Shown here: one piece after another, positions 1-64,000 of the stretch
Numbering within the stretch: position 1 is the stretch's first letter
Layout: each line of letters opens with the position of its first letter
Assembly: GCA_003599535.1 (NCBI GenBank)
Contig: QZKQ01000083.1
Span: forward strand, 14,584 to 78,583
Reading direction: 5' to 3'
Length of the DNA stretch: 64,000 nucleotides
Source of the DNA: Candidatus Zixiibacteriota bacterium
Lineage (GTDB): Bacteria > Electryoneota > B3-LCP
Program-made: the position numbers and the translations under genes
The notes under the pieces: model-generated
The model's input: the letters and a program-made list of their open reading frames with translations, nothing else
What the model was told of the DNA's origin: nothing
The model's database searches: none

Positions 1-2
1 AC

Positions 3-1787
3 TTCGACGGCGACGGCTTTACCGAGCTCCTTTTCGGCGACTACGACGGCAACCTGTACATCTATGAGCGCAAGACCGACGGATCGCTGTCGCTGACCTG
101 GTCCGCCTCCCTGCCGCAGTTGGATACCGGCGAATTCCTGGCCGACGGCGACTTCGACGGGGACGGGGAACGGGAATTCGCCGCCCTGGCCCACACCCCG
201 ACCATGCTGGCCGGCGAACACCTGGCCAACACCCGGTACTGGACGCTCTACCTCTTCAAGGCGGCCGGGGACGACGATTTCCTGCCGGTGGACACCCTCT
301 ACTTCTTCGGCGCGGAAAATCCCGCCGACTTCGCCTCCGGCCTGTCCGCGGGGGACGTGTACGGCGGCCCGGCGGATGAGCTCCTGGTGTGCGTCTACCC
401 TGACTTCTACATGGTGGCCTGGGATGCCGTGGCCGGCGAATACGCCATCTCCTGGTACTATCCCCAGTGCCGCAGCAACAAGGCAGTAGTGGGAGACTTC
501 AACGGCAACGGGCACAACGAGGTGCTGTTCAACACCGGCACGGCCACCAAGATTTTCGAAGCCGAAGGCTCCTGGTCCCACTGGCCGCCCCCGCCGTTGA
601 ACTTCCAGACGGAGGGGCTGGCCGACCGGGTGAACCTGAGCTGGTCGCCGGTGTCGGGAGCCCATTCCTACATCCTGTACCGCGGCCCGCACCCGGATTC
701 GCTGGACCTGCTGGCCACCCTGCAGGGGCAGGGCAACGTGGACACCACCGACTTCAACGTGATCCTGGACCAGACCTACTACTACGCGATATCCACCTTC
801 AAGCTGGGATCAACGGCTCCGGAAGGGCCCACCACGGTGCCCCAGGCGGCCACCCCCAACCTGCCGCCCTACGTGCCGGGCGATACGGCGCATTTCGTCC
901 CGCCGAATTTCGTCATCGTGGACTTCAGCGAACCCATGGGAAACTCCATTCTGGATCCCAATAACTACCTGATCATGCCGGAATTGACGCAGCCGCAGTC
1001 GGCGGTATCCGATGCCGGGGGCACCCGGGCGGTGCTGACCTTTGAGCGGCTTTTCACCGATGACACCTACCGGCTGATCATCCACGAACTGTTCGACATG
1101 CAGGGATCGGCGCTGTCCACCCTGAACGATACGCTGAGCTTCACGGTGTCGGCGGCGGCCTCCACCCCGCCCTACCTGACCACGGCCTTCCCCAGTCCGG
1201 ACGGCCACTCGGTGACCCTGGTCTTCTCCCAGGCGATGGCTCAGAGCGACCTGGCCAATAAGCTGAACTACACCATCACCACCGACGCCGCGTCCAACCT
1301 GACGGATCCCGACCCGGTCTACCTCGATTCGGCCCGGTCCGACGCCGGCCAGCCCAACGTGGCGCACCTGTACGTCAATCCCCGGTCGCCCATCGGCGCC
1401 ACGGGGAAGGTGTACCGGGTGGAAGCCCGCAACCTGCACAACCAGCAGGGCGTCCCCATTGACACCACCCACAACGCCGCCGACCTGTACTTCACCGCGC
1501 CCGACCTGGACAACCTGTACGTCTACCCCAACCCCTACGTCGGCGGGACCCTGGTAGACGGTGAACCGTGCGTGGTCTTCGCCAACCTGACGGCCAACGC
1601 CGAGGTGCGCATCATGACTCTGGCCGGCCACGTCATCCGCCACCTGAAGACCTCGGGCCTTTCCGGTGGCGGACTGCGCTGGTACCTGGACAACGAGCGG
1701 GGAGAGAGCGTCGGTTCGGGTATCTATCTCTTCTACGTGACCGGGGACGGGGATACCTACAAGGGCAAACTGGCGGTGGTGCGCTGA
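3..1787 (+). CDS. Secreted FG-GAP repeat / fibronectin-III protein with T9SS C-terminal sorting domain. It is 5'-truncated by the window edge.
   Basis: Reading frame continues upstream of the annotated M to position 3 with FG-GAP-like DxDGDG repeats. The C-terminus (LYVYPNPYVGG...KGKLAVVR) matches a Por/T9SS C-terminal sorting domain. Fn3-like segment: LSWSPVSGAHSYILYRG. Confidence 0.7.
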   Translation, partial: FDGDGFTELLFGDYDGNLYIYERKTDGSLSLTWSASLPQLDTGEFLADGDFDGDGEREFAALAHTPTMLAGEHLANTRYWTLYLFKAAGDDDFLPVDTLYFFGAENPADFASGLSAGDVYGGPADELLVCVYPDFYMVAWDAVAGEYAISWYYPQCRSNKAVVGDFNGNGHNEVLFNTGTATKIFEAEGSWSHWPPPPLNFQTEGLADRVNLSWSPVSGAHSYILYRGPHPDSLDLLATLQGQGNVDTTDFNVILDQTYYYAISTFKLGSTAPEGPTTVPQAATPNLPPYVPGDTAHFVPPNFVIVDFSEPMGNSILDPNNYLIMPELTQPQSAVSDAGGTRAVLTFERLFTDDTYRLIIHELFDMQGSALSTLNDTLSFTVSAAASTPPYLTTAFPSPDGHSVTLVFSQAMAQSDLANKLNYTITTDAASNLTDPDPVYLDSARSDAGQPNVAHLYVNPRSPIGATGKVYRVEARNLHNQQGVPIDTTHNAADLYFTAPDLDNLYVYPNPYVGGTLVDGEPCVVFANLTANAEVRIMTLAGHVIRHLKTSGLSGGGLRWYLDNERGESVGSGIYLFYVTGDGDTYKGKLAVVR

Positions 1788-1800
1788 AGGCGATCTGACT

Positions 1801-2391
1801 ATGCGAATCGGTCTGACCGGCGGGATCGGCAGCGGGGCCAGCGAAGCGGCCCGTCGCCTGGAACAGATGGGGATACCGGTGATTTCCGCGGACGCGGTAG
1901 GCCATGATGTGCTCCTGGACCCGCTGGTGAAGCGTGAATTGGCCGCGGCCCTGGGGAATGACCTTTTCGACGCGGCTGGCGAGGTGGATCGCGCCAAGCT
2001 GGGGGCCCGGGTGTTCGCCGACCCCGAGGCGCGGCGTATACTGAACCGCCTCGTCCACCCCCTCCTGCTGGACGAAGTGGCGGCGCGAGCCCGGGAGGAA
2101 GAGGCCCGCAGCGGCATCGTGGTGGTGGACGCGGCGCTGATTTACGAATGGGGTTTCCAGGGGTTCTTCCAGAAGGTCATCGTGGTGGACGCCCCGATGG
2201 AACAGCGCATTCACCGGACCATGGCCCGCGACCAGCTGACCCGCGAGCAGGTCGAACAGCGCCTGGCTGCACAGTGGCCCCTGGAGAAGAAGGCCGCGCG
2301 CGCCGACGTGGTCATCACCAACGACGGGACGCTGGAGGAGCTGCAGAGGAAGGTGGAGGAGGCATGGAAAGTGATCATTGCCCCGCCGTAG
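1801..2391 (+). CDS. coaE: Dephospho-CoA kinase
   Basis: N-terminal P-loop MRIGLTGGIGSG. About 196 aa, typical CoaE length and motif order. Confidence 0.8.
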   Translation: MRIGLTGGIGSGASEAARRLEQMGIPVISADAVGHDVLLDPLVKRELAAALGNDLFDAAGEVDRAKLGARVFADPEARRILNRLVHPLLLDEVAARAREEEARSGIVVVDAALIYEWGFQGFFQKVIVVDAPMEQRIHRTMARDQLTREQVEQRLAAQWPLEKKAARADVVITNDGTLEELQRKVEEAWKVIIAPP

Positions 2392-2424
2392 AAATTATGA
2401 ATGATGAATGTATGAATTGTGAAT

Positions 2425-2449
2425 AAGCCCGCCGCTGGCGGGCTTTATT
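2425..2449 (+). terminator. Rho-independent terminator after coaE
   Basis: 9-bp GC-rich stem aagcccgcc/ggcgggctt with a 3-nt loop, followed by a tttattc T-run. Confidence 0.6.
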
Positions 2450-2455
2450 CGTTGC

Positions 2456-2703
2456 GTCAGGATTGAAGCGCAGCGGTCCCTGGCGGTGATCCCTTTAACG
2501 TTGCCGCCAGGATTGAAGCGGGGTTAACGAGCGCAGGATCTTTTACCGGGGCGGCGAATCCACCATGCACCTCCAAACTCTACCCGTCCAGATAGCGATT
2601 CCTGGCGGCGTATTGTCGGAATCACGGATCCAACGGATGAAACGGATGGAACGGATTTTACCCCTCGTCGGAACCGCAGATTTGCGCAGATTTAGCGGAT
2701 TTC
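2456..2703. repeat. Repeat-rich intergenic segment. It holds a partial inverted copy of the dispersed element found at 56217-56524, plus short direct repeats.
   Basis: The reverse complement of 2600-2700 (AAATCCGCTAAATCTGCGCAAATCTGCGGTTCCGACGAGGGG...ATCCGT) aligns over about 80 nt with 56388-56465 (TAATCTGCTAAATCTGCGGAAATCTGCGATTCTGACGAGGGATCC...ATCCGT). CAGGATTGAAGCG occurs twice, and ACGGATG/ACGGATT is triplicated. Confidence 0.5.
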
Positions 2704-2750
2704 TTAATTAAAAACCCACCGCCAGGTGGGTTCCAAATTTCCCTTTTCAA

Positions 2751-3441
2751 TTATTTCAGCAGCACCACTTTCCTCACCTGCGACCCATCCCCCGCCTCCA
2801 GCCTCACCAGGTACACCCCCGAAGGCAATCCCGACCCGTCGAACGTCACCTCGTGCGTTCCCGCCGGATACCACGCCTCCCTTGCCTGTAGGGGCGGGCC
2901 GACGTGGCCGCCCCCGGGGGCGACCACATAGGGTCGCCCCTACATTCCGTCCTCCCGTATCGAACACCGCCAGCCGCACCATCCCCGCCGCCGGCAGATC
3001 GAAGCGCAGGGCGGTGGAGGGGTTGAAGGGGTTGGGATGGACCCGGAGAGTAGGTTGGTCCGGGATGGGCGATTTATCCTCCGGCTTGACAGCCACGGAC
3101 TGATGATAGCTCTCATCCCCCAGCAAGACATGCACCCGGCCCCAGGAATGGTGCAGCAGGAATTGATAATAATTCGGCTCCCCCGCCACCAGATCATCAA
3201 TGCCGTCGCCGTTGAGGTCGCCAACATTGTCCAATCCCGAACCCAGTCCGGCGTCAAAATACAAACCATACATAATACAGTCTACTGACTCATTCAAACC
3301 TGCCTGGGTGCCCAGACCAGCTTGCCCCTTTCCCGCGGGGACCACTGCGTGGCAGGAGTCGCGCCACGCAGTGGCCCTTCGGGGCAACTCCCGTAGCGGA
3401 ACACCACCCGCCTCCTGTTTTTCATCCCGCAGGGATGACAT
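2751..3441 (-). pseudogene. Frameshifted remnant of an FG-GAP / T9SS-CTD secreted protein
   Basis: Frame A (ORF 2704..3441) encodes an FG-GAP motif (GDLNGDGIDDLVAG) and the start of a T9SS CTD (VHPNPFNPSTALRFDLP...LAVFDTGGR). The canonical CTD end (THEVTFDGSGLPSGVYLVRLEAGDGSQVRKVVLLK, stop at 2751-2753) is in a different frame. There is no signal peptide, so the N-terminus is missing. Confidence 0.55.
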
Positions 3442-3920
3442 GTGACGGGTGGCCTGGCTTGATCTGCATCACAGTCCTATCTTGCGGCAGAAAGTCCGAC
3501 GCAGATCAAGCCGGGTTTACATTATCCGCCATCCCTAGGCTTTTAATATAGACCCGGCTTGACCCGCCCATGAGCGTTGTTGATGTTTCGGATTCACTGC
3601 CGTGCGGGTCAAGCCAGGCCACCCAACATCGGCTGACGGAGGGGTTACACCCACTTCAGTGGGTAGTATGATAGTAGCCCAGGAATTCATTCCTGGGGGA
3701 GACGAGGCAGTCCCGGCCATTCCCTTCGGGCCCCCTGAAGGGGCAAGCTGGCCGGGCCACACACCGCGTAATCCACGTAATCCGTGGTTCAGACAATCCC
3801 CGGCGGGCCTCGCAATGACACTGCGGGCAGGGTCAAGCCCAGCCCCTACGCGTCGGACGACATGGATACCTGTTACATGGACACGAGACACAAAGCCCGG
3901 ATCCTACGATCCGGGCTTTG
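3442..3920. repeat. Structured non-coding region downstream of tRNA-Leu, with nested inverted repeats and hairpins
   Basis: Nested inverted repeats: outer GGCCTGGCTTGA...TCAAGCCAGGCC (about 3461/3617), GGCTTGATCTGC...GCAGATCAAGCC, and CCCGGCTTGACCCGC...GCGGGTCAAGCC. Hairpins: acccacTTCAgtgggt, cccaggaatTCattcctggg, and a 3888-3920 acacaaagcccggatc...gatccgggctttgtgt terminator-like stem. It also contains the 24-nt repeat CCGGCGGGCCTCGCAATGACACTG. Confidence 0.5.
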
Positions 3921-3923
3921 TGT

Positions 3924-4010
3924 TGGTGCCGGAGGCCGGATTTGAACCGGCACGCCCTTTCGAGCGCCACCCCCTCAAGATGGTGTGTCTGCCAATTTCA
4001 CCACTCCGGC
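3924..4010 (-). tRNA. tRNA-Leu (anticodon GAG)
   Basis: The reverse complement is GCCGGAGTGGTGAAATTGGCAGACACACCATCTTGAGGGGGTGGCGCTCGAAAGGGCGTGCCGGTTCAAATCCGGCCTCCGGCACCA. It has a 7-bp acceptor stem, a GTTCAAATC T-loop, a long variable arm, anticodon loop TTGAGGG, and a 3' CCA. Confidence 0.85.
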
Positions 4011-4087
4011 AGTCGTGCGCATGTGCCGCCCCGGATCCGGGTGCACCGGATCCGGGCGGTATCTGCAAAGGCGAGGGATATTCCGGG

Positions 4088-4522
4088 TTACTGCTGAGGA
4101 GTCTGCTCGCCGCCGGCGGGAGGCTGCGCCTCCTGCTGTTCCGGCTGAGCCTGCTGCTGTTCCGGCGCGCCCGGCGGCGTGGTGATGGGCACGTCCGGGT
4201 TTTCCACCTCCGTCCCCGGCGGGATCGCGGGCAGGTTGGAGGCGCCCGACTGCTGCATCTCCTGCTGGGTCACCGACACCGGGCCGGCGCCGCGAAGCAT
4301 CAGGGACAGGCCCAGCGACAGGAGCATGAAGAGGATGGCCAGGATGGAGGTGGCCCGGGTGAGGAACGTGGCCGTGCCGCGCGCCCCCAGGAAGGACATG
4401 GAGGGACCGCCTCCGAAGGCCGATCCGGCCAGGCCGCCGCCCTTGGACGACTGCATCAGGATCACGCCGATCAGCAGAGCGGCGATGATGACGTAGAAGA
4501 AGACGAAGATGGCGTAGAACAT
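4088..4522 (-). CDS. secG: Preprotein translocase subunit SecG
   Basis: Two TM helices and an LMQSSKGGGLAGSAFGGG motif typical of SecG. The C-terminus is a low-complexity PQ-rich tail. Confidence 0.7.
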   Translation of the reverse strand: MFYAIFVFFYVIIAALLIGVILMQSSKGGGLAGSAFGGGPSMSFLGARGTATFLTRATSILAILFMLLSLGLSLMLRGAGPVSVTQQEMQQSGASNLPAIPPGTEVENPDVPITTPPGAPEQQQAQPEQQEAQPPAGGEQTPQQ

Positions 4523-4537
4523 GGGTTTCCTGTTGTG

Positions 4538-5308
4538 TTAGCTGACTATTTCTCCAGACTCGACGATGGCGGCGAAAGTTTCCGCCTTCAGGCTGGCGCC
4601 CCCCACCAGGGCGCCGTCAATGTCGGGCCGCCCCAGCAGGTCGCGGGCGTTATCCGGCTTGACGCTGCCGCCGTAGAGGATGCGCAGCTCGTCCGCGACG
4701 GCGGCGCTGGTGGTGTCGGTGATCAGGTCGCGGATGAAGCGATGCATTTCCTGGGCCTGTTCCGGTGTGGCGTTGCGCCCCGTGCCGATGGCCCAGACCG
4801 GTTCGTAGGCGATGACCAGGGTGCGCAGGGCCGCTTCCGGCAGGCCGGACAGCGCCTGGCGGACCTGCTCATGAACCACGGCCTGGGCCTGCCCCGATTC
4901 GCGTTGCTCGAGCGTTTCGCCCACGCAGACGACGGGGACCAGGCCGGCCTGCAGCGCCGCGGGGATCTTGCGCGCCACCGTGGCGTCGGTCTCTCCGAAG
5001 AGCTGGCGGCGTTCGCTGTGCCCGATGATGACGTACTTGCACCCGGCGGCCTTCAGCATGGGTGCGGAAATTTCCCCGGTGAACGCGCCGGTGGCTTCCC
5101 AGTACAGGTTCTGCGCTCCCAGGGCGAGGCGGCTGTCCTTCAGGATCTGGGCGGCCAGGTGCAGCATGGTGAACGGCGGCATGACCGCCACCTCCGTTCG
5201 GGTGAAGGGGGCCAGGCGGTTCTTCAGCTGGCGCAGCAGTTCCAGGGCGCCGGCGTCGTCGGCCGGGTTCAGTTTCCAGTTTCCGGCAATCAGTATGGTG
5301 CGGGCCAA
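4538..5308 (-). CDS. tpiA: Triosephosphate isomerase
   Basis: N-terminus MARTILIAGNWKLN, plus GHSERR and GGASLK motifs. Confidence 0.9.
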   Translation of the reverse strand: MARTILIAGNWKLNPADDAGALELLRQLKNRLAPFTRTEVAVMPPFTMLHLAAQILKDSRLALGAQNLYWEATGAFTGEISAPMLKAAGCKYVIIGHSERRQLFGETDATVARKIPAALQAGLVPVVCVGETLEQRESGQAQAVVHEQVRQALSGLPEAALRTLVIAYEPVWAIGTGRNATPEQAQEMHRFIRDLITDTTSAAVADELRILYGGSVKPDNARDLLGRPDIDGALVGGASLKAETFAAIVESGEIVS

Positions 5309-5321
5309 GATGCCTCCCCGG

Positions 5322-7543
<2,222 letters not shown>

Positions 7544-7629
7544 CTATGGGTTGCACGGGTGAAACCGCGCGGAAAATGGTCTGTCGGTGTATCCGAAACA
7601 CCGGGAAACGGCGTCCGGCGGGTGACCGG

Positions 7630-8706
7630 TCAGGCCACCGCCAGCTTTCTCTTCAGCAGACTGGCCGAACCCACCGCGCGGAAGGCCTTGAAGTGCTCGC
7701 AGGCCTCGCGGAAGGCGTGTTCGTGGATGGCCGCCTGGTGGCTTTCCGGAATGGCGTCAATCTGCGCCTTGAACACCTTGGTGGCTTCCTTGATGTTTTT
7801 GCCGTTGTCCCTGGCCCACTGCTTCATGGCGGCCATCAGGTCCGCCGGCAGGTGCTCGTGGGCGATGTTCTGCCACAGGGTGCCGACATTGCCCTTGCGG
7901 ATGCCGTACTCGGTGAACTGCCCCATCAGGTGCAGGGGTGTGCCGGTGATGCCGTGCTGGGCGAGGTTCACGCCGTAGGGCTTGATGGCGGCGTAGATGT
8001 CGCCGGTGCGCTGCAGGTCAATTGATACCTCCTCGCCGGGGAGATAGTTGCCATGCTTGGAACCGTTGTTGATGGCCAGAAGATCCGGGTGGAGGCCGGC
8101 GGCCTTCAGCGAACTGATGAAGGTGTGGGCTTCTTCCACGGTGGTGATCTCAGCTTCCGAACCCACAGTCTTGACTTCGCCCACTTCCACTTCCAGGCCC
8201 AGGCGCATATCGCTGATGGGCCGGGCCAGATCGGTGGTTATGCGGATGTTGTCCTCCAGCTCGTTGAAGGAGGCGTCAATGGCGAAGGAGGTGTAACCGG
8301 CCTTGAGCTGCGCCTGGATCAGCTCCCGGGTGGACTCGATCTGCTTTTGGGAAGTGTCCTTCACCGTCAAGTGGTCGGCGTGGATGAAGAAGGGGTGGCG
8401 GAAGTTATACTTATCCGCATAGCCGACGATGGTGTCGAAGAACATCTGCGGAGTCATACCGGTGTAGCCGCCGTCCAAACCGCCTTCGGTCTTGGCCAGC
8501 TCGAAGGCCACGATGGCGTCCATCTCCTGGGCCGCCCGCATGATGCCCGGCACGGCATGGATGAGGCGGATGTTGCAGGCCATCACCATGACCTTCTCGT
8601 CGCGGAAGGCGTCCATGATGGGGTGGCTGCCGATCAGGCACAGGGGGCTGGAGGCGCCCAATTTATCCTTGATGTAGTCGGGTCGAAGGTCGAGGAGGGT
8701 TTTCAT
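7630..8706 (-). CDS. fba: Class II fructose-bisphosphate aldolase (long FbaA type)
   Basis: About 358 aa. Class II FBA motifs HADHL and NIRL are present. Confidence 0.8.
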   Translation of the reverse strand: MKTLLDLRPDYIKDKLGASSPLCLIGSHPIMDAFRDEKVMVMACNIRLIHAVPGIMRAAQEMDAIVAFELAKTEGGLDGGYTGMTPQMFFDTIVGYADKYNFRHPFFIHADHLTVKDTSQKQIESTRELIQAQLKAGYTSFAIDASFNELEDNIRITTDLARPISDMRLGLEVEVGEVKTVGSEAEITTVEEAHTFISSLKAAGLHPDLLAINNGSKHGNYLPGEEVSIDLQRTGDIYAAIKPYGVNLAQHGITGTPLHLMGQFTEYGIRKGNVGTLWQNIAHEHLPADLMAAMKQWARDNGKNIKEATKVFKAQIDAIPESHQAAIHEHAFREACEHFKAFRAVGSASLLKRKLAVA

Positions 8707-8797
8707 GATTTCAGTAATTCCTTCAGAAGTTCAGGAGATATATCTGCATCCCGGAGGATGGCAGCGAGCGATTATTAGGTGATGGTTGGATTATCCG

Positions 8798-8944
8798 CTA
8801 CCGGTATTCGATATGCAACTGAATGGCATCCTGAATACTGTGCAAAATCTCTTCGTAGGTGTCGCCTTGCGTGTGATACGCCTACAATTCGGGACAGAAA
8901 GCGAAATGGCCTTCAATGACGACGGCGAAACGGTAATGCTTCAT
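8798..8944 (-). pseudogene. HicB-family antitoxin-like remnant with an in-frame amber stop
   Basis: Minus-strand translation is MKHYRFAVVIEGHFAFCPEL*AYHTQGDTYEEILHSIQDAIQLHIEYR*. This fits the HicB/UPF0150 pattern (...PEL.GC.TQGDT.EEAL..I.EAI.L.LE), interrupted by TAG at 8882-8884. There is no adjacent hicA. Confidence 0.45.
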
Positions 8945-8978
8945 GAATGCTCGATTGACTTTCGCGCGTTAGATTCTT

Positions 8979-9368
8979 TCACAGAAAAGTGATGTTTCCG
9001 TGATCAGCGACACCCTCGAAATCGTGATCCAGCGTCACTAGTTGCAGGCCATGCATTTCTGCGATTTTAAACTGATACGCGTCATCAAAATCCAATGACC
9101 ATCGCTCATTCAATGAAGCCAGTTCCAAGCCATCTTCCGGCTTCAACCGCAGGATACCTACTTGATCGCGGATATCATTGATGAACCGGGTGAATAACTC
9201 GGATTTATGCAAGCGGAACAACACCACGCCGACAGAATGAAGCGAAAAATCGGACATAAACAGGTTATCCTGGTGCGTCGCCAGGAACTCTTTGCAAATA
9301 TCCTTCTTCTCCTGTGCCAGCAGGACTTCAAGAAAAATATTGGTGTCGGCCAGGTACATTACCGCCAC
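8979..9368 (-). CDS. vapC: PIN-domain toxin (VapC-like)
   Basis: N-terminal YLADTNIFLE (first PIN acidic residue). Conserved D/E positions and a C-terminal LDHDF motif. 129 aa. Confidence 0.75.
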   Translation of the reverse strand: MAVMYLADTNIFLEVLLAQEKKDICKEFLATHQDNLFMSDFSLHSVGVVLFRLHKSELFTRFINDIRDQVGILRLKPEDGLELASLNERWSLDFDDAYQFKIAEMHGLQLVTLDHDFEGVADHGNITFL

Positions 9369-9589
9369 TCCGTGGCTTTATGCTGTAATTCCACTGAAGT
9401 GAACCGGTCCTTGTATTCCTCCAGTCCCCCTTCCCAATCGAAGCGGAAACCTCGCTTGCCAGCTTGTGTACCGTACTTCTGCAATAAATACTCTATATAA
9501 TCCAGGGCCTCACGGCGGGCCTGTTCGGGCAACTGTGCCAACTTTTTCTGGATAATTTCACTGGTCATGAGAGTCACTCGATATTTCAT
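9359..9589 (-). CDS. Putative antitoxin partner of VapC (DUF2281-like)
   Basis: 76 aa. Overlaps the vapC start by 10 nt. The C-terminal RGFRFDWEGGLEEY resembles the DUF2281 antitoxin family. Confidence 0.55.
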   Translation of the reverse strand: MKYRVTLMTSEIIQKKLAQLPEQARREALDYIEYLLQKYGTQAGKRGFRFDWEGGLEEYKDRFTSVELQHKATEWR

Positions 9590-9631
9590 CGCAAGCGCCG
9601 GAGGCTGCCTCCGGCGCCTGCCGTTGCCTGC

Positions 9632-10657
9632 TTACCCGAAAAACACAGAGGCGATGTCGAGAAGTTCCATGTCCACCGTCTTGGTGGTTTTGACGGCCTC
9701 TTCCAGGTCCACGGTGATGATGTTCTCGGCTCGCAGAGCCACCATCTTGCCGAATTCGCCGTCCTTGACGGCGTCCACGGCCTTGACGCCGAAGCGGGTG
9801 GCCAGGATGCGGTCGTAGGCCGTGGGCGACCCGCCGCGCTGAATGTGCCCCAGCACGGTCAGGCGGGTTTCGATGCCCAGGCACTTCTCGATCTCGTCGG
9901 CCACCATGCGCCCCACGCCGCCCAGGATGACGTGCCCGAAGGCGTCCACCCGGTCGCTCTGGGTGACGGCCTGGCCGCCCTTGAGGGTTGCTCCCTCGGC
10001 CACCACCACGATGGAGAAGCTCTTGCGCTGGTGCCGCTTCTTCAGGCGGGCGCACAGCTCTCCGATGTCGAAAGGCACTTCCGGGATCAGGATGGCGTCG
10101 GCGCCGCCGGCGATGCCGGACATCACCGCAATCCACCCGGAATGCCGGCCCATGACCTCGACTACCATGATGCGGTGGTGCGATTCGGCCGTGGTGTGCA
10201 GCCGGTCAATGGCCTCGGTGACGATGGACACCGCGGTATTGAACCCGAAGGTGAAGTCGGTGCCGGACAGGTCGTTGTCAATGGTCTTGGGCACGCCCAC
10301 GACCTTGATTCCGTCCTTGTGCAGGGCGGCGGCCACGCTGAGCGTGTCTTCTCCGCCCACCGCGATCAGGGCGTCAATGGAGTACTTCTCCAGGTTGTCC
10401 CGGACGCGCTTGTAGTCTTCCTGATTCTTCAGGGGGTTGGTGCGGGAGGTGCCCAGGATGGTGCCGCCGCGAGGCAGGATTCCGGTCACGGCGTACTGCG
10501 ACAGCGGCTCGGTTTCCCCCACCACCAGTCCGCGCCAGCCGTTCTTGATGCCCAGCACGTCCCATTTGTACGATTCGATGGCTCGGCGGGTCACGCCGCG
10601 AATCACGGCATTCAGGCCCGGGCAGTCGCCCCCGCCGGTCAAAATTCCGATGCGCAT
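9632..10657 (-). CDS. pfkA: 6-phosphofructokinase (ATP- or PPi-dependent)
   Basis: N-terminus MRIGILTGGGDCPGLNAVIRG, plus TIDNDL and GHIQRGG motifs. Confidence 0.85.
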   Translation of the reverse strand: MRIGILTGGGDCPGLNAVIRGVTRRAIESYKWDVLGIKNGWRGLVVGETEPLSQYAVTGILPRGGTILGTSRTNPLKNQEDYKRVRDNLEKYSIDALIAVGGEDTLSVAAALHKDGIKVVGVPKTIDNDLSGTDFTFGFNTAVSIVTEAIDRLHTTAESHHRIMVVEVMGRHSGWIAVMSGIAGGADAILIPEVPFDIGELCARLKKRHQRKSFSIVVVAEGATLKGGQAVTQSDRVDAFGHVILGGVGRMVADEIEKCLGIETRLTVLGHIQRGGSPTAYDRILATRFGVKAVDAVKDGEFGKMVALRAENIITVDLEEAVKTTKTVDMELLDIASVFFG

Positions 10658-10751
10658 AGTCTCCTCGAGCTATGGGTGAAACACAGTAATTTACTGTGTA
10701 AACTCCGGAATGTCAAGCGAAAAGCTGACTATCTCGCTCTTCATGCCAAGA

Positions 10752-11999
10752 TTAAAATAGATCGTAGCAGCGGGGCGGCGGCAGCCAGAAGGCGCGCTGG
10801 CAGAATTCCACCGTATCCTCCCCTTCGAAACCCAACAGGCCCTGCTCGTAGGCCTGGCCGGGATTGGTGTACCCGCAGAACATCTGGGAGAACATGTCCA
10901 TGGTCCCCTGTACCGTACGCCGGGGATGGTCATCCGGATCCTGCAGTTTGGCGCCCTTGCCGGTGAATTTCACGTTCACGCGGCGGTCGCCCAGCACCTC
11001 GTCCACCAGGTCCACCGTCAGTTCCCCCTGGACGCCGTTGAATTTGCGCCCGGATTCGAACGCTGCCTGCAGGTTGACCAGGCGGTACATCCACCCCAGC
11101 CCCAGGGTGGCGGAGGTATGAAACAGGCGGTAAACGTGGCGGCGGTCCAGGTCGCGGGGGTCTTCCACCCACAGGTGCAACGGTTCGTCGGCCGGCAGGA
11201 AAAAGCGCATACTGTCAATCTGATCGCGCTGCCGGGCGATGTAACTCAGGAGCGCGTCCCGGGCGTCCAGGTTAGGCGCCAGCCATTCGTGCACCTCCAG
11301 CTCCTGGGACTGCCGCTCCGGTTCGCCCGCCGCCTGGTAGGAACAGAGAAAGTACCCGATGATGTCGCCGCTGAAGCGGGCCGTTACAGCCAGCCGGGGA
11401 GCCGCCAGGACGCGTTCTCTCCAATACCTTTCGTTTCTTTTCAACAGTCCGTTGGAGTGCCGCATGGAGGCGTCATAAAAGGCCATCAGGTCCGGCACCT
11501 GGTCCGGCGTCACCATTTTCACGCTGAGGTCCGAATCTTCCAGCAGATCCTCGTATTCGAAGAGCTGGTCGGCGGCGATACGATACTGCAGCAGGTCCCC
11601 GCCGTACCCCCATCCCAGGCGGCGGTAGAAGCGGTGCTGGAAAGGATACAGGATGGAAGCCGGCACCCCCTCCTCCTCGAAGCCCTGCAGGGTTTTCTGG
11701 ATCAGGAATGCGGCGATGCCTTCGCGGCGCCGGTCGGGGCTGACCGCCACACTGCCGATGCCCACCACCGGAATTTCCACCTCCTCCTGCACCTGGGTGA
11801 AGCGGTAGGCGATCATACTGGCCACCAGTTCGTCATCGCTGGTCACCACGAACATGTCCTCCAGGCCGGCGCGGGCATTGTCGGTATAGTAGGCGCGGCG
11901 CTGTTCGGGCGTCCAGTTGAGCAAGGGGTAACTCAGGAATTGCAGTTGAACCAGGGCCTCCAGGTCGCCGGGTTCGGCGGTACGGAGCTTCAGTGCCAT
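10752..11999 (-). CDS. GNAT N-acetyltransferase of the Eis-like type (GNAT plus C-terminal SCP2-like domain)
   Basis: Start set at MALKLRTAEPGD. The acetyl-CoA motif V.GIGSVAVSPDRRREGIA is present. About 416 aa, typical Eis architecture. Confidence 0.6.
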   Translation of the reverse strand: MALKLRTAEPGDLEALVQLQFLSYPLLNWTPEQRRAYYTDNARAGLEDMFVVTSDDELVASMIAYRFTQVQEEVEIPVVGIGSVAVSPDRRREGIAAFLIQKTLQGFEEEGVPASILYPFQHRFYRRLGWGYGGDLLQYRIAADQLFEYEDLLEDSDLSVKMVTPDQVPDLMAFYDASMRHSNGLLKRNERYWRERVLAAPRLAVTARFSGDIIGYFLCSYQAAGEPERQSQELEVHEWLAPNLDARDALLSYIARQRDQIDSMRFFLPADEPLHLWVEDPRDLDRRHVYRLFHTSATLGLGWMYRLVNLQAAFESGRKFNGVQGELTVDLVDEVLGDRRVNVKFTGKGAKLQDPDDHPRRTVQGTMDMFSQMFCGYTNPGQAYEQGLLGFEGEDTVEFCQRAFWLPPPRCYDLF

Positions 12000-12151
12000 T
12001 GTGGCCTCTTCAGTGGAAGGTTGTGGGGAAGGAACCGGTGGATATTCCGTTCGGGGTGAAGCACCGGGCCCGCGGTTTGACAAGGCCGGTTCTGCGGAGC
12101 CGGCGCTTCACCCCCGGGGAAAAGGATACGAACGCCCGCCGGCGGCGGGCA

Positions 12152-12406
12152 TTATATTTCCGGGCAGAAATACTCGATCCAGTAGCGGAACCGGGATCCC
12201 AGGATCATGTCGTAGAGCTCCATCTGATCGGGGATGATGCGGCTGGCCGATTCCCGCACGCCGGCGGCCATCTCCCAGGCCTTCGGCTTGCTCACCTTGC
12301 CGGTGACGATGAGGCGCCCGGCGGAGTCCACCAGGCTTTGCAGGGTGCGGAGCTTGCGGTCCTCGCGCTGTTGTTCGGGATTTAAGGATCTATATAGCCT
12401 ATCCAT
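12152..12406 (-). CDS. Hypothetical small protein (84 aa)
   Basis: Clean ORF with coding periodicity. No family recognised. Confidence 0.35.
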   Translation of the reverse strand: MDRLYRSLNPEQQREDRKLRTLQSLVDSAGRLIVTGKVSKPKAWEMAAGVRESASRIIPDQMELYDMILGSRFRYWIEYFCPEI

Positions 12407-12599
12407 TTCGTACTTTCCGGTTATGCCTGCGAGTAATGAGCTTTCAAGGGCAGCCGTATCCAGGTAACACGCAGCCCTGTAAAGGCCTTTGGGCCGGGTA
12501 TTTTCATCGCAACCTTGGTTGATTACGGGATTACCGGTTACGCGGTACGTGGATGCGACCCACTCTAAGTTAAACCACCGGGGGTTCCCCGGGGAGCCG

Positions 12600-13073
12600 T
12601 CACCAGCCCATCGCTTCCAGCTTCCGCCGCATGCGCTGGAGATGACTGCCGGGCCAGTAGATCCTCCCGCACCGGGGGCAGCGCCGGAACTGTTCCTGCC
12701 CTTCCCGGACCCGCTCGGGCACCCGCGGCCGGGCTTCCTCCGGGGACATCTCTTCCAGTTCGGCGTTGTCCTTCAGACAGCGGGTGAAGGGGCGGGCCTG
12801 GGCTTTCAGTCCATAGGCGGCGTCCAGTTCCTGCAACTGCCCCAAAACCTCCTCCGACTCCACCAGGAAATAGCGGATGCCGTACTGCAGGTGCAGCCGG
12901 TCCGCGCCGGCGGCCACCCAGATGCGACGCTCTTCGACGGCCCGGCCCACCGCTTCGCTTAAGGGCAGGTTCCCCCGGTAGAGAGCGTCGAAGCCCAGCA
13001 TGCGCAGCGCCTTGCCCAGGGGAAAGAGGCCGGTGTCAGTCAGAAAGCGCGGGTGGTCAGACATCAAAGTCAC
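12600..13073 (-). CDS. Mut7-C RNase domain protein (DUF82)
   Basis: The C-terminal CPRCGRIYWPGSHLQRM zinc-ribbon and overall layout match the Mut7-C/DUF82 family. Confidence 0.55.
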   Translation of the reverse strand: MTLMSDHPRFLTDTGLFPLGKALRMLGFDALYRGNLPLSEAVGRAVEERRIWVAAGADRLHLQYGIRYFLVESEEVLGQLQELDAAYGLKAQARPFTRCLKDNAELEEMSPEEARPRVPERVREGQEQFRRCPRCGRIYWPGSHLQRMRRKLEAMGW

Positions 13074-13165
13074 GTTATTCTACATTATAACAGAATCAAT
13101 GACGCGGCGCCGCTTCGGAGGGCCCTCCGGAGCGGAATGATACCGGGTAATCCTACCTCCTCGAA

Positions 13166-14701
13166 TCACACAAAATTTTCTCTATCCAGACTGCGGTACT
13201 GGATGGCCTCCGACACGTGCACGGCGGAAATGGCTTCCACCCCCTCCAGGTCGGCGATGGTGCGGCTGACCTTCATGATGCGGTCGTAGGCGCGGGCCGA
13301 CAGCCCCAGGCGGTCAATGGCCGTCTTCAGCAGGGTCATGGAGGCGTCGTCCAGGCGGCAAAAGCGGCGCAGCTCCGAAGTCCCCATGTGGGCGTTGGCG
13401 TACACCCCCGGCATCCCCTGGAAGCGGTGCAACTGCCGCTGCCGGGCTTCCTGCACCCGGTCGCGGATCCGCTGCGACGGTTCCCCTTCGGCCATGGAAG
13501 CCAGGTGCTCGAACTTGACCGCGGGCACTTCGATGTGGATGTCAATGCGGTCCAGCAGCGGCCCGGACACGCGGGACCGGTAGCGCTGCACATTGACCGG
13601 GGAACAGGAACAGGCGTTGGTGGGGTCGCCGAAGAAGCCGCAGGGGCAGGGGTTCATGGCCGCCACCAGCATGAAGCGCGCCGGATAGGTGGTGGAGATC
13701 TGCGCCCGGGAGAGGGTCACGCGGCCGTCTTCCATGGGCTGGCGCATGACTTCCAGGACGTTCTTCTTGAATTCGGGCAGTTCGTCCAGGAACAGCACCC
13801 CATTGTGAGCCAGGGAGACTTCCCCGGGGCGGGGGTAGGCGCCGCCGCCGATCAGACCGGCGTCGGAAATGGTGTGGTGAGGATTGCGGAAGGGGCGCAC
13901 CGCCAGCAGCGGCTGGCCGGACGGCAGCGCTCCGGAGATGGAATGGATCTTGGTGGTTTCCAGCGCCTCGTCCAGAGTCAGCAGGGGGAGGATGGTGGGG
14001 AAGCGCTTGGCCAGCATGGTCTTTCCCGACCCCGGCGGCCCGATCATGATCAGGTTGTGGCTGCCCGCCGCGGCGATTTCCAGGGCGCGCTTGGCGGCGT
14101 CCTGGCCCTTGACGTCCTTCATGTCCACGGGATACTGGGCATGGCGGGAGAAGAGCTCCGTGATGTCCACCACCGTGGGGACGATCTCGATCTGCCCGTT
14201 CAGGAATTCCACCGCCTGGGCCAGCGTGGCGACGCCGTACACCTTGACGTTCTGGGCCATGGCGGCCTCGCGGGCGTTCTCCTGGGGCACGATGATGGAC
14301 GTATAGCCGTTGGCTCCCGCCGCCAGGGCCAGAGAGAGCGACCCGCGCACCGGGCGCACGTTCCCTTCCAGGGACAGTTCCCCCACCACCAGGCGCTGGT
14401 CCAGGGAATCCGACTCCATCTGTCCCGAGGCGGCCAGGATGCCCAAGGCGATGGGCAGGTCGTAGCTGGACCCTTCCTTGCGCACGTCGGCCGGCGCCAG
14501 GTTGATGGTCACCCGCTTCTGGGGAAAAAAATAGCCGCAGTTGCGGATGGCGGCGTACACCCGTTCGCGGGATTCCTTCACGGCGTTGTCAGGCAGGCCC
14601 ACGGTGGCGTAGCCCGGCATGACGCCTTCGATGTTGGTTTCGACGCTGACGATGTAGCCATCCACGCCGTGGGTGGCGGAAGAATAGACGGTTCGAACCA
14701 T
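13166..14701 (-). CDS. comM: YifB/ComM family Mg-chelatase-like AAA+ ATPase
   Basis: N-terminal Lon-like domain (MVRTVYSSATHGVDGYIVSVE), Walker A GPPGSGKT, and a C-terminal ChlI-like domain. Confidence 0.8.
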   Translation of the reverse strand: MVRTVYSSATHGVDGYIVSVETNIEGVMPGYATVGLPDNAVKESRERVYAAIRNCGYFFPQKRVTINLAPADVRKEGSSYDLPIALGILAASGQMESDSLDQRLVVGELSLEGNVRPVRGSLSLALAAGANGYTSIIVPQENAREAAMAQNVKVYGVATLAQAVEFLNGQIEIVPTVVDITELFSRHAQYPVDMKDVKGQDAAKRALEIAAAGSHNLIMIGPPGSGKTMLAKRFPTILPLLTLDEALETTKIHSISGALPSGQPLLAVRPFRNPHHTISDAGLIGGGAYPRPGEVSLAHNGVLFLDELPEFKKNVLEVMRQPMEDGRVTLSRAQISTTYPARFMLVAAMNPCPCGFFGDPTNACSCSPVNVQRYRSRVSGPLLDRIDIHIEVPAVKFEHLASMAEGEPSQRIRDRVQEARQRQLHRFQGMPGVYANAHMGTSELRRFCRLDDASMTLLKTAIDRLGLSARAYDRIMKVSRTIADLEGVEAISAVHVSEAIQYRSLDRENFV

Positions 14702-14843
14702 GAATCACCCGGATATGGACTGCCGGATAAAATAGGAAATCCTGCGGCGATTGTCAAGCAAAATCAGGGGATAGCGTTTAGCGGTCGGCGGTTGGCGCTT
14801 CCAATCCCCGTAGGGGTCGGACTGATTGTCACACGCCTCCGGC

Positions 14844-15767
14844 TTACCGGGAGAGGCCGCGCTTATACCTGATATACCCTTTCCGGTAGGCGCAGTAATG
14901 CAGGTAGGTCAGCAGCGGGGACGGCAGCCGGCCCTTCTCCAGCAGCGCGGCAATTTCCAGCAGGGGGCGATGGAGGATCTCACTGGTCAGCAGGCGGCGC
15001 ACGAAGGCCGGCGGGGGGCGCGTGGCCGGGCCGGTCAGGTCTTCCAGGTAGAGGTCGGCCATGAACTCCGGGTGCTGCTCCAGGATCAGCGGCAACCCTT
15101 CCCGGCCGTAGCTTTCCTGTGTGGCCATGGCCGTCTTCAGGGAACGCAGGTGGTGGTGATAACCAACCGCTCCGGGCAGATACTCGAAGCGGCAGCCGAT
15201 CTTTTCCAGGCGCAAGCCCAGCTCCAGGTCCTCCCCGCCCCAGACGTGGAAGCGGGGTTCGAACTGCCCCGCCGCCTCGAAATCGGTGCGGCGGAAGGAG
15301 GCCAGGCAGGAGATGAAATATTTCCCCGGAAGCGGTTGCCCCGGCGGCAGTTTGGCTCCGCCGCGGGTCCGGTAGTACCGGGCCAGGGCATGATGCGCCA
15401 GGTAGGCCGGGTAGCGCAGCACTCCGATGCCCACGGCCCGCTCCTGCCGTTCGTGCAGGGTGCGATGCGCCGATACATACCCGGGCACAACCTCGAAGTC
15501 GCTATCCAGCAGCAGCACCACCTCGCCGGTGGACAGCTCCACTCCCCGATTGCGGGCGCAGGCGCGGCCCAGGTTATCCGGGCTGCGGTGCAGGGTCAGG
15601 TTCAGTCTGCTCTCGAAGCGATGGGCGACGGCGGCGGTATCGTCGGTGGAAGCGTCATCCACCACCAGCACCTCGAAATCGGAACGATCCTGCCGCAGCA
15701 GCGATTCCAGCACCAGGGGAAGCGTGGACGAGGCGTTCCAGGCGGGGATGACGACGGATAGGTGCAT
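14844..15767 (-). CDS. Glycosyltransferase family 2
   Basis: N-terminus MHLSVVIPAWNASSTLPLVLESL...VLVVDDASTDDT, with DxD. Confidence 0.75.
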   Translation of the reverse strand: MHLSVVIPAWNASSTLPLVLESLLRQDRSDFEVLVVDDASTDDTAAVAHRFESRLNLTLHRSPDNLGRACARNRGVELSTGEVVLLLDSDFEVVPGYVSAHRTLHERQERAVGIGVLRYPAYLAHHALARYYRTRGGAKLPPGQPLPGKYFISCLASFRRTDFEAAGQFEPRFHVWGGEDLELGLRLEKIGCRFEYLPGAVGYHHHLRSLKTAMATQESYGREGLPLILEQHPEFMADLYLEDLTGPATRPPPAFVRRLLTSEILHRPLLEIAALLEKGRLPSPLLTYLHYCAYRKGYIRYKRGLSR

Positions 15768-15770
15768 GGC

Positions 15771-16856
15771 TTACCGGGGTTGGGTCAGGACGGCGAGCAG
15801 GGTTTCGGCGGCGTGATCCCAAGTGAAACGTGCGGCTGTGGGCGGTCCGGCTTGGGCCAGGCGGCGCCGGTGGTCCGGGTGGTCCCACAGTTCGGTGACG
15901 GCCCGCGCCAAGGCGGCGGGATCCTTTACTGGCGTCATCAGGCAGTTGCCCTCATGTACGGCGTACTCCCGCACTCCTCCACTGTCGGTGAGCACCGTGG
16001 GTGTGCCGCAAGCCATGGCTTCCAGGGGTGGCAGGCCGAATCCTTCAAACCAGGAGGGGTGGATCAGCAGGTCGGCGCCGCGGTAGGCGGCGGCGATCTC
16101 CCGGTCTCCGGCCGGCTTGATGATCCGCACCGGAAACTCGGCGGCGCGCAGATCCAGGTCGTCCTGGGTGACGACCCAGAGCTGGAATTCGCGCCCGGCG
16201 GCCCGTTCGCGTTTCACTTGGTTTAACGCCTTCACCAGGTCGGCCGTCCCCTTCCAGCGATGGCGGCGCCCCACCGTCACCACGGTGAAGACGCCCTCAT
16301 TCTCCCGGGACGGCCCCTCGGGGCGGAAAATCTCCAGGTCCACCCCCGGCGGCACGATGGGGTAACCGAAACCCCGGCCGCGCCGCATCCGGGTGCCGGT
16401 CCAGTGGCTGTTGACAACGACGGTCACCGGCAGCCGGTGGCTCCAGTCGGCCACCCTATGGTAGAGGCTTAAGAAGGTGGAGGAATCCAGCAGCGATTGG
16501 TCATCGAACAGAGCCCGCTCGTCGTTCATGACGTAGGACAGCACGCGCGCCTGGCGCAGCCTCCCGGCCAGGAACCCGGCGAAGGCCGATACCGGCATGC
16601 TGGTCAGCACCCAGTCGCATTCCGGTACCGCGGCCATCAGGGCGGGAAAGTTGACCGCCAGCGACGCCACTGGTTGATCAATGTCCACCCCCACGGGGGT
16701 GCCGCGCACCAGATCGGGCAGGGGAAGCCCCCCGCGGCCCCGGGGGTAGATGATTTCCACCTCATGGCCCCGCCGGGCCAGCTCCGCGGACAGCCGGCAG
16801 ATGGTCCTCTGCCCCCCTCCGATGTGCAAATCCTGTGCAATCCAGACCAGTTTCAT
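15771..16856 (-). CDS. Glycosyltransferase family 4 (GT-B)
   Basis: N-terminal IGGG motif. C-terminal GT1/GT4 motif EGFGLPPLEAMACGTPTV. Confidence 0.75.
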   Translation of the reverse strand: MKLVWIAQDLHIGGGQRTICRLSAELARRGHEVEIIYPRGRGGLPLPDLVRGTPVGVDIDQPVASLAVNFPALMAAVPECDWVLTSMPVSAFAGFLAGRLRQARVLSYVMNDERALFDDQSLLDSSTFLSLYHRVADWSHRLPVTVVVNSHWTGTRMRRGRGFGYPIVPPGVDLEIFRPEGPSRENEGVFTVVTVGRRHRWKGTADLVKALNQVKRERAAGREFQLWVVTQDDLDLRAAEFPVRIIKPAGDREIAAAYRGADLLIHPSWFEGFGLPPLEAMACGTPTVLTDSGGVREYAVHEGNCLMTPVKDPAALARAVTELWDHPDHRRRLAQAGPPTAARFTWDHAAETLLAVLTQPR

Positions 16857-17959
16857 GACGGTTCCAGCCGGATGCCGGCGGCTTGGTAGTGAGCGTAGAG
16901 TTCATCCATGACCGCGTCCAGCCGGTGCGTGCGCCAGACCCAGTCGCGCCCTTCCACGCCCTTCTGCCGGCGCCACTGGGGGTTCTCGATCAAGCGGATC
17001 AACTGGCTCTTTAAACTGTCCGGGTCCACATTGATGAAGGGGTGTCCGGCGAAAAAGCGGTCGCACTCCGGGTTCATCCGGGTGCAGGTAGGGAGGCCCA
17101 GGGCCAGCGTCTCCAGGGAATTCATCCCGTAACCCCAGCCGCCCCGGTCGGCGATCTGGTCCACGGCGACGTCCCAGCGGGCCTTGCGGCGCATGGCTTC
17201 ATCATGGGGGACACCCTCCACCAGGTCCAGCCGGACCGGATAATCGGCCTCCAGCTCCTTCACCACGGCGATGATGCGGTCGGTTCCCTTGAAGTGCCGC
17301 GCCTCCGGCGCCCGGCAGGCGTGGCCGATGATCAGCGGATCGCTCTCCCCGGTCTTGACCTCGAAACGTTCCACGTCAAAGGGAAGATGCAGGTAGCGGA
17401 GGCGGGGATGCTTGGCCAGAAGATCCAACTCGCTGGTCAGGTTCAGGTCGCTGATGCGGTCCACTTCCGGGATGACGCCGCGGTTGCGCAGGTCGGTGCC
17501 GTGGTAAAAGCAGACGATCCGGGCGCCGCGCGCCTTCATGGCCCGGACGAAGCGGGCGTCGCGGTAGAAATCCAGCCCCTGGTCGAGGTGGTAGACGTCG
17601 TACTGGTTCAGGCCGTACTGCCGGACGGCGCGGCCTACCGCCCCGGAGATCAGCCGGTCGCGCAGGTAGAAGAAGACCGCTTCCGCCGCCGTTCCGGAGC
17701 GCCAGACCGGCGGGTATCCCGGCAGATCCACCTGCCCCTGCATGTGCGGAGCCCCGCGGTACACCATGCGCTTGAGCTGGCGGATCAGTCCCGAATCGGG
17801 CATCAGGGGGAGGCGCAGGCAGATATCTTCGGGAAAGCCGGAAGGCGAGGGGTAGAAGGTCACGAAGCGGCATTCGTGGCCCCGGGCGCGATGCCCCTTC
17901 TGGAACCGGGTCAGGCCTCCGGAGACGTGCTCCGGGCTGAGGTAGAGGATTTTGGCCAT
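16853..17959 (-). CDS. Glycosyltransferase-like protein (GT-B fold, divergent)
   Basis: Start set at MAKILYLSPEHVSGG. Has a 4-nt overlap with the upstream GT4. GT-B-like organisation, but no strong E-x7-E motif. Confidence 0.45.
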   Translation of the reverse strand: MAKILYLSPEHVSGGLTRFQKGHRARGHECRFVTFYPSPSGFPEDICLRLPLMPDSGLIRQLKRMVYRGAPHMQGQVDLPGYPPVWRSGTAAEAVFFYLRDRLISGAVGRAVRQYGLNQYDVYHLDQGLDFYRDARFVRAMKARGARIVCFYHGTDLRNRGVIPEVDRISDLNLTSELDLLAKHPRLRYLHLPFDVERFEVKTGESDPLIIGHACRAPEARHFKGTDRIIAVVKELEADYPVRLDLVEGVPHDEAMRRKARWDVAVDQIADRGGWGYGMNSLETLALGLPTCTRMNPECDRFFAGHPFINVDPDSLKSQLIRLIENPQWRRQKGVEGRDWVWRTHRLDAVMDELYAHYQAAGIRLEPS

Positions 17960-18083
17960 ACTACTATAATTCCCGCCCCCCCAAACAGTTCCCGCGCCGG
18001 CCGGAGGCGGCGGAGAGCCGGTCAGCCTCGGGCGGGCGCGGGGGCAAGTCAACGGGGGCGAACCCGGGATCGGGGCCCGGCGG

Positions 18084-19160
18084 TCAGAATACCTGGTACG
18101 TCAAGGTGAATTCGATGGTGCGGTCGTCGAAATCCTTGATGGCGCTGACGTTCGGGTCGGGGGAATCGGTACGGCGCAGATCGTAGATGAAGCGCGCCTC
18201 GAATTCCAGCTCGTAATAGGGCGACAGGATCACGGCCGTTTCCAGAATGTCGCGGCGGTCGCGACGGCCGGCATGGAAGGGGTCCTCCACCAGGGACTGC
18301 TCGCTCTGGTAGTAGCGCAGGGAGCGCTGCAGGCCCAGGACCACGCTCCAGTCCCATTCCGAATCCAGGGGCAGGCGGTACTGCAGGTTCAGGGCATACC
18401 GGTCTTCCTCGTAGGAGCCGTCGCCGTACTCGGAATCCTCGCCGGCGGCGCTGAGGTAGACCGTGGACGACTGCCGGAACCCGATGTTGTCGCTGACCTT
18501 GAAATTGTACTCCAGGGAGGCATCCAGCCTGGGGAAACCGGTGTAAGCGACGGTCACGCCATAGAAATCGGCTTCGGCGTCGTACTCGGTGAAGTAGTTG
18601 TTGTAGTAGACGAACTCGCGCCCGTACTCGGCCTCCACCTCATAGGGCGGGAGGCGGAAGCGCAGGCTGGCGGCGGGGCGGGTCAGGTCGAATTCCGCGC
18701 CCTGGTAGGTGCCCAGATCGCGATCCCGATAGAGGCGCAGGTAGTAACTGGGGAGATAGAAGTACTTCGCCGTCAGGTAGAGCCGGTAACGCCAGGAGAG
18801 GCGGGCCGACACGTAGTGCGAGGTGGTGTTCTTGATGGAATTGATGGCGAATACGGAGATCCGGCCGGAGTAGTAGGGCCGGAACTTGAACTGGCGGCTC
18901 AGCGAGAAATCCTGGTACAGGCGCACGCTGAAGGTGTTGATCCAATCATCCGTGGTGTTGACTTCGGAAGGGGCCGGTTCGGTGTTGGTTTCGAAGCGGC
19001 CCAGATCCCGGGCGGAGTACTTCAGGATGTTGTCGTCGTAGCTGGAGGTGTAGCCCACCTTCAGGGTGAAGGGGATCTGAATCCGGGCGCCGGCGCCGGA
19101 TGCGGCCATCAGCAGCGCGGCGGCGGCCAGTAGAAGGGACAGAGACCGGGATCGCATCAT
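18084..19160 (-). CDS. Predicted outer-membrane beta-barrel protein (hypothetical)
   Basis: Signal peptide MMRSRSLSLLLAAAALLMAASGAGA. Alternating hydrophobic beta-strand pattern rich in Y/S/T. Aromatic C-terminal residue (..TYQVF), typical of an OMP beta-signal. Confidence 0.55.
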   Translation of the reverse strand: MMRSRSLSLLLAAAALLMAASGAGARIQIPFTLKVGYTSSYDDNILKYSARDLGRFETNTEPAPSEVNTTDDWINTFSVRLYQDFSLSRQFKFRPYYSGRISVFAINSIKNTTSHYVSARLSWRYRLYLTAKYFYLPSYYLRLYRDRDLGTYQGAEFDLTRPAASLRFRLPPYEVEAEYGREFVYYNNYFTEYDAEADFYGVTVAYTGFPRLDASLEYNFKVSDNIGFRQSSTVYLSAAGEDSEYGDGSYEEDRYALNLQYRLPLDSEWDWSVVLGLQRSLRYYQSEQSLVEDPFHAGRRDRRDILETAVILSPYYELEFEARFIYDLRRTDSPDPNVSAIKDFDDRTIEFTLTYQVF

Positions 19161-19167
19161 GCGGTTG

Positions 19168-20094
19168 TTACAGATTATTGGCGATATCCTTGCGCGGCAG
19201 GAGGAAGCGCATCAGGGCGCTGCGTCCATCATCCACGATTTCGAAGGTGTACTCATGCTTGCCGCGCGGCACTTCAATGAAGAACTTGGCCGCCTGGCCC
19301 ACTTTCTTGTCGCTGGCTTCGCGGTATTCGGCAATCTCTGACAGCTTCGAGCGCAGGGCGAAGATCTGCTTCTCTGTGCCGTTCTCGAATACCCGCACCC
19401 GGAACTTCTGCCCCGAAACCATGGTGGGATCGAATTCCAGCCGGGTGAGCACCTGGATGGTGGTCGGCCCGATGACGCTGAGCTTCAGCGAATCCTGGGT
19501 GCCGGCGCGGTAATAGGTGACCTGCTCTTCCTTGATCACCAGGTCCACGGCGCGGCTGAACCGGGCCGGCGCCAGGGCCACGTACTGTGACTTGGCCTCC
19601 ACCACCGCGGTGCGGTTGTAAACGCGCAGGTACAGCCGGTAGGAGGCCTTGTTCCCCACGTAAAACCGGTACGTCTGCTTCCCCGGCGGCACCTTCAGAA
19701 AGGCGCTGCGGGAGCTGCCCAGGTGGTGATTCGGGTCGTCGGTCAGCACGGCCGTGGCGGATACCCCGGCGCTGCGGCGGAATCTCCCCTTCTTGCCGCC
19801 AAGGTGCTCGTAGCGCAGGTAGTAGCGCTTTTCCCCCTTGGTCTGCCTGCCGAAATCCACGCGGCTTAACACCTTCAGGGTCGTGGGGCCTTCCACGGTC
19901 ACCAGGATCTCCTGGCCGCGTTCCAGCGGATAGTACCGCAGCTCCTTGCCCATGACCATGACTTTCTGCACGGAAGGGGTCTTGTCCGGCTTGAACGAAT
20001 GCCAGGTCAACCCATTTTGCGCCCCGGTCAGGCAGGCGCCGGCCAGCAGCACGCCAATCACGCCGATCCAATGCTTACTGCTTCGCAAGTTCAT
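19168..20094 (-). CDS. Secreted hypothetical protein with an internal duplication
   Basis: Signal peptide plus lipobox-like LLAGACLTG. Two homologous halves (VEGPTTLKVLSRVDF / VIGPTTIQVLTRLEFD). Only 7 nt before the downstream OMP gene. Confidence 0.5.
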   Translation of the reverse strand: MNLRSSKHWIGVIGVLLAGACLTGAQNGLTWHSFKPDKTPSVQKVMVMGKELRYYPLERGQEILVTVEGPTTLKVLSRVDFGRQTKGEKRYYLRYEHLGGKKGRFRRSAGVSATAVLTDDPNHHLGSSRSAFLKVPPGKQTYRFYVGNKASYRLYLRVYNRTAVVEAKSQYVALAPARFSRAVDLVIKEEQVTYYRAGTQDSLKLSVIGPTTIQVLTRLEFDPTMVSGQKFRVRVFENGTEKQIFALRSKLSEIAEYREASDKKVGQAAKFFIEVPRGKHEYTFEIVDDGRSALMRFLLPRKDIANNL

Positions 20095-20113
20095 GTCTTC
20101 GTCCGGCGGTTAG

Positions 20114-21232
20114 TTACATCAGGGTATCGGGGTCAACCCCCTCTTCCTTCAACTTGTACTTGTCCCGGTCCAGGATCACGATGAAGAGCAGAACGGTGAA
20201 CAGGATGGCGCAGGAAATGCCGGCCACTGTCAGGTTATACCGTTCCACTTGAAAGATGGCTCCCGATCCGACCGGGGGCAAGGGCACGGGGGCTCGGGGC
20301 AACCCGTACTGGTTGGCCAGGCGATCCACGTTCAGCAGGTGGATGACGGGAACCCCCATCTCCCAGAATTCGTGGATCAACCCGCGGGAGGGGTAATTCT
20401 TCTGCAGGTACACTTTGCTCAGGCCCGGGGGAATGAGGTCGCCATTTTCCGTCGAGCCCAGGACGGCGGATCCGCCGCCCACGTTGATGAAGACCTTGTA
20501 GAGGATTCCCTGGGCTTTCTGCCGGTACAACTGGCGGCGAAGCTCCTGGTTCTCTTCCAGCGATTTGCCGCCGATCAGGGCGACGTTATTGCGCAGAATG
20601 GATTCTTCGATCAACCCGCGGCCGGCCAGGGAGACGGAGCGGCCGATGTCTTCCCCGCCGCCGATGGAGGCGGCCAGGCTGCGATGCCGGATCAGGCCCT
20701 GTTTATAAAGGATACGCTCCATGTCGAGATACGTGAACTCCGGCTCGTTGGCGCCCCACATGGAAGCGCCCACGGAAGTCACGATGACCGGTTCGGCGCC
20801 CAGCACTTCGCAGGCGATGATGGTGGCCAGGTTCAGCGCCGGGAACGAGCCGGTGAAGGCCACTGCCACCTGGTCCCCCTGTTGCACCTCCGCGTCCAGC
20901 AGCATCTGCAGGATGACGGCGGCGAAATTGGGATTGATGGAGGTGAGCTTGGCCCCCAGGTCCCCCTCGTCGGTGGTGATCAGGCTGTATTGCACCCCGA
21001 TCAGGGCGCTCTGGTTGGGGTCATTGATTTCGTCCAGCGTCCAGCCGGCTTCGGCGCGGTCGCGGCGCAGCACCTCCAGGGACTGCTGCATGCGCTGGGC
21101 GGCCTGGAGCTTCATGTCGTAGTGCGGCTGGCGCACCCACACGCGGCTGTTTTCCGCCCAATAGAACAGGCCCGCGGCCAGGATCATCAGCACCAGCAGG
21201 GTGCGCTTGGATTTAATGGAAGGCCTATACAT
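20114..21232 (-). CDS. Poly-gamma-glutamate system protein (the accessory protein found next to pgsBC in non-Bacillus lineages)
   Basis: N-terminal TM anchor. About 372 aa. Overlaps the pgsC stop. The sequence pattern resembles the PGA-system family that co-occurs with pgsB/pgsC. Confidence 0.5.
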   Translation of the reverse strand: MYRPSIKSKRTLLVLMILAAGLFYWAENSRVWVRQPHYDMKLQAAQRMQQSLEVLRRDRAEAGWTLDEINDPNQSALIGVQYSLITTDEGDLGAKLTSINPNFAAVILQMLLDAEVQQGDQVAVAFTGSFPALNLATIIACEVLGAEPVIVTSVGASMWGANEPEFTYLDMERILYKQGLIRHRSLAASIGGGEDIGRSVSLAGRGLIEESILRNNVALIGGKSLEENQELRRQLYRQKAQGILYKVFINVGGGSAVLGSTENGDLIPPGLSKVYLQKNYPSRGLIHEFWEMGVPVIHLLNVDRLANQYGLPRAPVPLPPVGSGAIFQVERYNLTVAGISCAILFTVLLFIVILDRDKYKLKEEGVDPDTLM

Positions 21233-21680
21233 TTCCCAGGATCTCCCCGCCGGTAATGAGCATGAGCAGGAGGCGCACCGCGGAGGCGGCGATGATGACG
21301 CCGGCGATGGTGCGGAACAGCCCCTGGCGTTCCATCCAGTTGGCGATCAGGCCGGGGATGATGAAGCCGATGGCCTGGAGACGGATGTCCACGTCGAAGA
21401 AGTGGTGCAGGGTCAACTGGCGCGACAGGAAGCCCAGGATGAAGCCGATCAGGATGGCCAGCACCATGCGCCGCCGCCCGTAGATGAACATGAACTGGGA
21501 GGCGCCCCGCAGGCACAGGAACGTCAGAAAGGCGACCAGCAGGGTCCCCGCCAGCTGAAAGGGATCGTGCAACTGCAAGGCCACGTAACCGGGCACCACG
21601 ATGCCTCCCGCCGCCACCCCGAAGAATTCGGCGAACAGCAGGCTGAAGACGACGCCCAGCCCTACCGCAATTTCAACCAC
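21225..21680 (-). CDS. pgsC: Poly-gamma-glutamate biosynthesis protein PgsC/CapC
   Basis: GTG start preceded by AAGGAGAG. Sequence VVEIAVGLGVVFSLLFAEFFGVAAGGIVVPGYVAL. About 152 aa, a small polytopic membrane protein, as expected for CapC. Confidence 0.75.
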   Translation of the reverse strand: MVEIAVGLGVVFSLLFAEFFGVAAGGIVVPGYVALQLHDPFQLAGTLLVAFLTFLCLRGASQFMFIYGRRRMVLAILIGFILGFLSRQLTLHHFFDVDIRLQAIGFIIPGLIANWMERQGLFRTIAGVIIAASAVRLLLMLITGGEILGNV

Positions 21681-22869
21681 TGAGTCTCTCCTTATCCTTT
21701 TCCCGGCCGCGGTCGCGGAAGTAGTAGGCGATGCCCAATCCGCCGGCGCCCATGTTGCCGATGGCCAGGACGGTACCGCGGCCCGGGACCAAATCGAACA
21801 CCTTCCGGTACACCGCATCCTTGGTGGTCAGACCCATTTCCACCACCTTCTGCGGATCAATGGCATAGCGGCGGTAGTACTGCGACAGCATGTGGGTCTT
21901 CTCCCCCACGGATATCAGGTAATCGAACTTCATCCCCCCGCCGATCATCTCCAGGAGTTGCAGGGAACGGTCGAAACGGTCGGCCCGGGTGTTCAGCAGG
22001 AGCAGCACGGTGCCCGGATCGGGATAGATGCTGTTCACCTTGCGCCAGATGGTCAGGGTGGATTCCGGGTCGTTGGCCGCCAGGGCATTGATGAAGCGGA
22101 CTTCCTTGCCTTCCTCCCGGGCCAGGTACAGGCGCAGCGCCCCGGCATCGGGATGGGAGGCGTACATCCCCTGCAACGCCTTGTCTTCGGGGATCCCCAG
22201 GTGCCGGGCCACGGCCAGGGCCAGAGCCACGTTCTCGCGGTGTTCCACGTGATCGAAGTGCTCCATGGCCTCTTCCGGCACAGTCTCTTCGGCGACTTGG
22301 AGCAGAGTGGTGCCCTGGCGGTCGGCGATGGACTTCATCAGGGGGAACATTTTCCTCTCGGCGGTAATGGCGATGCCGCCGGTGGGGAGGGTGTTGCACA
22401 GGGAACGGGTGATGTTTTCCAGGGACGGGCCCATCTCGAGCAGGTGATCGGGACGGGAATTGGTGATCACTCCGATGGTGGCGCGCACCATCTTGTGTTC
22501 GCAGATCCACTGGTATTCGGGCATTACCGCCATGCACTCCATTATCATGGCATCCGGCTTGCGCCGGGTCATGTAACGCAAGATCTTGATCTGTTCGATG
22601 ATGTTGGATCCGTGGGGGCGCAGGATGGGGATTTCCAGGCCCTTGTCGTCAATGATGCGGGGCAGGGTGCCGGTCACCTTGGCGAAGGTCCTGTAGCCTC
22701 CGGCGCGCAGGGTGGCGGCGATCAGGCGGGTCACAGAGGACTTCCCCCGGGTGCCGTTGACGTGCACCCGGATGGGGATGGACAGCAGACGGCGTTGATG
22801 GGAGCGGAACTCCCACACTCCGTAAGCCATGAGCAGCAGGGTCAGGATGAGGATGACGATCATCAGCAA
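21673..22869 (-). CDS. pgsB: Poly-gamma-glutamate synthase PgsB/CapB (Mur-ligase-like amide ligase)
   Basis: N-terminal TM, then VHVNGTRGKSSVTRLIAA P-loop. Mur-ligase-like fold, about 398 aa. Confidence 0.8.
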   Translation of the reverse strand: MLMIVILILTLLLMAYGVWEFRSHQRRLLSIPIRVHVNGTRGKSSVTRLIAATLRAGGYRTFAKVTGTLPRIIDDKGLEIPILRPHGSNIIEQIKILRYMTRRKPDAMIMECMAVMPEYQWICEHKMVRATIGVITNSRPDHLLEMGPSLENITRSLCNTLPTGGIAITAERKMFPLMKSIADRQGTTLLQVAEETVPEEAMEHFDHVEHRENVALALAVARHLGIPEDKALQGMYASHPDAGALRLYLAREEGKEVRFINALAANDPESTLTIWRKVNSIYPDPGTVLLLLNTRADRFDRSLQLLEMIGGGMKFDYLISVGEKTHMLSQYYRRYAIDPQKVVEMGLTTKDAVYRKVFDLVPGRGTVLAIGNMGAGGLGIAYYFRDRGREKDKERLSG

Positions 22870-23037
22870 CGCACCTGGAGAACTTTGCTGGGTACAGGCA
22901 AGCCCTGCACCCGCGGCGCAAAAAATTCATCGCACCCGTCGCGCGCCATGCGTTATTTTTCCTTAAAATACGCAGAGAACGCGCAATGCCGGCCATAAGT
23001 GTATGCAAATGATATACCTACTGTTGATCAATAGATT

Positions 23038-24000
23038 TCAGGCGCCCCGGCGGCCCAAAGCCGGCGGGACGGCGGCGGGATCCAGGGCCGATTTCAGGGC
23101 TTCCACCGCCACTTCGCGCTGGCTGTCATCGGGCGGCCGGGTGGTCAGGCGCTGCAGTGCCAGGCCGGGGCTGATCAACACGCGGAAAACGGCGCGGTCG
23201 CTGAAACGGTCGGAAAAACGGAGGAACTCGTAGGATACCCCCGCCACCAGGGGAAGGAACGGCAGGTGCACCAGGAGGCGCACCAGGGCATTGGGATAGG
23301 CGCCCCACAGGGTCGTGACCAGGACGTCGAAGAGAACGAAGACGGCCATAACCACCAGGGCGACGATGAGCAGGAAACTGGTGCCGCAGCGGGGATGAAA
23401 CCGGGACTGCCGCCGCACCGCTTCGGGATCCAGCCCTTCACCCTTTTCATAGCTGAAAATGGACTGATGCTCGGCGCCGTGGTATTCGAACAGGCGGCGC
23501 ACATCCTTCAGGCGGGAAATGAGGGCCAGGTACACCAGAAAGAAGGTGATGCGGGCCGATCCGGCCACCAGGTGGAACAGCGCCTGGTTGCGCTGCGCCT
23601 GAGCCCATTCGGCCAACTGGTAGGGAAGCCACATGAACAGCCCCAGGGCCAACAGCACGGCCACGGCCATGGAGGCGGCCAGGCCCAGGGCGTCCCGCTT
23701 GCGGGCTTGGGTCGACGCCTCCGCGCCGCGTTCCGCTTCCATGGCCACTTCCGCCGACCAGTTCAGAGTACGCAGCCCCAGGACCAGGGCTTCGGCCATG
23801 GATACGGCGCCCCGCACCAGCGGCCATCCCAGCAGGCGGTGGCGGCGAAACCAGGCCCGGCTCTCCCAGATCTTGCGGACGATTTCCCCGTTGGGCAGGC
23901 GCACGGCGGCGCTCAGGCGATCCGGACTGCGCATCATGACGCCTTCGATGATCGCCTGGCCGCCGACGCGCGGAGGCCCCTTGTGGCCGTTTTCCGGCAC
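23038..24000 (-). CDS. DUF1385 domain protein
   Basis: N-terminus GGQAIIEGVMMRSPD. Frequently the conserved neighbour of rpmE. Confidence 0.6.
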   Translation of the reverse strand: MPENGHKGPPRVGGQAIIEGVMMRSPDRLSAAVRLPNGEIVRKIWESRAWFRRHRLLGWPLVRGAVSMAEALVLGLRTLNWSAEVAMEAERGAEASTQARKRDALGLAASMAVAVLLALGLFMWLPYQLAEWAQAQRNQALFHLVAGSARITFFLVYLALISRLKDVRRLFEYHGAEHQSIFSYEKGEGLDPEAVRRQSRFHPRCGTSFLLIVALVVMAVFVLFDVLVTTLWGAYPNALVRLLVHLPFLPLVAGVSYEFLRFSDRFSDRAVFRVLISPGLALQRLTTRPPDDSQREVAVEALKSALDPAAVPPALGRRGA

Positions 24001-24002
24001 GT

Positions 24003-24215
24003 TTACTCGCCCTTCTTTTCCAGCCCGTACTTACGCATGAACTTGTCCACGCGCCCGGCAGTGTCAATCAGCTTCTGACGGCCGGTGAAGAAGGGGTGGC
24101 AGTTGGAGCAAATATCAATGCGCATGTCGCCCACGGTCGAGCGGGTGACGAACTCGTTCCCGCACGCGCAGTGCACCCGGGTCATGACGTAGCGCGGATG
24201 AATCTCTTTTTTCAC
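24003..24215 (-). CDS. rpmE: 50S ribosomal protein L31
   Basis: N-terminus [22 protein letters not shown], with CxxC...C..H zinc ribbon. Confidence 0.9.
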
Positions 24216-24532
24216 GGTGTCTCCTTGCGGTTCAATTCTGGCTTAACTTGGTTAATATAAACAAATTTCGGCGGTTTCACAAGCAAATTCGCGCCCGGAG
24301 TTCATACGGAGTGGGGTTCATGGTGATTCGTATGGTTGAACTCCGCCCGGTTCCGCTGTGACGCCGGTCCGGCGAAAAATCAAAGGGAATCGGTGCCCGG
24401 CTGTTGACTTTGAAGGAAAAATATATTACATTATTTATCTGTAACGTGGGCTTCGCGTTTCGACCAAGCGTAACTTTACCAGGACACCATCCGGATGACT
24501 TCCCCTTCCATCACCTTCTATAAGGAGGCAGC

Positions 24533-25639
24533 ATGCAGCGTTTCATTACGGTTTTGTCCCTACTGCTGGTGACGGCCCTGGGCGCCCAGGGGCAGATCGT
24601 CATCACCCTGGACGAGGTGCCGTCCGCTCCGGGGACGGAATTCCGGTACTACGCCCAGGCGGGGGATTCCTTCCAGGTGAATATCGGCAATCCGGGCGGC
24701 CCACAGGTGTGGGACTTCTCCCAGGGGGACACGGCGAGCATCGTTTCCGACCTGTACCTGGACCCCGCCCAGTCGCCGCCGCAATACTCCCGCGCCAACG
24801 TGGTGATCCAGACCAGCCAGTTGAACCTGTTCGGCATCTCCGAACCCGGCCTCCTCTACAACCGGCTGGCGCCCCGCGGCTTCATCCTGGGTGCCGCCAC
24901 CACCAGCTACCAGGGGACCGCCCTGGCCATTAACTTCATGCCCTATGTGACCCAGTATCCTTTACCCCTGGTGATGGGCACGCCCTGGACCAACACGGTG
25001 GCCATTGACCAGGTGTTCAACGTCTCGGGCAGCGAATACCGGTTGGTGCTGAACGCCACCCTGAACCACCAGGTGGACGCCTGGGGTACGGTGCACGTGC
25101 CGCTGGGCAGTTACGACGCCCTGCGCATGCGCACCAACGTGACCTACAACATGACCCTCTACATCCGCATCTTCTTCGTGTGGGTGCCCATCTCCCAGCA
25201 GTCCGGAAACAGCTTCAATTACGACTGGCGGGCGGAGAACGTGGGGTCGGTATTAAACGTCAACAGCAACCAGCCGGATCCCGGGGTGATCTGGGCCACC
25301 AAGCTCAGCCGGCTGATGGGATCCACCCCCGCGGAAGCGGCCTCCCCGGCCCCGGCGTCGGCGGTCTCCCTGCCGCAGCAGCCGGATCTGCTGGAAAATT
25401 ACCCCAATCCCTTCAACGCCCAAACGACGCTCGCCTTCACGTTGTCCCAGGCGCAGAACGTGGACCTGCGGGTATTCGACATGCTGGGCCGCCCGGTGGC
25501 AGTGCTGGCGCAGGGGGTGCTGGAGGCCGGCGAACACCGGCTCGCCTGGGCTCCGGAACAGTTGGCCGGGGGAGTCTACGTGGCTCGGCTGGCCACCGGC
25601 GGGCAGGTTTCCCACCACCTGATGGTGTATCTGAAATAG
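24533..25639 (+). CDS. Secreted protein with T9SS C-terminal sorting domain
   Basis: Signal peptide. The C-terminus (LLENYPNPFNAQTTLAFTLSQAQNVDLRVFDMLGRPVAVL...GVYVARLATGGQVSHHLMVYLK) is a canonical type-A Por secretion tail. Confidence 0.75.
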   Translation: MQRFITVLSLLLVTALGAQGQIVITLDEVPSAPGTEFRYYAQAGDSFQVNIGNPGGPQVWDFSQGDTASIVSDLYLDPAQSPPQYSRANVVIQTSQLNLFGISEPGLLYNRLAPRGFILGAATTSYQGTALAINFMPYVTQYPLPLVMGTPWTNTVAIDQVFNVSGSEYRLVLNATLNHQVDAWGTVHVPLGSYDALRMRTNVTYNMTLYIRIFFVWVPISQQSGNSFNYDWRAENVGSVLNVNSNQPDPGVIWATKLSRLMGSTPAEAASPAPASAVSLPQQPDLLENYPNPFNAQTTLAFTLSQAQNVDLRVFDMLGRPVAVLAQGVLEAGEHRLAWAPEQLAGGVYVARLATGGQVSHHLMVYLK

Positions 25640-25913
25640 CGTCACGCTGAACGCTGTACACGCCGAGAGGCCGTCCCCGGGGACGGCCTCTTTAATTATG
25701 TGATGACACCGGGCTTCAGATCCACTTCCCGCCAATTTTCCTTTTCCTTCCTCCCTTTTCCCCTCTTAAGAAATCTTTCACATCCCCCTTGTTCTTACCC
25801 TGGGCCGGGATTATATTATCCCGAACCCCTTCAAGCAGGCGTCAACAGCGCAGCTTCATGGTGGACGTCCTGCGTATCATAGCAGATCTACCCAGAGAAA
25901 GGACGTTTAACCC

Positions 25914-27104
25914 ATGAAGCTTCGCCTCGCCGCCCCGATCGGGCTGGCCCTCGCTGCGCTCCCCATCCTGGCCCATGCCTCCGAAGCTGTTTCCGCTGAA
26001 CAGATCGTGGACGTGGAGAAGTACGGCCGCGCCATCCACATCATGGTCATGCTGCTGGCCGGTTTCGGCTTTCTGATGGTCTTCGTCAAGCGCTACGGCC
26101 GTTCCGCTTTGACCGCCACCTACCTGCTGGTCAGCCTCGCCTTACCCCTCTACTTCCTGAAAGACAAGCTTGCCCTCATGGGCGGATCAGGATCCGATAT
26201 AGACGGCCTGATTCTGGCGGAATTCGCCGCCGCCAGCCTGTTGATCTGTGCCGGGGCTGTCCTGGGCCGGATCAAGATGGGACAGTACCTGGTCCTGGGC
26301 CTGCTCTTCATCCCCTGTTATGCCCTGAATGAATGGATCCTGCAGGGCGGCGGCCTGGGATTGATCCCCGCCGGCGCCTTCCTGGACACCGGCGGCTCTA
26401 TCCTGATCCATGCCTTCGGAGCGCTGTTCGGGCTGGCCGCCATCTTTTCCCTGACCACCCGCCGCGAGTATGAAACTGAAATCCCCGCCGACGCTACCAG
26501 CGACCGCTTCTCCATGGCCGGCTCCATGCTGCTGTGGATTTTCTGGCCCAGTTTCTGCGCCGCGCTGGTGCCGACCGGCGACGTGCCCTCCACCGCCGTG
26601 AACGTGATCCTGGCGCTGTGCGGTTCCACCCTGGCGACCTACTTCGCCTCGGTTGGCCTGCGCCGGAAGATCGCCATTGCCGACATCGCCAACGCGGCGT
26701 TGGCCGGGGGCGTGGCCATCGGGTCGGCCTGCGCGAGAACCGGCCCCGGCGCCAGCTTCTTGATCGGGATTCTGGCCGGAGCGCTGTCCACCTTCGGCTT
26801 CGCGGTGATTCAGCCCAGGCTGCAGGCGGCCTTCAAGAAGGTGGATACCTGCGGCGTGCTCTACCTGCACGGGCTGCCCGGCCTGCTGGGCGGGATCGCG
26901 GTGCTGTTCGCCGTGGATGGCCTGGACGCGGGCGTGCAATTCACCGGGATCGCGGTCATGGTCGTGATCGCACTGGCGGGCGGCTTTGTGGTGGGGAAGA
27001 TCGTCTCCGCCCTGGGCCGGCGGGAGTATGCCTACGAGGACGGCGAGGAGTTCCTCGTGGAGCCGTCGGAAGTGCCCGGTAAGGGAAAGAAGGCGGCGGC
27101 GTAA
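25914..27104 (+). CDS. amt: Ammonium transporter (Amt/Rh family)
   Basis: Signal peptide plus 11 or more TM helices. Amt-like motifs: DFAGG-like region, twin-His region. Confidence 0.7.
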   Translation: MKLRLAAPIGLALAALPILAHASEAVSAEQIVDVEKYGRAIHIMVMLLAGFGFLMVFVKRYGRSALTATYLLVSLALPLYFLKDKLALMGGSGSDIDGLILAEFAAASLLICAGAVLGRIKMGQYLVLGLLFIPCYALNEWILQGGGLGLIPAGAFLDTGGSILIHAFGALFGLAAIFSLTTRREYETEIPADATSDRFSMAGSMLLWIFWPSFCAALVPTGDVPSTAVNVILALCGSTLATYFASVGLRRKIAIADIANAALAGGVAIGSACARTGPGASFLIGILAGALSTFGFAVIQPRLQAAFKKVDTCGVLYLHGLPGLLGGIAVLFAVDGLDAGVQFTGIAVMVVIALAGGFVVGKIVSALGRREYAYEDGEEFLVEPSEVPGKGKKAAA

Positions 27105-27325
27105 GGTTTTGCGGAATATACCTGGGACAGGCCGGATTCGTGATGATCCGGCCTGTGGTGTTTTAAGGGGGGATGGCCCGGCCAGCCATTGCCGGGCCAC
27201 CAACCGACACAAAAGGGTGAACAACAGCGAACAGAACACCCTTATTATCGGTCATTCGTCATTCGTCATTTCCCGGATCCCTCCCCCCCTCTTCCCCGTT
27301 TAATCATAAATCCCCCCTAATACGC

Positions 27326-27354
27326 TTGACTTTGGGCCGCTGAATCGTTATCTT
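27326..27354 (+). promoter_or_regulatory. Sigma-70-like promoter upstream of the pcd-like ALDH gene
   Basis: TTGACT (27326-31), 17-nt spacer, TATCTT (27349-54). About 85 nt upstream of ATG 27441, which has an AGAGGAG RBS. Confidence 0.4.
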
Positions 27355-27440
27355 AAAGATTGGGCCGGAAAAGCCCCTCTTTTACGCCTGCGACAGGCCC
27401 CGACCGACGACCCGCACTTTACCACCAAGAGGAGTGTTGT

Positions 27441-28934
27441 ATGAGCCGCGAATATAAGAACTTCATCGCCGGAGAATGGGTGGATGCCGCTTCCGGCGAG
27501 CGCGTTGAAAACCGCAATCCCGCCGACCGCGACGACCTGATCGGCACTTTCCCCAAATCCGGCGAGGCCGAGGTCAACGCCGCCGTGGCCGCCGCCCGGG
27601 AAGCCTACAAGAAGTGGCGCCTGGTGCCGGCCCCCATCCGCGGCGAGATCTTGAAGAAGGTGGGCGACATCATGACCGCCCACAAAGAGGATATCGCCCG
27701 CGTCATGACCCGGGAAATGGGCAAGGTCCTGAAGGAGACCCGGGGCGACACCCAGGAAGGCATTGACACTGCCTACTACGCCGCCTCCGAAACCCGCCGG
27801 CTGTTCAGCCACACGACGCCGTCGGAACTGCCCAACAAGATGAATATCAGCTTCCGCATGCCCATCGGCGTGGCCGGGATCATCACCCCCTGGAACTTCC
27901 CCATGGCCATCCCCACGTGGAAGATCTTCCCCGCGCTGGCCTGCGGCAATACGGTGGTGTTCAAGCCGGCCTCGGACACTCCCGCTACCGCCACCACCCT
28001 GGTGGAAATCCTGGCCGAAGCGGGCGTGCCGGAGGGCGTGGTCAATATCGTGCACGGGTCGGGATCCAAGGTGGGGACGCCGCTGGTGGCGCACCCCGGC
28101 GTGAACGTCATCTCCTTTACCGGGTCGTCCGAGGCGGGCAAGCAGATTTATTCCCTGGCGGGGTCCAAGCTGAAGCGGGTGTCCCTGGAGTTGGGCGGCA
28201 AGAACGCGGTCATCGTCATGCCCGACGCCGACCTTGACCTGGCCCTGGAAGGGGTGCTGTGGGGCGCCTTCGGAACCACCGGGCAGCGTTGCACCGCCAC
28301 TTCCCGGCTGATCCTGCACGAGGCCGTGCACGACAAATTCGTGGCCATGCTGGTGGAACGCGCCAACCGCCTGAAAGTGGGCAACGGCCTGGACGAGAGC
28401 GTGGAGATGGGTCCCTGCGTCAACCAGGGCCAGTTGAACGTGGTCGAGGAGTACGTACAGATCGGCAAGGGCGAAGGCGCCCAACTGGTGGCGGGCGGGT
28501 CCCGGCTGACCGGCGGCGCATACGACAAGGGCACCTTCCACCAAGCCACCATCTTCACCGGAGTGAAGCCGGGGATGCGCCTGGAGCAGGAAGAGATCTT
28601 CGGGCCGGTGTTGTCGGTCATCAAGGTGCAGAGCTTCGACGAGGCCGTCACCGTGCTGAACGACACGGCCTATGGGCTGTCCAGCTCGATCTACACCCGC
28701 GACGTGAACCTGGCTTTCAAGGCGGTGCGCGACATCGAATGCGGCATCACCTACGTCAACGGCCCGACCATCGGCGCGGAAGCCCACATGCCCTTCGGCG
28801 GCATGAAGGAGACCGGCAACGGCCACCGCGAAGGCGGCTGGCAGGTGTACGAGTTCTTCAGCGAAACCAAGACCGTGTACGTGGACTTTTCCGGCAAGCT
28901 GCAGAAGGCCCAGATTGACACGGAACAGGTGTGA
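27441..28934 (+). CDS. pcd: Aldehyde dehydrogenase, probably piperideine-6-carboxylate / alpha-aminoadipic-semialdehyde dehydrogenase
   Basis: ALDH superfamily: FTGS..G, catalytic-Cys region GQRCTA, ELGGKN. Start at [15 protein letters not shown] with RBS. Paired with lat immediately downstream. Confidence 0.6.
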
Positions 28935-29131
28935 AACGTGCCCACGTGACCACGTAACCACGTAACCACGTAACACGTAATATGGAAGCGTGAAATACGG
29001 ATGGATCCATGTCCAAACTGCTGCGCCGCATGCTCCTGAAAATCTACGTGGTCGGGTTTACACAACGAGACCGCGACTGACTGCCGATAAACCGTAATCG
29101 TTGACTTTATAACCCATCACGAGGAGAGAGC

Positions 29132-30472
29132 ATGAGTTGCCATAACCAACTGAAATACTGCATCGAGCCTCAGGACGTGCATTCCACCATCGGGAAATAC
29201 ATGCTGGCCGACGGCTTCGACATGGTCTTCGACCTGCGCAAGTCGCACGACGTCTACTGCCATGACAGCAAGACGGGCAAAGAGTACCTGGACATGTTCA
29301 CCTTCTTCGCCAGCGCCCCCATCGGCTACAACCATCCCCAGATGGTGACGCCGGAGATGATCAAGTTCCTGGGCGAGGTGGCGGTCAACAACATCACCAA
29401 TTCCGATCTCTATTCCACGGAAATGGCCTCCTTCGTGGAGACCTTCTTCCAGTTGGCCGTGCCGCCGGGGTTCAAGTACGCCTTCTTCGTGGCCGGCGGA
29501 GCGCTGGGCATCGAGAACGCCCTGAAGGCCTCCTTCGACTGGAAGGTGCGCAAGAACTTCGCCAAGGGCTACCGCCGCGAAGTGGGCGGCAAGGTTATCA
29601 GCTTCGAGCATGCCTTCCACGGCCGCACCGGCTATACCCTGTCCGTCACCCGCACCGACCCCACCAAGTACCAGTATTACCCCATGTTCAACTGGCCCAA
29701 GGCGGCCAGCCCGGCCCTTAACTTTCCCTTGAACGACGTCAACCTGTCCGACGTCAAGGCGCGCGAGGCTCTGGCCCTGAACCAGGTCAAAATGGCCTTT
29801 AAGGAAAATCCTGACGACGTCGCCGCCATTCTGATCGAGACCATCCAGGGCGAAGGCGGCGACCGCCACTTCCGCCCGGAATTCTTCCAGGCGCTGCGCC
29901 AACTGGCCGACGAGAACGAGGCCATGCTGATCTTCGACGAAGTGCAGACGGGCATGGGCCTGACCGGCAAGATGTGGGCCTTCGAGCACATGGGCGTGCA
30001 ACCGGACATGTTCTGCATCGGCAAGAAGTCGCAGGTGTGCGGCTTCGTCAGCAACGGGCGCATTGACGCGGTGCCGGAAAATGTCTTCCACGTCTCTTCC
30101 CGCATCAATTCCACCTGGGGCGGCAACGTCATCGACATGGTGCGCGTGGCCAAGTACCTGGAGATCATGGACGAAGAGCACCTGCTGGACAACGCCTCCC
30201 GCATGGGCCAGGTGCTGCTGACCGGCCTGCAGGGGCTGGCCGAGGAATTCCCCCACCTGATTTCCAACGCCCGAGGGCGCGGCCTGATGTGCGCCTTCGA
30301 CCTGCCGCACACCGCCGCCCGCAACGTCTTCCGCCAGAAGCTCTACGACAACGGCCTGGCCATCCTGGGCTGCGGCGACCGCACCATCCGCTTCCGCCCG
30401 CCGCTGGTGGTCAAGGAAGAGCACATCAACATCTGCCTGGAAACCATCCGCAAGGTGGCCCAGGGGATGTAA
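29132..30472 (+). CDS. lat: L-lysine 6-transaminase (class III aminotransferase)
   Basis: Blocks shared with characterised LATs: YLDMFTF, ALKASFDWK, GEGGDRHFRPEFF, LIFDEVQTG, NSTWGGN, RGRGLMCAF, RFRPPL. Confidence 0.85.
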   Translation: MSCHNQLKYCIEPQDVHSTIGKYMLADGFDMVFDLRKSHDVYCHDSKTGKEYLDMFTFFASAPIGYNHPQMVTPEMIKFLGEVAVNNITNSDLYSTEMASFVETFFQLAVPPGFKYAFFVAGGALGIENALKASFDWKVRKNFAKGYRREVGGKVISFEHAFHGRTGYTLSVTRTDPTKYQYYPMFNWPKAASPALNFPLNDVNLSDVKAREALALNQVKMAFKENPDDVAAILIETIQGEGGDRHFRPEFFQALRQLADENEAMLIFDEVQTGMGLTGKMWAFEHMGVQPDMFCIGKKSQVCGFVSNGRIDAVPENVFHVSSRINSTWGGNVIDMVRVAKYLEIMDEEHLLDNASRMGQVLLTGLQGLAEEFPHLISNARGRGLMCAFDLPHTAARNVFRQKLYDNGLAILGCGDRTIRFRPPLVVKEEHINICLETIRKVAQGM

Positions 30473-30558
30473 AGCACCCTTAACGAGAAATCCGACGGGC
30501 GGATCGTACGATCCGCCCGTTTTTTTCCATGTGCCTGTTAACTCGTCCTGTTAGAGTG

Positions 30559-30592
30559 ATGGAAAGATGGAAAGATTAAAAGATGGAAAGAT
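30559..30592. repeat. Tandem octamer repeat (GATGGAAA)n
   Basis: gatggaaagatggaaagattaaaagatggaaagatt. Confidence 0.6.
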
Positions 30593-30594
30593 TA

Positions 30595-30629
30595 GGGCGG
30601 CGTCACCGGTGACGCCGCCCTGTGTTTTT
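30595..30629 (+). terminator. Rho-independent terminator after lat
   Basis: Perfect 26-nt palindrome GGGCGGCGTCACCGGTGACGCCGCCC followed by TGTGTTTTT. Confidence 0.75.
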
Positions 30630-31074
30630 GCTGTCCGCTGCAAGCTGTCAGCTTGTTTCTGAGGCATGAGATTGCTTCGGCCCGCCGCTTCCCAGACCAC
30701 GCGGTCGTAACTGAACCTCCGAAGATCAAGGCACGGTTGAAGGTTCGTCTCCGGCGGGCCTCGCAATGACACTGGAGGGGGCCGGGGCAAAGCACTGACA
30801 CCGCCTTTGTTTTTCGCAGCTCACAGCTGTAAGCTGTCAGCTTTTTTCTTCCGCGGCGAGCAGGTGAGTACGATTGACGACGCCCGAGAGTCCGGCGATT
30901 TAAGCGTTTTCCCCGCCTCCGATGATTTTCTTTCGCCGATGCAATTATTAATTCGAAGAAAATTTACGTAAAAAATATCAAACCACCGCCTCCGGCATCC
31001 GGAGGCGTCATTCCCGCCCTTCCAGAGCCCTTTCCGGCCGAGGGGACGGCGTAACCTCAAGGGGGAGATGCGCT

Positions 31075-31359
31075 ATGGCTGGGGAATCGAAGACCACCAC
31101 CGATCACAAGACCATCCGCAAGTGGATCGAGGAGCGTGAAGGCCGGCCGGCCACGGTAAAGCGCACCGGCGACAAGGAAGATCCCGGCATCCTGCGGGTG
31201 GATTTCCCGGGGTATGGCGACAGCACCAGCCTGGAACCCATTTCCTGGGAAGAATTCTTCCAGAAATTCGATGAGAAGAAGCTGGCCTTCCTGTACCAGG
31301 AAACGACCAAGGAAGGGAAGACCAGCCGGTTCTTCAAATTCGTCAATCGCCAGACCTGA
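31075..31359 (+). CDS. Hypothetical small protein (94 aa)
   Basis: AT-richer ORF with an RBS-like GGGGGAG upstream. No family confidently recognised. Confidence 0.4.
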   Translation: MAGESKTTTDHKTIRKWIEEREGRPATVKRTGDKEDPGILRVDFPGYGDSTSLEPISWEEFFQKFDEKKLAFLYQETTKEGKTSRFFKFVNRQT

Positions 31360-31848
31360 CCATCTGGCGCCATGCTACGCCGATATTCGGCCCGGTAAAG
31401 CTTGAACCTCCGAGGCGTCCGGCAGGAATTCGCCCCTCACGGAGCAACGAATCTATTTCAGGATCACTTTTTCATATCCCTGCCACACCGCCGCCTGAAT
31501 CCTTCTTTTCCAGACACCCATCCTGGTGAGGCCTCGCCCGATCACCGGGCCGCGGACTGCATTCCCGGCCGGCCGCCGCGAGGCGCCGCATCGAACCTCC
31601 AAGCCATCCCGGCGCCGGCACAACCGTAGTCGGAGTCCAGCTTACCAAGCCGAAGTGCGCCTTGCCGGCCGGAGTCGCTCCGCCCGGCATACCGCCGCCG
31701 CAGGCCGCCGCTTTGCGCCGCGGGCGAGTCCTGCCGTTTGCGGATTTCGCGCCGCGATGGCTCTTGCTGCCGGGGCGCCTGAGGCCGCCGGACCACCGGG
31801 CCGGTTTTCGCACTCGAACCATCGTCTTCATCACCGGAGGGTACATTC

Positions 31849-32967
31849 ATGGCTGACCATATATTGATTACCGGAGGGGCCGGATTCATCGGGTCGCACC
31901 TGGCCGACGAACTGCTGTCGTCGGGATACCGGGTGCGGGTTTTGGATAACCTTACCGAGCAGGTCCACGGGCCCCAGCAGCAGCCGCCGGACTACCTGTC
32001 CAGCGACGTTGAGCTGATCATCGGCGATGTGCGCGACCCCGAGGCCGTGGAGCTGGCCCTGGAGGGCGTGGACGCGGTGTTTCATTTCGCCGCCATGGTG
32101 GGCGTGGGGCAGAGCATGTACCAGGCGCGGGATTACGTCTCGGTGAATGACCTGGGCACTGCCACGCTGCTGCAGGCCCTGATGCACCGTCCCCTGGAAC
32201 GCCTGGTCGTAGCCTCCTCCATGAGCCTTTACGGCGAAGGGATGTACGTGACCTCGGAAGGCCACCTGGTGGAAGGCCACCTCCGCAGCCTGGAACAGCT
32301 CCGCGATAATGACTGGAACCTGCGCGACGCCCGGGGGGAACTGATGATCCCCGTGCCCACCCCGGAAAGCAAGCCTCCGGCTCTGGCTTCGGTGTACGCG
32401 TTGACCAAGTACGCCCAGGAGCGCATGTGCCTGTTGATGGGCCAGGCCTACGGCATCCCCACGGTGGCGCTGCGCTTCTTCAACGCGTACGGCACCCGCC
32501 AGTCGCTCTCCAACCCCTACACTGGGGTGTTGGCCATTTTCGCTTCGCGGCTGCTGAACGAGCGCCGGCCGGTGGTGTTCGAGGACGGCCTGCAGAAACG
32601 GGATTTCGTCCACGTGCGGGATGTGGCCCGCGCCTGTCGCCTGGCCCTGGAGAGTGAGGAGGCGCCGGGCCTGGCCTTAAACGTCGGCAGCGGCCGCATC
32701 TACACCATCCTGGAGATCGCCCGGAAGCTGATCTCCATCCTGGGCCGGGAACCCCTGGAGCCGGAGATCAGCGGGAAATTCCGCACCGGCGACATCCGCA
32801 ACTGCTTCGCCGACATCTCCCTGGCTCGCGGCGTGCTGGGCTATGCGCCCCAGGTGCCCCTGGAGGAGGGCCTGGCGGAATTGGCCGAATGGCTGAACCA
32901 CCAGATGGCGGAAGATTACTTCGACGAAGCTCGCCGCGAACTTGACGCCCGGGGGTTGACGGCATGA
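31849..32967 (+). CDS. NAD-dependent epimerase/dehydratase (extended SDR, UDP-sugar 4-epimerase-like)
   Basis: N-terminal Rossmann motif ITGGAGFIGSHL. YxxxK catalytic region. ATGA overlap with the downstream gene. Confidence 0.8.
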   Translation: MADHILITGGAGFIGSHLADELLSSGYRVRVLDNLTEQVHGPQQQPPDYLSSDVELIIGDVRDPEAVELALEGVDAVFHFAAMVGVGQSMYQARDYVSVNDLGTATLLQALMHRPLERLVVASSMSLYGEGMYVTSEGHLVEGHLRSLEQLRDNDWNLRDARGELMIPVPTPESKPPALASVYALTKYAQERMCLLMGQAYGIPTVALRFFNAYGTRQSLSNPYTGVLAIFASRLLNERRPVVFEDGLQKRDFVHVRDVARACRLALESEEAPGLALNVGSGRIYTILEIARKLISILGREPLEPEISGKFRTGDIRNCFADISLARGVLGYAPQVPLEEGLAELAEWLNHQMAEDYFDEARRELDARGLTA

Positions 32968-35024
32968 CCGACGGTACCGTCACCCAAACCCGGCAGCGGT
33001 ATCCCCGCCGGAACGAACCCCGCCCCGCCCCCCGGATGGGGGTGGTGGAATGGTTCCGGCCGGGCGAATTTGAGCGGGTGGAGCAAGCCCTGGAACAGAT
33101 CAAGGCCCTCGGCCTGCGGGAATTGCGCACCGGAGTTTCCTGGTCGGATTACCACCGCCTGGAAGGCCCCTGCTGGTACGATTGGCTCCTGCCGCGGTTG
33201 TCCCGCGAAGTGAACGTCGTCCCCTGCTTCGTCTACACCCCGCCTTCCATTGGCTTGGCGCCGAAAATCTCGGCGCCGCCCAAGGATCCCAAGGCCTTCG
33301 CCGATTTCCTGGACATGATGATCACCCGCCACGACCGGGATTTCGAGTGGATCGAGCTGTGGAACGAACCCAACGACCTGAACAACTGGGACTGGCGGCT
33401 GGACCCGGACTGGATGCAGTTCTCCACGATGGTCGGCGGGGCGGCCTACTGGATCAAGCAGCGGGGCAAGAAGACAGTGCTGGCCGGCCTCTGCCCCACC
33501 GATCCCAACTGGCTGGCCCTGATGTGTCACCGCGGGGTTATGCAGTATATTGACGCGGTGGGCATCCACGTCTACCCGGGAACCCGGGAATTCCAGTGGT
33601 CCGGATGGAACGACCTGCTGGACAAGGTGCGCTTGGTGCTGCGGGTTCACGGCCATAACCCGGAGATCTGGATCACCGAAGCGGGGTACTCCACCTGGCG
33701 CCATGACGAGATCAACCAGGTGGAAGTATTCCTGGGGGGCTTGGAAGCGCCGGTGGACAGGTTCTACTGGTGCAGCCTGCAGGATCTGGATCCGGCGCTG
33801 CCCAGCATGGAAGGGTTCCATGTGGACGAGCGGCATTACCACTTCGGCATGGTCAAGGCCGACGGCACCCCCAAGCTGCTCTACCGCCTGCTGGCCAAGG
33901 GAGGCCTGGAGGCGGTACAGACCATCCATCAGACCGCCAAGGTGCCGCTGCTAATCCGTAGCGCGGAGAAGCCGGTGGTTATCACCGGCGGGGCGGGCTT
34001 CATCGGCAGCAACCTGGCCGACCGGCTGGCGCGGATGGGAAGGCGGGTCGTCATCTACGACAACCTGAGCCGCCCGGGAGTGGAGGACAATCTGCTGTGG
34101 CTCCGGGAAAACCACGGCGACAGCATCGCGGTGGAAATCGCCGATGTGCTGGACCCCTACACCCTGCGCTACGTCGTGCGCCAGGCCGACCAGATCTTCC
34201 ACTTCGCCGCCCAGGTGGCCGTGACCACCAGCCTGTCCGACCCGGCGGATGACTTCGACGCCAACGCCCGGGGAACCCTGAACCTGCTGGAGGCCATCCG
34301 GGCGATGCGCCGTCCGCCCCCCCTGGTGTTTACCTCCACCAATAAGGTGTACGGCAAGCTGGGAGGGCTGGAACTGGTGGAGAACGGCCGCCGCTATCTG
34401 CCCGCCGACGAACGCATCCGCCTGCGCGGGATTGACGAGAGCCAGGCCCTGGACTTCTACAGTCCCTACGGCTGTTCCAAGGGGGCGGCCGACCAGTACG
34501 TGGTGGATTACGCCCGGATCTACAATCTCCCGGCGGTGGTGTTCCGCATGAGCTGTATTTACGGCCCGCGGCAGTTGGGAACGGAAGACCAGGGGTGGGT
34601 GGCCCATTTCCTGATCAATGCCCTGGCCGGGGAGCCCATCACCTTGTTTGGCGACGGCAAGCAGGTGCGCGACGTGCTGTTCGTGGAAGACCTGCTGGAG
34701 GCGTTGCTGCTGGCCCAGGCCAGGATGCCCGCGGTCCACGGCCAGGCGTTCAACATCGGCGGGGGGCCGGGCAATACCGTCAGCCTGCTGGAAATCCTGG
34801 ACCTGATCGGCACATTGAATCGCCAACCGGTGGAATATTTTTTCGGTCCCTGGCGCCCCGGCGACCAGGCATATTACGTATCAAATATTGAACGCTTTCG
34901 CCGGGCCACCGGCTGGCGGCCCAAAATGGGTGTACTGGAAGGAGTATCGCGACTGCATCGCTGGCTGCGGGAATACCGTTTCCCCGCCACGGTCGAATCA
35001 CCATTGGAACTGGCAGCCGTTTGA
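32964..35024 (+). CDS. Two-domain fusion: N-terminal clan GH-A TIM-barrel glycoside-hydrolase-like domain plus C-terminal NAD-dependent epimerase/dehydratase
   Basis: N-terminal half carries the GH-A acid/base motif ELWNEPN and the nucleophile motif IWITEAGYS. There is no signal peptide. C-terminal half from about residue 345 starts VVITGGAGFIGSNLADRL and has the full extended-SDR layout. Confidence 0.65.
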   Translation: MTDGTVTQTRQRYPRRNEPRPAPRMGVVEWFRPGEFERVEQALEQIKALGLRELRTGVSWSDYHRLEGPCWYDWLLPRLSREVNVVPCFVYTPPSIGLAPKISAPPKDPKAFADFLDMMITRHDRDFEWIELWNEPNDLNNWDWRLDPDWMQFSTMVGGAAYWIKQRGKKTVLAGLCPTDPNWLALMCHRGVMQYIDAVGIHVYPGTREFQWSGWNDLLDKVRLVLRVHGHNPEIWITEAGYSTWRHDEINQVEVFLGGLEAPVDRFYWCSLQDLDPALPSMEGFHVDERHYHFGMVKADGTPKLLYRLLAKGGLEAVQTIHQTAKVPLLIRSAEKPVVITGGAGFIGSNLADRLARMGRRVVIYDNLSRPGVEDNLLWLRENHGDSIAVEIADVLDPYTLRYVVRQADQIFHFAAQVAVTTSLSDPADDFDANARGTLNLLEAIRAMRRPPPLVFTSTNKVYGKLGGLELVENGRRYLPADERIRLRGIDESQALDFYSPYGCSKGAADQYVVDYARIYNLPAVVFRMSCIYGPRQLGTEDQGWVAHFLINALAGEPITLFGDGKQVRDVLFVEDLLEALLLAQARMPAVHGQAFNIGGGPGNTVSLLEILDLIGTLNRQPVEYFFGPWRPGDQAYYVSNIERFRRATGWRPKMGVLEGVSRLHRWLREYRFPATVESPLELAAV

Positions 35025-35088
35025 GGGGGCATGCGGGCCCCGTGGCGCGCTGCCTGGCACAACGATTACCCGATGACCAGGAGGAGCC

Positions 35089-36252
35089 ATGTCGGACCAG
35101 AATAATCAGTTCAACCGCGAGGCCATTGCCGGAAACCCGGCCGCCATGCGGGTGCTCATGACCGTGGATACTTACGGCGGAGTCTGGGATTACGCCATGG
35201 AGTTGACCGCCCGCCTGGCGGAGCACGGCGTCCGGACCATCCTGGCCACCATGGGCCAGCCGCTGACTTCCGCCCAGGCCGAAGCGGTGGGAGCGGTGCC
35301 GGGCCTGATCCTGGAGCAGAGCCGCTTCAAGCTGGAATGGATGCCCGACGTGGGCGACGACGTGGAACGCTCCGGGCAATGGCTGCTGGCCCTGGAACAA
35401 CGCTTCCAGCCCGACCTGGTGCACCTGAACGGGTATTCCCACGCCCTGCTCCCCTGGAAATCCCCCTGCATGGTGGTGGCGCACTCCTGCATTCTGACCT
35501 GGTGGCAGGCGGTCAAGGGCACCCAGGCGCCGCCCGCCATGAATGCCTACAGCCGGATGGTGGCCCGGGCGTTGCGCAACGCCGACCGGGTGGTGACGCC
35601 CACCCGGGAGCTGCGCTGGGCCATGGAACGCTTCTATGGTCCGCTGCCCCATGTGCGCACCATCTGGAACGGCCGCCGCCCCGCCGACTTTGGTCCCCAG
35701 GAGAAGCAACCGATCATCTTTACCGCCGGACGGCTGTGGGATGAGGCCAAGAACGCCGCCGCCCTGGACGCCGTGGCTCCGCAGCTCGAGTGGCCGGTCT
35801 TCGCCGCGGGCAGTTGGCGCCGCCCGGACGGAAGCGGCTCTCCCCCCCGCCACCTGACCCACCTGGGAATCCTGCCCCGCCGGGAGATGAACGACTGGTT
35901 CGCCCGGGCGGCCATCTTCGCCGAGCCGGCTTACTACGAACCCTTCGGATTGTCCGTGCTGGAAGCGGCTCTCTCCGGCTGCGCCCTGGTGCTGGGAAAC
36001 ATTCCCACCCTGCGGGAGCTGTGGGAGGGGGCGGCCGTGTTCGTGCCACCAGGCGATGCGGCCGCGCTGCGGGAACGCCTGCTCGATTTAATCCGGGATC
36101 CCGAGGTCCGCGCTCACCTGGGGCGGCTGGCGCGGGAACGCGCGCAACGGTACAGCTCCGAACACATGGCCCAGGCCTATGCAGAGGTCTATTCCGACAT
36201 GGTGGCCCGCCACGCCGCCCGGGATGAAACCTCCATCCCGGCGTTGGCCTGA
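35089..36252 (+). CDS. Glycosyltransferase family 4
   Basis: GT-B fold with the C-terminal EPFGLSVLEAALSGCALV motif. Confidence 0.7.
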   Translation: MSDQNNQFNREAIAGNPAAMRVLMTVDTYGGVWDYAMELTARLAEHGVRTILATMGQPLTSAQAEAVGAVPGLILEQSRFKLEWMPDVGDDVERSGQWLLALEQRFQPDLVHLNGYSHALLPWKSPCMVVAHSCILTWWQAVKGTQAPPAMNAYSRMVARALRNADRVVTPTRELRWAMERFYGPLPHVRTIWNGRRPADFGPQEKQPIIFTAGRLWDEAKNAAALDAVAPQLEWPVFAAGSWRRPDGSGSPPRHLTHLGILPRREMNDWFARAAIFAEPAYYEPFGLSVLEAALSGCALVLGNIPTLRELWEGAAVFVPPGDAAALRERLLDLIRDPEVRAHLGRLARERAQRYSSEHMAQAYAEVYSDMVARHAARDETSIPALA

Positions 36253-36384
36253 AAAATTTTATTCGTGAACGGCCTTCCGACCCTCCTCCCGGCGCCCCTC
36301 CGCCGTATCAACAAATAACAGCCGTCCTGCTTTACTCCCTACCTCCCCCGGCTTGCTCCGTCATCCTACACAGAGGTATATATC

Positions 36385-37488
36385 ATGGAAATCGCCTTCT
36401 TTGGTTCCAGCCTGGTGTCGGCGTACTGGAATGGAGCCGCTACCTACTACCGCGGCATTATCCGGGCGCTGGCCGCCCTGGGGCACCGCGTCACCTTCTA
36501 CGAACCGGACGCCTACCAGCGGCAGGAATTCCGCGATATGGAAGACCCCGAATGGGCTCGCGTGGAGGTGTACCCCGCCACCGAGGACGGGGTGTACCGA
36601 TCCCTGGAAAAAGCCCGGAGCGCGGACGTCATCATCAAGGCCAGCGGCGTGGGCGTCTTCGACGACCTGCTGGAACGGTCGGTGCTGGAGTTGCAGGGTC
36701 CCGGTACTGCGGTGATTTTCTGGGACGTGGACGCTCCCGCCACCCTGGACCGGTTGCACCACAACTGGGACGATCCCTTCCGGACGCTGATCCCCAAGTA
36801 CGACCTGATCCTGACCTACGGCGGCGGCCCTCCGGTAGTGGTGGCCTACCGCTCCCTGGGAGCCCGGGATTGCCTCCCCGTCTACAACGCCCTCGACCCG
36901 CAGACGCATCACCCCGTCCCCCTGGAAGAACGCTTCGCCAGCGACCTGCTGTTCATCGGCAACCGTCTGCCCGACCGCGAAGAACGGGTGGAGCACTTCT
37001 TCCTGGAATCGGCGGCGCACCTGCCGCACCGGCGCTTCCTGCTGGGAGGCAGCGGCTGGCACGACAAGCCCATGCCCGCCAATGTCCGCTACCTGGGCCA
37101 CGTCTACACCACCGACCACAACGCCCTGAACAGTTCCGCCCTGGCGGTGCTGAACATCAGCCGCTCGAGCATGGCGCGGTACGGGTATTCCCCCCCCACG
37201 CGGATCTTCGAGGCGGCCGGGGCCGGCGCCTGCCTCATCACCGATAATTGGCAGGGCATTGACGAGTTCCTGGAGCCGAACAAGGAGATCCTGGTGGCCC
37301 GCGACGCGCACGAGGTGGTCGAGCATTTGCGGCGCCTGGGCCGGATGGAAGCCCGGGTCCTCGGCAAGGCGGCGCTCCAGCGGGTACTGGCGGAACACAC
37401 CTACGCCCACCGCGCCGCCCAGGTGGACGAACTGTTGCGGGGCGCTTCCAAGCAGCGCGCTCCCGCGCCCGTGGCGGAGTTCGCATGA
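36385..37488 (+). CDS. CgeB-family / DUF3880-type glycosyltransferase (paralog 1)
   Basis: Layout resembles spore-maturation CgeB-like GT-B enzymes: LLFIGNRLPDREE...IFEAAGAGACLITD. Clear paralogy with the next gene. Confidence 0.55.
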   Translation: MEIAFFGSSLVSAYWNGAATYYRGIIRALAALGHRVTFYEPDAYQRQEFRDMEDPEWARVEVYPATEDGVYRSLEKARSADVIIKASGVGVFDDLLERSVLELQGPGTAVIFWDVDAPATLDRLHHNWDDPFRTLIPKYDLILTYGGGPPVVVAYRSLGARDCLPVYNALDPQTHHPVPLEERFASDLLFIGNRLPDREERVEHFFLESAAHLPHRRFLLGGSGWHDKPMPANVRYLGHVYTTDHNALNSSALAVLNISRSSMARYGYSPPTRIFEAAGAGACLITDNWQGIDEFLEPNKEILVARDAHEVVEHLRRLGRMEARVLGKAALQRVLAEHTYAHRAAQVDELLRGASKQRAPAPVAEFA

Positions 37489-38606
37489 GCAGGCTGCGCG
37501 TGGTCATCCTGGGGCTGTCCATCACCTCCTCCTGGGGCAACGGCCATGCCGTGACCTACCGCGCCCTGGTCCGGGCGCTGACCCGCCGGGGGCATCAGGT
37601 CCTGTTCCTGGAGCGCGACAAGCCGTGGTACGCCCATAACCGGGATCTCCCCCACCCCCCCTTCGGCCGCACCGAGCTGTACGGCGGCCTGGAAGAGCTG
37701 CGCGACCGCTTTGCCGGGGAGGTGCGCGAGGCGGACCTGGTGATGGTGGGATCCTTCGTGCCGGAGGGGATCGCGGCGGGGGGCTGGGTCCTGGATCAGG
37801 CGCGCGGCCTGACCGCCTTTTACGACATTGACACCCCCGTGACCCTGGGAAAGCTGGAGCGAGGGGAGTGCTCCTACCTGGCGGTGCGGCAAATCGCCCG
37901 CTATGACCTCTACCTCTCCTTCACCGGCGGCCCGACGCTGGAGCGCCTGGGGCGGGAATTCGGATCCCCCATGGCCCGCCCGCTGTACTGCTCGGTGGAC
38001 CCGGAGCAGTACTTCCCCGAAGAAACCGAACTGCGCTGGGACCTGGGCTACCTGGGCACCTACAGCCTTGACCGCCAACCGGCGGTGGACCGCCTGCTGA
38101 CTCATCCCGCCCGCGATTGGCTGGAAGGCCGCTTCACCGTGGCCGGGCCACAGTACCCGGCGGACCTGGATTGGCCGGCCAACGTGGCCCGGATCGAGCA
38201 CCTTCCGCCGCCGGAACACCGCCGGTTCTACAACGCCCAGCGCTTCACCCTGAACGTCACCCGCGCGGACATGATTCGGGCGGGATGGTCGCCCAGCGTG
38301 CGGCTGTTCGAAGCGGCGGCGTGCGGCACGCCGATCATCAGCGACTGGTGGGAGGGGCTGGACCAGTTCTTCACCCCGGGGCGGGAAATCTTCCTGCCGG
38401 CCTCCCCCGCCGAAGTCCTGACTATCCTGCGGAAAATGCCCGAGGAGGTGCGCCGGACTGCCGGCCAGGCCATCCGGCGGCGGGTCTTTCAGACCCACAC
38501 CGCCGAGCACCGGGCGCGGGAACTCGAAGCCTTCGTTCTCGAACGGCAGACCCAAGTTGCCGGGCAGAGACAGGCGGCGGGATGGAGCACGGCGGTTTCC
38601 CCCTGA
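37485..38606 (+). CDS. CgeB-family / DUF3880-type glycosyltransferase (paralog 2)
   Basis: Paralog of the previous ORF: LGYLGTYSLDRQ...LFEAAACGTPIISD. 4-nt overlap with the previous gene. Confidence 0.55.
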   Translation: MSRLRVVILGLSITSSWGNGHAVTYRALVRALTRRGHQVLFLERDKPWYAHNRDLPHPPFGRTELYGGLEELRDRFAGEVREADLVMVGSFVPEGIAAGGWVLDQARGLTAFYDIDTPVTLGKLERGECSYLAVRQIARYDLYLSFTGGPTLERLGREFGSPMARPLYCSVDPEQYFPEETELRWDLGYLGTYSLDRQPAVDRLLTHPARDWLEGRFTVAGPQYPADLDWPANVARIEHLPPPEHRRFYNAQRFTLNVTRADMIRAGWSPSVRLFEAAACGTPIISDWWEGLDQFFTPGREIFLPASPAEVLTILRKMPEEVRRTAGQAIRRRVFQTHTAEHRARELEAFVLERQTQVAGQRQAAGWSTAVSP

Positions 38607-39340
38607 TCCCGGTCAGCGGGGCTCTGGCCCTGGCGCTGGCGCTCGTCCACCTGTTTGCCGGAAAGCTCCGTTTCCTCGACGTCATCCCCCGCAGCCGGTG
38701 GTTGTCCGCCGCCGGCGGTATTTCCGTCGGCTATGTCTTCGGCCATCTCCTGCCGGATATGGCCTCCCGGCAGCGACACCTGGAGAGAGTCGAGGCGCTG
38801 GACTGGATCCACGCGCTGGAATTCCACATTTTTCTGATAGCCCTGGCCGGCCTGGTGATCTTCTATGGGCTGGAGACGGCTGCCCGCAAGAGCAGGGCCC
38901 GGTCCAGCGGAGAATCGTCCCAGAAAAATGCCGCCGGCCCCAAGGTCTTCTGGCTGCACATGGCCTCCTTCGGCCTGTACAACGGGCTGATCGGTTACCT
39001 GCTGCTGAACCGGGAACAGCCGGGCTGGAGCAGCATGATCTTCTACACCCTGGCCATGTCCGCCCATTTCCTGGTCAACGATTACGGTCTGCGGCAGTAC
39101 CACAAGGCTCTGTATCACAAGCTGGGACAGTGGCTCTTGTCCGGTGCGGTGGTGCTGGGATGGATGGCAGGAACGCAGTGGCAGGTGAGCCGTGCCGTCG
39201 TGGCCATCTTCTACGCCTTCCTGAGCGGCGGCATCATCCTGAACGTCATCAAGGAAGAACTGCCGAAGGAGCGGGAAAGCCGCTTCTGGGCCTTCGCCCT
39301 GGGCGCGGCCGGGTACACCGCGCTGCTCCTGGCGACCTGA
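38582..39340 (+). CDS. Integral membrane protein, about 8 predicted TM helices, unknown function
   Basis: Start set at MEHGGFPLIPVS, in frame with ORF 38117..39340, whose upstream part was rejected. Conserved His and Asp in TM segments (GHLLPDM, HFLVNDYG) give a faint ZIP-like pattern, which is speculative. Confidence 0.5.
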   Translation: MEHGGFPLIPVSGALALALALVHLFAGKLRFLDVIPRSRWLSAAGGISVGYVFGHLLPDMASRQRHLERVEALDWIHALEFHIFLIALAGLVIFYGLETAARKSRARSSGESSQKNAAGPKVFWLHMASFGLYNGLIGYLLLNREQPGWSSMIFYTLAMSAHFLVNDYGLRQYHKALYHKLGQWLLSGAVVLGWMAGTQWQVSRAVVAIFYAFLSGGIILNVIKEELPKERESRFWAFALGAAGYTALLLAT

Positions 39341-39506
39341 AGAGGCCACGAACCAACTATTACAAGAGCTTGATTATTATGCATTTCACAGTGGGACCGG
39401 ATTACAATCCGATCCTTTTTTTTTCGTATCACTTGGGAATCGGAAGAGCGGCGGCGCACTTTCCCGGTTGGAGCCGCCGTTATTTATATTATTATGAGGG
39501 GATTCC

Positions 39507-40370
39507 ATGCCGGAGCAGAAAGAACAGAAACAACCGCCGCAGCACCAGCCCAAGCAGCCGGGGGAGATGGATCTGATGACCCCGGAGCCGGACTACGAGA
39601 TGAAGGAATACCGCGCGGCCGGCAAGCTGGAAGGGAAGTCGGCCATTGTGACCGGAGGGGACAGCGGCATCGGGGCGGCGGTGGCGGTGGCCTTCGCCAA
39701 GGAAGGGGCCGATGTGGCCATCGTCTACCTGGAGGAGCACGAAGATGCCCAGAAAGTCCGGCGGGAAGTCGAAAAGGCCGGCCGGCGCTGCCTGACCTTC
39801 GCCGGGGACGTGGGCCGGGAGGATTTCTGCCGCGAAGCGGTGGAACGCACGGTGAAGGAGCTGGGCCGCCTGGACGTCCTGGTCAACAATGCCGCCGAAC
39901 AGCACATGGCCACCGAACCGGAGGAGATCAGCGAAGAGCAGTTGGTCAAGACGTTCCGCACCAACATCTTCGCCTATTTCTTCATGGTCAATGCCGCCCT
40001 GAAGCATCTGCAGGAGGGCGCCGCCATCATCAACACTACCTCGGTGACAGCCTACAAGGGCAATCCCGTGCTGCTGGACTATTCGTCCACCAAGGGAGCC
40101 ATCGTGGCGTTCACCCGGTCGCTGGCGCTGATGCTGGCAGAGCGCGGCATCCGGGTCAACGGGGTGGCTCCCGGCCCCATCTGGACGCCGCTGATCCCGG
40201 CTACCTTCCCTCCGGACAAGGTGGCTTCGTTCGGGTCGAACGTACCCCTGGGCCGCGCGGGACAGCCCTCGGAGGTGGCCCCCTGCTTCGTCTTTCTGGC
40301 CAGCCGGGACAGTTCCTACATGACCGGGCAGGTGCTGCATCCCAACGGAGGCGAAATCGTCAACGGCTGA
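39507..40370 (+). CDS. SDR-family oxidoreductase (YhdF / general-stress-protein-39-like)
   Basis: Rossmann motif TGGDSGIGAA. N-terminal low-complexity extension, NNAA motif, YxxxK. Confidence 0.75.
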   Translation: MPEQKEQKQPPQHQPKQPGEMDLMTPEPDYEMKEYRAAGKLEGKSAIVTGGDSGIGAAVAVAFAKEGADVAIVYLEEHEDAQKVRREVEKAGRRCLTFAGDVGREDFCREAVERTVKELGRLDVLVNNAAEQHMATEPEEISEEQLVKTFRTNIFAYFFMVNAALKHLQEGAAIINTTSVTAYKGNPVLLDYSSTKGAIVAFTRSLALMLAERGIRVNGVAPGPIWTPLIPATFPPDKVASFGSNVPLGRAGQPSEVAPCFVFLASRDSSYMTGQVLHPNGGEIVNG

Positions 40371-40376
40371 GGCGGG

Positions 40377-41351
40377 ATGAAGCTGAAAACCATCTGGTCC
40401 ATCATCGAGACCGTGGTGAACGAGTGGAGCGCGGATAAAGCCTCCACCTGGGCGGCGGCGCTGGCCTACTACACCATTTTCTCCCTGGCTCCGCTCCTGA
40501 TTATCGCCATCGCGGTGGCTGGGCTGTTCTTCGGGGAGGAGGCGGCCAGCGGGGAAATCCTGCACCAGATGGATCAGTTGATCGGACCGCAGGGGGCCCG
40601 GGCCATCCAGGATCTGATTCAGAACGCGCGCCAGCCGGGGGCCGGGATCATTGCCGCGGTCATCGGTTTCGCGGTGCTGTTCTGGGTCGCTTCCAACCTG
40701 TTCAGCTCGATGCGCACGGCCCTGAATTACATCTGGGAAATCGCGCCCCGGCCGGGCAGCGGCATCTGGTGGTTCATCCGCGACCGGTTGATCTCCTTCG
40801 GTATGGTGCTGTCCATCGGTTTCGTGCTGATGGTGTCCATGCTCTTAAGCGCCACCATCGCCGCCATGGGCAATTACCTGGGCCGGCTGCTGAATATTCC
40901 GCCGGCGGCGCTCACGGTGATCAACTTTGTGGTCTCCTTCCTGGTCGTCACGTTGCTGGTCGCCATGATCTTCCGCTATCTGCCGGCGGCCCGGGTGCGT
41001 TGGAGTGATCTTTGGCTCGGCGCCGGGTTGACCGCCATCCTGTTCACCATCGGCAAGACCCTGATCGGTTTCTACCTGGGGCAGAGCGCGACGGCCTCCA
41101 CTTACGGGGCGGCCGGGTCGCTGGTGGTGCTGCTGATCTGGGTCTACTACAGCACCCAGATCCTATTCTTCGGGGCGGAATTCACCCAGGTGTACGCCCA
41201 GCGGTATGGGGCGGGCATCCCCACCACGGAAGGTGCAGTGCACATCGAACGGGGCGCCGAGAAGCACCTGGGCACCGGGCGAAAAGACGAGGAGAAGGCC
41301 GGGAGCGAGGCGGAGCGCAGACCGCGAGTGACGGAGGAGACGGAGGCCTGA
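40377..41351 (+). CDS. YihY/BrkB (virulence factor BrkB / RNase BN-like) family membrane protein
   Basis: AALAYYTIFSLAPLL... signature. 6 TM. Confidence 0.75.
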   Translation: MKLKTIWSIIETVVNEWSADKASTWAAALAYYTIFSLAPLLIIAIAVAGLFFGEEAASGEILHQMDQLIGPQGARAIQDLIQNARQPGAGIIAAVIGFAVLFWVASNLFSSMRTALNYIWEIAPRPGSGIWWFIRDRLISFGMVLSIGFVLMVSMLLSATIAAMGNYLGRLLNIPPAALTVINFVVSFLVVTLLVAMIFRYLPAARVRWSDLWLGAGLTAILFTIGKTLIGFYLGQSATASTYGAAGSLVVLLIWVYYSTQILFFGAEFTQVYAQRYGAGIPTTEGAVHIERGAEKHLGTGRKDEEKAGSEAERRPRVTEETEA

Positions 41352-41386
41352 TCGGCCGCCGGGGTAAAGGATAAGGAAAGCATGCG

Positions 41387-42349
41387 ATGAAAAAGATTTG
41401 GGCACTGCTGAAAGCCGTCATTGACGAATTCGGCAAGGACAAGGCCACCGTGTGGGCGGCGGCCCTGGCCTATTACACTATTTTCTCCCTGGCGCCGCTG
41501 CTGCTGATCGCCATTTCCGTGGCCGGCTTGATTTTCGGCCCGCAGGCGGCCCGGGGCCAGGTCATGGATCAGGTCAGCCAGGTGATCGGCCCGCAGGCCG
41601 CCCAGGGGGTGCAGTCGCTGCTGGCCGGCGTCAGCCGCCCCGGGACGGGCCTGCTGGCGGCGGGCATCGGTTTCGTGGTGCTGCTGTGGGGCGCCTCGTC
41701 GCTCTCCCTGTCGCTGAAGAAGAGCCTGCATTTCATGTGGGACATCACCCCGCCCGGCGGCGGCATTCTGGGGATGCTGAAGAGCCGCTTCACCTCGGTC
41801 TGGCTGGTGCTGGGCATCGGCTTCGTGCTGCTGATCTCCATGGCCGTCAGCGCTACTGTAGCCGGTACGGGCCGGGATATCGGGCAGGCCATCGGCGTCC
41901 CCCCGATCCTGCTGAACGTGGTGGACTGGGTATTGTCCCTGGTCATCTTCACCCTGGCCTTCGGGCTGATTTTCCGTTACCTGCCCGATACCCGGGTGCA
42001 GTGGCGCGACGTGTTGATCGGGGCCGGCATCACCGCGGTGTTGTTCACCATCGGCAAGGTGGCCCTGGGGTACTACCTGGGGCGCAGCGCGGTGGCTTCC
42101 GGTTACGGCGCCGCCGGGTCGCTGGTGGTGCTGCTGCTGTGGATCTACTACAGCGCCCAGATCCTGTTCCTGGGGGCGGAATTCACCCAGGTGTACTCCC
42201 AGCGTTTCGGATCGGGCATTCGCCCGGAAAAGGGAGCCCGGCGCCTGGAGGAAGGGGAGAAGCGCCCCCGCGACGAGGAAGACCGCGAGCGGCAGGACGG
42301 CGCCCGACCCCGCCGGCGGCCGCACCTGGCGGAGGAGGAAAAAGAGTAA
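41387..42349 (+). CDS. YihY/BrkB family membrane protein (tandem paralog)
   Basis: Same signature (AALAYYTIFSLAPLLLIAISVAGL). Tandem duplicate. Confidence 0.75.
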   Translation: MKKIWALLKAVIDEFGKDKATVWAAALAYYTIFSLAPLLLIAISVAGLIFGPQAARGQVMDQVSQVIGPQAAQGVQSLLAGVSRPGTGLLAAGIGFVVLLWGASSLSLSLKKSLHFMWDITPPGGGILGMLKSRFTSVWLVLGIGFVLLISMAVSATVAGTGRDIGQAIGVPPILLNVVDWVLSLVIFTLAFGLIFRYLPDTRVQWRDVLIGAGITAVLFTIGKVALGYYLGRSAVASGYGAAGSLVVLLLWIYYSAQILFLGAEFTQVYSQRFGSGIRPEKGARRLEEGEKRPRDEEDRERQDGARPRRRPHLAEEEKE

Positions 42350-42413
42350 TTCGACCATCGGGAGGACGCGCATCCAGTCCTGGAGCATCCGGCCGACACC
42401 CTGACCTGATCGG

Positions 42414-43514
42414 ATGGAGGGCAGCGTGGATCATCCCGCATCTCAGGCGGACCTTTACCGGAAAGTCATTATCGGCCTGCTGGCGGTCATCGCCCTGATC
42501 CTGGCCGCCGCCGCATTGAAGGCGACCTACGTCATCAGCATGCCGTTGGCGGCAGCCTTCTTCCTGGCGGCGCTGCTGCGGCCTCTGCAGGTTTGGTTGA
42601 ACCGGCGCCTGCCGGACCGCCTGCACTTCCTGAGCCTGGCCCTGACCATGCTGGCGGTGGTCGTCGTCTTCGCCCTGTTCATCGGACTGCTCGTGTGGGG
42701 CGGACAGGCGGTGGCGGATAAGGCTCCGCAGTATGTTCGCCAATTGGAGAGCCTGTGGAACCAGGCCCTGAATTGGGCCGACGAGCAGGGTTTCCCGTTG
42801 CGGGAACGCTTGGAGGCCTCCCAGGGGTTGTCCGACCGGGTGGTGAGCCTGGCCATGAACGTATTCGGCGCGGCCTGGGCCTTCCTGGGCCTGCTGGTGC
42901 TGGTCTTCTTTCTCCTGTTGCTGATGCTGCTGGAAACCGCCGACTGGCGGGAAAAGACCCGGGCGGCTTTCCCGCGAAAGCGTAGCGACGCAGTGCTGGA
43001 GGCGGTTCATCACGTGGCCGGGGGGGTGCGAACGTACCTGCTGGTGCACGCGGCGGTGAGCGCCATTTCCGGGCTGGCTGCGGGGCTGTTCCTGTGGATC
43101 ATGGGGGTGGATTTCGCCCTGCTGTGGGGCGTGACAACCTTCGGCTTGAACTTCCTGCCCTACATCGGCTCCATTCTGGCCGTGATCCCGCCGACCCTGA
43201 CGGCGCTGGTGCAGATGGGGCCGGTCTGGACTCTGGCCGTCCTGGCAGGGCTGACGGTCATTGACCAGGTGATGGGCAACTACGTGGATCCCCGGTTGAC
43301 GGGGCACGTGCTGAAGATTTCCCCGGTAGCGCTGCTGACGTCACTGGTCTTCTGGGGTTGGATGTGGGGCGCGGTGGGAGCGCTGCTGGCCGTACCCCTG
43401 GCCATCACCCTGATCGTCGCCTGCGCCCACGTTCCGGGACTGAAACCGGTGGCCCGGCTGCTGTCCCGCAGCGCCGAAGCGGTGATGGACGAAGCGGCCA
43501 AAGAGAAAGACTGA
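42414..43514 (+). CDS. AI-2E family transporter (UPF0118 / PerM-like)
   Basis: 8 TM helices. About 366 aa. Family-typical layout. Confidence 0.65.
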   Translation: MEGSVDHPASQADLYRKVIIGLLAVIALILAAAALKATYVISMPLAAAFFLAALLRPLQVWLNRRLPDRLHFLSLALTMLAVVVVFALFIGLLVWGGQAVADKAPQYVRQLESLWNQALNWADEQGFPLRERLEASQGLSDRVVSLAMNVFGAAWAFLGLLVLVFFLLLLMLLETADWREKTRAAFPRKRSDAVLEAVHHVAGGVRTYLLVHAAVSAISGLAAGLFLWIMGVDFALLWGVTTFGLNFLPYIGSILAVIPPTLTALVQMGPVWTLAVLAGLTVIDQVMGNYVDPRLTGHVLKISPVALLTSLVFWGWMWGAVGALLAVPLAITLIVACAHVPGLKPVARLLSRSAEAVMDEAAKEKD

Positions 43515-43735
43515 TCATGACAGGATTGAGGTTCCGTCTCCTCCGGCACTGCTTCGGAAGGCCATCCGCCCGCTGACGGATGGTGGCCATATAAGTTCTG
43601 ATACCTGCGCTGATATTCCGGCCACGACGGAGCTTGGCCCTCCGAATCGGCGACATTATCCAAGTACACGCGGAGATTAGCTTATATATTGGACCTGTTC
43701 ATCTTTATACCGCACGCATTTTGAAAGGAAGCACT

Positions 43736-44512
43736 ATGGCACAACGCGAAAAATCCAAAGTTCTCGAACAGGGGAACATCTATTTCTTTTACCGCCCCCG
43801 TGTGGCGCACGAAGGCGAAGAGCCGGTGGCGGAGAGTTTCGACGACGTCGAACGTTTTTACCTGGTCCTGAGCCCCGAGGGGAAGGACATTCACCGCCTG
43901 ATTCTGATCGGGCAGAAGAAACTGCCCGAAATCGAAGACGGCGGGGAGAAGAACTGGGGCTTCGTGGCCAAAGTGGCCCAAAAGCCGGAAGAGCTGGAAG
44001 ACGAGCTGGGAGAGGAGACCTACGAGACCAAGACCCGGGGCGAACGCATCCGGCCGGCGGCCCGGCCCGCGGGCGAAGGGGTCTACGCCCTGGTGCAACA
44101 CGGCGACCACACCCACCTGGCCTACGTCCTGGAGCTGCCTGACGACCTGGGCGAGGTGCAGAAAGCCCTGAACATCGAAGACCGGGGCAGCTACATCTTC
44201 AGCGTCAAGAATCCGGAGAAGGGCAGTCCCCCCTCCGCCGGTCTGAACGAGGAGGAGAAGGCCGATCTGCCGGAGAACCTGCAGAAGAAATTCCATAATC
44301 GGCGCTTCGTCGCCGTCAGTCCTCCCGAATTCCTGGATCATGAGAAGACCGAGATCCTGCTGATCGGGGCCAAGGAAAAGCCTAACCAGGAGCTGGGCAT
44401 TGACCTGCAACCGGAAGAGGAGGACGAACACTCGGCGGAAATCTTCCGGGATCTCCACCTGCGGAAATCCGAACATCCACTAAAGCCCCTGTTTCAGGGC
44501 GAATGGGAGTAG
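43736..44512 (+). CDS. Hypothetical acidic protein (258 aa)
   Basis: Start set at MAQREKSK with a GGAAG RBS. Immediately upstream of the GT4 and GDE-like genes (12-nt gap). Confidence 0.45.
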   Translation: MAQREKSKVLEQGNIYFFYRPRVAHEGEEPVAESFDDVERFYLVLSPEGKDIHRLILIGQKKLPEIEDGGEKNWGFVAKVAQKPEELEDELGEETYETKTRGERIRPAARPAGEGVYALVQHGDHTHLAYVLELPDDLGEVQKALNIEDRGSYIFSVKNPEKGSPPSAGLNEEEKADLPENLQKKFHNRRFVAVSPPEFLDHEKTEILLIGAKEKPNQELGIDLQPEEEDEHSAEIFRDLHLRKSEHPLKPLFQGEWE

Positions 44513-44524
44513 AGGAGCCGCAGT

Positions 44525-45649
44525 ATGATCATCGCACAGGTGGCGCCGCTGTACGAAAGCGTTCCCCCGAAACTGTACGGCGGCACAGAGCGGGTGGTCT
44601 CTTACCTGACTGAGGAACTGGTGCGCCAGGGCCATAACGTGGTACTGTACGCCAGCGGGGATTCCGTCACCTCGGCGGACCTGGTGGCGTGCAGCCCCCA
44701 GGCCCTGCGCCTGGACTCGGATTGCCGGGACATGATGGCGCCGCACATCCTCATGATAGAGAAGGTATTTCAGAACGCGCCGCTCTTTGATATCATCCAC
44801 TTCCACATAGATTATCTGCACTACCCCATCAGCCGGCGGACCGGCATTCCCCAGGTGACCACGCTGCATGGACGTCTTGATCTGCCGGAGCTGGAACGGC
44901 TGTACCGGGAATACACGGACATGCCGGTGATCTCCATATCCGACAGCCAGACCAAGCCGCTGCCCTGGGCCAACTGGCAGGGGACCATCCATCACGGCCT
45001 GCCTCATGACCTGGTGCGCTTCCATGAGTGGCCGGGGGACTACCTAGCCGTCCTGGGGCGGATTTCGCCGGAAAAGCGGGTGGACCGCGCCATCGCGGCA
45101 GCCCGGCAGACGGGCCTTCCGCTGAAGATCGCAGCCAAGGTGGATAAAGCCGACGAGGAGTACTTCAAGGCTGAGATCAAGCCGCTACTGGACGATCCAT
45201 CGGTCGAGTACGTCGGGGAAATCGGGGAAGCGGATAAGGATGCCTTCCTGGGCGGCGCCCGCGCCCTGTTGTTCCTGATTGACTGGCCCGAACCGTTCGG
45301 GCTGGTGATGATCGAAGCCCTGGCCGCCGGGACGCCGGTCATCGCCTACCCCCATGGATCGGTGCCGGAAATCATCGAAGAGGGGCGCACGGGGTTCCTG
45401 GTAAGCAGCCTGGAGGAGACCGTCCGGGCCATCCACCGCCTGCCGGAAATCCGGCGCCGGGACTGCCGTCAGGCCTTCGAGGAGCGCTTCAGCGTGGAAC
45501 GCATGGCCCGGGATTACCTGGCCATTTACGAACAGGTGATCCTGCAGTCCAGGATCATGGAACCGGCAACCTCAGGAGGGACGCTTGGAAGATATTATCC
45601 GGGTCAAGGACCAGTACTACATCCTGGCGACGTCGGCCCTGGCGGATGA
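44525..45649 (+). CDS. Glycosyltransferase family 4
   Basis: N-terminal MIIAQVAPLYESVPPKLYGGTERVV. C-terminal PFGLVMIEALAAGTPVIA motif. The 3' end overlaps the next gene, so the true stop may be earlier. Confidence 0.7.
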   Translation: MIIAQVAPLYESVPPKLYGGTERVVSYLTEELVRQGHNVVLYASGDSVTSADLVACSPQALRLDSDCRDMMAPHILMIEKVFQNAPLFDIIHFHIDYLHYPISRRTGIPQVTTLHGRLDLPELERLYREYTDMPVISISDSQTKPLPWANWQGTIHHGLPHDLVRFHEWPGDYLAVLGRISPEKRVDRAIAAARQTGLPLKIAAKVDKADEEYFKAEIKPLLDDPSVEYVGEIGEADKDAFLGGARALLFLIDWPEPFGLVMIEALAAGTPVIAYPHGSVPEIIEEGRTGFLVSSLEETVRAIHRLPEIRRRDCRQAFEERFSVERMARDYLAIYEQVILQSRIMEPATSGGTLGRYYPGQGPVLHPGDVGPGG

Positions 45650-47753
45650 CCGTACCCGGGTGCTGAAGTGGGGCGAGATGTTCGCCGTGTTCGACCGCTA
45701 CGGGGATATCTTCCCGGTCGGATTGGGGGAACAGGGGATCTTCTTCGAGGGCACCCGGTACCTGTCCCTGTACTCCCTGAACCTGGGACCGGAACGCCCC
45801 TTGCTGCTCAGTTCGACGGTCAAGGAGGACAACATTCTCCTGGCCGTGGACCTGACCAATCCCGACGTGCACATCACCGACCTGGTGGCCATTCCCCGCG
45901 GGGCGCTGCACCTGTTCCGGTCCAAGTTCCTGCACGAGGGGTCCTGCCATGAGCGCCTGCGCCTGGCCAATTACGGGCAAAAATCCATCGTGGCGCCGCT
46001 GCGCTTCACCTTCGAGGCGGATTTCGCCGATATCTTCGAGGTGCGCGGCATGACTCGGGAACAGCGGGGGGAGAAATTGCCCCACGAGGTCGGGGACGAT
46101 TACCTGGTGCTGGGCTACCGCGGGTTGGACGGGGTGCTGCGCCGCACCCGGATACACTTTTCACCGCCCCCCCGGGCCATCCGCGGAAACGAGGCCGTGG
46201 TGGAAATTTCCGTGCCCCCCCAGGGCACCGAAGAGGTGCATCTCACCATTCACTGCCTGGCCGGCGAACCGGCGACCATTCCCCGGCGAACGTTCGAGGC
46301 GGCCCACCTGGAGGTCCTGAACAAACGCCGGCGCACCCTGGAAGCCACCGCCGGGATTTACACCTCCAACGAGCAGTTCAACCACTGGATCAACCGCTCG
46401 GCCTCGGATCTGGACATGATGCTGACCAACCTGCCCCAGGGGCCGTTCCCCTACGCCGGGGTGCCGTGGTTCAACACCGCGTTCGGCCGGGACGGGATCA
46501 TCACCGCCCTGGAATGCCTGTGGATCAACCCGGACGTGGCCCGGGGCGTGCTGGCCTATCTGGCCGAAACCCAGGCGCAGGCGGTCATCCCCGAACAGGA
46601 TGCCGAGCCGGGCAAGATCCTGCACGAAACCCGGGGGGGCGAAATGGCGGCCTTGCAGGAGGTGCCGTTCGGGCAGTACTACGGCAGTGTGGATTCCACG
46701 CCGCTGTTCGTGGTGCTGGCGGGCGCTTATTACGAGCACACCGGCGACCGGGACTTCATCATCCGGCTGTGGCCCCACGTGGAACGGGCCCTGACCTGGA
46801 TGGACACCTATGGCGACAAGGACGGCGACGGCTTCGTGGAATACGACCGCCGCACGCCCAAGGGGCTGATCCAGCAGGGGTGGAAGGATTCCCACGACTC
46901 CATCTTCCATGCCGACGGGGAGCTGGCCCAGGCGCCCATCGCCCTGTGCGAGGTGCAGGGATACGTTTACGCCGCGCGGCGGGCGGCGGCGGATCTGGCT
47001 GAGGCGCTGAGCCAACCGGTGCGCGCCTCGACCCTGCGGTCGCAGGCCCGGGCGCTGCAGGAGAATTTCGAGCGGGCGTTCTGGCAGGACGACATGGGAA
47101 TCTACGCCGTGGCCCTGGACGGCGACAAGCGCCCCTGCCGGGTGCGGACCTCCAACGCCGGCCAGTGCCTGTTCACCGGGATCGCCTCGCCGGATCATGC
47201 CCGCATCCTGGCGCCGACGCTGATGGGGGAGGAATTCTTTTCCGGGTGGGGCATCCGCACCCTGGCGGCGGGGGAAGCGCGGTACAACCCCATGTCCTAC
47301 CACAACGGCTCCATCTGGCCGCACGACAACGCCCTGATCGCCCGGGGACTGTCCCACTATCGCTTCCGGGAATTGGCCCTCAAGGTGCTGGCGGGGATGT
47401 TCGACGCCAGCCTGTTCATGGACTTAAACCGCCTGCCGGAGCTGTTCTGCGGCTTCCACCGGCGGCCCGGGGAAGGGCCGACGCAGTACCCCGTAGCCTG
47501 CTCGCCGCAGGCGTGGGCGGCCGGCGCGGTATTCATGCTGCTGCAGGCCTGCCTGGGACTGACCATCCGGGGAACGCAGAACCAGGTGCACTTCTTCCAC
47601 CCCGCCCTGCCGGAATTTCTCCAGGAAGTATCCATCCGCAACCTGCGGGTGGGGCAGGGGTCCATGGACCTGGCCCTGCGCCGCTACTCCGGCAATGTGG
47701 CCATCCAGGTGGTGCGGCGGGAAGGGGACGTGTCGCTGCTGGTGGTAAAGTGA
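45585..47753 (+). CDS. Amylo-alpha-1,6-glucosidase / glycogen-debranching-enzyme-like protein (GDE_N plus six-hairpin glycosidase C-domain)
   Basis: N-terminal IKDQYYILATSAL...VFDRYGDI motif of the bacterial GDE_N family. C-terminal (alpha/alpha)6-barrel-like region. Confidence 0.7.
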   Translation: MEDIIRVKDQYYILATSALADDRTRVLKWGEMFAVFDRYGDIFPVGLGEQGIFFEGTRYLSLYSLNLGPERPLLLSSTVKEDNILLAVDLTNPDVHITDLVAIPRGALHLFRSKFLHEGSCHERLRLANYGQKSIVAPLRFTFEADFADIFEVRGMTREQRGEKLPHEVGDDYLVLGYRGLDGVLRRTRIHFSPPPRAIRGNEAVVEISVPPQGTEEVHLTIHCLAGEPATIPRRTFEAAHLEVLNKRRRTLEATAGIYTSNEQFNHWINRSASDLDMMLTNLPQGPFPYAGVPWFNTAFGRDGIITALECLWINPDVARGVLAYLAETQAQAVIPEQDAEPGKILHETRGGEMAALQEVPFGQYYGSVDSTPLFVVLAGAYYEHTGDRDFIIRLWPHVERALTWMDTYGDKDGDGFVEYDRRTPKGLIQQGWKDSHDSIFHADGELAQAPIALCEVQGYVYAARRAAADLAEALSQPVRASTLRSQARALQENFERAFWQDDMGIYAVALDGDKRPCRVRTSNAGQCLFTGIASPDHARILAPTLMGEEFFSGWGIRTLAAGEARYNPMSYHNGSIWPHDNALIARGLSHYRFRELALKVLAGMFDASLFMDLNRLPELFCGFHRRPGEGPTQYPVACSPQAWAAGAVFMLLQACLGLTIRGTQNQVHFFHPALPEFLQEVSIRNLRVGQGSMDLALRRYSGNVAIQVVRREGDVSLLVVK

Positions 47754-47913
47754 CGCAGTCACTTTTTCGCCTGTTCGGCGCGACATGATAAGCTGGGGAG
47801 CGCAAAAGAGCGGCGCGATAGCGCCGCTCTTGACGTTTTATACAGAATAGTGGGGCAAGCGTCCCCGCCTGTCTTCGCTGCGCATGTGAGAATGACCGGC
47901 GAAGACGCCGGCC

Positions 47914-48867
47914 CTACCGGATTAAACCCAGCTTGATCCCCGCCGCCAGCAGCGGAATCATGATCTCGTGGTGGCCGGTGAAGGCGTAGCCCTTGCCGCC
48001 TTCCAGCGTGGGGCGCTGCACCACGTTGACCCGGGGCCGGTAGTGCTGAATCATGTCGAAGTTGGCGGTGATGAAGCCGCGGCAGGAATGCCCCAGGTTG
48101 CGGGCCACGGTCAGGGCCTTCAGGAACACCTCCGGCAGGACCACCGCCGACCCCACGTTCAGGACCGCGCCACCGTCGTCCAGACCGGTGATATGCCGGG
48201 CCAGGATGCGGAAGTCGCGCAGGGTCAGTTCGCCGATGACCGCGCCGTCGGCGGACGGCTGCTGGTGGACGATGTCCGTGCCCAGGGCCACGTGCACCGT
48301 GACCGGCACGCTCATCTGGTACGCCTGCCCCAGCAGGCTGACTTCCAGGTTGGGAGCCTGCTTTTCGACCAGTTCCCGCCCCAGGCATTCCCCCAGGCCC
48401 AGGCCTTCTTTCGCGCCCTTCGCCAGCGTGCCGTTGATGAATTCCCCCGTCTCCCGGGCCATGCCGAAGCTGCCGTCGGCCAGGTTGGCGGCCACATCTT
48501 CAGAGGTCACGCCAAAGAGCGACAGCTCCACGTCGTGGATGATCCCGGCGCCGTTCAAGGCCAGGCAGGTGATGACGCCGCGCTCCATCAGGTCCACAAT
48601 GACCGGCGACAACCCCACCTTGATGACGTGGGCGCCCATCATGAGGATCACCGGCTTTTCCCGGCGGCGGGAATCCACCACCGCGGCGGCCACGGCGCGC
48701 AGGTCATCGGCCACCAGGATATGCGGCAGGGAATCCCAGAAGGCGGCCAGGGAGGCGTCCGCTTCCACCGGCCGGCCCAGGAAGTCCTTGCGGACCTTGG
48801 ACTGGCGGGAGGCGAGGGGGATCAGGCGAACCTGGGTGACATCAATTTCGGGGTAACGGGACGGCAT
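47914..48867 (-). CDS. Deoxyhypusine-synthase-like family protein (tentative)
   Basis: About 317 aa with a Rossmann-like NAD-binding core. The family assignment is tentative and could be wrong. Confidence 0.3.
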   Translation of the reverse strand: MPSRYPEIDVTQVRLIPLASRQSKVRKDFLGRPVEADASLAAFWDSLPHILVADDLRAVAAAVVDSRRREKPVILMMGAHVIKVGLSPVIVDLMERGVITCLALNGAGIIHDVELSLFGVTSEDVAANLADGSFGMARETGEFINGTLAKGAKEGLGLGECLGRELVEKQAPNLEVSLLGQAYQMSVPVTVHVALGTDIVHQQPSADGAVIGELTLRDFRILARHITGLDDGGAVLNVGSAVVLPEVFLKALTVARNLGHSCRGFITANFDMIQHYRPRVNVVQRPTLEGGKGYAFTGHHEIMIPLLAAGIKLGLIR

Positions 48868-49064
48868 GGGAGATCCGGGTTATTATGCATGAGGTGGGAT
48901 AACGGCCGCCTTTTCGTTCCCGGGAATGCATTCCCGGAATTCGATCATCTACGTAACCGGCTGCTACAGGACGACCCCTTCAGGGTCGTGATGATTGGAG
49001 GCTATTCCGTACCGTAGGTTAAAACCTACGGCTACTAAAGGATCACCCCTTCGGGGTGATATTC

Positions 49065-49128
49065 TGGCTCCTGACTCCTGGCTCCTGACTCCTGGCTCCT
49101 GACTCCGGACTCCTGACTCCTGACTCCT
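49065..49128. repeat. Tandem repeat (CTGGCTCCTGACTC)n, about 4.5 copies
   Basis: ctggctcctgactc x3, then ccggactcctgactc, then ctgactcc. Lies directly 3' of the 49127..50401 gene. Confidence 0.7.
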
Positions 49129-50401
49129 ATGTTTTCTGTTCCTTCTTTCGCGCGGCGGGAAAGAGCACGTTGTTCAGGATCAGCCGGTAGCCGGGGGAAT
49201 TGGGGTAGAGGTCGAGCTGGGTGGGGGGATCGCCCACCTGGTGGCGGTAGTCTTCCGGGTCGTGGCCGCCGTAGTAGGTGAAGGTCCCCTTGCCATAGTC
49301 GCCGTGCAGGTACTTCACTTCGTCGGACCCTTCCACCTGCCCCATGATGGTGATTCCCTTCTTGACCAGCGACTTCTTGAAGGCCGTGGTCTGCCCCATG
49401 AAACCTTTGACCACGGAAGTGTGATCCTGGGTCAGCATGGTGGGCACGGGATCGTACTTGGCGGAGAATTCGAACAGGGTGAAGTAGTCCAGCATGTCGC
49501 CGCGAGGGGACATGCCGGTGCGGGGCGTGGTATCAATATCGGAGAATTCGTACACCAGCGGGTCGGGGATCAGGGAGAAGTTCTCGAAGGCGAAGGTCTG
49601 GGAAAAATCCAGCTTCTGCTGAGCCTCAGGGTCGGCCGGGGTGCCGTCGAACACCGCCGCGCAGATGTCCACCCCCTGGGCGGCCAGGGCGATGTCGTAG
49701 CTGTCGGTGGCCGAGCACATGGCGAACATGAAGCCGCCCTGCCCCACGTAATCCTTGATGGCCGCGGCCACGGCCTTCTTCTCTTCCTGCACCGTCCGGT
49801 AGCCCAGCTTGCGGGCCAGCTCTTCGTACACGGCCTGCTGCTCGACGTACCACTTGGCCCCGCGGTACAGGGCGTAGAACTTGCCGTACTGCCCGGTGAA
49901 ATCCTCATGGTGCAGGTGCAGCCAGTCGTACTGCAGGAGCTTGCCGCTCAGCACTTCCTCGTCGAACACCTTATCGTAGGGGATTTCGGCGTATTCCAGC
50001 GCCAGAGTGACGGCGTCGTCCCAGGGCTGGAAGTTGGGCGGGACGTAGACGGCCACCTTGGGGGCCTTCTCCAGCATGACCCGCTCCATGTTGGCCGATT
50101 CGATCTCGCCGTAGATGGCGGCCGCGTCGCCGGCGCTGATCACCTCGTAGGTCACGCCCCGCAGCCGGCAGACCCGCTCCAGGGCCGGCGTGGCCGGCAC
50201 CATGAAACTGCCGCTGCGGTAGTTCAACAGCCACTCGACATTGACGCCCTGCTCCAGGACCCAATAGGCCACCCCGTAGGCCTTCAGGTGATTGCTCTGC
50301 TCCAGGTCCATGGGGACGAGGAGGCTCTGGGCAGAGGCCGCCGGGGCCAGGGTGAAGAGCAAAGCGAATAATAGGATGCGATTATATAGGGTTGTTCTCA
50401 T
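49127..50401 (-). CDS. Secreted hypothetical protein
   Basis: Signal peptide MRTTLYNRILLFALLFTLAPAASAQS. 424 aa. No family recognised. Confidence 0.45.
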   Translation of the reverse strand: MRTTLYNRILLFALLFTLAPAASAQSLLVPMDLEQSNHLKAYGVAYWVLEQGVNVEWLLNYRSGSFMVPATPALERVCRLRGVTYEVISAGDAAAIYGEIESANMERVMLEKAPKVAVYVPPNFQPWDDAVTLALEYAEIPYDKVFDEEVLSGKLLQYDWLHLHHEDFTGQYGKFYALYRGAKWYVEQQAVYEELARKLGYRTVQEEKKAVAAAIKDYVGQGGFMFAMCSATDSYDIALAAQGVDICAAVFDGTPADPEAQQKLDFSQTFAFENFSLIPDPLVYEFSDIDTTPRTGMSPRGDMLDYFTLFEFSAKYDPVPTMLTQDHTSVVKGFMGQTTAFKKSLVKKGITIMGQVEGSDEVKYLHGDYGKGTFTYYGGHDPEDYRHQVGDPPTQLDLYPNSPGYRLILNNVLFPAARKKEQKT

Positions 50402-50555
50402 GGTTGTTAATTCATTAAATGCTGTGATCCGTGCCCTACTTGAGCCCCCCTTAATCCCCCCTTAAGAAGGGGGGAAGCATGGCTTCGAGGCACCCCCCTT
50501 CTTAAGGGGGGCTGGGGGGGATCTGAGAAGGGCAGCCGATCACTTTCGCTTACCC

Positions 50556-51710
50556 TCACACCTTAAACCGCAGAAACGCTCCGATGTGCCCGTGGTCGCC
50601 CAGGCCCGAAGTGGGGTGGACGTGCTCGATCATGCTGCCGGTGCGCAGGGCGGCTTCGATGACGTCGTCGGCCATGTCGCCGACCGCTTCGGTGGCGGCG
50701 CGGCAGTCGGGGCAGCTCTCGCCTTCGATGCCCACCCATCCGCACTGGCGGCAGATCACTCCGGACTGGTGCCAGCCCTCCTCCACCAGCAGGATGTGCA
50801 CCGCTCCCCGGTGCAGCGCTTCCAGGACCGGATGCAGCCCCATGACGGCCAGTCCGCGGCCCATGGCGGTATCCGCCAGTTGGCGCACCATGCGCCGCTC
50901 GTTCTCGGATTCCACCCGCCGCTCGATTTCGGCGGTCTCTTCCAGGATGCGGGCGGGCCGGGTCTTGCCCGGTTCGCCGGCCAGGCGTCCCACCACACGC
51001 TCTTTCAGAGTGGGGTGGAGGAAGCTTTCGAACTGGGTCAGCAGCGACTGCTGGCCGCCCAGCACCAGGTACTCATAGTGGCGGCGGTGATAGCGATGGA
51101 AGAGCGCGTCGGCGACGTGGCGGAAGTGGCGCTGGGTCTCCTCCTCGCCGCGATGGGACATCCCCCGGTCGCCCGATCCGGGATGTTCCACCGCCAGGGA
51201 CACCGGGGCCGGCGGCGCGGAAGCCGGGAACGCCTCCTCCAACTTCAGGATTTCCCCCATGTACACTTCGTAGAGTTCGGCGGTGCGGCGGTCCAGCAGG
51301 AGCACGCCGAAGCGGTGGTACTCGTCCATGATCAGGGTCAGCGGGCGGATGTGGGGGGCCATCTCCAGGTAGACGCCGGAAGGCACCGGCCGGGGCAGGT
51401 TGAAGACCCGCCACAACTGGATGGCCTGGCAGGCGAAGACGGCCAGGCCGCGGTGTGGGAAGGTGGGCTCCAGCAGGTCGTTCAGATAGCGATCCAGGTG
51501 GTCCAGGTCGGCCAGCAACCCGGCCTTGACAGTTTCGTCCCAAGGGCCGGCTTCGGCCGACTTGCGGCCTTCCCGCAACAGGTTGCGGGCCTGCACCCGC
51601 TGCTGATCAAGGGTGTGGCGGGAGCGGTCGGTGTTCAGGTAGAAGCTGACCACCGGCTGCCCTCCGGACCTCAGGTCCAGCAGGTCTTCAACGTCGAGGA
51701 ACGTGATCAT
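50556..51710 (-). CDS. Bacterial eRF1/Pelota-like (baeRF, Vms1-type) protein
   Basis: Three-domain eRF1-like layout. The C-terminal region GLAVMGLHPVLEALHRGAVHILLVEEG...VIEAALRTGSMIEHV resembles eRF1 domain 3. Confidence 0.5.
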   Translation of the reverse strand: MITFLDVEDLLDLRSGGQPVVSFYLNTDRSRHTLDQQRVQARNLLREGRKSAEAGPWDETVKAGLLADLDHLDRYLNDLLEPTFPHRGLAVFACQAIQLWRVFNLPRPVPSGVYLEMAPHIRPLTLIMDEYHRFGVLLLDRRTAELYEVYMGEILKLEEAFPASAPPAPVSLAVEHPGSGDRGMSHRGEEETQRHFRHVADALFHRYHRRHYEYLVLGGQQSLLTQFESFLHPTLKERVVGRLAGEPGKTRPARILEETAEIERRVESENERRMVRQLADTAMGRGLAVMGLHPVLEALHRGAVHILLVEEGWHQSGVICRQCGWVGIEGESCPDCRAATEAVGDMADDVIEAALRTGSMIEHVHPTSGLGDHGHIGAFLRFKV

Positions 51711-51740
51711 GGGACGCTCCTATGCAGATAGAGGGTGAAT

Positions 51741-52703
51741 TCAGAACCGCGGTGCCCGGCGGTTCAGGGGATCTTCCAGCAGTTCCACGCCTTCCGGGGA
51801 AACGCGCGCCCGGGCGCCCACCGGCAGGGTGAGGCGTTCGGGATGGTGGCCGTAGGGCAGACCCGTATAGATGGGCAGCGGATGCGCCGAGGTCAGATCC
51901 AGGAGAATCTCTTCCAGCGACAGATCGTCGTTGCGGCGCGCCTTGGGCCAGCATTTGACCATGCGCCCGACTACCAGGCCCGCGAGTTGGTCCAACACGC
52001 CGGCATTCTTCAGGTGGGTGAGCATCCGGTCTACGTGGTAAGGTTTCTCGTCGGTGTCCTCCAGGATCAGAATGGCGCCGCGAAGATCGGGCAGGAAGGG
52101 CGTACCCAACAGGGTGACCATGAGCGACAGGCAGCCGGGGAACAGCCGCCCCCGGGCCTCGCCCGGACGCAACGCCGTCAGGGGGTGGGGCCACAGATTC
52201 TTCTGCACCGCCGAGGGGTCGACCATGTCGAAGAAGGAGCGGAGCGTCAGGTCGGGCAGGCCGTCACCGATCTCGTTGACCAGGGGGCCGGTGAAGGTCA
52301 CCAGGCGGCTGCGGGCGTAGAGCGCCCAGTTGAGGGCGGTCAGATCGCTGAAGCCGACGAAGATCTTGGGGTTCCGGGCGATGGCTTCGTAGGGGAGACT
52401 CTGCAGCAAACGGCCGCTGCCGTACCCGCCGCGGGCGCACAGCACCGCCCGGATCCGGGGGTCGGTGAAGGCGGTGGTCAGATCATCCAGCCGTTCCCGG
52501 TCCAGGCCGGAAAAATAGGCGTAGCGTCCCAGGGCGTGCGGGCTGACCGTCACACTGTAGCCCAGGCGGGCCAGGCGGTCGGCCCCGCGGTGGACGCGTT
52601 CCGGGTCGGACGGGCCGGCCGGTGAGATCACCGCGATGCCCTGGCCGGGCCGCAGGGGCGCGGGTTTGTGATGCCGGGTTCTGCGCGGAGAATCAGTATT
52701 CAT
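51741..52703 (-). CDS. ldcA: LD-carboxypeptidase (peptidase S66)
   Basis: Ser nucleophile motif GFSDLTAL. About 320 aa. Confidence 0.75.
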   Translation of the reverse strand: MNTDSPRRTRHHKPAPLRPGQGIAVISPAGPSDPERVHRGADRLARLGYSVTVSPHALGRYAYFSGLDRERLDDLTTAFTDPRIRAVLCARGGYGSGRLLQSLPYEAIARNPKIFVGFSDLTALNWALYARSRLVTFTGPLVNEIGDGLPDLTLRSFFDMVDPSAVQKNLWPHPLTALRPGEARGRLFPGCLSLMVTLLGTPFLPDLRGAILILEDTDEKPYHVDRMLTHLKNAGVLDQLAGLVVGRMVKCWPKARRNDDLSLEEILLDLTSAHPLPIYTGLPYGHHPERLTLPVGARARVSPEGVELLEDPLNRRAPRF

Positions 52704-53922
52704 GCCACAGGGGGGAGGTCAAGCGGTATTCGCCGAAGCCTTCTTCGTCCACGAAATAGAAGCGGCGGTTGATATCGTAGTAGTACCACACTTCATAGGG
52801 TTTGCGGTCAATGTCGAAGGGGTGCCGCTCGATGTCCGTGGGAGGTCCGAAGATGACGTAGACTCGTCCCATGTCGCTCTCCCAGCCCTCGCGAAATCCG
52901 GAAAACTGCTCGCTGGCGTAGCGGATGCGCCGGTAGTATTCCTCCATGCGCTCGTTGACCGCGGTGTTGGGCGTGGCGTCGCGCTTCTTCCAGAACTGGT
53001 GGAACGCCTCCGCCTTCTGCGAGCGGGGAGCGCGCTGCAGGCGTTCCATCTCCTCGTCGTTGGCGATATACTTCAACTGGCGGATGGCCAGATCGAGGTC
53101 CCTGATGTAATCGGGCAGGTTTTGCCACAGCACCCGGAAGGGGTACCCCCGGGCCAGGCGGTCTTCCCCATTGCGGGCCAGGACCACCAGGCGGTAGGCG
53201 CCGTTGGCCAGACCGGCGGTGGGCAGGGACAGGGTATCGGCGTAGAAATTGGCCGGCTCACCCAGTTCCACCGAACCGCCGGCGACCACCTGGTCGCCTT
53301 CGTCCAGCAACTGGTATTCCAGGCTGTTGCCTTCCGTATTCTGACTGTACAGCACCAGGGAGGCGGCCAGCGACTGGCCGCTCAGCAGGCCGGAAGCCAT
53401 CTGCACCTGGCCGGTGGAATCCACCAGGGAGAGGTCGCCCAGCCGCAGATTACGGTTCCATTCCTTGTCGGAGAAAACGATCTCTTTTTCCAGGGTGCGA
53501 TCCTTGCGGGATTCCCGGTCCACCAGGGTGATGCGCAGGTTGCTGCGCTGGGGCGCCAGCCGGAAGACGGATCGGGTCTGCTCCCCGGACTGCCGCGAAT
53601 TGGTCTGGGTATAGGTGGCGACGTTCACCTCGCGGTCCAGGTGGTCGCTGCCCAGGATCCGGCCGCTGCGGTCTTCCAGGTAGACGTCCAGGCCGTAGCC
53701 GGCCCGGTAGCCGCCGTCGGACTTGACGAACTGCAAGTCGTCATGCAGAATGCGCACGTGAACCTCCAGGTCCACGCTGTCGGGATGGGTGGTGGGCAGG
53801 CGCAGGGGCAGGACGCGAAACTCGGGGAAGCCCAGGAAGGGATCGGCGTAGTATTCCGGCTGGGCCAGCAGGGCCGGAGCCGCCAGGGATATCATGATAA
53901 TCAACAGAAATGCGTGTTTCAT
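52693..53922 (-). CDS. GWxTD domain protein (secreted)
   Basis: Signal peptide. C-terminal GWESDMGRVYVIFGPPTDIERHP, which is the GWxTD signature. Confidence 0.7.
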   Translation of the reverse strand: MKHAFLLIIMISLAAPALLAQPEYYADPFLGFPEFRVLPLRLPTTHPDSVDLEVHVRILHDDLQFVKSDGGYRAGYGLDVYLEDRSGRILGSDHLDREVNVATYTQTNSRQSGEQTRSVFRLAPQRSNLRITLVDRESRKDRTLEKEIVFSDKEWNRNLRLGDLSLVDSTGQVQMASGLLSGQSLAASLVLYSQNTEGNSLEYQLLDEGDQVVAGGSVELGEPANFYADTLSLPTAGLANGAYRLVVLARNGEDRLARGYPFRVLWQNLPDYIRDLDLAIRQLKYIANDEEMERLQRAPRSQKAEAFHQFWKKRDATPNTAVNERMEEYYRRIRYASEQFSGFREGWESDMGRVYVIFGPPTDIERHPFDIDRKPYEVWYYYDINRRFYFVDEEGFGEYRLTSPLWHEY

Positions 53923-55259
53923 GGGGAAAACCTCTCACTCGATTCCGCCTCGCCGGCCGCGACCGGGCGGGCAAATAGATCGTACTCCTGGGCCCGCTCG
54001 ATCACCACTTCCATCCGGGTGCCGGGGGGATAGTTCCCGGGAATGAGAATCTCGCCGTCCAGTTCCGGCAGTTCGGACCGGCCGTGCGCCACGCTGTAAC
54101 CGGTCTCCGCTTCGTAGAAATCAACCAGGACTTCGTCCCGGGAACCGACCCGGGAGCGGTTGTATTCCAGGGAAATGTCCATTTGCACGTCCAGAAGGTC
54201 GCGGCGGCGGCGCGCCCGGGTGCGGGGCGATACCTGGCCCGGCAGCGCGGCCGCGGGGGTGCCTTCCTGGGGGGAGAATTCGAAGCAGCCCAGGCGCTCG
54301 AAACGCGCCTCCTCGATGAAGTCGAGCAACTCGCGGAAGTCGCGGGGCGACTCTCCCGGGAAGCCCACGATAATGGAGGTACGGAGCACAGCGTTCGGCA
54401 TATGGCGCCGGGCCGCGGCAATCAAGTCCAGCAGTTGACGGCGGCTGCCGCCTCGCCCCATGGCCTTCAGAATGCGCTGCGAGGCGTGCTCGACGGGCAG
54501 GTCCAGGTAGCGGGCCAGTTTCGGCTGGGTGGCCCAGAATTCCCACAGCTCCTCGCCGCAGGCCGGCGGGTGGAGGTAGAGGGGCCGCACCCAGGCGATC
54601 CCTTCCACGCCGCAGAGCCGTTCCAGCAGATCCATGAGCGGACGGTTGCCCCGCCCCAGGCCCAGGTCGTGGCCGTACGAATTCAACTCCTGCGCCACGG
54701 GCAGGAGTTCCAGTACACCGCGCCGGGCCAGGGCAGCCGCCTCTTCCACGATTTCTTCCGGCGGGCGGCTGGCGTAGCGGCCCCTTAGGGAGGGAATGAC
54801 GCAGTAGGAGCAGCCCCGGTTGCAGCCGTCGGCGAGGCGCAGGTAGGCGTAGTGGCCGGGGGTTTCGAGGTCCCGCTCCAGGTAGGGATTGCCGGTAATG
54901 GAGGCCCGGCCGTCGGCCAGGACGCGATCCAGCAGGGCACGCCACTGTCCCACGCCGTAGAAGGCATCCACTTCGGGCAGCTCGGCTTCCAGCTCGCGGC
55001 CGAAGCGCTGCGGCAGACAACCGAAAACGAAGAGCCGCCGGCACTGGCCTTCGGTCTTCATGCGGGCGGCGTCCAGGATGGCGTCCAGAGCCTCCTCCTG
55101 GGCTGCCTGGATGAAGGCGCAGGTGTTGACCACGATGGTGTCGGCGGCGCGGGGATCGGCGGTGATTTCCACCCCCCGCTTGATTCCCCACCCCCGAACC
55201 AGCTCGCCTTCGACCTGGTTCTTGGCGCAACCCAGGTTGTGCAGGTAAAGCCGGATCAT
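53919..55259 (-). CDS. rimO: Ribosomal protein S12 methylthiotransferase RimO (radical SAM, MiaB-like)
   Basis: Start at MIRLYLHNLGCAKNQVEGE, with ATGA overlap with the ftsY stop. Radical-SAM CxxxCxxC (CNRGCSYC). C-terminal TRAM domain. The long GC-rich upstream ORF extension was rejected. Confidence 0.8.
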   Translation of the reverse strand: MIRLYLHNLGCAKNQVEGELVRGWGIKRGVEITADPRAADTIVVNTCAFIQAAQEEALDAILDAARMKTEGQCRRLFVFGCLPQRFGRELEAELPEVDAFYGVGQWRALLDRVLADGRASITGNPYLERDLETPGHYAYLRLADGCNRGCSYCVIPSLRGRYASRPPEEIVEEAAALARRGVLELLPVAQELNSYGHDLGLGRGNRPLMDLLERLCGVEGIAWVRPLYLHPPACGEELWEFWATQPKLARYLDLPVEHASQRILKAMGRGGSRRQLLDLIAAARRHMPNAVLRTSIIVGFPGESPRDFRELLDFIEEARFERLGCFEFSPQEGTPAAALPGQVSPRTRARRRRDLLDVQMDISLEYNRSRVGSRDEVLVDFYEAETGYSVAHGRSELPELDGEILIPGNYPPGTRMEVVIERAQEYDLFARPVAAGEAESSERFSP

Positions 55260-56197
55260 GCCCGGGCCTCGGGCTCGCCCAGCAGCACGCGGGCGAAGGC
55301 TTCCGGGTCGAACTCGTCCAGGTCGTCCATCTTTTCGCCCAGCCCGATGAAGCGCACCGGAAGATTCAGCTCGTGGCACACGGAGATGACCGCGCCGCCC
55401 TTGGCGGTGCCGTCCAGCTTGGCCACTACCAGTCCGGTGACGCCGCTGATATCCTGGAATACCCGGGCCTGCTGCACCATGTTCTGGCCGGTGTTGGCGT
55501 CCAGCACCAGCAGGACCTCGTGTGGGGCGTCCGCGTCGAGTTTCTTCAGCACCCGGCCGATCTTGGACAGTTCCTGCATCAGGTTGGCCTTGTTGTGCAG
55601 CCGGCCGGCGGTGTCTATGATGAGCAGGTCTACCCCGCGGGCCTTGGCTGCCTGCAGGGCGTCGAAGGCTACGGCGGCGGGGTCGGCACCGGCCCCCTGG
55701 CTGATGACAGGCAGCCCCAGCCGGTCGCCCCACATGGAAAGCTGTTCGCTGGCCGCGGCGCGGAAGGTATCCCCGGCGGCCAGGAGCACCCGCCGGCCGT
55801 CCTGCTGAAACTTGCGGGCCAGTTTGGCGATGGTCGTGGTCTTGCCGCTGCCGTTGACCCCCACCACCAGGATCACGGCGGGCCGGGCGGAGAGGTTCAG
55901 ACCGTTTTCCCGGGCGGCCGGCGCCATCATTTCGGCGATCACTTCCCCCAGCAGGGCGCGGACGTTGGCGGCGTTGTCGTCGCTCATGGCGGAGGCGCGG
56001 CGCACCTTGTCGCGCAGCGCCTGGAGGATATCCTCGGCCGTTTGCACACCCACGTCAGCGGTCAGCAACGCCTCTTCCAATTCGGCGTAGAGGTCTTCGT
56101 CAATGCGGGGATGGGAGGAGAGCACCCGGCGGATGCTGTCACCAAAGGCCTGCTGGGTCTTGACCAGCTTCTCTTTTAGTTTTCCGAAGAGGGACAT
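55256..56197 (-). CDS. ftsY: Signal recognition particle receptor FtsY
   Basis: NG domain with GVNGSGKTTTIAKLA, DTAGR, and GTPase motifs. Confidence 0.9.
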   Translation of the reverse strand: MSLFGKLKEKLVKTQQAFGDSIRRVLSSHPRIDEDLYAELEEALLTADVGVQTAEDILQALRDKVRRASAMSDDNAANVRALLGEVIAEMMAPAARENGLNLSARPAVILVVGVNGSGKTTTIAKLARKFQQDGRRVLLAAGDTFRAAASEQLSMWGDRLGLPVISQGAGADPAAVAFDALQAAKARGVDLLIIDTAGRLHNKANLMQELSKIGRVLKKLDADAPHEVLLVLDANTGQNMVQQARVFQDISGVTGLVVAKLDGTAKGGAVISVCHELNLPVRFIGLGEKMDDLDEFDPEAFARVLLGEPEARA

Positions 56198-56216
56198 TCA
56201 GGATCTCTGATTTGGA

Positions 56217-56524
56217 GCCACAGATGAACACAGATAAAGAAGCCAGAAACCAGAATTCAGGAGCCAGGAGCACACAATCCAGAAGGGATTGCATCCGTCG
56301 GCCGACGGATAGCCGGGGTGTGCACCCCCCGGAGGAGGACGATTCATCTGCCTCCCCTTGCGACCCTGACGGGGTCGAACATCATCAGCGTAATCTGCTA
56401 AATCTGCGGAAATCTGCGATTCTGACGAGGGATCCCAATCCGTATAACCCGTTCGATCGGTGATATGGTCGCGCGGGTATAACCATGGGTGACATTATCT
56501 GTGCTTATCTGTGCAATCTGTGGC
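56217..56524. mobile_element. MITE-like dispersed repeat element (about 308 bp) with imperfect terminal inverted repeats
   Basis: Left end GCCACAGATGAACACAGATAAAG. Right end reverse-complements to GCCACAGATTGCACAGATAAGCACAGATAA. Internal CCGTCGGCCGACGG palindrome and (AAATCTGCG)x3. An internal 80-nt core is shared with 2600-2700. The internal 83-aa ORF was judged non-coding. Confidence 0.4.
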
Positions 56525-56531
56525 TAAATGG

Positions 56532-57206
56532 TTACTTCCATACCCGCACCGCCCACTGGTGGAACCAGGCGTCACTCCTGGCCCGGGCGCGGGGATCGCC
56601 GCCGAAGACCGGATCGGCATCGTTGTAGGGCCGGTGGCGGGAATCATAATTTTTACGCGCGAAGGGGGCCGCCAGTTGCAGAATCTCATCCCGGCTGAAG
56701 TAGTGGTGCGGAACCCCCGCCTCCAGACCCTGGTGGTGCACGAAGGTATTGGGCTCGATTTCCTCGCCTTCGCCCCGGCGGACGTCTTCCACCCCGATCA
56801 GGGTGAAGAAGAAGGGGGCGCCGGGCTTGAGCAGGCGGCGCGCCTCGGCCACGGCGGCGAAGGTGTCGGCCAGGACGGCGTGATTCATGACGCCCAGCGA
56901 GAGGATGCCGTCGAAGAATTCCTCGGGGTAAGGCTGCCGGGTCATATCCGACAGGGAGAGGCGGGCGCTCAGGCCCTCCATTTCCAGCCACTGCCGGGCC
57001 ACGGCCAGGCCCTGCGGGGCGACGTCGGTGCCGTGAACTTCGAAGCCGGCTCCGGCCAGGTTCACCAGGTGCCGTCCGGCGCCGCAGCCCAGGTCCAGAA
57101 CCCGGGCTCCGGGAGGCACGGCGCGGGCGAATTCGAGCGCCAGCGGGTCCGGCTCGCGGATCACCTTGGCGGGATTGTGAAACAGTTGATTCCAGTCAGC
57201 GCACAT
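56532..57206 (-). CDS. Class I SAM-dependent methyltransferase
   Basis: Motif I VLDLGCGAGRH. Start tentatively at MCADWNQLF, since the longer ORF-track start would overlap nadK. Confidence 0.65.
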   Translation of the reverse strand: MCADWNQLFHNPAKVIREPDPLALEFARAVPPGARVLDLGCGAGRHLVNLAGAGFEVHGTDVAPQGLAVARQWLEMEGLSARLSLSDMTRQPYPEEFFDGILSLGVMNHAVLADTFAAVAEARRLLKPGAPFFFTLIGVEDVRRGEGEEIEPNTFVHHQGLEAGVPHHYFSRDEILQLAAPFARKNYDSRHRPYNDADPVFGGDPRARARSDAWFHQWAVRVWK

Positions 57207-57226
57207 GGAAGGGGAAACCGGGGAGA

Positions 57227-58087
57227 TTACGATGATGCGGGGCCATCGCCCCACTTCAGCTTTTCGCGCAGGACGTCGTAGAAGTACTTGTCGTGGAACA
57301 GCACCAGTTTGACCACGTAGTCGGCCTTGTGAATGATGATGCGGTCGCCCACCCGGAGGTGGCGTTCCACCTGGCCGTCGGTGGACAGGATCATGCGGTC
57401 GTGGCCCCCCTGGACCAGCGCTTCAATGCCCTGGTCGCAGCCGATCAGCATGGGACGGTCGGTCAGGGTGTGGGGGGAGATGGGATTGACGATCAGGACA
57501 TTCAGGGCCGGTTCCACGAGGGGACCGCCGGTGGACAGGGAGTAGGCGGTGGAGCCGGTGGGAGTGGCCACGATCAGGCCGTCGCCGGTGTAGGTGTTCA
57601 GGTAGCGGCCGCCGATGGTGGTGCGAATGCGCACCACGCGGGTGTAGGCGCCCTTCTCGATGACCACGTCATTCAGGGCGTAATAGACGTCCGGAGAGCC
57701 GTTGACGCGGCAGGCCAGCACCATGCGCTCTTCAACACGGTAGGCGCCGGACAGCAGCTCCTCGACGCGGGGATAGAGGCTGGAGAGCGAGATTTCCGCC
57801 AGGTAGCCCAGGCCGCCCAGGTTGACGCCCAGGATGGGGGTCTGGCGGCGGCCGACCTTGCGGGCGGTGGACAGAAGCGTGCCATCCCCACCAAAGGAGA
57901 GCACCATGTCGCACCGTTCCACCAACTGCTCGATGGGCAGGAAGCGATCCGGCTGGACACAGAGATTCTCCCGCAGGTCGTCGGCAGCCAGGACCGAAGC
58001 CCCTTTACTTTCCAGCCAGGCGAGAAACGGAGGGAGGACTTCCCAGATCTGTTCTTTCTGGGTGTTGGCGATGATGCCGAATATCAT
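57227..58087 (-). CDS. nadK: NAD kinase
   Basis: GGDGT motif (FGGDGTLL), NxGxLGFL-like motif (NLGGLGYL), and DG..V.TP..S.A.S. Start at MIFGIIANT by frame arithmetic from the ORF track. Confidence 0.8.
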   Translation of the reverse strand: MIFGIIANTQKEQIWEVLPPFLAWLESKGASVLAADDLRENLCVQPDRFLPIEQLVERCDMVLSFGGDGTLLSTARKVGRRQTPILGVNLGGLGYLAEISLSSLYPRVEELLSGAYRVEERMVLACRVNGSPDVYYALNDVVIEKGAYTRVVRIRTTIGGRYLNTYTGDGLIVATPTGSTAYSLSTGGPLVEPALNVLIVNPISPHTLTDRPMLIGCDQGIEALVQGGHDRMILSTDGQVERHLRVGDRIIIHKADYVVKLVLFHDKYFYDVLREKLKWGDGPASS

Positions 58088-60017
58088 GGGTCTTCCGGAG
58101 GCGGCCGGGAGGCATGACCACGGCCGGTTCGCGGGCGGGCGCGAAGAATTCCCGGGCCACCCGGGCCAGGCCGGGGGCATCCAGCCCCAGTTGGCGCAGC
58201 AACTGCGCCCGGTCACCCTGTTCGATGAACTGGTCCACGATCCCCCGGCGGCGGAAGCGCGGCAGGGGGAGATCCATTTCCTCGATCGCTTCCATCACCG
58301 CCGAACCGAACCCGCCGGGCAGGGCCCCTTCTTCCACCGTCATCAGGCGGTCGAAGCGGGTGGCCAGGTCGCGCAACAGGTCGCGGTCCAGAGGCTTCAG
58401 GGAACGCATGTTGACCACGGTCAGCGCCATTCCAGTTTCGGCTTCCACCAGGTCGGCCGCCTGCAGAGCTTCGCTGAACAGGGTGCCCAGCGTGAGAATG
58501 GCTCCGGCAGATCCGACTCGGGCCACTTCGGCGCGTCCGATTTCGATTTCGCGCCAGGAGGCTTCGGGATCCAGGGGGCAGCCGGCGCCTTCGGCGCGGG
58601 GATAGCGCACCGCGAGGGGGCCGCCCTGGTACTGGACGGCCGTATACAGCATGTGCTGCAGTTCGTTCTCGTCGCGTGGCGCCAGGATGACCAGGTTGGG
58701 GATGTGGCGCAGGTACCCCAGGTCGAAGCAGCCGTGGTGGGTGGGGCCGTCCTCGCCCACCAGGCCGCCGCGGTCCAGGGCGAAAATCACGGGCAGCTTC
58801 TGCAGGGCGACGTCGTGGATGATCTGGTCGTAGCCGCGCTGCAGGAAGCTGGAGTAGATGGCCACCAGGGGGCGCAGACCCTGGGCGGCCAGCCCGGCGG
58901 CGAAGGTGACGGCGTGGCCTTCGGCGATGCCCACATCGTGGAAGCGGTCGGGGAAGCGGTGGGCGAACTCGGAGAGCCCGGTGCCGTCGGCCATGGCCGC
59001 GGTGATGGCCACCAGCCCGGGATGCTTCTCGGCCAGCTTGACCACGGTCTTGCCGAACACGGAGGTGTAGGTCGGAGCCTGGGGGGCGGCCTGGGGCGCG
59101 CCGGTCTCCCTGATGAAGGAACCGATGCCGTGGAACTTGGTGGCGTTTTGCTCGGCCGGCAGGTAGCCCTTGCCCTTGCGGGTCAGGACGTGCACCAGGA
59201 TGGGCCCGTGCAGCTCCCTGACCTGGCGAAAGATGCGCACCAGGTCGTCCAGGTTGTGGCCGTCCAGCGGGCCGATGTAGCGGAAGCCCAACTGCTCAAA
59301 GAACAGCCCCGGCACCAGCATGGCCTTGATGGAGGCTTCCAGGCGGCCGATGGAGCGGGCGATGCGGTTGCCCTGGGGCAGGGCCAGGGTCCGGTCCCAG
59401 ATCTCCTTCTTCAACCGGGTGAAGCGGCGGTCGGTGATCAGAAAGGCCAGGTACTTGGACAGCGCCCCCACGTTGGGGGAGATGGACATGGTGTTGTCGT
59501 TCAACACCACGATGAAGTTGCGCCGCGAGGCGCCGGCGTTGTTCAACCCTTCGAAGGCCAGGCCGCCGGTCATGGAACCGTCGCCGATGACGGAGACGAC
59601 GTGGTAGTCCTCTCCTGCCGTGTCGCGGGCGCAGACCATGCCGTACCCGGCGGAAATGGACGTCGAGGCGTGTCCCGTGCCGAAGGCGTCGTATTCGCTT
59701 TCGGAGCGGTTGGGGAAGCCGGAGATGCCCTTGTGCTGGCGGTTCTGGCGGAACCGGTCGCGGCGGCCGGTCAGAATTTTGTGGGCGTAGGCCTGGTGGC
59801 CGACATCCCAGATGATCTTGTCCCGGGGGCAATCGAAGACGTGGTGCAGCGCCAGGGTCAGTTCCACGACTCCCAGGCTGGGAGCCAGGTGTCCGCCGGT
59901 GATGGACACGTTGGTGATGATGTAGTCCCGCAGCTCGGCAGCCAGTTCCACCAGCTCAGCCGGGGTGCAGCTTTTCAGGTCTTCCGGAGAATCTATCTTG
60001 GACAGATGGTCGCTCAC
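58005..60017 (-). CDS. dxs: 1-deoxy-D-xylulose-5-phosphate synthase
   Basis: TPP-binding GDGxxxxG motif. GHQAYAHK and SGGHLAPS N-terminal motifs. About 670 aa, with an unusual roughly 40-aa C-terminal tail. Confidence 0.9.
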   Translation of the reverse strand: MSDHLSKIDSPEDLKSCTPAELVELAAELRDYIITNVSITGGHLAPSLGVVELTLALHHVFDCPRDKIIWDVGHQAYAHKILTGRRDRFRQNRQHKGISGFPNRSESEYDAFGTGHASTSISAGYGMVCARDTAGEDYHVVSVIGDGSMTGGLAFEGLNNAGASRRNFIVVLNDNTMSISPNVGALSKYLAFLITDRRFTRLKKEIWDRTLALPQGNRIARSIGRLEASIKAMLVPGLFFEQLGFRYIGPLDGHNLDDLVRIFRQVRELHGPILVHVLTRKGKGYLPAEQNATKFHGIGSFIRETGAPQAAPQAPTYTSVFGKTVVKLAEKHPGLVAITAAMADGTGLSEFAHRFPDRFHDVGIAEGHAVTFAAGLAAQGLRPLVAIYSSFLQRGYDQIIHDVALQKLPVIFALDRGGLVGEDGPTHHGCFDLGYLRHIPNLVILAPRDENELQHMLYTAVQYQGGPLAVRYPRAEGAGCPLDPEASWREIEIGRAEVARVGSAGAILTLGTLFSEALQAADLVEAETGMALTVVNMRSLKPLDRDLLRDLATRFDRLMTVEEGALPGGFGSAVMEAIEEMDLPLPRFRRRGIVDQFIEQGDRAQLLRQLGLDAPGLARVAREFFAPAREPAVVMPPGRLRKTHDIRHHRQHPERTDLGSPPSVSRLAGK

Positions 60018-60069
60018 CCAAACCTCTGGTTATAGCCGTAATCCCTTCTATCTCACCCGCGGAGCGGCA

Positions 60070-60273
60070 TCAGAGTTCCTCGGGGGGAAGAAGAACTTTC
60101 AGCTTCTGTTCGGCGGATTCGAGCTTCTCCAGGCAAAAGCCGATCAACGCCCGGCCCTCTTCATACAGGGCCAGGGAGTCCTCCAGCGAAGGAGTGTTCC
60201 CTTCCAGGGCGCGCACGATCTCTTCCAGGCGCTTCAGGGCGCCTTCAAAGCTTTTTTCGGCCGGTGATTCCAT
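60070..60273 (-). CDS. xseB: Exodeoxyribonuclease VII small subunit
   Basis: 67 aa. Pattern FEEALKRLEEIV..LE......LE.SL..YE.G. Sits directly upstream of xseA. Confidence 0.8.
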   Translation of the reverse strand: MESPAEKSFEGALKRLEEIVRALEGNTPSLEDSLALYEEGRALIGFCLEKLESAEQKLKVLLPPEEL

Positions 60274-60290
60274 GTTATGGAGAGAGAAAA

Positions 60291-61493
60291 TCAGTCGTGA
60301 TGTGTGGAGGTCACGCGGGCTGTGGCGCCGCCGCGATGGAACGCGACCTCAATTTCGTCCTCGGCCTGCAGCCGGGCGGCGTCGGTCAGGGGTTGGGGAT
60401 CTCCGGCGCGCCGCACGATGGCATAGCCTCGCTCCAGGATGGCCCGGGGGTCGAGGCAGTCCAGGCGGGCCCCCAGGTGCTGCAGAGCTTCCCGCCGGCG
60501 TTCCAGCAGCAGCCGGACGCCCCGGTCCAGGCGGCGGGAGATTTCGTCCACCCGCTGGCTCTCTTCGCGCCAGCGGCCGGTCATGGCGTGGGCCAGCACC
60601 GGGGCGGCGCGATCGGTCAACCAGCGGCGTTTTTCCGCCAGGCGCAGGGTCACCGCCCGCTGCGCGCGCAGGGCCGCCTCTTCCAGCCGGGCCCGCAGGG
60701 CATGGCGGTCGGGCAGGCACATTTCGGCGGCGGCCGACGGAGTGGGAGCACGCAGATCCGCGGCCAGGTCCGACAGGGTGACATCCACTTCATGGCCCAC
60801 GGCGCTGACGATGGGAGTGCGGCACTCGGCCACGGCCCGCACCACCGGCGCCTCGTTGAAGGCCCACAGATCTTCCGGAGAACCTCCCCCCCGCCCCACG
60901 ATGATCACCTGGGGCCAGCCGCTCTGGTCCAGGGCGCGGATGGCGGCGGCAATCTCGGCGGCGGCGCCAGGGCCCTGCACGTTGGCCGGAGCCAGGTGGA
61001 ATTCCACCCAGGGGGCGCGTTCGCGGGCCACCTTCAGGATATCCTGCAGGGCGGCGCCTCCGGGGCTGGTGACCAGACCGACACGTTCCGGCAGCGGCGG
61101 CAGGGGAATTTTGCGCTCGAGCGCAAACAGGCCTTCAGCGGCCAGTTTTTGCTTGAGCGCTTCGAAGGCCTGGGCCAGCTCCCCCAGCCCGGCGGGCCGG
61201 AGGTCGTAACAATCGAACTGGTAGCGCCCGCCCCGCTCGTAGACCACCACCCGGCCGAAGGCGACCACCAGGTCGCCCACCTGGGGCGTGTAGTTCAGTT
61301 CCCGGGCCCGGCCACGCCAGAGCACGCATGAAAGCTGGGTCTGGTCGTCGCACAGGGTGAAGTAAGAATGTCCCGAGCGGTGGCTGGTGAACTGGGACAC
61401 TTCCCCCCGGATCCACAGGGCCGGCAGACCGCCTTCCAGCACGATCTTGATGCGCGAGGTCAATTCGCTGATGGACAGAGGCGTACGATCCAT
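60291..61493 (-). CDS. xseA: Exodeoxyribonuclease VII large subunit
   Basis: N-terminal OB-fold (ISELT..IK..LE....LWIRGEVS) and a central catalytic domain. About 400 aa. Confidence 0.85.
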   Translation of the reverse strand: MDRTPLSISELTSRIKIVLEGGLPALWIRGEVSQFTSHRSGHSYFTLCDDQTQLSCVLWRGRARELNYTPQVGDLVVAFGRVVVYERGGRYQFDCYDLRPAGLGELAQAFEALKQKLAAEGLFALERKIPLPPLPERVGLVTSPGGAALQDILKVARERAPWVEFHLAPANVQGPGAAAEIAAAIRALDQSGWPQVIIVGRGGGSPEDLWAFNEAPVVRAVAECRTPIVSAVGHEVDVTLSDLAADLRAPTPSAAAEMCLPDRHALRARLEEAALRAQRAVTLRLAEKRRWLTDRAAPVLAHAMTGRWREESQRVDEISRRLDRGVRLLLERRREALQHLGARLDCLDPRAILERGYAIVRRAGDPQPLTDAARLQAEDEIEVAFHRGGATARVTSTHHD

Positions 61494-61717
61494 TACCAGC
61501 GTCTCCAGAAGTACAGGAGCAGGGACAGGAGCACGCTGAGAAGAATGCTTAGGCCCAGGGGGAAGTATACCGTCACCGGTCCGTTGCGCCAGCGCAACGG
61601 TTCCAGCAATTTAGCCAGAAAAGGGAAACGCGGAGCCAGGTAGAGAAGCGCTCCGGTCAGGATGAGGAGCGCCCCCGCCAGGATCAGCAGTTTCCCCCAG
61701 TTCTGAGGTTGCGTCAT
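61493..61717 (-). CDS. Small membrane protein (DUF2905-like)
   Basis: 74 aa with two TM helices (GKLLILAGALLILTGALLYL ... LSILLSVLLSLLLYF). Confidence 0.45.
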   Translation of the reverse strand: MTQPQNWGKLLILAGALLILTGALLYLAPRFPFLAKLLEPLRWRNGPVTVYFPLGLSILLSVLLSLLLYFWRRW

Positions 61718-61721
61718 GGGA

Positions 61722-62276
61722 TTACCGCGAAGCCGCTCCGCGGCGAGGCCGGGGCAGAATGCTCGCCTGGCAGCGGCCGCGATGCACTTCCAGCCAGCCG
61801 ACCGAAGGCCCTTCCGGACCGCGGGGATACGTCGGGCTGCCGGGATTGACCATCAGCGTTTCGTGCAGTATTCCTTGCCCGGATTGGTGCGAATGCCCGA
61901 AGACGATCACCTCGGGCCGCTCCTCCGGGAGCCAGGAATGGTAGATCCGTTCCGCCAGACCGGCGGGCGGACCCCACCCATGCACCAGGCCGATCTTCAC
62001 CCCCTCGCATGTGATCACGGCGCGGGGCGGCAGGTTGGCCTGAAGCTGCGGCTCATCCATATTCCCGCGCACGAACACCAGGTACCCCCGTTCCTGCAAC
62101 TCCCGGTGAAAGGAGGCGGCGACATGATCGCCGGCGTGCAGGATCAGGTCGGCCTGCCGCAGCAAATCCGCCAGATCCTCGAACAGCGAGGCCTTGCTCT
62201 CCTCCGGCTCCGGATTGCGCCATTCGGCGTCATCGTGGGGCCAATGGGTGTCGGACAGGACCAGGATATGGGTCAT
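61722..62276 (-). CDS. Metallophosphoesterase (YfcE-like)
   Basis: N-terminus MTHILVLSDTHWPHDD (motif I, D.H), plus GDHV and GHSH motifs. Confidence 0.75.
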   Translation of the reverse strand: MTHILVLSDTHWPHDDAEWRNPEPEESKASLFEDLADLLRQADLILHAGDHVAASFHRELQERGYLVFVRGNMDEPQLQANLPPRAVITCEGVKIGLVHGWGPPAGLAERIYHSWLPEERPEVIVFGHSHQSGQGILHETLMVNPGSPTYPRGPEGPSVGWLEVHRGRCQASILPRPRRGAASR

Positions 62277-62294
62277 TCCAGCCCGGAAACCTAA

Positions 62295-62351
62295 CTACTT
62301 CTTCTTGTGCCGATTCTTCCGCAGGCGCTTTTTCCGCTTGTGAGTGGCCAT
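62295..62351 (-). CDS. Tiny polybasic ORF (18 aa, MATHKRKKRLRKNRHKKK). Coding status uncertain.
   Basis: ATG...TAG read in frame on the minus strand, 70 nt downstream of hupB. 13 of 18 residues are K/R/H. Possibly an L41/Thx-like ribosomal micropeptide, or spurious. Confidence 0.2.
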   Translation of the reverse strand: MATHKRKKRLRKNRHKKK

Positions 62352-62421
62352 TTTGGCCCGCTTACGCTTTTTGCCGCAGGGCAATGCCGGCTCCTCCTGA
62401 TAATTTACAGGTTAAGGGTGA

Positions 62422-62703
62422 TTACTTCTTCTTCAGCAGTTCCATTTTCCATTCCGGAGAGGCGCGGAAAATGGGCACTTCCTTGGACGGAACATCAATG
62501 GCGCTGCGGGTGCGGGGGTGCTGGGCTTTACGGGCCTGGCGCGAAACAGCCTTGAAGGTCCCGAAGCCGCGCAGGTTCACACTGCGCCCTCCGCGCACCT
62601 GCTCCGTGATGATGGTAACAAGGTTATCAATGGCCGAGCGCGTTTCAATCTGGCTTAAACCGGTGCGATTGGCAATTTCACGAACCAGGTCGCTCTTGTT
62701 CAT
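62422..62703 (-). CDS. hupB: DNA-binding protein HU
   Basis: Start at MNKSDLVREIANRTGLSQ. RGFGTF arm motif. 93 aa. The upstream ORF extension was rejected. Confidence 0.9.
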   Translation of the reverse strand: MNKSDLVREIANRTGLSQIETRSAIDNLVTIITEQVRGGRSVNLRGFGTFKAVSRQARKAQHPRTRSAIDVPSKEVPIFRASPEWKMELLKKK

Positions 62704-62810
62704 GCTGGATTCCTCCTCGAAAGTTGGAGATGGACATTTCCCGGCAATAATGCGGGATTTGTTGATGATACGAACAAAAAGCGGGATTTGTTTTGCGCCG
62801 GGCAAAAAAC

Positions 62811-63704
62811 TCAGCGGAAATTTCGAGGCATTTCATATTTCACGGGGACGGCCAGGCCGAAGCGGAGGTAGACCATCTCCTCCAGGTCCCCGAAGATCAG
62901 GTCCAGCATGGTCAGCTTCTTGCGGCGGGTTTCCACCAGGACCGGTTCCCCGGAAATTCCGGCCATCCGCGCGGCCAGGCGAGCCGCCTCATCGCGGCTG
63001 CCCAGAACGTCCACCAGGCCGAGCTCATGGGCTTGTTGCCCGGTGTAAACGCGGCCGTCGGCCAAAAGTTCCACGCTATCCACCGGCATATTGCGCTCCT
63101 CCGCCACGGTGGCGACGAACTGGCGGTAGATATCGTTGATGACCGCCTGCAGGTATTCCCGCTCCGCGGGACCCAGGGTGCGGTAGGGGTTGCCGGTATC
63201 CTTGAACTCGCCGGATTTGATGATCTGCACCCCGATGCCGACCTTGTCCATCAGCTCACCCCAGTAGGGGAACTGGGCAATCACGCCGATGGATCCGGTG
63301 GTGGTGCCGGGATTGGCCACGATGGTGTCGGCGCCCAGGGCGATGTAGTAGCCACCGGAAGCGGCCACGCTGCCCATGGAAGCGACGATGACGACGTCCT
63401 TCTCGTCGCGCAGATAGGCCAGGCGGTCGTAGATCTCCTGGGAGGCGGCCACCCCGCCGCCCGGGGTGTCCAGGCGCACCAGGATGGCCTTGAAATTGCG
63501 ATCCTCCACCTCGCGGAGCTGGTCGAGAATGTCCCGGGAATCGTAGATCGGCCCGGTGATGCGCACCAGGGCGATGCGGTCGCCCCCGCCGGGCAGCGCG
63601 CCCAGCTCGCCGGGGCCGCGGATGATCCCGAAACTGAGGTAAAAGAAGAGGAACAGAATCAGCAGGAAGAAGAGGAGCACCAACAAATCAGCGCGACGGC
63701 TCAA
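62811..63704 (-). CDS. sppA: Signal peptide peptidase SppA (36K type, peptidase S49)
   Basis: N-terminal TM helix. S49 Ser region GSMGSVAASGGYYIA. TTG start with AAGGAGAG RBS. Confidence 0.8.
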   Translation of the reverse strand: MSRRADLLVLLFFLLILFLFFYLSFGIIRGPGELGALPGGGDRIALVRITGPIYDSRDILDQLREVEDRNFKAILVRLDTPGGGVAASQEIYDRLAYLRDEKDVVIVASMGSVAASGGYYIALGADTIVANPGTTTGSIGVIAQFPYWGELMDKVGIGVQIIKSGEFKDTGNPYRTLGPAEREYLQAVINDIYRQFVATVAEERNMPVDSVELLADGRVYTGQQAHELGLVDVLGSRDEAARLAARMAGISGEPVLVETRRKKLTMLDLIFGDLEEMVYLRFGLAVPVKYEMPRNFR

Positions 63705-63857
63705 TTATCGCTCTCCTTTCTACGGGTGATGGCAACCAGGATTCAGGCGTCAGTTCTCACCGCTTGTGGTAACGAAACACAGATCTGTTCACCGCTGCAC
63801 ACCAGATTACCTGCCTCTCGCGGCCGGGACCTGACGCAACCTCGCTGGCCATGACCA

Positions 63858-64000
63858 CTACGGGCTTAGCTTAATCTCGTCACCCGGCATCAACCGGCGG
63901 GTGGAGCGCAGGCTGTTCCACTTCTTCAGGTTCTGCACCGACACCCCGTAGCGCCGGGAAATGTCCCACAGGGTATCGCCGGGCTGCACCACGTGCACTT
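63858..64000 (-). CDS. LysM-domain protein (C-terminal end; the gene runs past the window edge)
   Basis: Minus-strand translation ...VHVVQPGDTLWDISRRYGVSVQNLKKWNSLRSTRRLMPGDEIKLSP* is a canonical LysM repeat. Stop at 63858-63860. Confidence 0.7.
   Translation of the reverse strand, partial: VHVVQPGDTLWDISRRYGVSVQNLKKWNSLRSTRRLMPGDEIKLSP

Follow-up and report, generated by a model that had tools for sequence, protein, structure and literature searches.

A REP-type repeat cluster and a T9SS gene fragment as probable filler between coaE and tRNA-Leu(GAG) in Candidatus Zixiibacteriota

Positions 2456-3887 of the window (the whole 64 kb stretch of DNA analysed here) occupy a convergent spacer and are probably non-functional, lineage-specific filler, composed of the 3' fragment of a T9SS gene and a cluster of REP-type repeats. 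A REP-type cluster together with a gene fragment is a known kind of feature, ordinary bacterial junk DNA, in a new host phylum. The four components that a sequence-only reading of this locus had described were all recovered at or near the places where it had put them, and its interpretation is borne out as far as the segment is a lineage-specific addition, as comparison with five related lineages shows. The origins it had proposed, by contrast, fared poorly and are weighed below.

Locus architecture and the extra DNA

The genes coaE (plus strand) and tRNA-Leu(GAG) (minus strand) are convergent, and the extra DNA sits between their two terminators:

1801-2391, plus strand: coaE (PF01121 match)
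2425-2445, plus strand: intrinsic terminator of coaE, left edge of the extra DNA (terminator scan)
3888-3923: tRNA terminator, a 16 bp perfect hairpin touching the tRNA 3' end, right edge of the extra DNA (inverted repeat)
3924-4010, minus strand: tRNA-Leu(GAG) (ARAGORN; Rfam tRNA, 47 bits; near-identical in relatives)

The extra DNA had been described as abutting the tRNA 3' end, from which it is in fact separated by the 36-nt terminator hairpin at 3888-3923; a positional equivalent of this hairpin was found in 3/3 relatives aligned at that junction. A hairpin equivalent to the coaE terminator is also present in relatives, directly 3' of coaE. Five related Zixibacteria loci share the gene order S8/FG-GAP protein, coaE, tRNA-Leu(GAG), secG, tpiA, pgk, gap, and the distance from coaE to the tRNA-Leu 3' end is 75, 77, 50, 153, and 68 nt in these loci compared with 1532 nt here. 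Given spacers of 50-153 nt in the relatives, ~1.4 kb is therefore lineage-specific extra DNA. A TpiA search of genome contigs returned only distant relatives (≤60% identity), all without coaE adjacency.

The GC content of the segment is 0.52-0.60, compared with 0.65-0.70 in the flanks. Within the spacer, codon-position GC periodicity is confined to about 2700-3300, where third-position GC is lower than in neighbouring genes, in agreement with the earlier statement that the stretch from the coaE terminator to the tRNA 3' end contains no intact gene. The companion statement that the window is otherwise gene-dense stands in part, gene density being less uniform than described, with several other gaps of 0.5-1 kb in a rough ORF map. 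Perfect inverted repeats of at least 10 nt occur at 7.7/kb in 2392-4087 vs 2/kb window-wide (~4-fold), and the segment has fold z-scores of -9.7 on the plus strand and -8.6 on the minus strand.

The T9SS cargo gene remnant and dispersed repeats

The left part of the extra DNA holds the gene remnant and short repeats; a further dispersed repeat lies near the right edge:

2455-2520: direct repeat CGYCAGGATTGAAGCG x2 (2455-2470 and 2505-2520), enclosing a CCTGGCGG/CCGCCAGG hairpin; no coding periodicity
2620-2701, plus strand: partial dispersed-repeat copy with 9-10 nt tandem motifs (AACGGATNN x4, GCGCAGATTT x3)
2706-2739, minus strand: the remnant's own terminator, a hairpin and T-run past the stop codon (inverted repeat)
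2751-2886, minus strand: 3' half of the T9SS CTD in a shifted frame, up to the stop codon (ORF 2751-2927, phase-specific GC)
2887-2944: GTAG...CTAC palindrome in the CTD coding sequence, two inverted GTAG-tagged hairpin units forming a head-to-head REP dimer (inverted repeat)
2945-3290, minus strand: 5' part of the remnant, made up of the final FG-GAP repeat and, joined by a linker, the first CTD half (PF01839, 27 bits)
3797-3823: dispersed repeat ...CCGGCGGGCCTCGCAATGACACTG, 26/27 identity to 30748-30774

The remnant conforms to its earlier description as an FG-GAP/T9SS-CTD fragment without signal peptide whose CTD is split over two frames: PF01839 and half of Por_Secre_tail were found, with ORF 2751-2927 matching positions 42-74 of 75 of the latter. 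Homology and coding periodicity begin at ~3290-3300, homologs aligning only from there on; the N-terminal region and signal peptide are absent, and the upstream frame contains no signal-like sequence. A decayed 5' gene part hidden in 3300-3890 was considered and rejected, as this interval shows neither periodicity nor similarity to homologs. The idea that the remnant is a local inverted copy of the upstream S8/FG-GAP gene was likewise rejected for lack of similarity. Read on the minus strand, the terminator of the remnant is cccacctggcggtgggttttt.

As encoded, the CTD (PF18962) is incomplete, with half the domain matching at 20.9 bits compared with a 27-bit cutoff. The CTD is frameshifted because a 56-58 nt GTAG...CTAC palindrome sits inside its coding sequence; in silico removal of 58 or 52 nt of palindrome restored the frame and yielded a full-length Por_Secre_tail, at 29.9 and 32.8 bits, respectively (cutoff 27). 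A programmed +1 frameshift at the palindrome was rejected, the gene having no 5' part and the site no slippery or stop context. A GTAG-type hairpin occupies one CTD codon (after GR-N/R-V) in three homologous genes, among which its length varies. Homolog L210 has, at the CTD codon where the window palindrome sits, one GTAG hairpin that keeps the frame; L210 and the window share 19 identical nt, GGACGGAATGTAGGGGCGA, leading into the hairpin as well as a conserved outer stem, their inner stems differ, and the window is 37 nt longer there. For the third of these genes, P0128 (RJP74104.1), an in-frame palindrome is predicted at that codon. The locus shows clearly how a REP dimer can break a coding frame, a single unit being tolerated in frame at the equivalent codon of a homolog. 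This is useful to annotators, because such palindromes produce spurious ORFs and apparent frameshifts in metagenome-assembled genomes (MAGs).

The partial copy of a dispersed repeat reported at 2600-2700 could be matched elsewhere in the window: 2633-2701 aligns with the reverse complement of 56392-56461 (79% over 70 nt, E=5e-11). Motifs of the type seen in 2620-2701 also occur in unrelated metagenome contigs. The CCTGGCGG/CCGCCAGG motif recurs in inverted pairs at 2479-2488, 2503-2512, 2600-2609, and 2717-2726, with local hairpin pairing at 2479-2512 read from the sequence. Tandem motifs GTAATCCAC and CACAGAT were considered as DnaA boxes or iterons and found no support. On the minus strand, 3797-3823 reads TGTC-ATTGCGAGG, which under published rules (PMC3733652) corresponds to a truncated CGTC-type REP that retains its tag and the first arm of its stem.

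GTAG-tagged and CGTC-like palindromes

Besides the dimer in the CTD, the following elements were identified:

3305-3330/3738-3763: outer inverted-repeat pair with AGCTTGCCC cores around the inner hairpins (26 nt at 85%)
3339-3377: hairpin with a 12 bp perfect stem, CCACTGCGTGGC (inverted repeat)
3447-3624: two tandem ~75 nt hairpins, 3453-3515 and 3553-3618, REP-dimer-like bodies without tags (inverted repeats)
3674-3697, plus strand: GTAG-tagged perfect hairpin CCCAGGAA-ttca-TTCCTGGG (sub-threshold Acido-Lenti-1 match, 26 vs 37 bits)
3825-3849, minus strand: REP unit with GTAG tag and GGGCTGGG-CTTGA-CCCTGCCC body, the sole local CTTGA-loop hairpin in the window

GTAG tags directly flank a stem-loop in four units, at 2888-2913(+), 2918-2943(-), 3674-3697(+), and 3825-3849(-), as in GTAG REPs. 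Their stems measure 8 bp and their loops 4-6 nt, REP limits being 5-13 bp for stems and 2-20 nt for loops (PMC3733652 Table 1). At 2887-2944 two units lie head to head, 1-2 bp apart, with tags pointing outward and 29-nt arms that are 83% complementary. These 1.5 kb contain 4 of the window's 16 GTAG-plus-hairpin sites and every one of its three GTAGGGGC hairpins, and neither a further GTAGGGGC hairpin nor a GGCTTGAyCyGC arm was found elsewhere in the 64 kb. Palindromes of the form GTAGGGGCG...CGCCCCTAC are plentiful in public contigs, two-unit forms of 47-50 nt included.

Seven RGCTTGMYC cores are arranged in nested inverted orientation at 3305-3849, accounting for 7/15 of the window's sites within 520 nt. 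Those of the outer pair are located at 3319 and 3741-3749; an inner inverted-repeat pair lies at 3501-3524/3544-3567, and a 29-nt inverted repeat at 3447-3475/3596-3624 closes the tandem hairpin pair. Nested inverted repeats and perfect hairpins had been reported for 3442-3920; all three pairs were found, the left arm of the outermost one (3305) falling outside that interval. The four arms of the tandem hairpins, CCnGGCTTGAyCyGC, alternate + - + -, the inverted arms being 33 and 36 nt apart, within the 20-100 bp accepted for head-to-head CGTC-REP dimers.

The 12-mer of these arms, GGCTTGACCCGC, forms the core that stays invariant throughout a widespread family of CGTC-tagged REPs. The 242 units of this family, which is abundant in termite-gut and soil metagenomes (L088-L207), have CGTC or TGTC tags and AT-starting stems of 8-9 bp; their loops are 5 nt long and their tails mostly CCA, CTC, or CCC. 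The metagenome family itself fits the published features of CGTC REPs, i.e., a CGTC, TGTC, or CCTC tag, an 8-9 bp AT-starting stem, a 4-5 nt loop, and a short CCA-like tail (PMC3733652). The window arms at 3453-3467, 3501-3515, 3553-3567, and 3604-3618 carry the core 12-mer only, with no tag and no local stem, and fall outside this definition; 6/7 RGCTTGMYC cores have no tag and local stem of the kind defining a REP unit. R1, a covariance model derived from 118 metagenome elements, gave 23 and 15 bits at 3447-3624, in both cases from the core alone. As the family match had been found with a window-derived pattern, this score is circular, and we rejected it as proof of full CGTC membership, only the pattern-defined core matching. 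The CTTGA-loop hairpin at 3825-3849, of which 0.06 are expected by chance, combines a GTAG tag with a CGTC-family body, which hints at module exchange between REP superfamilies or at a common mobilising enzyme. CGTC REPs have no known transposase, and their mobilisation has been left open (PMC3733652).

Origin of the segment and relation to known systems

The segment may have arisen when a larger DNA piece with the cargo gene landed between both terminators via rearrangement or insertion. The 5' part of that gene would have been deleted afterwards, and REP-type elements, favouring sites downstream of convergent genes, would have built up in the neutral DNA and dead gene. They could have spread by means of a RAYT-like HUH transposase, or by an unknown route as for CGTC REPs. 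Any role today probably goes no further than hairpins influencing transcription termination and RNA stability at the coaE and tRNA-Leu ends.

A gene fragment and repeats would also be left by an island that integrated at tRNA-Leu and from which the integrase and most cargo later disappeared. Consistent with such a scar, the tRNA is close by, the segment is missing in five relatives and lower in GC than its flanks, and the neighbourhood is variable in the clade: one relative carries ~640 bp of inserted DNA on the tRNA 5' side, where a weak BrnT-like match occurs, and synteny is lost right after coaE in another. We nonetheless regard this origin, which the sequence-only reading had put forward, as unlikely. 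Probing 2456-3920 with a 27-mer and a 14-mer of the tRNA 3' end (≤3 mismatches) and with blastn-short revealed no att-like direct repeat, Pfam and PHROG searches of 10 stop-to-stop frames outside the remnant returned no hit at all, be it an integrase, transposase, or phage domain, and the segment had no blastn match in phage and plasmid collections. Moreover, the ancestral terminator hairpin stands between insert and tRNA, whereas an element of this kind would start within or right at the tRNA 3' end, and no gene is recognisable other than a T9SS cargo paralog of ordinary chromosomal type. Similarly, the structured RNA locus that had been suggested is very improbable. In this scenario 3300-3890 would encode a non-coding or cis-regulatory RNA, e.g., an attenuator-like one with alternative pairings 1:2, 2:3, and 3:4, which the four arms permit and with which the very stable predicted fold (z = -9.7), a weak sigma-70-like site at 3644-3672, and the sub-threshold Acido-Lenti-1 match are compatible. 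However, the reverse strand folds equally well (z = -8.6), as DNA palindromes should, the hairpins fall within DNA palindromic repeat families or look like their members, and cores of known families are found in the arms. Rfam searches of the region, at gathering score and also at E≤10, passed only the tRNA, the best other matches being Thr_leader (29 vs 55 bits, on the terminator hairpin) and Acido-Lenti-1. None of the relatives carries the segment, and no downstream gene is available for regulation, because coaE and tRNA-Leu both point into the region.

An artefact, either a contig mis-joined at repeats or a frameshift arising from a 1-nt error at the palindrome's C5G5 centre (2909-2922), would be conceivable for a short-read MAG in a region rich in repeats and hairpins, the frame change falling within a GC-rich palindrome with homopolymer runs. 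We give it little credence: both flanks are syntenic with relatives, and any assembly error would therefore be internal; the whole 5' part of the remnant is missing whatever the frameshift; and JGI and NCBI records carry identical sequence, though probably from one assembly. There is a similarly small chance that the palindromes are not passive junk and constitute a maintained intragenic frame switch, in which changes in hairpin length could bring the cargo gene into frame or throw it out, or, separately, that modules pass between the two REP superfamilies or one enzyme mobilises both.

Filler made of a gene fragment and a REP-type cluster thus remains our preferred reading, and the result is mainly negative: we take the locus to be neither a prophage or island scar nor a new RNA, and it is therefore not worth pursuing as either. 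With it, GTAG-type and CGTC-like REP palindromes are recorded in Candidatus Zixiibacteriota as well.

Like tRNA-associated islands, the locus has lineage-specific DNA adjoining a tRNA gene; unlike them, it contains no integrase, att repeat, or mobile-element genes, and its insertion point lies past the tRNA terminator. With CGTC-2 to CGTC-4 REPs (PMC3733652) it shares an identical arm core, GGCTTGACCCGC, inverted arms with a spacer of 33-36 nt (family range 25-45), and, near these arms, a single CTTGA-loop unit and TGTC-ATTGCGAGG in truncated form. The window arms differ in having no CGTC tag, AT-starting 8-9 bp stem, or CCA tail, and the sole complete CTTGA-loop unit bears a GTAG tag.

The resemblance to GTAG REPs and REP dimers (REPINs/BIMEs; Di Nocera et al. 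2013, PMC3733652) extends to GTAG directly beside a GC-rich 8 bp stem with a 4-6 nt loop, and to inverted units with tags outside and 1-2 bp between them. GTAG REPs occur in many copies per genome, whereas the window units were counted in 64 kb of genome. In many public copies the tag is not strictly unpaired, unlike in GTAG REPs, because GTAG pairs with the terminal CTAC. GTAG REPs associate with RAYT (Y1 transposase), and no RAYT gene was found among the 10 small or unannotated window ORFs scanned. RAYT-associated REPs were reportedly treated by Nunvar in 2010 and by Bertels and Rainey in 2011. In placement, too, the window units resemble GTAG REPs: they occupy a convergent spacer, a gene being interrupted in one case, and homologs have in-frame copies. 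Most REPs lie between ORFs that are convergent or unidirectional, and some fall within genes (PMC3733652). Compared with intragenic REP proteins, including Rickettsia RPE insertions (reviewed in PMC3733652), the window dimer, 37 nt longer than the L210 hairpin, breaks the frame of a gene that is already truncated. The common feature is a palindrome inside coding sequence, tolerated in frame at one conserved site in L210/P0129 and, by prediction, in P0128.

Layout of the coaE/tRNA-Leu spacer and its counterparts in relatives

The coaE product encoded in the window is 100% identical to RJP76899.1, and the metagenome-assembled genome (MAG) is assigned to Candidatus Zixiibacteriota. The features around the studied region are:

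up to 1787, plus strand: C-terminal part of a large FG-GAP/Big_5 protein extending past the window's left end
1801-2391, plus strand: coaE
2425-2445, plus strand: coaE terminator
2456-3887: studied region
3888-3923: perfect hairpin of 16 bp
3924-4010, minus strand: tRNA-Leu(GAG)
from 4088, minus strand: secG, then tpiA, pgk and gap

GC periodicity by codon position is strong in the flanking genes and, within the region, confined to ~2700-3300, in agreement with the sequence-only reading that no intact gene is present. The region is indeed gene-poor, but the remainder of the window is less uniformly gene-dense than proposed, with other gaps of 0.5-1 kb. Stretches of 0.6-1.4 kb without an obvious high-GC3 ORF lie at 30473-31848, 55734-56510, 8707-9631 and 37489-38116, and several ORF-poor stretches carry perfect 26-28 nt hairpins (30495-30520, 30594-30621) and repeat pieces common to the studied region. 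CCCGGATCCGGG-type palindromes flank tRNA-Leu on both sides, at 3895-3916 within its terminator hairpin and at 4026-4059 as a 14 bp hairpin in the secG/tRNA-Leu interval.

The order S8/FG-GAP protein, coaE, tRNA-Leu(GAG), secG, tpiA, pgk, gap is kept in five distinct Zixibacteria lineages (L081/L083, L084, L087, L211 and L212); the best coaE identity to any relative is 63%, with no closer relative among those compared. The coaE stop and the tRNA 3' end are 75, 77, 50, 153 and 68 nt apart in these lineages, compared with 1532 nt in the window. In the three relatives aligned at the junction (L081, L084, L087), a hairpin stands immediately against the tRNA 3' end, and its positional equivalent in the window is 3888-3923. 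Because the relatives' spacers are short and the tRNA-side hairpin is kept, ~1.43 kb were gained between the two terminators in the window's lineage. This extra DNA, missing from all five lineages, does not abut the tRNA 3' end as had been suggested, since the hairpin stands between them. L081 and L083 harbor a ~640 bp insert in the tRNA-Leu/secG interval (L081:8748-9385, L083:1304-1941) with two small overlapping ORFs, one matching the BrnT toxin weakly (20 bits, under cutoff), and in the relative L085 synteny is gone immediately past coaE. As the L081/L083 insert sits on the opposite side of the tRNA, the tRNA-Leu neighbourhood is unstable in this clade and variable on both sides.

A sorting-domain gene remnant divided by a GTAG palindrome

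The minus strand of the region encodes an FG-GAP repeat and a Por_Secre_tail domain (the T9SS C-terminal sorting domain, CTD), the latter divided between two frames, as recognized before. Between the two CTD halves lies a 58-nt palindrome (2887-2944) built from a pair of hairpin units in inverted orientation. Both carry GTAG at their head, followed by GGGCGACC-ctatgt-GGTCGCCC in one and GGGCGGGC-cgacgt-GGCCGCCC in the other. In-silico excision of 58 or 52 nt at the palindrome yields a single CTD frame, in which Por_Secre_tail matches over its full length at 29.9 and 32.8 bits, higher than the Pfam cutoff; the half-domain actually encoded scores 20.9 bits. The nearest relatives of the remnant are other Zixibacteria-type CTD proteins, and no close copy was found in the window or in the relatives' loci.

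The homologous CTD gene P0129 (locus L210) contains the identical 19 nt GGACGGAATGTAGGGGCGA followed by one hairpin (L210:300-370, arms GGGCGAAGCA/TGCTTCGCCC), in frame and at the same codon as the window palindrome; the window is 37 nt (3n+1) longer at this site. A further protein, P0128, has an accession from the NCBI series that includes the window coaE product and may for this reason be a paralog encoded in this MAG; it reads GRRVAGARHASPLPAGEAWYPAG at the site, as would result from translating a similar palindrome in frame. A GTAG-type palindrome is thereby placed at one shared codon position, following GR(N/R)V, in three homologous T9SS sorting-domain genes, that of P0128 being predicted from protein. 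Inner stems differ between the window and L210, palindrome lengths vary among all three, and the palindrome is in frame in L210 and, as predicted, in P0128, and frameshifting in the window.

Palindromes of the form GTAGGGGCG...CGCCCCTAC (28-50 nt, two-unit forms included) are abundant in public contigs. They are common in IMG/VR contigs classed as viral (L213-L316, at least 120 stretches), where the matches listed include up to five copies per contig (e.g. L263) and lengths clustering at 28-32 nt and 41-50 nt.

Dispersed repeats, nested hairpins and REP-type units

Inverted-repeat and hairpin density in the region is ~4x the window average. The nested inverted repeats and perfect hairpins described from sequence are real, but the outermost begins at 3305, left of the segment to which they had been assigned. 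The reported partial copy of a dispersed repeat is likewise present (2633-2701, 79% identical to the reverse complement of 56392-56461), and 3797-3823 matches 30748-30774 at 26/27 positions. Short motifs repeated in tandem every 9-10 nt (AACGGATNN, GCGCAGATTT, GTAATCCNCG, CACAGATNN) are found repeatedly in this genome, in the window at 2627-2700, 3768-3787, 56219-56250 and 56392-56530; those at 56.2-56.5 kb, in inverted orientation, flank a ~300 nt intergenic element. Similar motifs occur on unrelated termite-gut contigs (L119:~465, L203:~735), and at L160:392-440 a tandem motif lies immediately beside a CGTC-tagged REP, a small palindromic repeat.

Seven of the window's 15 RGCTTGMYC sites fall within 3319-3839 (orientations + + - + - - -). 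Two hairpins in tandem, at 3453-3515 and 3553-3618, account for four of these sites (arms GGCTTGATCTGC and GGCTTGACCCGC); where the two differ, the changes are compensated inside each hairpin, with an outer inverted repeat of 29 nt closing the two. Scanning metagenomes with the window arm pattern returned at least 120 stretches, with one family among the matches listed: CGTC-ATTGCGGG-CTTGA-CCCGCAAT-CYC, followed after a 25-45 nt spacer by its inverse. Across 242 units among these matches (minimum stem 7 bp), the tag is CGTC in 131 and TGTC in 61, stems measure 8-9 bp in 220 and start with AT in 193, and CCA, CTC and CCC are the commonest tails. The family is not in Rfam; it agrees with CGTC-tagged REPs as defined in the literature, where most occur as head-to-head dimers separated by 20-100 bp spacers (PMC3733652). 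Such dimers are very abundant in termite-gut and soil metagenomes (L088-L207; e.g. L097:3005-3078, L151:2698-2780 and 3032-3114), and their stems covary among variants (ATTGCGGG, ACCCGCGGG, ATGCGCGGG, ATCGGCGGG) around a constant loop.

The window arms share with this family an invariant 12-mer and its spacing, no more; unlike CGTC-tagged REPs, they have neither tag nor local stem. Covariance-model matches on the arms (23 and 15 bits) cover the core only and are circular, because the search pattern was derived from the window. The sole complete local unit, at 3825-3849 on the minus strand, consists of GTAG followed by GGGCTGGG-CTTGA-CCCTGCCC (0.06 expected by chance); a truncated TGTC-ATTGCGAGG piece adjoins it and is the same as the dispersed repeat at 30.7 kb.

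Origin of the region

The sequence-only reading offered the scar of an integrative element at the tRNA or a structured RNA locus. A scar is unlikely: the tRNA 3' end is not directly repeated at any place in the window, Pfam and PHROGs gave no match to any of ten stop-to-stop frames other than the remnant, phage and plasmid records show no similarity to the region, and all that can be recognized as coding in it is an ordinary T9SS cargo paralog. A structured RNA is the least credible of the readings. Folding is strong but alike on both strands (z-scores -9.7 and -8.6), tRNA alone reaches the Rfam gathering score in the region, the segment is absent from relatives, and nothing lies downstream to regulate, as coaE and tRNA-Leu both point inward. 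In gathering mode, an Rfam scan over all 64 kb of the window did not pick up tRNA-Leu, which scored 47 bits with the same library when 1.9 kb was searched; this is a filter effect, and empty whole-window scans call for caution. That assembly or sequencing error produced the region seems very improbable. We give equally little credence to a joint proposal in which the CTD-embedded hairpin would be a maintained length-variable switch and the hybrid unit of GTAG tag and CGTC body would reflect shared mobilization of two REP superfamilies.

The region is probably a cluster of REP-type repeats together with a gene fragment. The convergent coaE/tRNA-Leu spacer would have acquired a DNA segment, foreign or rearranged, most of which would then have been lost, leaving a dead gene tail that REP-type palindromes may have colonized. 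No REP-associated transposase (RAYT) was found among ten window ORFs scanned. GTAG and CGTC REPs lie mainly between convergent or unidirectional genes near 3' ends, as dimers and clusters, occasionally intragenic, in some cases with orthologs carrying them at one shared site (PMC3733652). A convergent spacer holding a dead gene tail and REP-type palindromes fits this description. The kind of feature is already known, and what is new is the host phylum and the particular units.

What the first reader, a model, noticed from the sequence alone, without database searches (positions are those of the whole stretch)
31849..39340. Six-gene cytoplasmic glycan-modification module with a hydrolase-epimerase fusion and tandem CgeB/DUF3880 glycosyltransferases
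A tightly spaced co-directional gene set, with 4-nt overlaps at two junctions, looks like a single operon. It sits behind a 480-nt untranslated leader.

Its genes are:
- an SDR sugar epimerase
- a 686-aa protein fusing a clan GH-A TIM-barrel hydrolase-like domain to a second SDR epimerase (ELWNEPN acid/base and ITEAGYS nucleophile motifs, no signal peptide)
- a GT4
- two paralogous CgeB-like GT-B enzymes
- an 8-TM membrane protein

The set has no Wzx/Wzy, no ABC exporter and no polyprenyl-phosphate priming transferase. That does not fit a standard O-antigen or EPS pathway. A better fit is a soluble or membrane-associated glycoconjugate, or an oligosaccharide remodelling system, of unknown product. 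A retaining or inverting hydrolase fused to a nucleotide-sugar epimerase is an unusual architecture. It suggests a coupled trimming and epimerisation step.
Basis: partly seen in the sequence, partly recalled or inferred. Interest (0 to 1): 0.8.

Follow-up and report, generated by a model that had tools for sequence, protein, structure and literature searches.

The report
Widespread exporter-less sugar-epimerase/glycosyltransferase cassette
The genes are real and form the smallest version seen here of an uncharacterised sugar-building gene set found in at least a dozen bacterial phyla; it has no conserved export machinery, so it probably makes an intracellular, possibly stress-protective, sugar chain.

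Summary
Window 31849-39340 carries six co-directional genes: a GalE/PelX-like SDR, a 686-aa fusion of a PslG-like (clan GH-A) barrel to a CDP-tyvelose 2-epimerase homologue, a GT4, two PF13524 (CgeB-type) glycosyltransferases and a ZIP-like permease.

The interpretation needs correcting on three points:
- **The fusion is not rare.** More than 4,600 homologues at about 60% identity were found. All 80 retrieved loci, from at least 12 phyla, keep the same gene order.
- **The conserved unit is five genes, not six.** The permease is a passenger. The window has the smallest version seen. Other loci add ADH+GFO oxidoreductases or a B12-radical-SAM enzyme (TIGR04295), a third PF13524 enzyme and a TIGR04290 methyltransferase.
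- **Hydrolysis is not tightly coupled to epimerisation.** About 20% of homologues have lost a catalytic Glu, and 15 of 82 loci show no such barrel at all. Nine loci with a dead domain carry an intact, circularly permuted copy fused to the methyltransferase.

No exporter, flippase or priming transferase is conserved near any locus. This supports a lipid-carrier-independent cytoplasmic glycan.

The product is unknown, and I found no literature on the cassette.

The parts
31075..31359 (+). 94-aa conserved small protein of unknown function.
   Evidence: GC3 is 0.78. There are no Pfam or NCBIfam hits. The family has 1,346 clusters at 65-79% identity in several phyla. Homologues lie within 10 kb of the cassette in 16 other loci, 13 of them within 1.2 kb of a core gene and 3 of those inside the cassette. 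In Thermobaculum and Herpetosiphonaceae it sits among HSP20, TreT, YflT and MscS genes.
31360..31848 (+). 489-nt non-coding spacer or leader before g1.
   Evidence: GC is flat across the three codon positions of its ORFs. There is no Rfam match at E<=1. The fold z-score for 31500-31848 is -1.05. A GGAGG ribosome-binding site precedes the g1 ATG.
31849..32967 (+). g1: extended SDR, GalE/PelX/MoeE5-like nucleotide-sugar epimerase. It has a long insertion between the catalytic Ser and the Y183xxxK187 motif.
   Evidence: Pfam Epimerase 3e-52, in two stretches. PDB hits: 6wjb/6wj9 (UDP-GlcNAc C4-epimerase from P. protegens), 6kv9 (MoeE5) and 4zrm, at 1e-40 to 4e-44. It is 33% identical to the C-domain of g2, with Y183/K187 aligned on Y502/K506.
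32964..33971 (+). g2 N-domain (aa 1-336): cytoplasmic clan GH-A (beta/alpha)8 barrel, closest to GH39 PslG. Putative acid/base is E135 (WNEPN) and putative nucleophile is E239 (ITEAGYS).
33972..35024 (+). g2 C-domain (aa 337-686): CDP-tyvelose 2-epimerase homologue, a probable NDP-hexose C2-epimerase.
   Evidence: PDB 9rl0 (TaTyvE) 6.5e-84 and 1orr 3e-80. Foldseek against 1orr gives TM 0.93 and 42% identity. The residues named for TaTyvE in PMC13098431 (triad T124/Y164/K168, Gln205, Pro297-Asp302 loop with Arg299) lie in aligned, conserved motifs. By my count they correspond to T459, Y502, K506, Q543 and R631.
35089..36252 (+). g3: GT4 retaining GT-B glycosyltransferase.
   Evidence: Pfam Glyco_transf_4 3e-15 and Glycos_transf_1 2e-13. 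The nearest solved relatives match only over the C-terminal donor domain. From my recollection of the entries, 6kih and 2r60 are sucrose-phosphate synthases and 3c4q is MshA. The depositors' names give PimA, alpha-maltose-1-phosphate synthase and glycogen synthase for the rest.
36385..37488 (+). g4: PF13524 (YkvP/CgeB-type) GT-B-like glycosyltransferase.
   Evidence: Glyco_trans_1_2 2e-41. No PDB relative by sequence. Homologues at 54-69% identity keep the same position in nearly all loci.
37485..38606 (+). g5: second PF13524 glycosyltransferase, a paralogue of g4 at 31% identity.
   Evidence: Glyco_trans_1_2 1e-38. BLASTP of g4 against g5 gives 1e-53. It is conserved next to g4 in most loci.
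38582..39340 (+). g6: ZIP-family-like permease. It is probably co-transcribed but is not a conserved member of the cassette.
   Evidence: Homologues carry PF02535 and some are named 'zinc transporter ZupT'. The window protein gives only a weak Zip hit at 6e-4. Among the related loci a homologue was found only in L061, 5.7 kb from the cassette.
39398..39421 (+). Terminator-like hairpin plus T-run, the likely end of the transcription unit.
   Evidence: Consensus scan: CGGATTACAATCCG followed by ATCCTTTTTT.

Best explanation
The window carries the smallest version seen here of a widespread, horizontally spread, uncharacterised cassette. I think it tailors nucleotide-hexoses and joins them, in the cytoplasm and without a polyprenyl carrier or dedicated exporter, into a short glycan or glycoside.

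**Shown here**
- Enzyme family assignments for all genes.
- Conservation of gene order across phyla.
- Absence of conserved export or priming genes.
- Domain fusions that tie the proteins together.

**Inferred steps**
1. The C-domain of g2 (TyvE-like; T459/Y502/K506, tightly bound NAD) inverts C2 of an NDP-hexose by transient oxidation and re-reduction. This would be a CDP-glucose to CDP-mannose type of reaction.
2. g1 (GalE/PelX-like) performs a second epimerisation, probably at C4. It acts either on the same nucleotide sugar or to supply a second donor. In some lineages g1, the barrel and the C2-epimerase form one polypeptide, so they probably work as one complex.
3. The GT4 enzyme g3 starts a chain on a soluble acceptor, and the two PF13524 enzymes g4 and g5 extend it.
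4. The PslG-like barrel (E135/E239, retaining mechanism) cuts or edits the product, for length control, primer release or recycling. This parallels the glycosidases built into other glycan synthesis systems.

Larger versions of the cassette add oxidoreductases or a B12-radical-SAM enzyme, and an O-methyltransferase, which further decorate the product. The link to stress-type genes suggests a protective intracellular glycan. This would resemble mycobacterial polymethylated polysaccharides or compatible-solute oligosaccharides.
For: **Family assignments**

**Conservation**
- More than 4,600 g2 homologues.
- 577 of 600 pattern matches in one-genome-per-species contigs encode a relative. The 80 loci kept come from at least 12 phyla.
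- The order g1, g2, [ADH+GFO or rSAM], GT4, third PF13524, g4, g5, [MT] is seen in nearly all loci.

**No conserved exporter**
- No flanking family occurs in more than 10 of 82 loci. ORFs with at least 8 TM segments occur in 15 of 81 loci and ABC ATPases in 2 of 81.
- g1-g5 have no signal peptide or TM segment.

**Fusions indicating one functional unit**
- g1+g2 fusions of 1,050-1,100 aa.
- g2 fused to a zinc ADH, P0117.
- rSAM fused to GT4, 808 aa.
- Methyltransferase fused to a permuted barrel, 587 aa.

**Catalytic barrel activity matters to the system**
- Nine longer loci (about 20 kb or more) whose fused barrel lacks a Glu all carry a second copy with both Glu intact.
- Only 2 of about 45 loci with an intact fused barrel carry a second copy.

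**Precedent for carrier-free glycosylation**
- CgeB, a PF13524-type enzyme, is proposed to glycosylate CgeA directly (PMC13577073).

**Stress link**
- The 94-aa gene lies beside the cassette in the window and in 16 other loci. Elsewhere it sits among HSP20, TreT and YflT genes.
- A histidine-phosphatase gene recurs in extended loci.
Against: - No product, substrate or phenotype is known, and every biochemical step is inferred from family membership.
- GT-B enzymes that act on undecaprenyl-linked intermediates are also soluble. Lack of TM segments therefore does not prove a cytoplasmic product, and exporters could be encoded elsewhere in the genome.
- The barrel is dispensable in many lineages. 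No copy was found in 15 of 82 loci, and one or both Glu are lost in 37 of 184 homologues. Its role may be structural rather than catalytic.
- The window lacks the third PF13524 enzyme, the methyltransferase and the oxidoreductases found almost everywhere else. Its product may differ, or the pathway may be degenerate.
- The dead-barrel/second-copy association rests on few independent lineages, mostly Bryobacterales and Terriglobia.
- The stress link is by gene neighbourhood only.
Confidence: 0.55

Rival explanations
1. The cassette is the sugar-tailoring and glycosyltransferase part of an ordinary cell-surface polysaccharide pathway (O-antigen, capsule or EPS). Its priming transferase, flippase or ABC exporter and polymerase would be encoded elsewhere.
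For: - TyvE, GalE-like epimerases and GT4 enzymes are typical of O-antigen and EPS loci.
- PslG belongs to an exopolysaccharide system.
- In rhizobia the cassette sits on megaplasmids; from memory, pSymB carries many polysaccharide loci.
- Soluble GT-B enzymes commonly act on lipid-linked intermediates (general knowledge).
Against: - None of 81 loci from at least 12 phyla shows a conserved membrane or export gene within 10 kb on either side.
- The barrel has no signal peptide or anchor, so it cannot reach a periplasmic polymer.
- The cassette moves between phyla as a self-contained unit.
- The nearest solved relatives of g3 have soluble or lipid acceptors rather than undecaprenyl carriers.
Confidence: 0.2
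2. It is a cytoplasmic protein O-glycosylation system. As CgeB does with CgeA, the PF13524 enzymes would put a tailored glycan on a protein, possibly the recurrent 94-aa protein encoded just upstream.
For: - g4 and g5 belong to the CgeB-type family.
- CgeB is proposed to glycosylate Thr112 of CgeA directly from a UDP-sugar (PMC13577073).
- A small conserved protein with a Thr-rich N-terminus (TTTDH) is next to the cassette in the window and in 16 other loci.
Against: - The small gene lies within 10 kb of only about one fifth of loci. Elsewhere it occurs without the cassette, among stress genes.
- No Ser or Thr is invariant in its alignment.
- The CgeB evidence itself is weak: a slight gel shift and modelling.
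- DUF3880 was not detected in g4 or g5.
Confidence: 0.12
3. It is a catabolic or salvage module. The barrel would release sugars from an imported oligosaccharide, and the epimerases would convert them into central-metabolism hexoses.
For: A glycoside hydrolase fold next to epimerases resembles Leloir-type utilisation loci.
Against: - Each locus has three to five glycosyltransferases, often with methyltransferases or radical-SAM enzymes.
- No conserved sugar transporter, kinase or regulator is present.
- TyvE-type enzymes act on nucleotide sugars, not free sugars (PMC13098431 and PMC7851689).
- The barrel is catalytically dead or absent in many loci.
Confidence: 0.03

Closest known systems
CDP-tyvelose 2-epimerase (TyvE/RfbE; S. 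enterica 1ORR, T. atlanticus 9RL0)
   Same: The C-domain of g2 aligns end to end (E = 6.5e-84; 42% identity to 1orr; TM 0.93). It keeps the Thr/Tyr/Lys triad, Gln205 and the Arg299 loop that bind CDP.
   Different: - It is fused behind a 335-aa glycosidase-like barrel, or in other lineages to g1.
- It is not in a 3,6-dideoxyhexose (rfb) context. No cytidylyltransferase-type gene was found in the 64 kb.
- Substrate is untested.
PslG (GH39) of the Pseudomonas aeruginosa Psl system
   Same: - It has the same (beta/alpha)8 fold with Glu after beta4 (NEP motif) and at the end of beta7.
- Like PslG, it is a glycosidase embedded in a glycan synthesis operon.
   Different: - Only 22% identity, and no Pfam GH39 hit.
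- No membrane anchor or signal, so it is cytoplasmic.
- The SDR domain follows directly at residue 337, so the roughly 90-residue C-terminal region of PslG beyond the aligned barrel has no counterpart.
- 20% of family members lack a catalytic Glu, and natural circular permutants exist.
CgeB / PF13524 spore-crust glycosyltransferase of Bacillus subtilis
   Same: g4 and g5 carry the same C-terminal Glyco_trans_1_2 domain. CgeB is thought to work without lipid carrier or exporter.
   Different: - No DUF3880 was detected and no CgeA homologue was looked for.
- The enzymes occur as two or three tandem paralogues in non-sporulating phyla.
- There is no direct functional evidence.
Mycobacterial polymethylated polysaccharide pathways (MGLP, MMP) and glucosylglycerate-type solute pathways
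   Same: From my own knowledge of these pathways (not tested here):
- They are cytoplasmic.
- They have no exporter.
- They combine GT4-type transferases, SAM methyltransferases and a dedicated hydrolase.
- They use a histidine-phosphatase-family phosphatase for the primer.

Extended versions of this cassette contain the same kinds of parts.
   Different: - No sequence orthology was established.
- The window version lacks the methyltransferase and the phosphatase.
- The epimerases and PF13524 enzymes have no counterpart in MGLP or MMP loci.
TIGR04295 (B12-binding radical SAM) / TIGR04290 (meth_Rta_06860) hypothetical-equivalog cassette
   Same: The accessory genes of homologous loci hit these two models far above cutoff: 730 bits against a cutoff of 400, and 328-378 bits against 300. 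Curators therefore already recognised these families. My recollection is that they were defined from a conserved multi-gene cassette in rhizobia and Ramlibacter.
   Different: Neither gene is present in the window. The models are 'hypothetical equivalogs' with no assigned function, and I found no paper on them.

Membership tests
Clan GH-A glycoside hydrolase (4/7 superfamily) | (beta/alpha)8 barrel | tested here: met
   [not shown]
Clan GH-A glycoside hydrolase (4/7 superfamily) | Acid/base Glu in an Asn-Glu-Pro motif after strand 4 and nucleophile Glu at the end of strand 7 | tested here: met
   E135 (WNEPN) follows beta4 (residues 129-132) and E239 (ITEAG) ends beta7 (234-240). Both motifs align with the corresponding PslG motifs. 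Across the family, 37 of 184 sequences lack one or both.
Clan GH-A glycoside hydrolase (4/7 superfamily) | Glycosidase activity | not testable with these tools
   Needs an enzyme assay.
GH39 (PslG / beta-xylosidase family) | Family-level sequence similarity (Pfam or CAZy model) | tested here: inconclusive
   There is no Pfam hit on residues 1-335. PslG is the only PDB sequence hit, at 1e-8 and 22% identity. This is best treated as a distinct PslG-related GH-A group, with 136 representatives at E<=1e-30.
GH39 (PslG / beta-xylosidase family) | Extracytoplasmic location and an accessory C-terminal beta-sandwich domain | tested here: not met
   There is no signal peptide or TM segment. The barrel is followed directly by the SDR domain.
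CDP-tyvelose 2-epimerase (extended SDR) | GxxGxxG NAD site, Thr/Tyr/Lys triad, and CDP-binding Gln205 and Arg299 loop | tested here: met
   GGAGFIG, STNK, YGCSK, EDQGW and WRPGDQ all align on TaTyvE and StTyvE. The residue roles come from PMC13098431.
CDP-tyvelose 2-epimerase (extended SDR) | Context of a CDP-3,6-dideoxyhexose pathway (cytidylyltransferase, dehydratase, reductase) | tested here: not met
   No nucleotidyltransferase homologue was found in the 64-kb window, and the neighbours are unrelated. This argues for a glucose/mannose-type substrate rather than paratose/tyvelose.
CDP-tyvelose 2-epimerase (extended SDR) | C2-epimerase activity on an NDP-hexose | not testable with these tools
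   Needs an enzyme assay.
GalE-type NDP-sugar 4-epimerase (g1) | NAD site and Ser/Tyr/Lys triad | tested here: met
   GGAGFIG, SSMS and Y183xxxK187 are present. They align with the g2 C-domain and with the UDP-GlcNAc C4-epimerase 6wjb (PelX, from memory) and GalE. Specificity is unknown, and a roughly 35-aa extra insertion lies before the Tyr.
GT4 (g3) | Glyco_transf_4 N-domain plus Glycos_transf_1 C-domain above Pfam thresholds | tested here: met
   56.9 and 50.9 bits against cutoffs of 28.5 and 26.4.
CgeB-type glycosyltransferase (g4, g5) | PF13524 Glyco_trans_1_2 domain | tested here: met
   141.6 and 129.7 bits against a cutoff of 25.
CgeB-type glycosyltransferase (g4, g5) | N-terminal DUF3880 | tested here: not met
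   No DUF3880 match at E<0.01.
Wzx/Wzy- or ABC-dependent polysaccharide locus | Priming polyprenyl-phosphate transferase, flippase or ABC exporter, and polymerase in or next to the locus | tested here: not met
   None is present in the window between 24.5 and 47.8 kb. None is conserved in 81 related loci. The detection was heuristic: clustering, TM counting and Walker/LSGGQ motifs.
TIGR04295/TIGR04290 cassette | Presence of the B12-radical-SAM enzyme and/or the Rta_06860-type methyltransferase | tested here: not met
   Both are absent from the whole window. They are present in most homologous loci. The window is a reduced relative of that cassette.
ZIP metal permease (g6) | PF02535 domain above threshold | tested here: inconclusive
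   The window protein scores 19.5 bits against a cutoff of 35.1. Many homologues at 52-60% identity carry a precomputed PF02535 hit.

The most novel reading that the evidence does not exclude
The cassette makes a so-far unrecognised class of intracellular, stress-linked oligosaccharide or glycoside, built from C2/C4-epimerised nucleotide hexoses. It has spread by horizontal transfer through at least a dozen phyla, including rhizobial megaplasmids. Its PslG-like barrel would found a new cytoplasmic GH-A family. That family has three natural states: active; catalytically dead but retained as a scaffold; and circularly permuted and fused to a methyltransferase.
Probability: 0.3. Interest if true: 0.8.

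Novelty: new variant of a known kind. Interest (0 to 1): 0.6.

Why it matters
If the reading is right, hundreds of soil, desert, rhizosphere and sediment bacteria share a self-contained pathway for an unknown intracellular glycan. Nobody appears to have studied it, even though it is present in model rhizobia (S. meliloti 1021 pSymB, R. etli CIAT 652 pC).

- It offers genetically tractable hosts for finding the product and testing a role in desiccation or osmotic survival.
- It offers a candidate new glycoside hydrolase family, with natural circular permutants and pseudo-enzymes.
- It offers a natural fusion series (C4-epimerase, barrel, C2-epimerase) that could be useful for sugar-nucleotide biocatalysis, where TyvE-type enzymes are already being engineered.

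For annotation, it warns against calling such loci O-antigen or EPS clusters, or 'CDP-paratose 2-epimerase' genes.

Tried and rejected
- **Literature searches.** Nine of ten searches found nothing on this cassette. Terms tried were CgeB/DUF3880/PF13524, TIGR04295/TIGR04290/rhizo-twelve/Rta_06860, R. etli locus tags, SMb202x tags, and tyvelose with pSymB or general stress response. One query was badly designed and uninformative. The TyvE papers do not mention the fusion.
- **Riboswitch or structured leader.** Rejected: no Rfam match and z = -1.05.
- **Hidden genes in the 489-nt gap.** Rejected on codon-position GC.
- **g6 as exporter of the product.** Rejected: it is ZIP-like and not conserved with the cassette.
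- **PLSDB annotation of S. meliloti pSymB.** It was empty, so no locus tags could be obtained.
- **EcfG-type promoter scan in alphaproteobacterial loci.** GGAAC-N15-18-CGTT lies 53 nt upstream of g1 in L009 and L061, and about 74 nt upstream of the small gene in L035. It is absent in the rhizobial loci, and the background is about 1 hit per locus. This is a lead only.

Full report
**1. What is in the window**

The region 31849-39340 holds six co-directional ORFs with the third-position GC bias of real genes (0.84-0.85). ATGA overlaps join g1/g2 and g4/g5. g3 follows g2 after 64 nt with an AGGAGG site, and g4 follows g3 after 132 nt. g6 starts at the ATG at 38582, inside the end of g5, not at 38117. 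A terminator-like hairpin follows g6 at 39398.

Upstream, the aminotransferase gene ends at 30472 and is followed by two strong terminators. A 94-aa gene follows at 31075-31359, then 489 nt with no coding signal, no Rfam match and ordinary folding energy. The exact match of g6 and of the 94-aa protein to NCBI entries places the window in a Candidatus Zixiibacteriota MAG. This fits the T9SS sorting-domain protein at 24524.

**2. The proteins**

- **g1** is an extended SDR. It is closest to a UDP-GlcNAc C4-epimerase from P. protegens (6wjb/6wj9; PelX, from memory), MoeE5 and thermophilic GalE enzymes. It has a long insertion before its Y183xxxK187 motif, and it is 33% identical to the C-domain of g2.
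- **g2 residues 337-686** are an end-to-end homologue of CDP-tyvelose 2-epimerase: 9rl0 at 6.5e-84, and 1orr at 42% identity with TM 0.93. The Thr/Tyr/Lys triad, Gln205 and the Arg299 loop described for the T. atlanticus enzyme are conserved (PMC13098431). That enzyme converts CDP-glucose to CDP-mannose (PMC7851689, PMC13098431).
- **g3** is a GT4. Its nearest solved relatives match only over the donor domain. From memory of the entries they include sucrose-phosphate synthases and MshA. By the depositors' names they include PimA, alpha-maltose-1-phosphate synthase and glycogen synthase.
- **g4 and g5** are PF13524 proteins, 31% identical to each other. They have no solved relative by sequence and no detectable DUF3880.
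- **g6** is a ZIP-like permease.
- **g1-g5** have no signal peptide or TM segment by a crude hydropathy scan.

**3. The fusion and the gene set are widespread**

The g2 architecture has more than 4,600 database homologues at about 55-63% identity. Sources include Planctomycetota, Armatimonadota, Bacteroidota, Chloroflexota, Bacillota and Proteobacteria.

The 80 loci kept span at least 12 phyla. Mapping the window proteins and accessory proteins onto these loci gives one recurring order:

1. g1
2. g2
3. either a zinc ADH plus a GFO/IolG-like oxidoreductase, or a B12-binding radical-SAM enzyme
4. GT4
5. a third, distant PF13524 protein
6. g4
7. g5
8. a class-I methyltransferase

The radical-SAM and methyltransferase proteins hit TIGR04295 and TIGR04290 far above cutoff. 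Both are 'hypothetical equivalog' models. So curators had noticed these families, but no function is attached and I found no paper.

The cassette is on rhizobial megaplasmids, including R. etli CIAT 652 pC (RHECIAT_PC0000289-298) and S. meliloti 1021 pSymB.

The window has none of the accessory genes anywhere in its 64 kb. It is the smallest version I saw, and even its closest relatives carry the radical-SAM set. g6 has a homologue near only one other locus, so the conserved unit is five genes.

**4. No export machinery**

I clustered all flanking ORFs of at least 120 aa from 81 loci. No family outside the core is present in more than 10 loci. The most frequent are a histidine phosphatase, the third PF13524 protein (which the earlier mapping had missed in some loci), a possibly GT9-like protein (Pfam E = 0.0087, below threshold), and a nucleotidyltransferase. 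ORFs with at least 8 hydrophobic segments occur in 15 of 81 loci and ABC ATPase motifs in 2 of 81, without conservation. The methods are heuristic, and exporters elsewhere in the genomes cannot be excluded.

**5. What the barrel is doing**

Natural fusions tie the tailoring enzymes together:
- g1+barrel+TyvE polypeptides of about 1,030-1,100 aa.
- g1+TyvE without a barrel.
- g2 fused to a zinc ADH.
- Radical SAM fused to GT4.
- Methyltransferase fused to a barrel.

In 184 aligned barrels, W133, W60, R55 and D288 are almost invariant, but 37 sequences lack E135 and/or E239.

A locus-by-locus table shows the following:
- About 45 loci have an intact fused barrel. Only 2 of them have a second copy.
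- Nine longer loci (about 20 kb or more) with a dead fused barrel all carry a second copy with both Glu intact.
- Four loci with no fused barrel also carry such a second copy.
- 15 loci show no barrel within 10 kb.

The second copy is circularly permuted: residues about 128-308 come first, then about 22-123, in one reading frame. It is fused to the C-terminus of the TIGR04290 methyltransferase.

My reading is that glycosidase activity is a frequent but not universal part of the system and can be supplied from either protein. The dead fused domains are kept for a structural role between the two epimerases. This weakens the idea of an obligatory coupled trimming-and-epimerisation step. The association rests on few independent lineages.

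**6. A missed accessory gene and a stress link**

The 94-aa protein upstream has no family assignment. It belongs to a well-conserved family of 1,346 clusters at 65-79% identity across phyla. Homologues lie within 10 kb of the cassette in 16 other loci. Thirteen are within 1.2 kb of a core gene and three of those are inside the cassette.

In Thermobaculum-type and Herpetosiphonaceae contigs, without the cassette, it sits among HSP20, trehalose synthase TreT, YflT, an SDR and MscS genes.

The window's downstream neighbour is a PRK06701-type SDR. Relatives of it also recur near the cassette.

EcfG-like promoter motifs precede g1 in two Rhodospirillales loci and precede the small gene in one locus. 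The background rate is high, so this is only a lead.

Together with the soil and desert bias of the named hosts (my impression from the genus names), this suggests a stress-protective product.

**7. Most likely mechanism and rivals**

The best-supported picture (confidence 0.55) has four steps:
1. NDP-hexose is epimerised at C2 by the TyvE-like domain.
2. A second epimerisation, probably at C4, is done by g1.
3. A short glycan is assembled on a soluble acceptor by GT4 plus the PF13524 enzymes.
4. The product is edited or recycled by the cytoplasmic PslG-like barrel.

Fuller versions of the cassette add redox and methyl decorations. From my own knowledge, the closest functional analogues are the mycobacterial polymethylated polysaccharide and glucosylglycerate pathways; this is not a tested relationship.

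The rivals are:
- The tailoring/GT half of an ordinary surface polysaccharide pathway (0.2).
- CgeB-like protein glycosylation, perhaps of the 94-aa protein (0.12; precedent in PMC13577073).
- Catabolism or salvage (0.03).

**8. Novelty and score**

All parts belong to known enzyme families, and the cassette's accessory genes already have placeholder models. But I found no study of the architecture (PslG-like barrel fused to a C2-epimerase), the exporter-less organisation or the product. I rate it a new variant of a known kind, with interest 0.6.

The window itself adds a reduced member of the cassette rather than a unique invention. The family-level features are the surprising parts: phylum-spanning conservation, dead and circularly permuted barrels, and the stress-gene link.

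Noticed in passing
L016 21122-22885 (also L012, L015, L017-L019, L022, L026, L033, L057, L065, L075, L076, L080; S. meliloti pSymB L084 about 571-1452): A second PslG-like barrel in related loci is circularly permuted. The part matching g2 residues about 128-308 precedes the part matching about 22-123, in one ORF. It is usually fused to the C-terminus of the TIGR04290 methyltransferase. It keeps both catalytic Glu in most loci, one exception being L076. It occurs mainly where the epimerase-fused barrel is dead or missing.
   Followed up: partly
window 31075-31359: This is a conserved 94-aa protein with no family assignment; some UniRef entries name it '1,4-alpha-glucan branching enzyme', which looks like a mis-annotation. 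It recurs beside the cassette in 16 other loci. Elsewhere it lies among HSP20, TreT, YflT and MscS stress genes.
   Followed up: partly
window 44513-47753: A separate pair of genes sits here: a GT4 glycosyltransferase followed by a protein with GDE_N_bis and MGH1-like (mannosylglycerate-hydrolase-type) domains. It looks like a compatible-solute or glycoside turnover pair, 5 kb downstream of the cassette.
   Followed up: no
window 39507-43514: Downstream of the cassette lie a PRK06701-type SDR (7e-132), two tandem BrkB/YihY-family membrane proteins and an AI-2E family transporter. Relatives of the SDR also sit near the cassette in L040, L052 and L082.
   Followed up: partly
window 30494-30849: The region after the aminotransferase gene contains three features. 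There are two perfect 13-14-bp palindromic terminators. There are four overlapping copies of an 8-nt-period GATGGAAA repeat (30550-30589). There are two 31-nt copies (84% identical, 189 nt apart) of a GCTGTCAGCTT-containing element, each ending in a T-run.
   Followed up: partly
L009 9936, L061 9942, L035 17049: GGAAC-N15-18-CGTT motifs, the alphaproteobacterial general-stress (EcfG) promoter type, lie 53 nt upstream of g1 in two Rhodospirillales loci. One lies about 74 nt upstream of the small-protein gene in a third locus. The motif is absent at this position in the rhizobial loci. The background is about one match per locus.
   Followed up: partly
L086 5483-7909; P0117; P0004/P0008/P0055: Further natural fusions occur within the cassette. 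They are B12-radical-SAM fused to GT4 (808 aa), g2 fused to a zinc alcohol dehydrogenase (1,041 aa), and g1 fused to g2 (1,051-1,097 aa).
   Followed up: partly
window 24524-25639: This protein has a C-terminal Por_Secre_tail (type IX secretion sorting) domain. That is consistent with the FCB-group (Zixibacteria) origin of the contig.
   Followed up: no

What the first reader, a model, noticed from the sequence alone, without database searches (positions are those of the whole stretch)
56217..56524. MITE-like dispersed element between ftsY and a methyltransferase, with a second partial copy near coaE
The 330-nt ftsY/methyltransferase spacer is a full element. It has imperfect 22-30 nt terminal inverted repeats built from CACAGAT(A/G) units, an internal 14-nt palindrome and (AAATCTGCG)x3. 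About 80 nt of its core is present in inverted orientation at 2600-2700. The element is non-coding, because the 83-aa ORF inside it is low-complexity.

Candidate miniature transposable element or REP-like regulatory module.
Basis: seen in the sequence. Interest (0 to 1): 0.55.

Follow-up and report, generated by a model that had tools for sequence, protein, structure and literature searches.

The report
Gene-less repeat-array palindrome upstream of ftsY
The spacer in front of ftsY is filled by a non-coding palindrome whose ends are inverted runs of a 7-base motif; the same end design brackets a widespread nuclease gene family (GxxExxY) in many bacterial phyla, so it looks like a gene-less relative of an apparently undescribed class of selfish DNA, not a classical miniature transposon.

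Summary
Bases 56209-56529 form a non-coding block with significant terminal inverted repeats built from CACAGAT units. About 80 nt of it recurs, inverted, at 2621-2703 (61/75 identical).

It fails two MITE criteria: there is no target-site duplication, and the second copy has no ends. No transposase lies in the window.

Relatives with the same gene order have only 28-175 nt of unrelated sequence at this position, so the block is lineage-specific.

All its repeats are variants of one motif, C-R-C-n-R-A-K, at 8-10-nt spacing. Inverted arrays of this motif occur in more than 120 genomes of many phyla. In an independent sample, such arrays bracket 63% of GxxExxY (TIGR04256, PD-(D/E)XK) nuclease genes, against 1% of neighbouring ORFs. 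Gene-less copies are multi-copy and nested in Gemmatirosa and also occur in Bacteroides.

Locus A keeps the right half of such a nested palindrome plus the outermost left arm. Locus B is the mirror-image inner left half.

Best reading (0.5): a gene-less, partly decayed member of this array-palindrome class, analogous to REPINs with RAYT transposases. Mobility, the protein partner and any effect on ftsY are inferred, not shown. The main rival is local slippage.

The parts
56209..56240 (+). Left (ftsY-proximal) arm: ATTTGGAGC|CACAGATgaaCACAGATaaag. Two forward CACAGAT units at 10-nt spacing, with C at position -1 of the outermost unit.
   Evidence: outer-boundary signature
56238..56272 (+). Run of 7-8-nt units (GAAGCCAG AAACCAG AATTCAG GAGCCAG GAGCA). 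It is the reverse complement of the CTGGCTC/CTGACTC array at 49064-49128. Resembles cyanobacterial STRR repeats.
56274..56378 (.). Five consecutive short hairpins: AATCC-agaag-GGATT; the 18-nt perfect palindrome 56293-56310; CCGGGG..CCCCGG; GGAGG..CCTCC; CGACCC-tgac-GGGGTCG. The last resembles the hairpin at 48973.
56384..56418 (-). Innermost array of the right half: four CGCAGAT-type units read on the - strand (ATCAGCG, ATCTGCT, ATCTGCG, ATCTGCG on the + strand).
56419..56432 (-). Non-repetitive connector ATTCTGACGAGGGA, shared with locus B (CCCCTCGTCGGAA).
56433..56466 (-). Middle array of the right half: three to four degenerate ACGGAT-type units (ATCCCA, ATCCGT, ACCCGT, ATCGGT on the + strand).
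56495..56529 (-). Right (methyltransferase-proximal) arm: three CACAGAT units read on the - strand (TTATCTGTGcTTATCTGTGcAATCTGTG|GCTAAAT on the + strand).
2621..2703 (+). Locus B, the mirror-image half-element: CACGGAT + AACGGAT x3, connector CCCCTCGTCGGAA, then CGCAGATTTG, CGCAGATTTAG, CGGATTT. All units are forward. There is no outer CACAGAT arm and no inverted partner. It abuts the bidirectional terminator hairpin at 2713-2731.

Best explanation
The ftsY/methyltransferase spacer is occupied by a gene-less, partly decayed 'array palindrome'. This is a non-coding element whose ends are inverted arrays of the motif C-R-C-n-R-A-K (here CACAGAT) at roughly 10-nt spacing, with further arrays of sister motifs (ACGGAT, CGCAGAT) nested inside.

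The same architecture brackets GxxExxY (TIGR04256/PF13366) PD-(D/E)XK nuclease genes across many phyla. It also occurs without a gene, in multiple copies and nested, in isolate genomes.

Locus A keeps the whole right half and the outermost left arm of such a nested palindrome. Locus B keeps the inner left half. That is why the two loci match in inverted orientation.

Shown: the architecture; its absence from relatives; the cross-phylum class; the statistical association of the class with GxxExxY genes; conservation of the motif rather than of base pairing; the folding potential of the spacer.

Inferred: (a) the arrays are rows of binding sites for a sequence-specific protein, most plausibly a GxxExxY nuclease acting in trans, as RAYT transposases act on REPINs; (b) the element reached these two loci by copying rather than by independent slippage; (c) in the methyltransferase-ftsY transcript or as a DNA cruciform, the arms pair and close a 257-nt multi-hairpin domain that may be processed (for example by RNase III) or may stabilise or insulate the flanking cistrons.
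For: 1. The terminal inverted repeat is significant: score 29 against 13.6 +/- 2.3 in shuffles, 0 of 2000.

2. The element is lineage-specific. With NAD kinase-methyltransferase-ftsY-rimO gene order conserved, the methyltransferase-ftsY spacer is 58 nt in L001, 175 nt in L003 and 110 nt in L227. L228 and L229 lack the methyltransferase and have a 28-nt NAD kinase-ftsY spacer. None is homologous to this spacer.

My arithmetic gives about 17 expected by chance. About half are inverted pairs around a 10-100-nt loop.

4. In viral contigs the real units give 9 and 10 loci, against 1, 2 and 1 for three composition-matched controls.

5. In 80 GxxExxY loci sampled by protein alone, 43 of 65 testable loci have an inverted bracket with z >= 4. 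A bracket score of at least 28 is reached by 63% of GxxExxY genes against 1% of 71 other ORFs in the same loci (Mann-Whitney p = 2.5e-13).

6. Between the two arms, the mismatch rate is about 1% at five of the six fixed motif positions (2% at the sixth). It is 30% at position 4 and 17.8% in the linkers. Mismatches show no G-U bias: 43 G-U type, 29 A-C type, 104 other.

7. The outermost units carry a C at -1 or -2 and a T-rich -3 to -5, which inner units lack. Both window arms have the C at -1.

8. Isolate genomes show the class directly. In Bacteroides finegoldii, a GxxExxY gene is bracketed by CACAGAG-type arrays, and a gene-less CGCAGAT/CACGGAT/CACAGAT palindrome lies between pgm and thrC. 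In Gemmatirosa, a GxxExxY gene is flanked on each side by a whole gene-less palindrome; a third near-identical copy lies 8 kb away; and there are triple-nested palindromes [CGCGGAG]3[CGCAGAG]3[CACAGAG]3-loop-mirror. In Ignavibacterium, a compact cassette sits between two co-directional genes.

9. Unit class correlates with protein similarity: 56.7% identity within a class against 50.4% between classes, 0 of 2000 permutations.

10. Locus A against locus B gives 61/75 identity, including a non-repetitive connector.

11. The spacer folds better than shuffles on both strands: z = -3.5 (- strand) and -4.2 (+ strand).
Against: No GxxExxY gene or remnant lies in the 64-kb window or in either spacer. 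None of the named top GxxExxY hits is from Zixibacteria.

Only one full and one half element occur in 64 kb. The genome-wide count is unknown.

The interior is 257 nt, much longer than the 10-100-nt loops typical of gene-less copies. The inner arrays have no partner on the left side.

The ACGGAT units fit the motif only loosely (A rather than C at position 1).

The window and its relatives are full of unrelated short tandem arrays after stop codons. L001 has a single ATCCGCAG unit at the homologous spot. Local growth by slippage is therefore plausible.

The association of the arrays with GxxExxY does not show that the protein acts on them. The unit-protein correlation is confounded by host phylogeny.
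Confidence: 0.5

Rival explanations
1. Locally generated low-complexity spacer. Replication slippage and small inverted duplications grew STRR-like arrays in place. There is no mobility and no dedicated protein. The two loci resemble each other because of one old segmental copy or convergent growth of similar units.
For: Many other intergenic regions of the window carry unrelated 7-10-nt tandem arrays, several of them directly after stop codons: 2393-2424, 27251-27270, 28942-28980, 30558-30594, 49064-49128.

Relatives have different arrays in the same spacer (L227, L003). L001 has a single ATCCGCAG unit at the homologous position.

There is no target-site duplication. The second copy is only half an element.

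Cyanobacterial STRR heptamer hairpins between co-transcribed genes are a precedent (PMC2670836).
Against: Slippage does not explain why the same 7-nt motif, the same outer-boundary signature and the same inverted or nested design recur across phyla. It does not explain why real units exceed composition-matched controls 5-10 fold. It does not explain why a non-repetitive connector is shared between loci 53 kb apart.
Confidence: 0.27
2. Classical MITE: a deletion derivative of a DDE-transposase insertion sequence, with terminal inverted repeats, moved in trans and making target-site duplications.
For: The block has terminal inverted repeats of 19-30 nt, is non-coding, is small (321 nt), and is absent from the same site in relatives.
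Against: The flanks are not duplicated: GATCTCT|GATTT on the left, TAAAT|GGTTA on the right. No duplication is seen at four well-bounded GxxExxY cassettes (L188, L198, L221, L222) either.

The second copy lacks the ends. No transposase ORF lies in the window. The ends are tandem motif arrays with drifting linkers.
Confidence: 0.06
3. Cis-regulatory array: helically phased binding sites for a host transcription factor (for example an OmpR/PhoB-type regulator) or for a nucleoid protein that controls the ftsY promoter.
For: The spacing is about one helical turn (9-10 nt). The block lies directly upstream of ftsY. In the wider class, motif identity rather than pairing is conserved.
Against: No sigma-70-like promoter was found in the spacer. 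The same module sits downstream of coaE, at a convergent terminator. Across genomes the arrays lie next to unrelated genes. Relatives express ftsY from 28-175-nt spacers without it.
Confidence: 0.1
4. A structured non-coding RNA gene or riboswitch-like leader of ftsY.
For: The spacer folds significantly better than shuffles, with several GC-rich hairpins.
Against: There is no Rfam match, either at gathering thresholds or at E <= 10, and none on 18 array loci from other genomes. The folding is equally good on both strands, as expected of a DNA palindrome. Locus B does not fold better than shuffles (z = -0.3). Arm mismatches in the class are not biased toward G-U.
Confidence: 0.05

Closest known systems
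REP / REPIN elements and their RAYT (Y1) transposases (Bertels and Rainey 2011, PMC3116915; PMC3337134)
   Same: Short non-coding repeats in inverted pairs that form hairpins. Intergenic and multi-copy. No target-site duplication. The associated single-domain enzyme gene is itself flanked by the repeats: here a Gemmatirosa GxxExxY gene lies between two whole palindromes.
   Different: Each arm is a tandem array of a 7-nt motif, not a single 20-40-nt REP palindrome. There is no GTAG/CGTC tag. The associated gene is a Cas4/lambda-exonuclease-like PD-(D/E)XK nuclease, not a Y1 HUH transposase. Palindromes are nested within palindromes.
Cyanobacterial STRR (short tandemly repeated repetitive) sequences
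   Same: Short tandem units in intergenic spacers, often able to form hairpins between co-transcribed genes. Function unknown; transcript stability has been proposed (PMC2670836).
   Different: STRR units are heptamers described in filamentous cyanobacteria. Here the spacing is 8-10 nt, the motif is shared across phyla, the arrays are inverted and nested, and there is a gene association.
MITEs (for example Correia, Nezha; named from my own knowledge)
   Same: Small, non-coding, with inverted ends, and inserted in intergenic spacers.
   Different: No target-site duplication, no cognate DDE transposase, and ends made of repeated units.
Multi-site transposon ends (Tn7 TnsB sites, Mu L1-L3/R1-R3, IS21; from my own knowledge)
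   Same: Several copies of a protein-binding motif in each end, in inverted orientation, with variable linkers.
   Different: Those sites are about 20 bp and belong to large elements with DDE transposases. Here the unit is 7 nt at 8-10-nt spacing and the only associated gene encodes 125 aa.
23S rRNA intervening sequences that carry a small ORF in the loop of a long stem (from my own knowledge)
   Same: A small gene, or nothing, enclosed by a long inverted repeat and inserted inside a transcription unit. The stem is a plausible RNase III substrate.
   Different: Those are found in rRNA, their stems are not motif arrays, and the ORF family differs (PF05635).

Membership tests
MITE | Terminal inverted repeats | tested here: met
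   10/10 and 17/19 matches; score 29 against 13.6 +/- 2.3 in shuffles
MITE | Target-site duplication flanking the ends | tested here: not met
   The flanks GATCTCT|GATTT.. and ..TAAAT|GGTTA share no direct repeat
MITE | Many copies per genome with conserved ends | tested here: inconclusive
   One full and one end-less half copy in 64 kb. The source genome could not be scanned.
MITE | Cognate transposase-encoding parent element | not testable with these tools
   None in the window. The rest of the genome was not available.
REP/REPIN (RAYT-associated) | Inverted doublet of repeats forming a hairpin, with no target-site duplication | tested here: met
REP/REPIN (RAYT-associated) | GTAG or CGTC tag at the head of each REP (PMC3733652) | tested here: not met
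   The arms start AGCCACAGAT. A separate GTAG-tagged doublet does exist at 2887-2944.
REP/REPIN (RAYT-associated) | Y1 (RAYT) transposase in the genome, flanked by the repeats | tested here: inconclusive
   None in the window. A Y1_Tnp gene lies in relative L003, between xseA and xseB; its flanks were not examined.
Cyanobacterial STRR | Tandem heptamers in intergenic regions | tested here: met
   56238-56272 and 49064-49128 have period 7; the other arrays have period 9-10
Cyanobacterial STRR | Host is a filamentous cyanobacterium | tested here: not met
   The source is a Candidatus Zixiibacteriota genome assembled from a metagenome
CRCnRAK array palindromes / GxxExxY brackets (class defined here) | Two or more CRCnRAK units at 8-12-nt spacing in each arm, arms inverted | tested here: met
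   CACAGAT x2 on the left and x3 on the right
CRCnRAK array palindromes / GxxExxY brackets (class defined here) | Outermost unit preceded by C, then a T-rich stretch | tested here: met
   ATTTaGC|CACAGAT and ATTTggaGC|CACAGAT
CRCnRAK array palindromes / GxxExxY brackets (class defined here) | Nested arrays of sister motifs, mirrored on both sides | tested here: inconclusive
   The right half has three nested arrays. The left half has only the outer one. Locus B supplies the mirror image of the inner two.
CRCnRAK array palindromes / GxxExxY brackets (class defined here) | Encloses a GxxExxY gene, or one is present in the genome | tested here: not met
   No gene or remnant in the window. The rest of the genome could not be tested.

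The most novel reading that the evidence does not exclude
Inverted, often nested arrays of the motif CRCnRAK form a cross-phylum family of selfish palindromic elements. Their partner enzyme is the very large GxxExxY (TIGR04256) minimal PD-(D/E)XK nuclease family, of unknown function. The nuclease gene sits in the centre of such a palindrome. Gene-less copies spread or persist through it, with a preference for inserting into the loops of existing palindromes. This would parallel RAYT/REPIN but use a nuclease of a different fold. The window element would be a decayed gene-less member in Zixibacteria.
Probability: 0.3. Interest if true: 0.8.

Novelty: new variant of a known kind. Interest (0 to 1): 0.6.

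Why it matters
For this genome the element is a minor feature: 321 nt of extra DNA in an operon spacer that may affect how ftsY is expressed or its mRNA processed.

The wider result matters more. Here they turn out to be bracketed, specifically and across phyla, by inverted arrays of a shared 7-nt motif. Gene-less versions of these arrays are common, multi-copy and nested. That gives the protein family a testable DNA or RNA substrate. It also suggests a second REPIN-like system built on a different enzyme fold.

I found no paper that describes this in the searchable library. That does not prove it is unpublished.

Tried and rejected
- Rfam: the whole window at gathering thresholds, the spacer at E <= 10, and 18 array loci from other genomes. 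Nothing relevant.
- Promoter and terminator scan of the spacer: no promoter, and only one terminator-like site, on the + strand inside ftsY coding sequence.
- Locating the source contig through the exact FtsY protein: not on record.
- Metagenome scan for the locus A/B junction CCCTCGTCRGAAYCGCAGATTT: zero hits, not even the window itself. The source is therefore not in that collection and the genome-wide copy count could not be made.
- L002, the second-best FtsY hit, is an unrelated gene context.
- DnaA boxes, Fur boxes, CsrA GGA sites and Rho rut sites were considered for the units and dropped, because the sequences do not fit those consensus motifs (my own knowledge; not tested further).
- A decayed GxxExxY gene inside the spacers: no signal, even with all HMMER filters off.
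- RNA-stem selection in the brackets: not supported by the mismatch spectrum.
- Literature searches by sequence words and by family names: no description of the arrays.
- Sequence search of GxxExxY against solved structures: none. A fold search gives only a generic Cas4/lambda-exonuclease-like core.

Full report
**1. The observation**

The window comes from a Candidatus Zixiibacteriota genome assembled from a metagenome. The window's FtsY is 100% identical to a protein with that label.

On the - strand, a class I methyltransferase (56532-57254) is followed by ftsY (55256-56197). The 334 nt between them have lower G+C (0.52-0.57) than the flanking genes (0.60-0.70).

- Terminal inverted repeats: AGCCACAGAT / ATCTGTGGCT match 10/10, and CACAGATGAACACAGATAA / TTATCTGTGCTTATCTGTG match 17/19.
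- Internal palindrome: perfect and 18 nt long, at 56293-56310.
- AATCTGCG units: present at 10-nt spacing.

The inverted alignment of the two spacer ends scores 29. Shuffles give 13.6 +/- 2.3, and none of 2000 reaches 29. Eleven other intergenic gaps of the window score 10-20. The repeat extends to ATTT..AGCCACAGAT. The block therefore spans 56209-56529 and fills the spacer, apart from 11 nt before the ftsY start and 2 nt after the methyltransferase stop.

The 83-aa ORF lacks the codon-position G+C pattern of this genome's genes and has no Pfam hit.

The second locus is real. The alignment gives 61/75 identical bases plus one 8-nt indel between 56464-56390 (- strand) and 2621-2703 (+ strand). 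A 14-nt non-repetitive connector is included.

**2. Anatomy**

Nearly all repeats in the block are variants of one unit: a 7-nt core followed by 2-4 variable bases.
- Left side: two forward CACAGAT units (56219-56238).
- Right side, all in the opposite orientation: four CGCAGAT-type units (56384-56418), three to four degenerate ACGGAT-type units (56433-56466), and three CACAGAT units (56495-56522).

Between the two sides lie a run of GAGCCAG-type 7-8-mers and five short hairpins.

Locus B has four ACGGAT units, the connector, and three CGCAGAT-type units. All are forward. It has no outer arm and no inverted partner.

Clusters of this hexamer occur nowhere else in the 64 kb.

**3. Comparison with relatives**

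Five relatives, with FtsY about 70-73% identical, keep the order dxs, NAD kinase, (methyltransferase), ftsY, rimO.
- The methyltransferase-ftsY spacer is 58 nt (L001), 175 nt (L003) and 110 nt (L227).
- L228 and L229 lack the methyltransferase, and the NAD kinase-ftsY spacer is 28 nt.
- None of these spacers is homologous to the window spacer.

The block is therefore lineage-specific extra DNA.

Two cautions follow from the same comparison. L003 and L227 carry other hairpins or short tandem words at this position. L001 has a single ATCCGCAG unit just where the window has its ftsY-proximal arm.

No target-site duplication flanks the block.

**4. The units belong to a widespread class**

My arithmetic gives about 17 expected by chance. 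The hits come from Bacteroidota, Verrucomicrobiota, Planctomycetota, Chloroflexota, Nitrospirota, Gemmatimonadota, Acidobacteriota, proteobacteria, Firmicutes and cyanobacteria.

About half of the hits are inverted pairs of arrays around a 10-100-nt loop. Sister units (CACAGAT, CGCGGAT, CACGGAT, CGCTGAT) are often mixed in.

In viral contigs the two real units give 9 and 10 loci. Three composition-matched control dimers give 1, 2 and 1.

No Rfam family covers the arrays.

**5. Association with a gene family**

Among ORFs within 1.2 kb of these arrays, the family found at the most loci (five) is a protein of about 125 aa. It is a GxxExxY protein: TIGR04256 (E = 8e-43) and PF13366 (E = 2e-41). 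In those loci the gene has arrays on both sides.

To remove the sampling bias, I collected 80 GxxExxY loci from metagenomes by protein similarity alone.
- Reading their flanks shows forward arrays upstream and the reverse complement downstream. The unit differs from locus to locus: CGCAAAG, CACAGAG, CGCAGAG, CACGAAG, CGCAGAT, CACAGAT. All fit C-R-C-n-R-A-K.
- 43 of 65 testable loci have an inverted bracket with z >= 4.
- A bracket score of at least 28 is reached by 63% of GxxExxY genes against 1% of 71 other ORFs in the same loci (p = 2.5e-13).

The mismatches between the two arms are informative.
- Their rate is about 1% at five of the six fixed core positions and 2% at the sixth.
- It is 30% at core position 4 and 17.8% in the linkers.
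- There is no excess of G-U-compatible changes.

What is conserved is therefore the motif, not the pairing. This is the pattern expected of rows of protein-binding sites rather than of a selected RNA stem.

The outermost units have a C at -1 or -2 and a T-rich -3 to -5, which inner units lack. Both window arms show the C at -1.

**6. Isolate genomes**

*Bacteroides finegoldii.* The GxxExxY gene lies between radA and the next gene. It is bracketed by tcacCACAGAGgaCGCAGAGgaCACGGAG ... CTCTGTGacCTCTGTGtcCTCTGTGgtga. The same 24.8-kb record has gene-less arrays of the same type. It also has a gene-less CGCAGAT/CACGGAT/CACAGAT palindrome between pgm and thrC.

*Gemmatirosa kalamazoonensis.*
- A GxxExxY gene is flanked on each side by a complete gene-less palindrome.
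- A third near-identical copy lies 8 kb away.
- A gene-free 50-kb stretch holds nested palindromes such as [CGCGGAG]3[CGCAGAG]3[CACAGAG]3-loop-[CTCTGTG]3[CTCTGCG]3[CTCCGCG]3.
- Each of the two inner layers (CGCAGAG, CACAGAG) also occurs alone.
- Another 50-kb stretch has none, and shuffles give none.

*Ignavibacterium sp.* The cassette is wedged between two co-directional genes, with arrays abutting the start and stop codons.

*Chitinophagaceae.* A composite of heptamer arrays, ATCTGCG arrays, a 45-nt loop and the mirror image is multi-copy.

No target-site duplication is visible at four cassettes with clear boundaries.

**7. What this says about the window**

The right half of locus A is three arrays of sister motifs, all pointing the same way. 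This is what the right half of a Gemmatirosa-type nested palindrome looks like. Locus B is the mirror image of its two inner layers. The 'inverted partial copy' is therefore most simply the opposite arm of the same family. Both loci are incomplete derivatives of a symmetric parent of about 200 nt or more. This step is inference.

The shared non-repetitive connector argues for copying rather than independent slippage. The loss of the inner left arrays, the long hairpin-rich interior and the loose fit of the ACGGAT units argue that the element is old and decayed.

**8. Mechanism**

The GxxExxY model is confident (pLDDT 93.6). Its best solved-structure match is the Cas4 protein SSO0001 (probability 0.99, TM-score 0.54), followed by lambda exonuclease. 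It is a minimal PD-(D/E)XK nuclease core, and no solved relative is found by sequence.

Unit class (AAG, GAG or GAT ending) correlates with protein similarity: 56.7% against 50.4%, 0 of 2000 permutations. This fits protein-site co-evolution, but it is confounded by host relatedness.

My preferred model has three parts. The arrays are binding sites for these nucleases. Gene-less palindromes depend on them in trans, as REPINs depend on RAYTs (PMC3116915, PMC3337134). New copies tend to land in the loops of old ones. An alternative within the same class is homing, in which gene-less palindromes are the empty targets.

For the host, the block can fold (z = -3.5 and -4.2). The ftsY start then lies 11 nt from the base of a stem of about 25 bp. 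Processing or insulation of the co-transcript is plausible but untested.

**9. Rivals**

- Local slippage is the serious rival (0.27). This lineage has many unrelated arrays after stop codons.
- A classical MITE fails on target-site duplication and on the nature of its ends.
- A regulator-site array fails on its position at locus B and on the lack of a promoter.
- A structured RNA fails on Rfam, on the strand symmetry of the folding, and on the unstructured locus B.

**10. Limits**

- The source genome could not be scanned.
- No GxxExxY gene is shown for Zixibacteria.
- The chance expectation for that scan is my own arithmetic.
- The absence of literature holds only for the searchable library.

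Noticed in passing
L147-L226, L231, L232, L236, L238 (GxxExxY loci in other genomes): GxxExxY (TIGR04256/PF13366) nuclease genes are specifically bracketed by inverted arrays of CRCnRAK units: 63% against 1% of neighbouring ORFs. They often sit between co-directional genes, for example trpE/trpG in L221, radA and the next gene in B. finegoldii, and an ammonia-lyase and rmuC in Ignavibacterium.
   Followed up: yes
L233 12295-12555, 45289-45531, 9478-9584 (Gemmatirosa kalamazoonensis plasmid NZ_CP007129.1): Two- and three-level nested palindromes. Each level is made of three units of a different sister motif, always in the order CGCGGAG (outer), CGCAGAG, CACAGAG (inner). This suggests insertion into the loops of older palindromes.
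   Followed up: partly
window 49064-49128 and 48915-49060: Nine tandem heptamers (CTGACTC/CTGGCTC) begin directly after the stop codon of the - strand gene 49127-50461. Four short GC-rich hairpins follow. The reverse complement of this unit also occurs inside the ftsY spacer (56238-56272).
   Followed up: partly
window 2393-2424, 27251-27270, 28942-28980, 30558-30594: Other short tandem arrays (TGAAT-type, GTCATTC, CCACGTAA x5, GATGGAAA), several directly after stop codons or just before terminator hairpins. This looks like a general style of this genome's spacers, reminiscent of cyanobacterial STRR. Relative L227 shows the same style with different words.
   Followed up: partly
window 2887-2944: A 58-nt GTAG-tagged palindromic doublet (TGTAGGGGCGGGCC...GGTCGCCCCTACA), like a REPIN. 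It lies inside an ORF that carries FG-GAP and a type IX secretion sorting tail, splitting the tail into two reading frames. No other copy occurs in the window.
   Followed up: partly
L003 1584-2015: A relative of the source organism carries a Y1_Tnp (IS200/RAYT-type) gene between xseA and xseB. The window has no such gene at the same place (60030-61610).
   Followed up: no
window 50424-50543: A 120-nt imperfect palindrome (51-nt arms, 71% complementary) containing tandem CCCCCCTTAA units, between two co-directional - strand genes.
   Followed up: no
window 2940-4087: About 1.1 kb without a convincing gene, holding several inverted repeats built on GGCTTGA(C/T)C / G(A/G)TCAAGCC (arms at 3305-3330, 3447-3475, 3501-3582, 3596-3624, 3738-3763, 3813-3839).
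   Followed up: no
window 8979-9589: A low-G+C island (0.49) between an aldolase-like gene and a phosphofructokinase-like gene (functions read from their sequences, not checked). It encodes a PIN-domain protein (Pfam E = 3e-11) and a DUF2281 protein (E = 2e-15). It is probably an acquired toxin-antitoxin pair.
   Followed up: partly
L006, L020, L044, L062, L091, L107 (Chitinophagaceae): A multi-copy composite element: heptamer arrays, four ATCTGCG units, a partly conserved 45-nt loop (GGGAAA..TTTCCC), four CGCAGAT units, then the mirror-image heptamer arrays.
   Followed up: partly
one search hit list: Many GxxExxY genes lie on very short contigs (0.5-2 kb). This is what would be expected if the flanking arrays break metagenome assemblies.
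   Followed up: no
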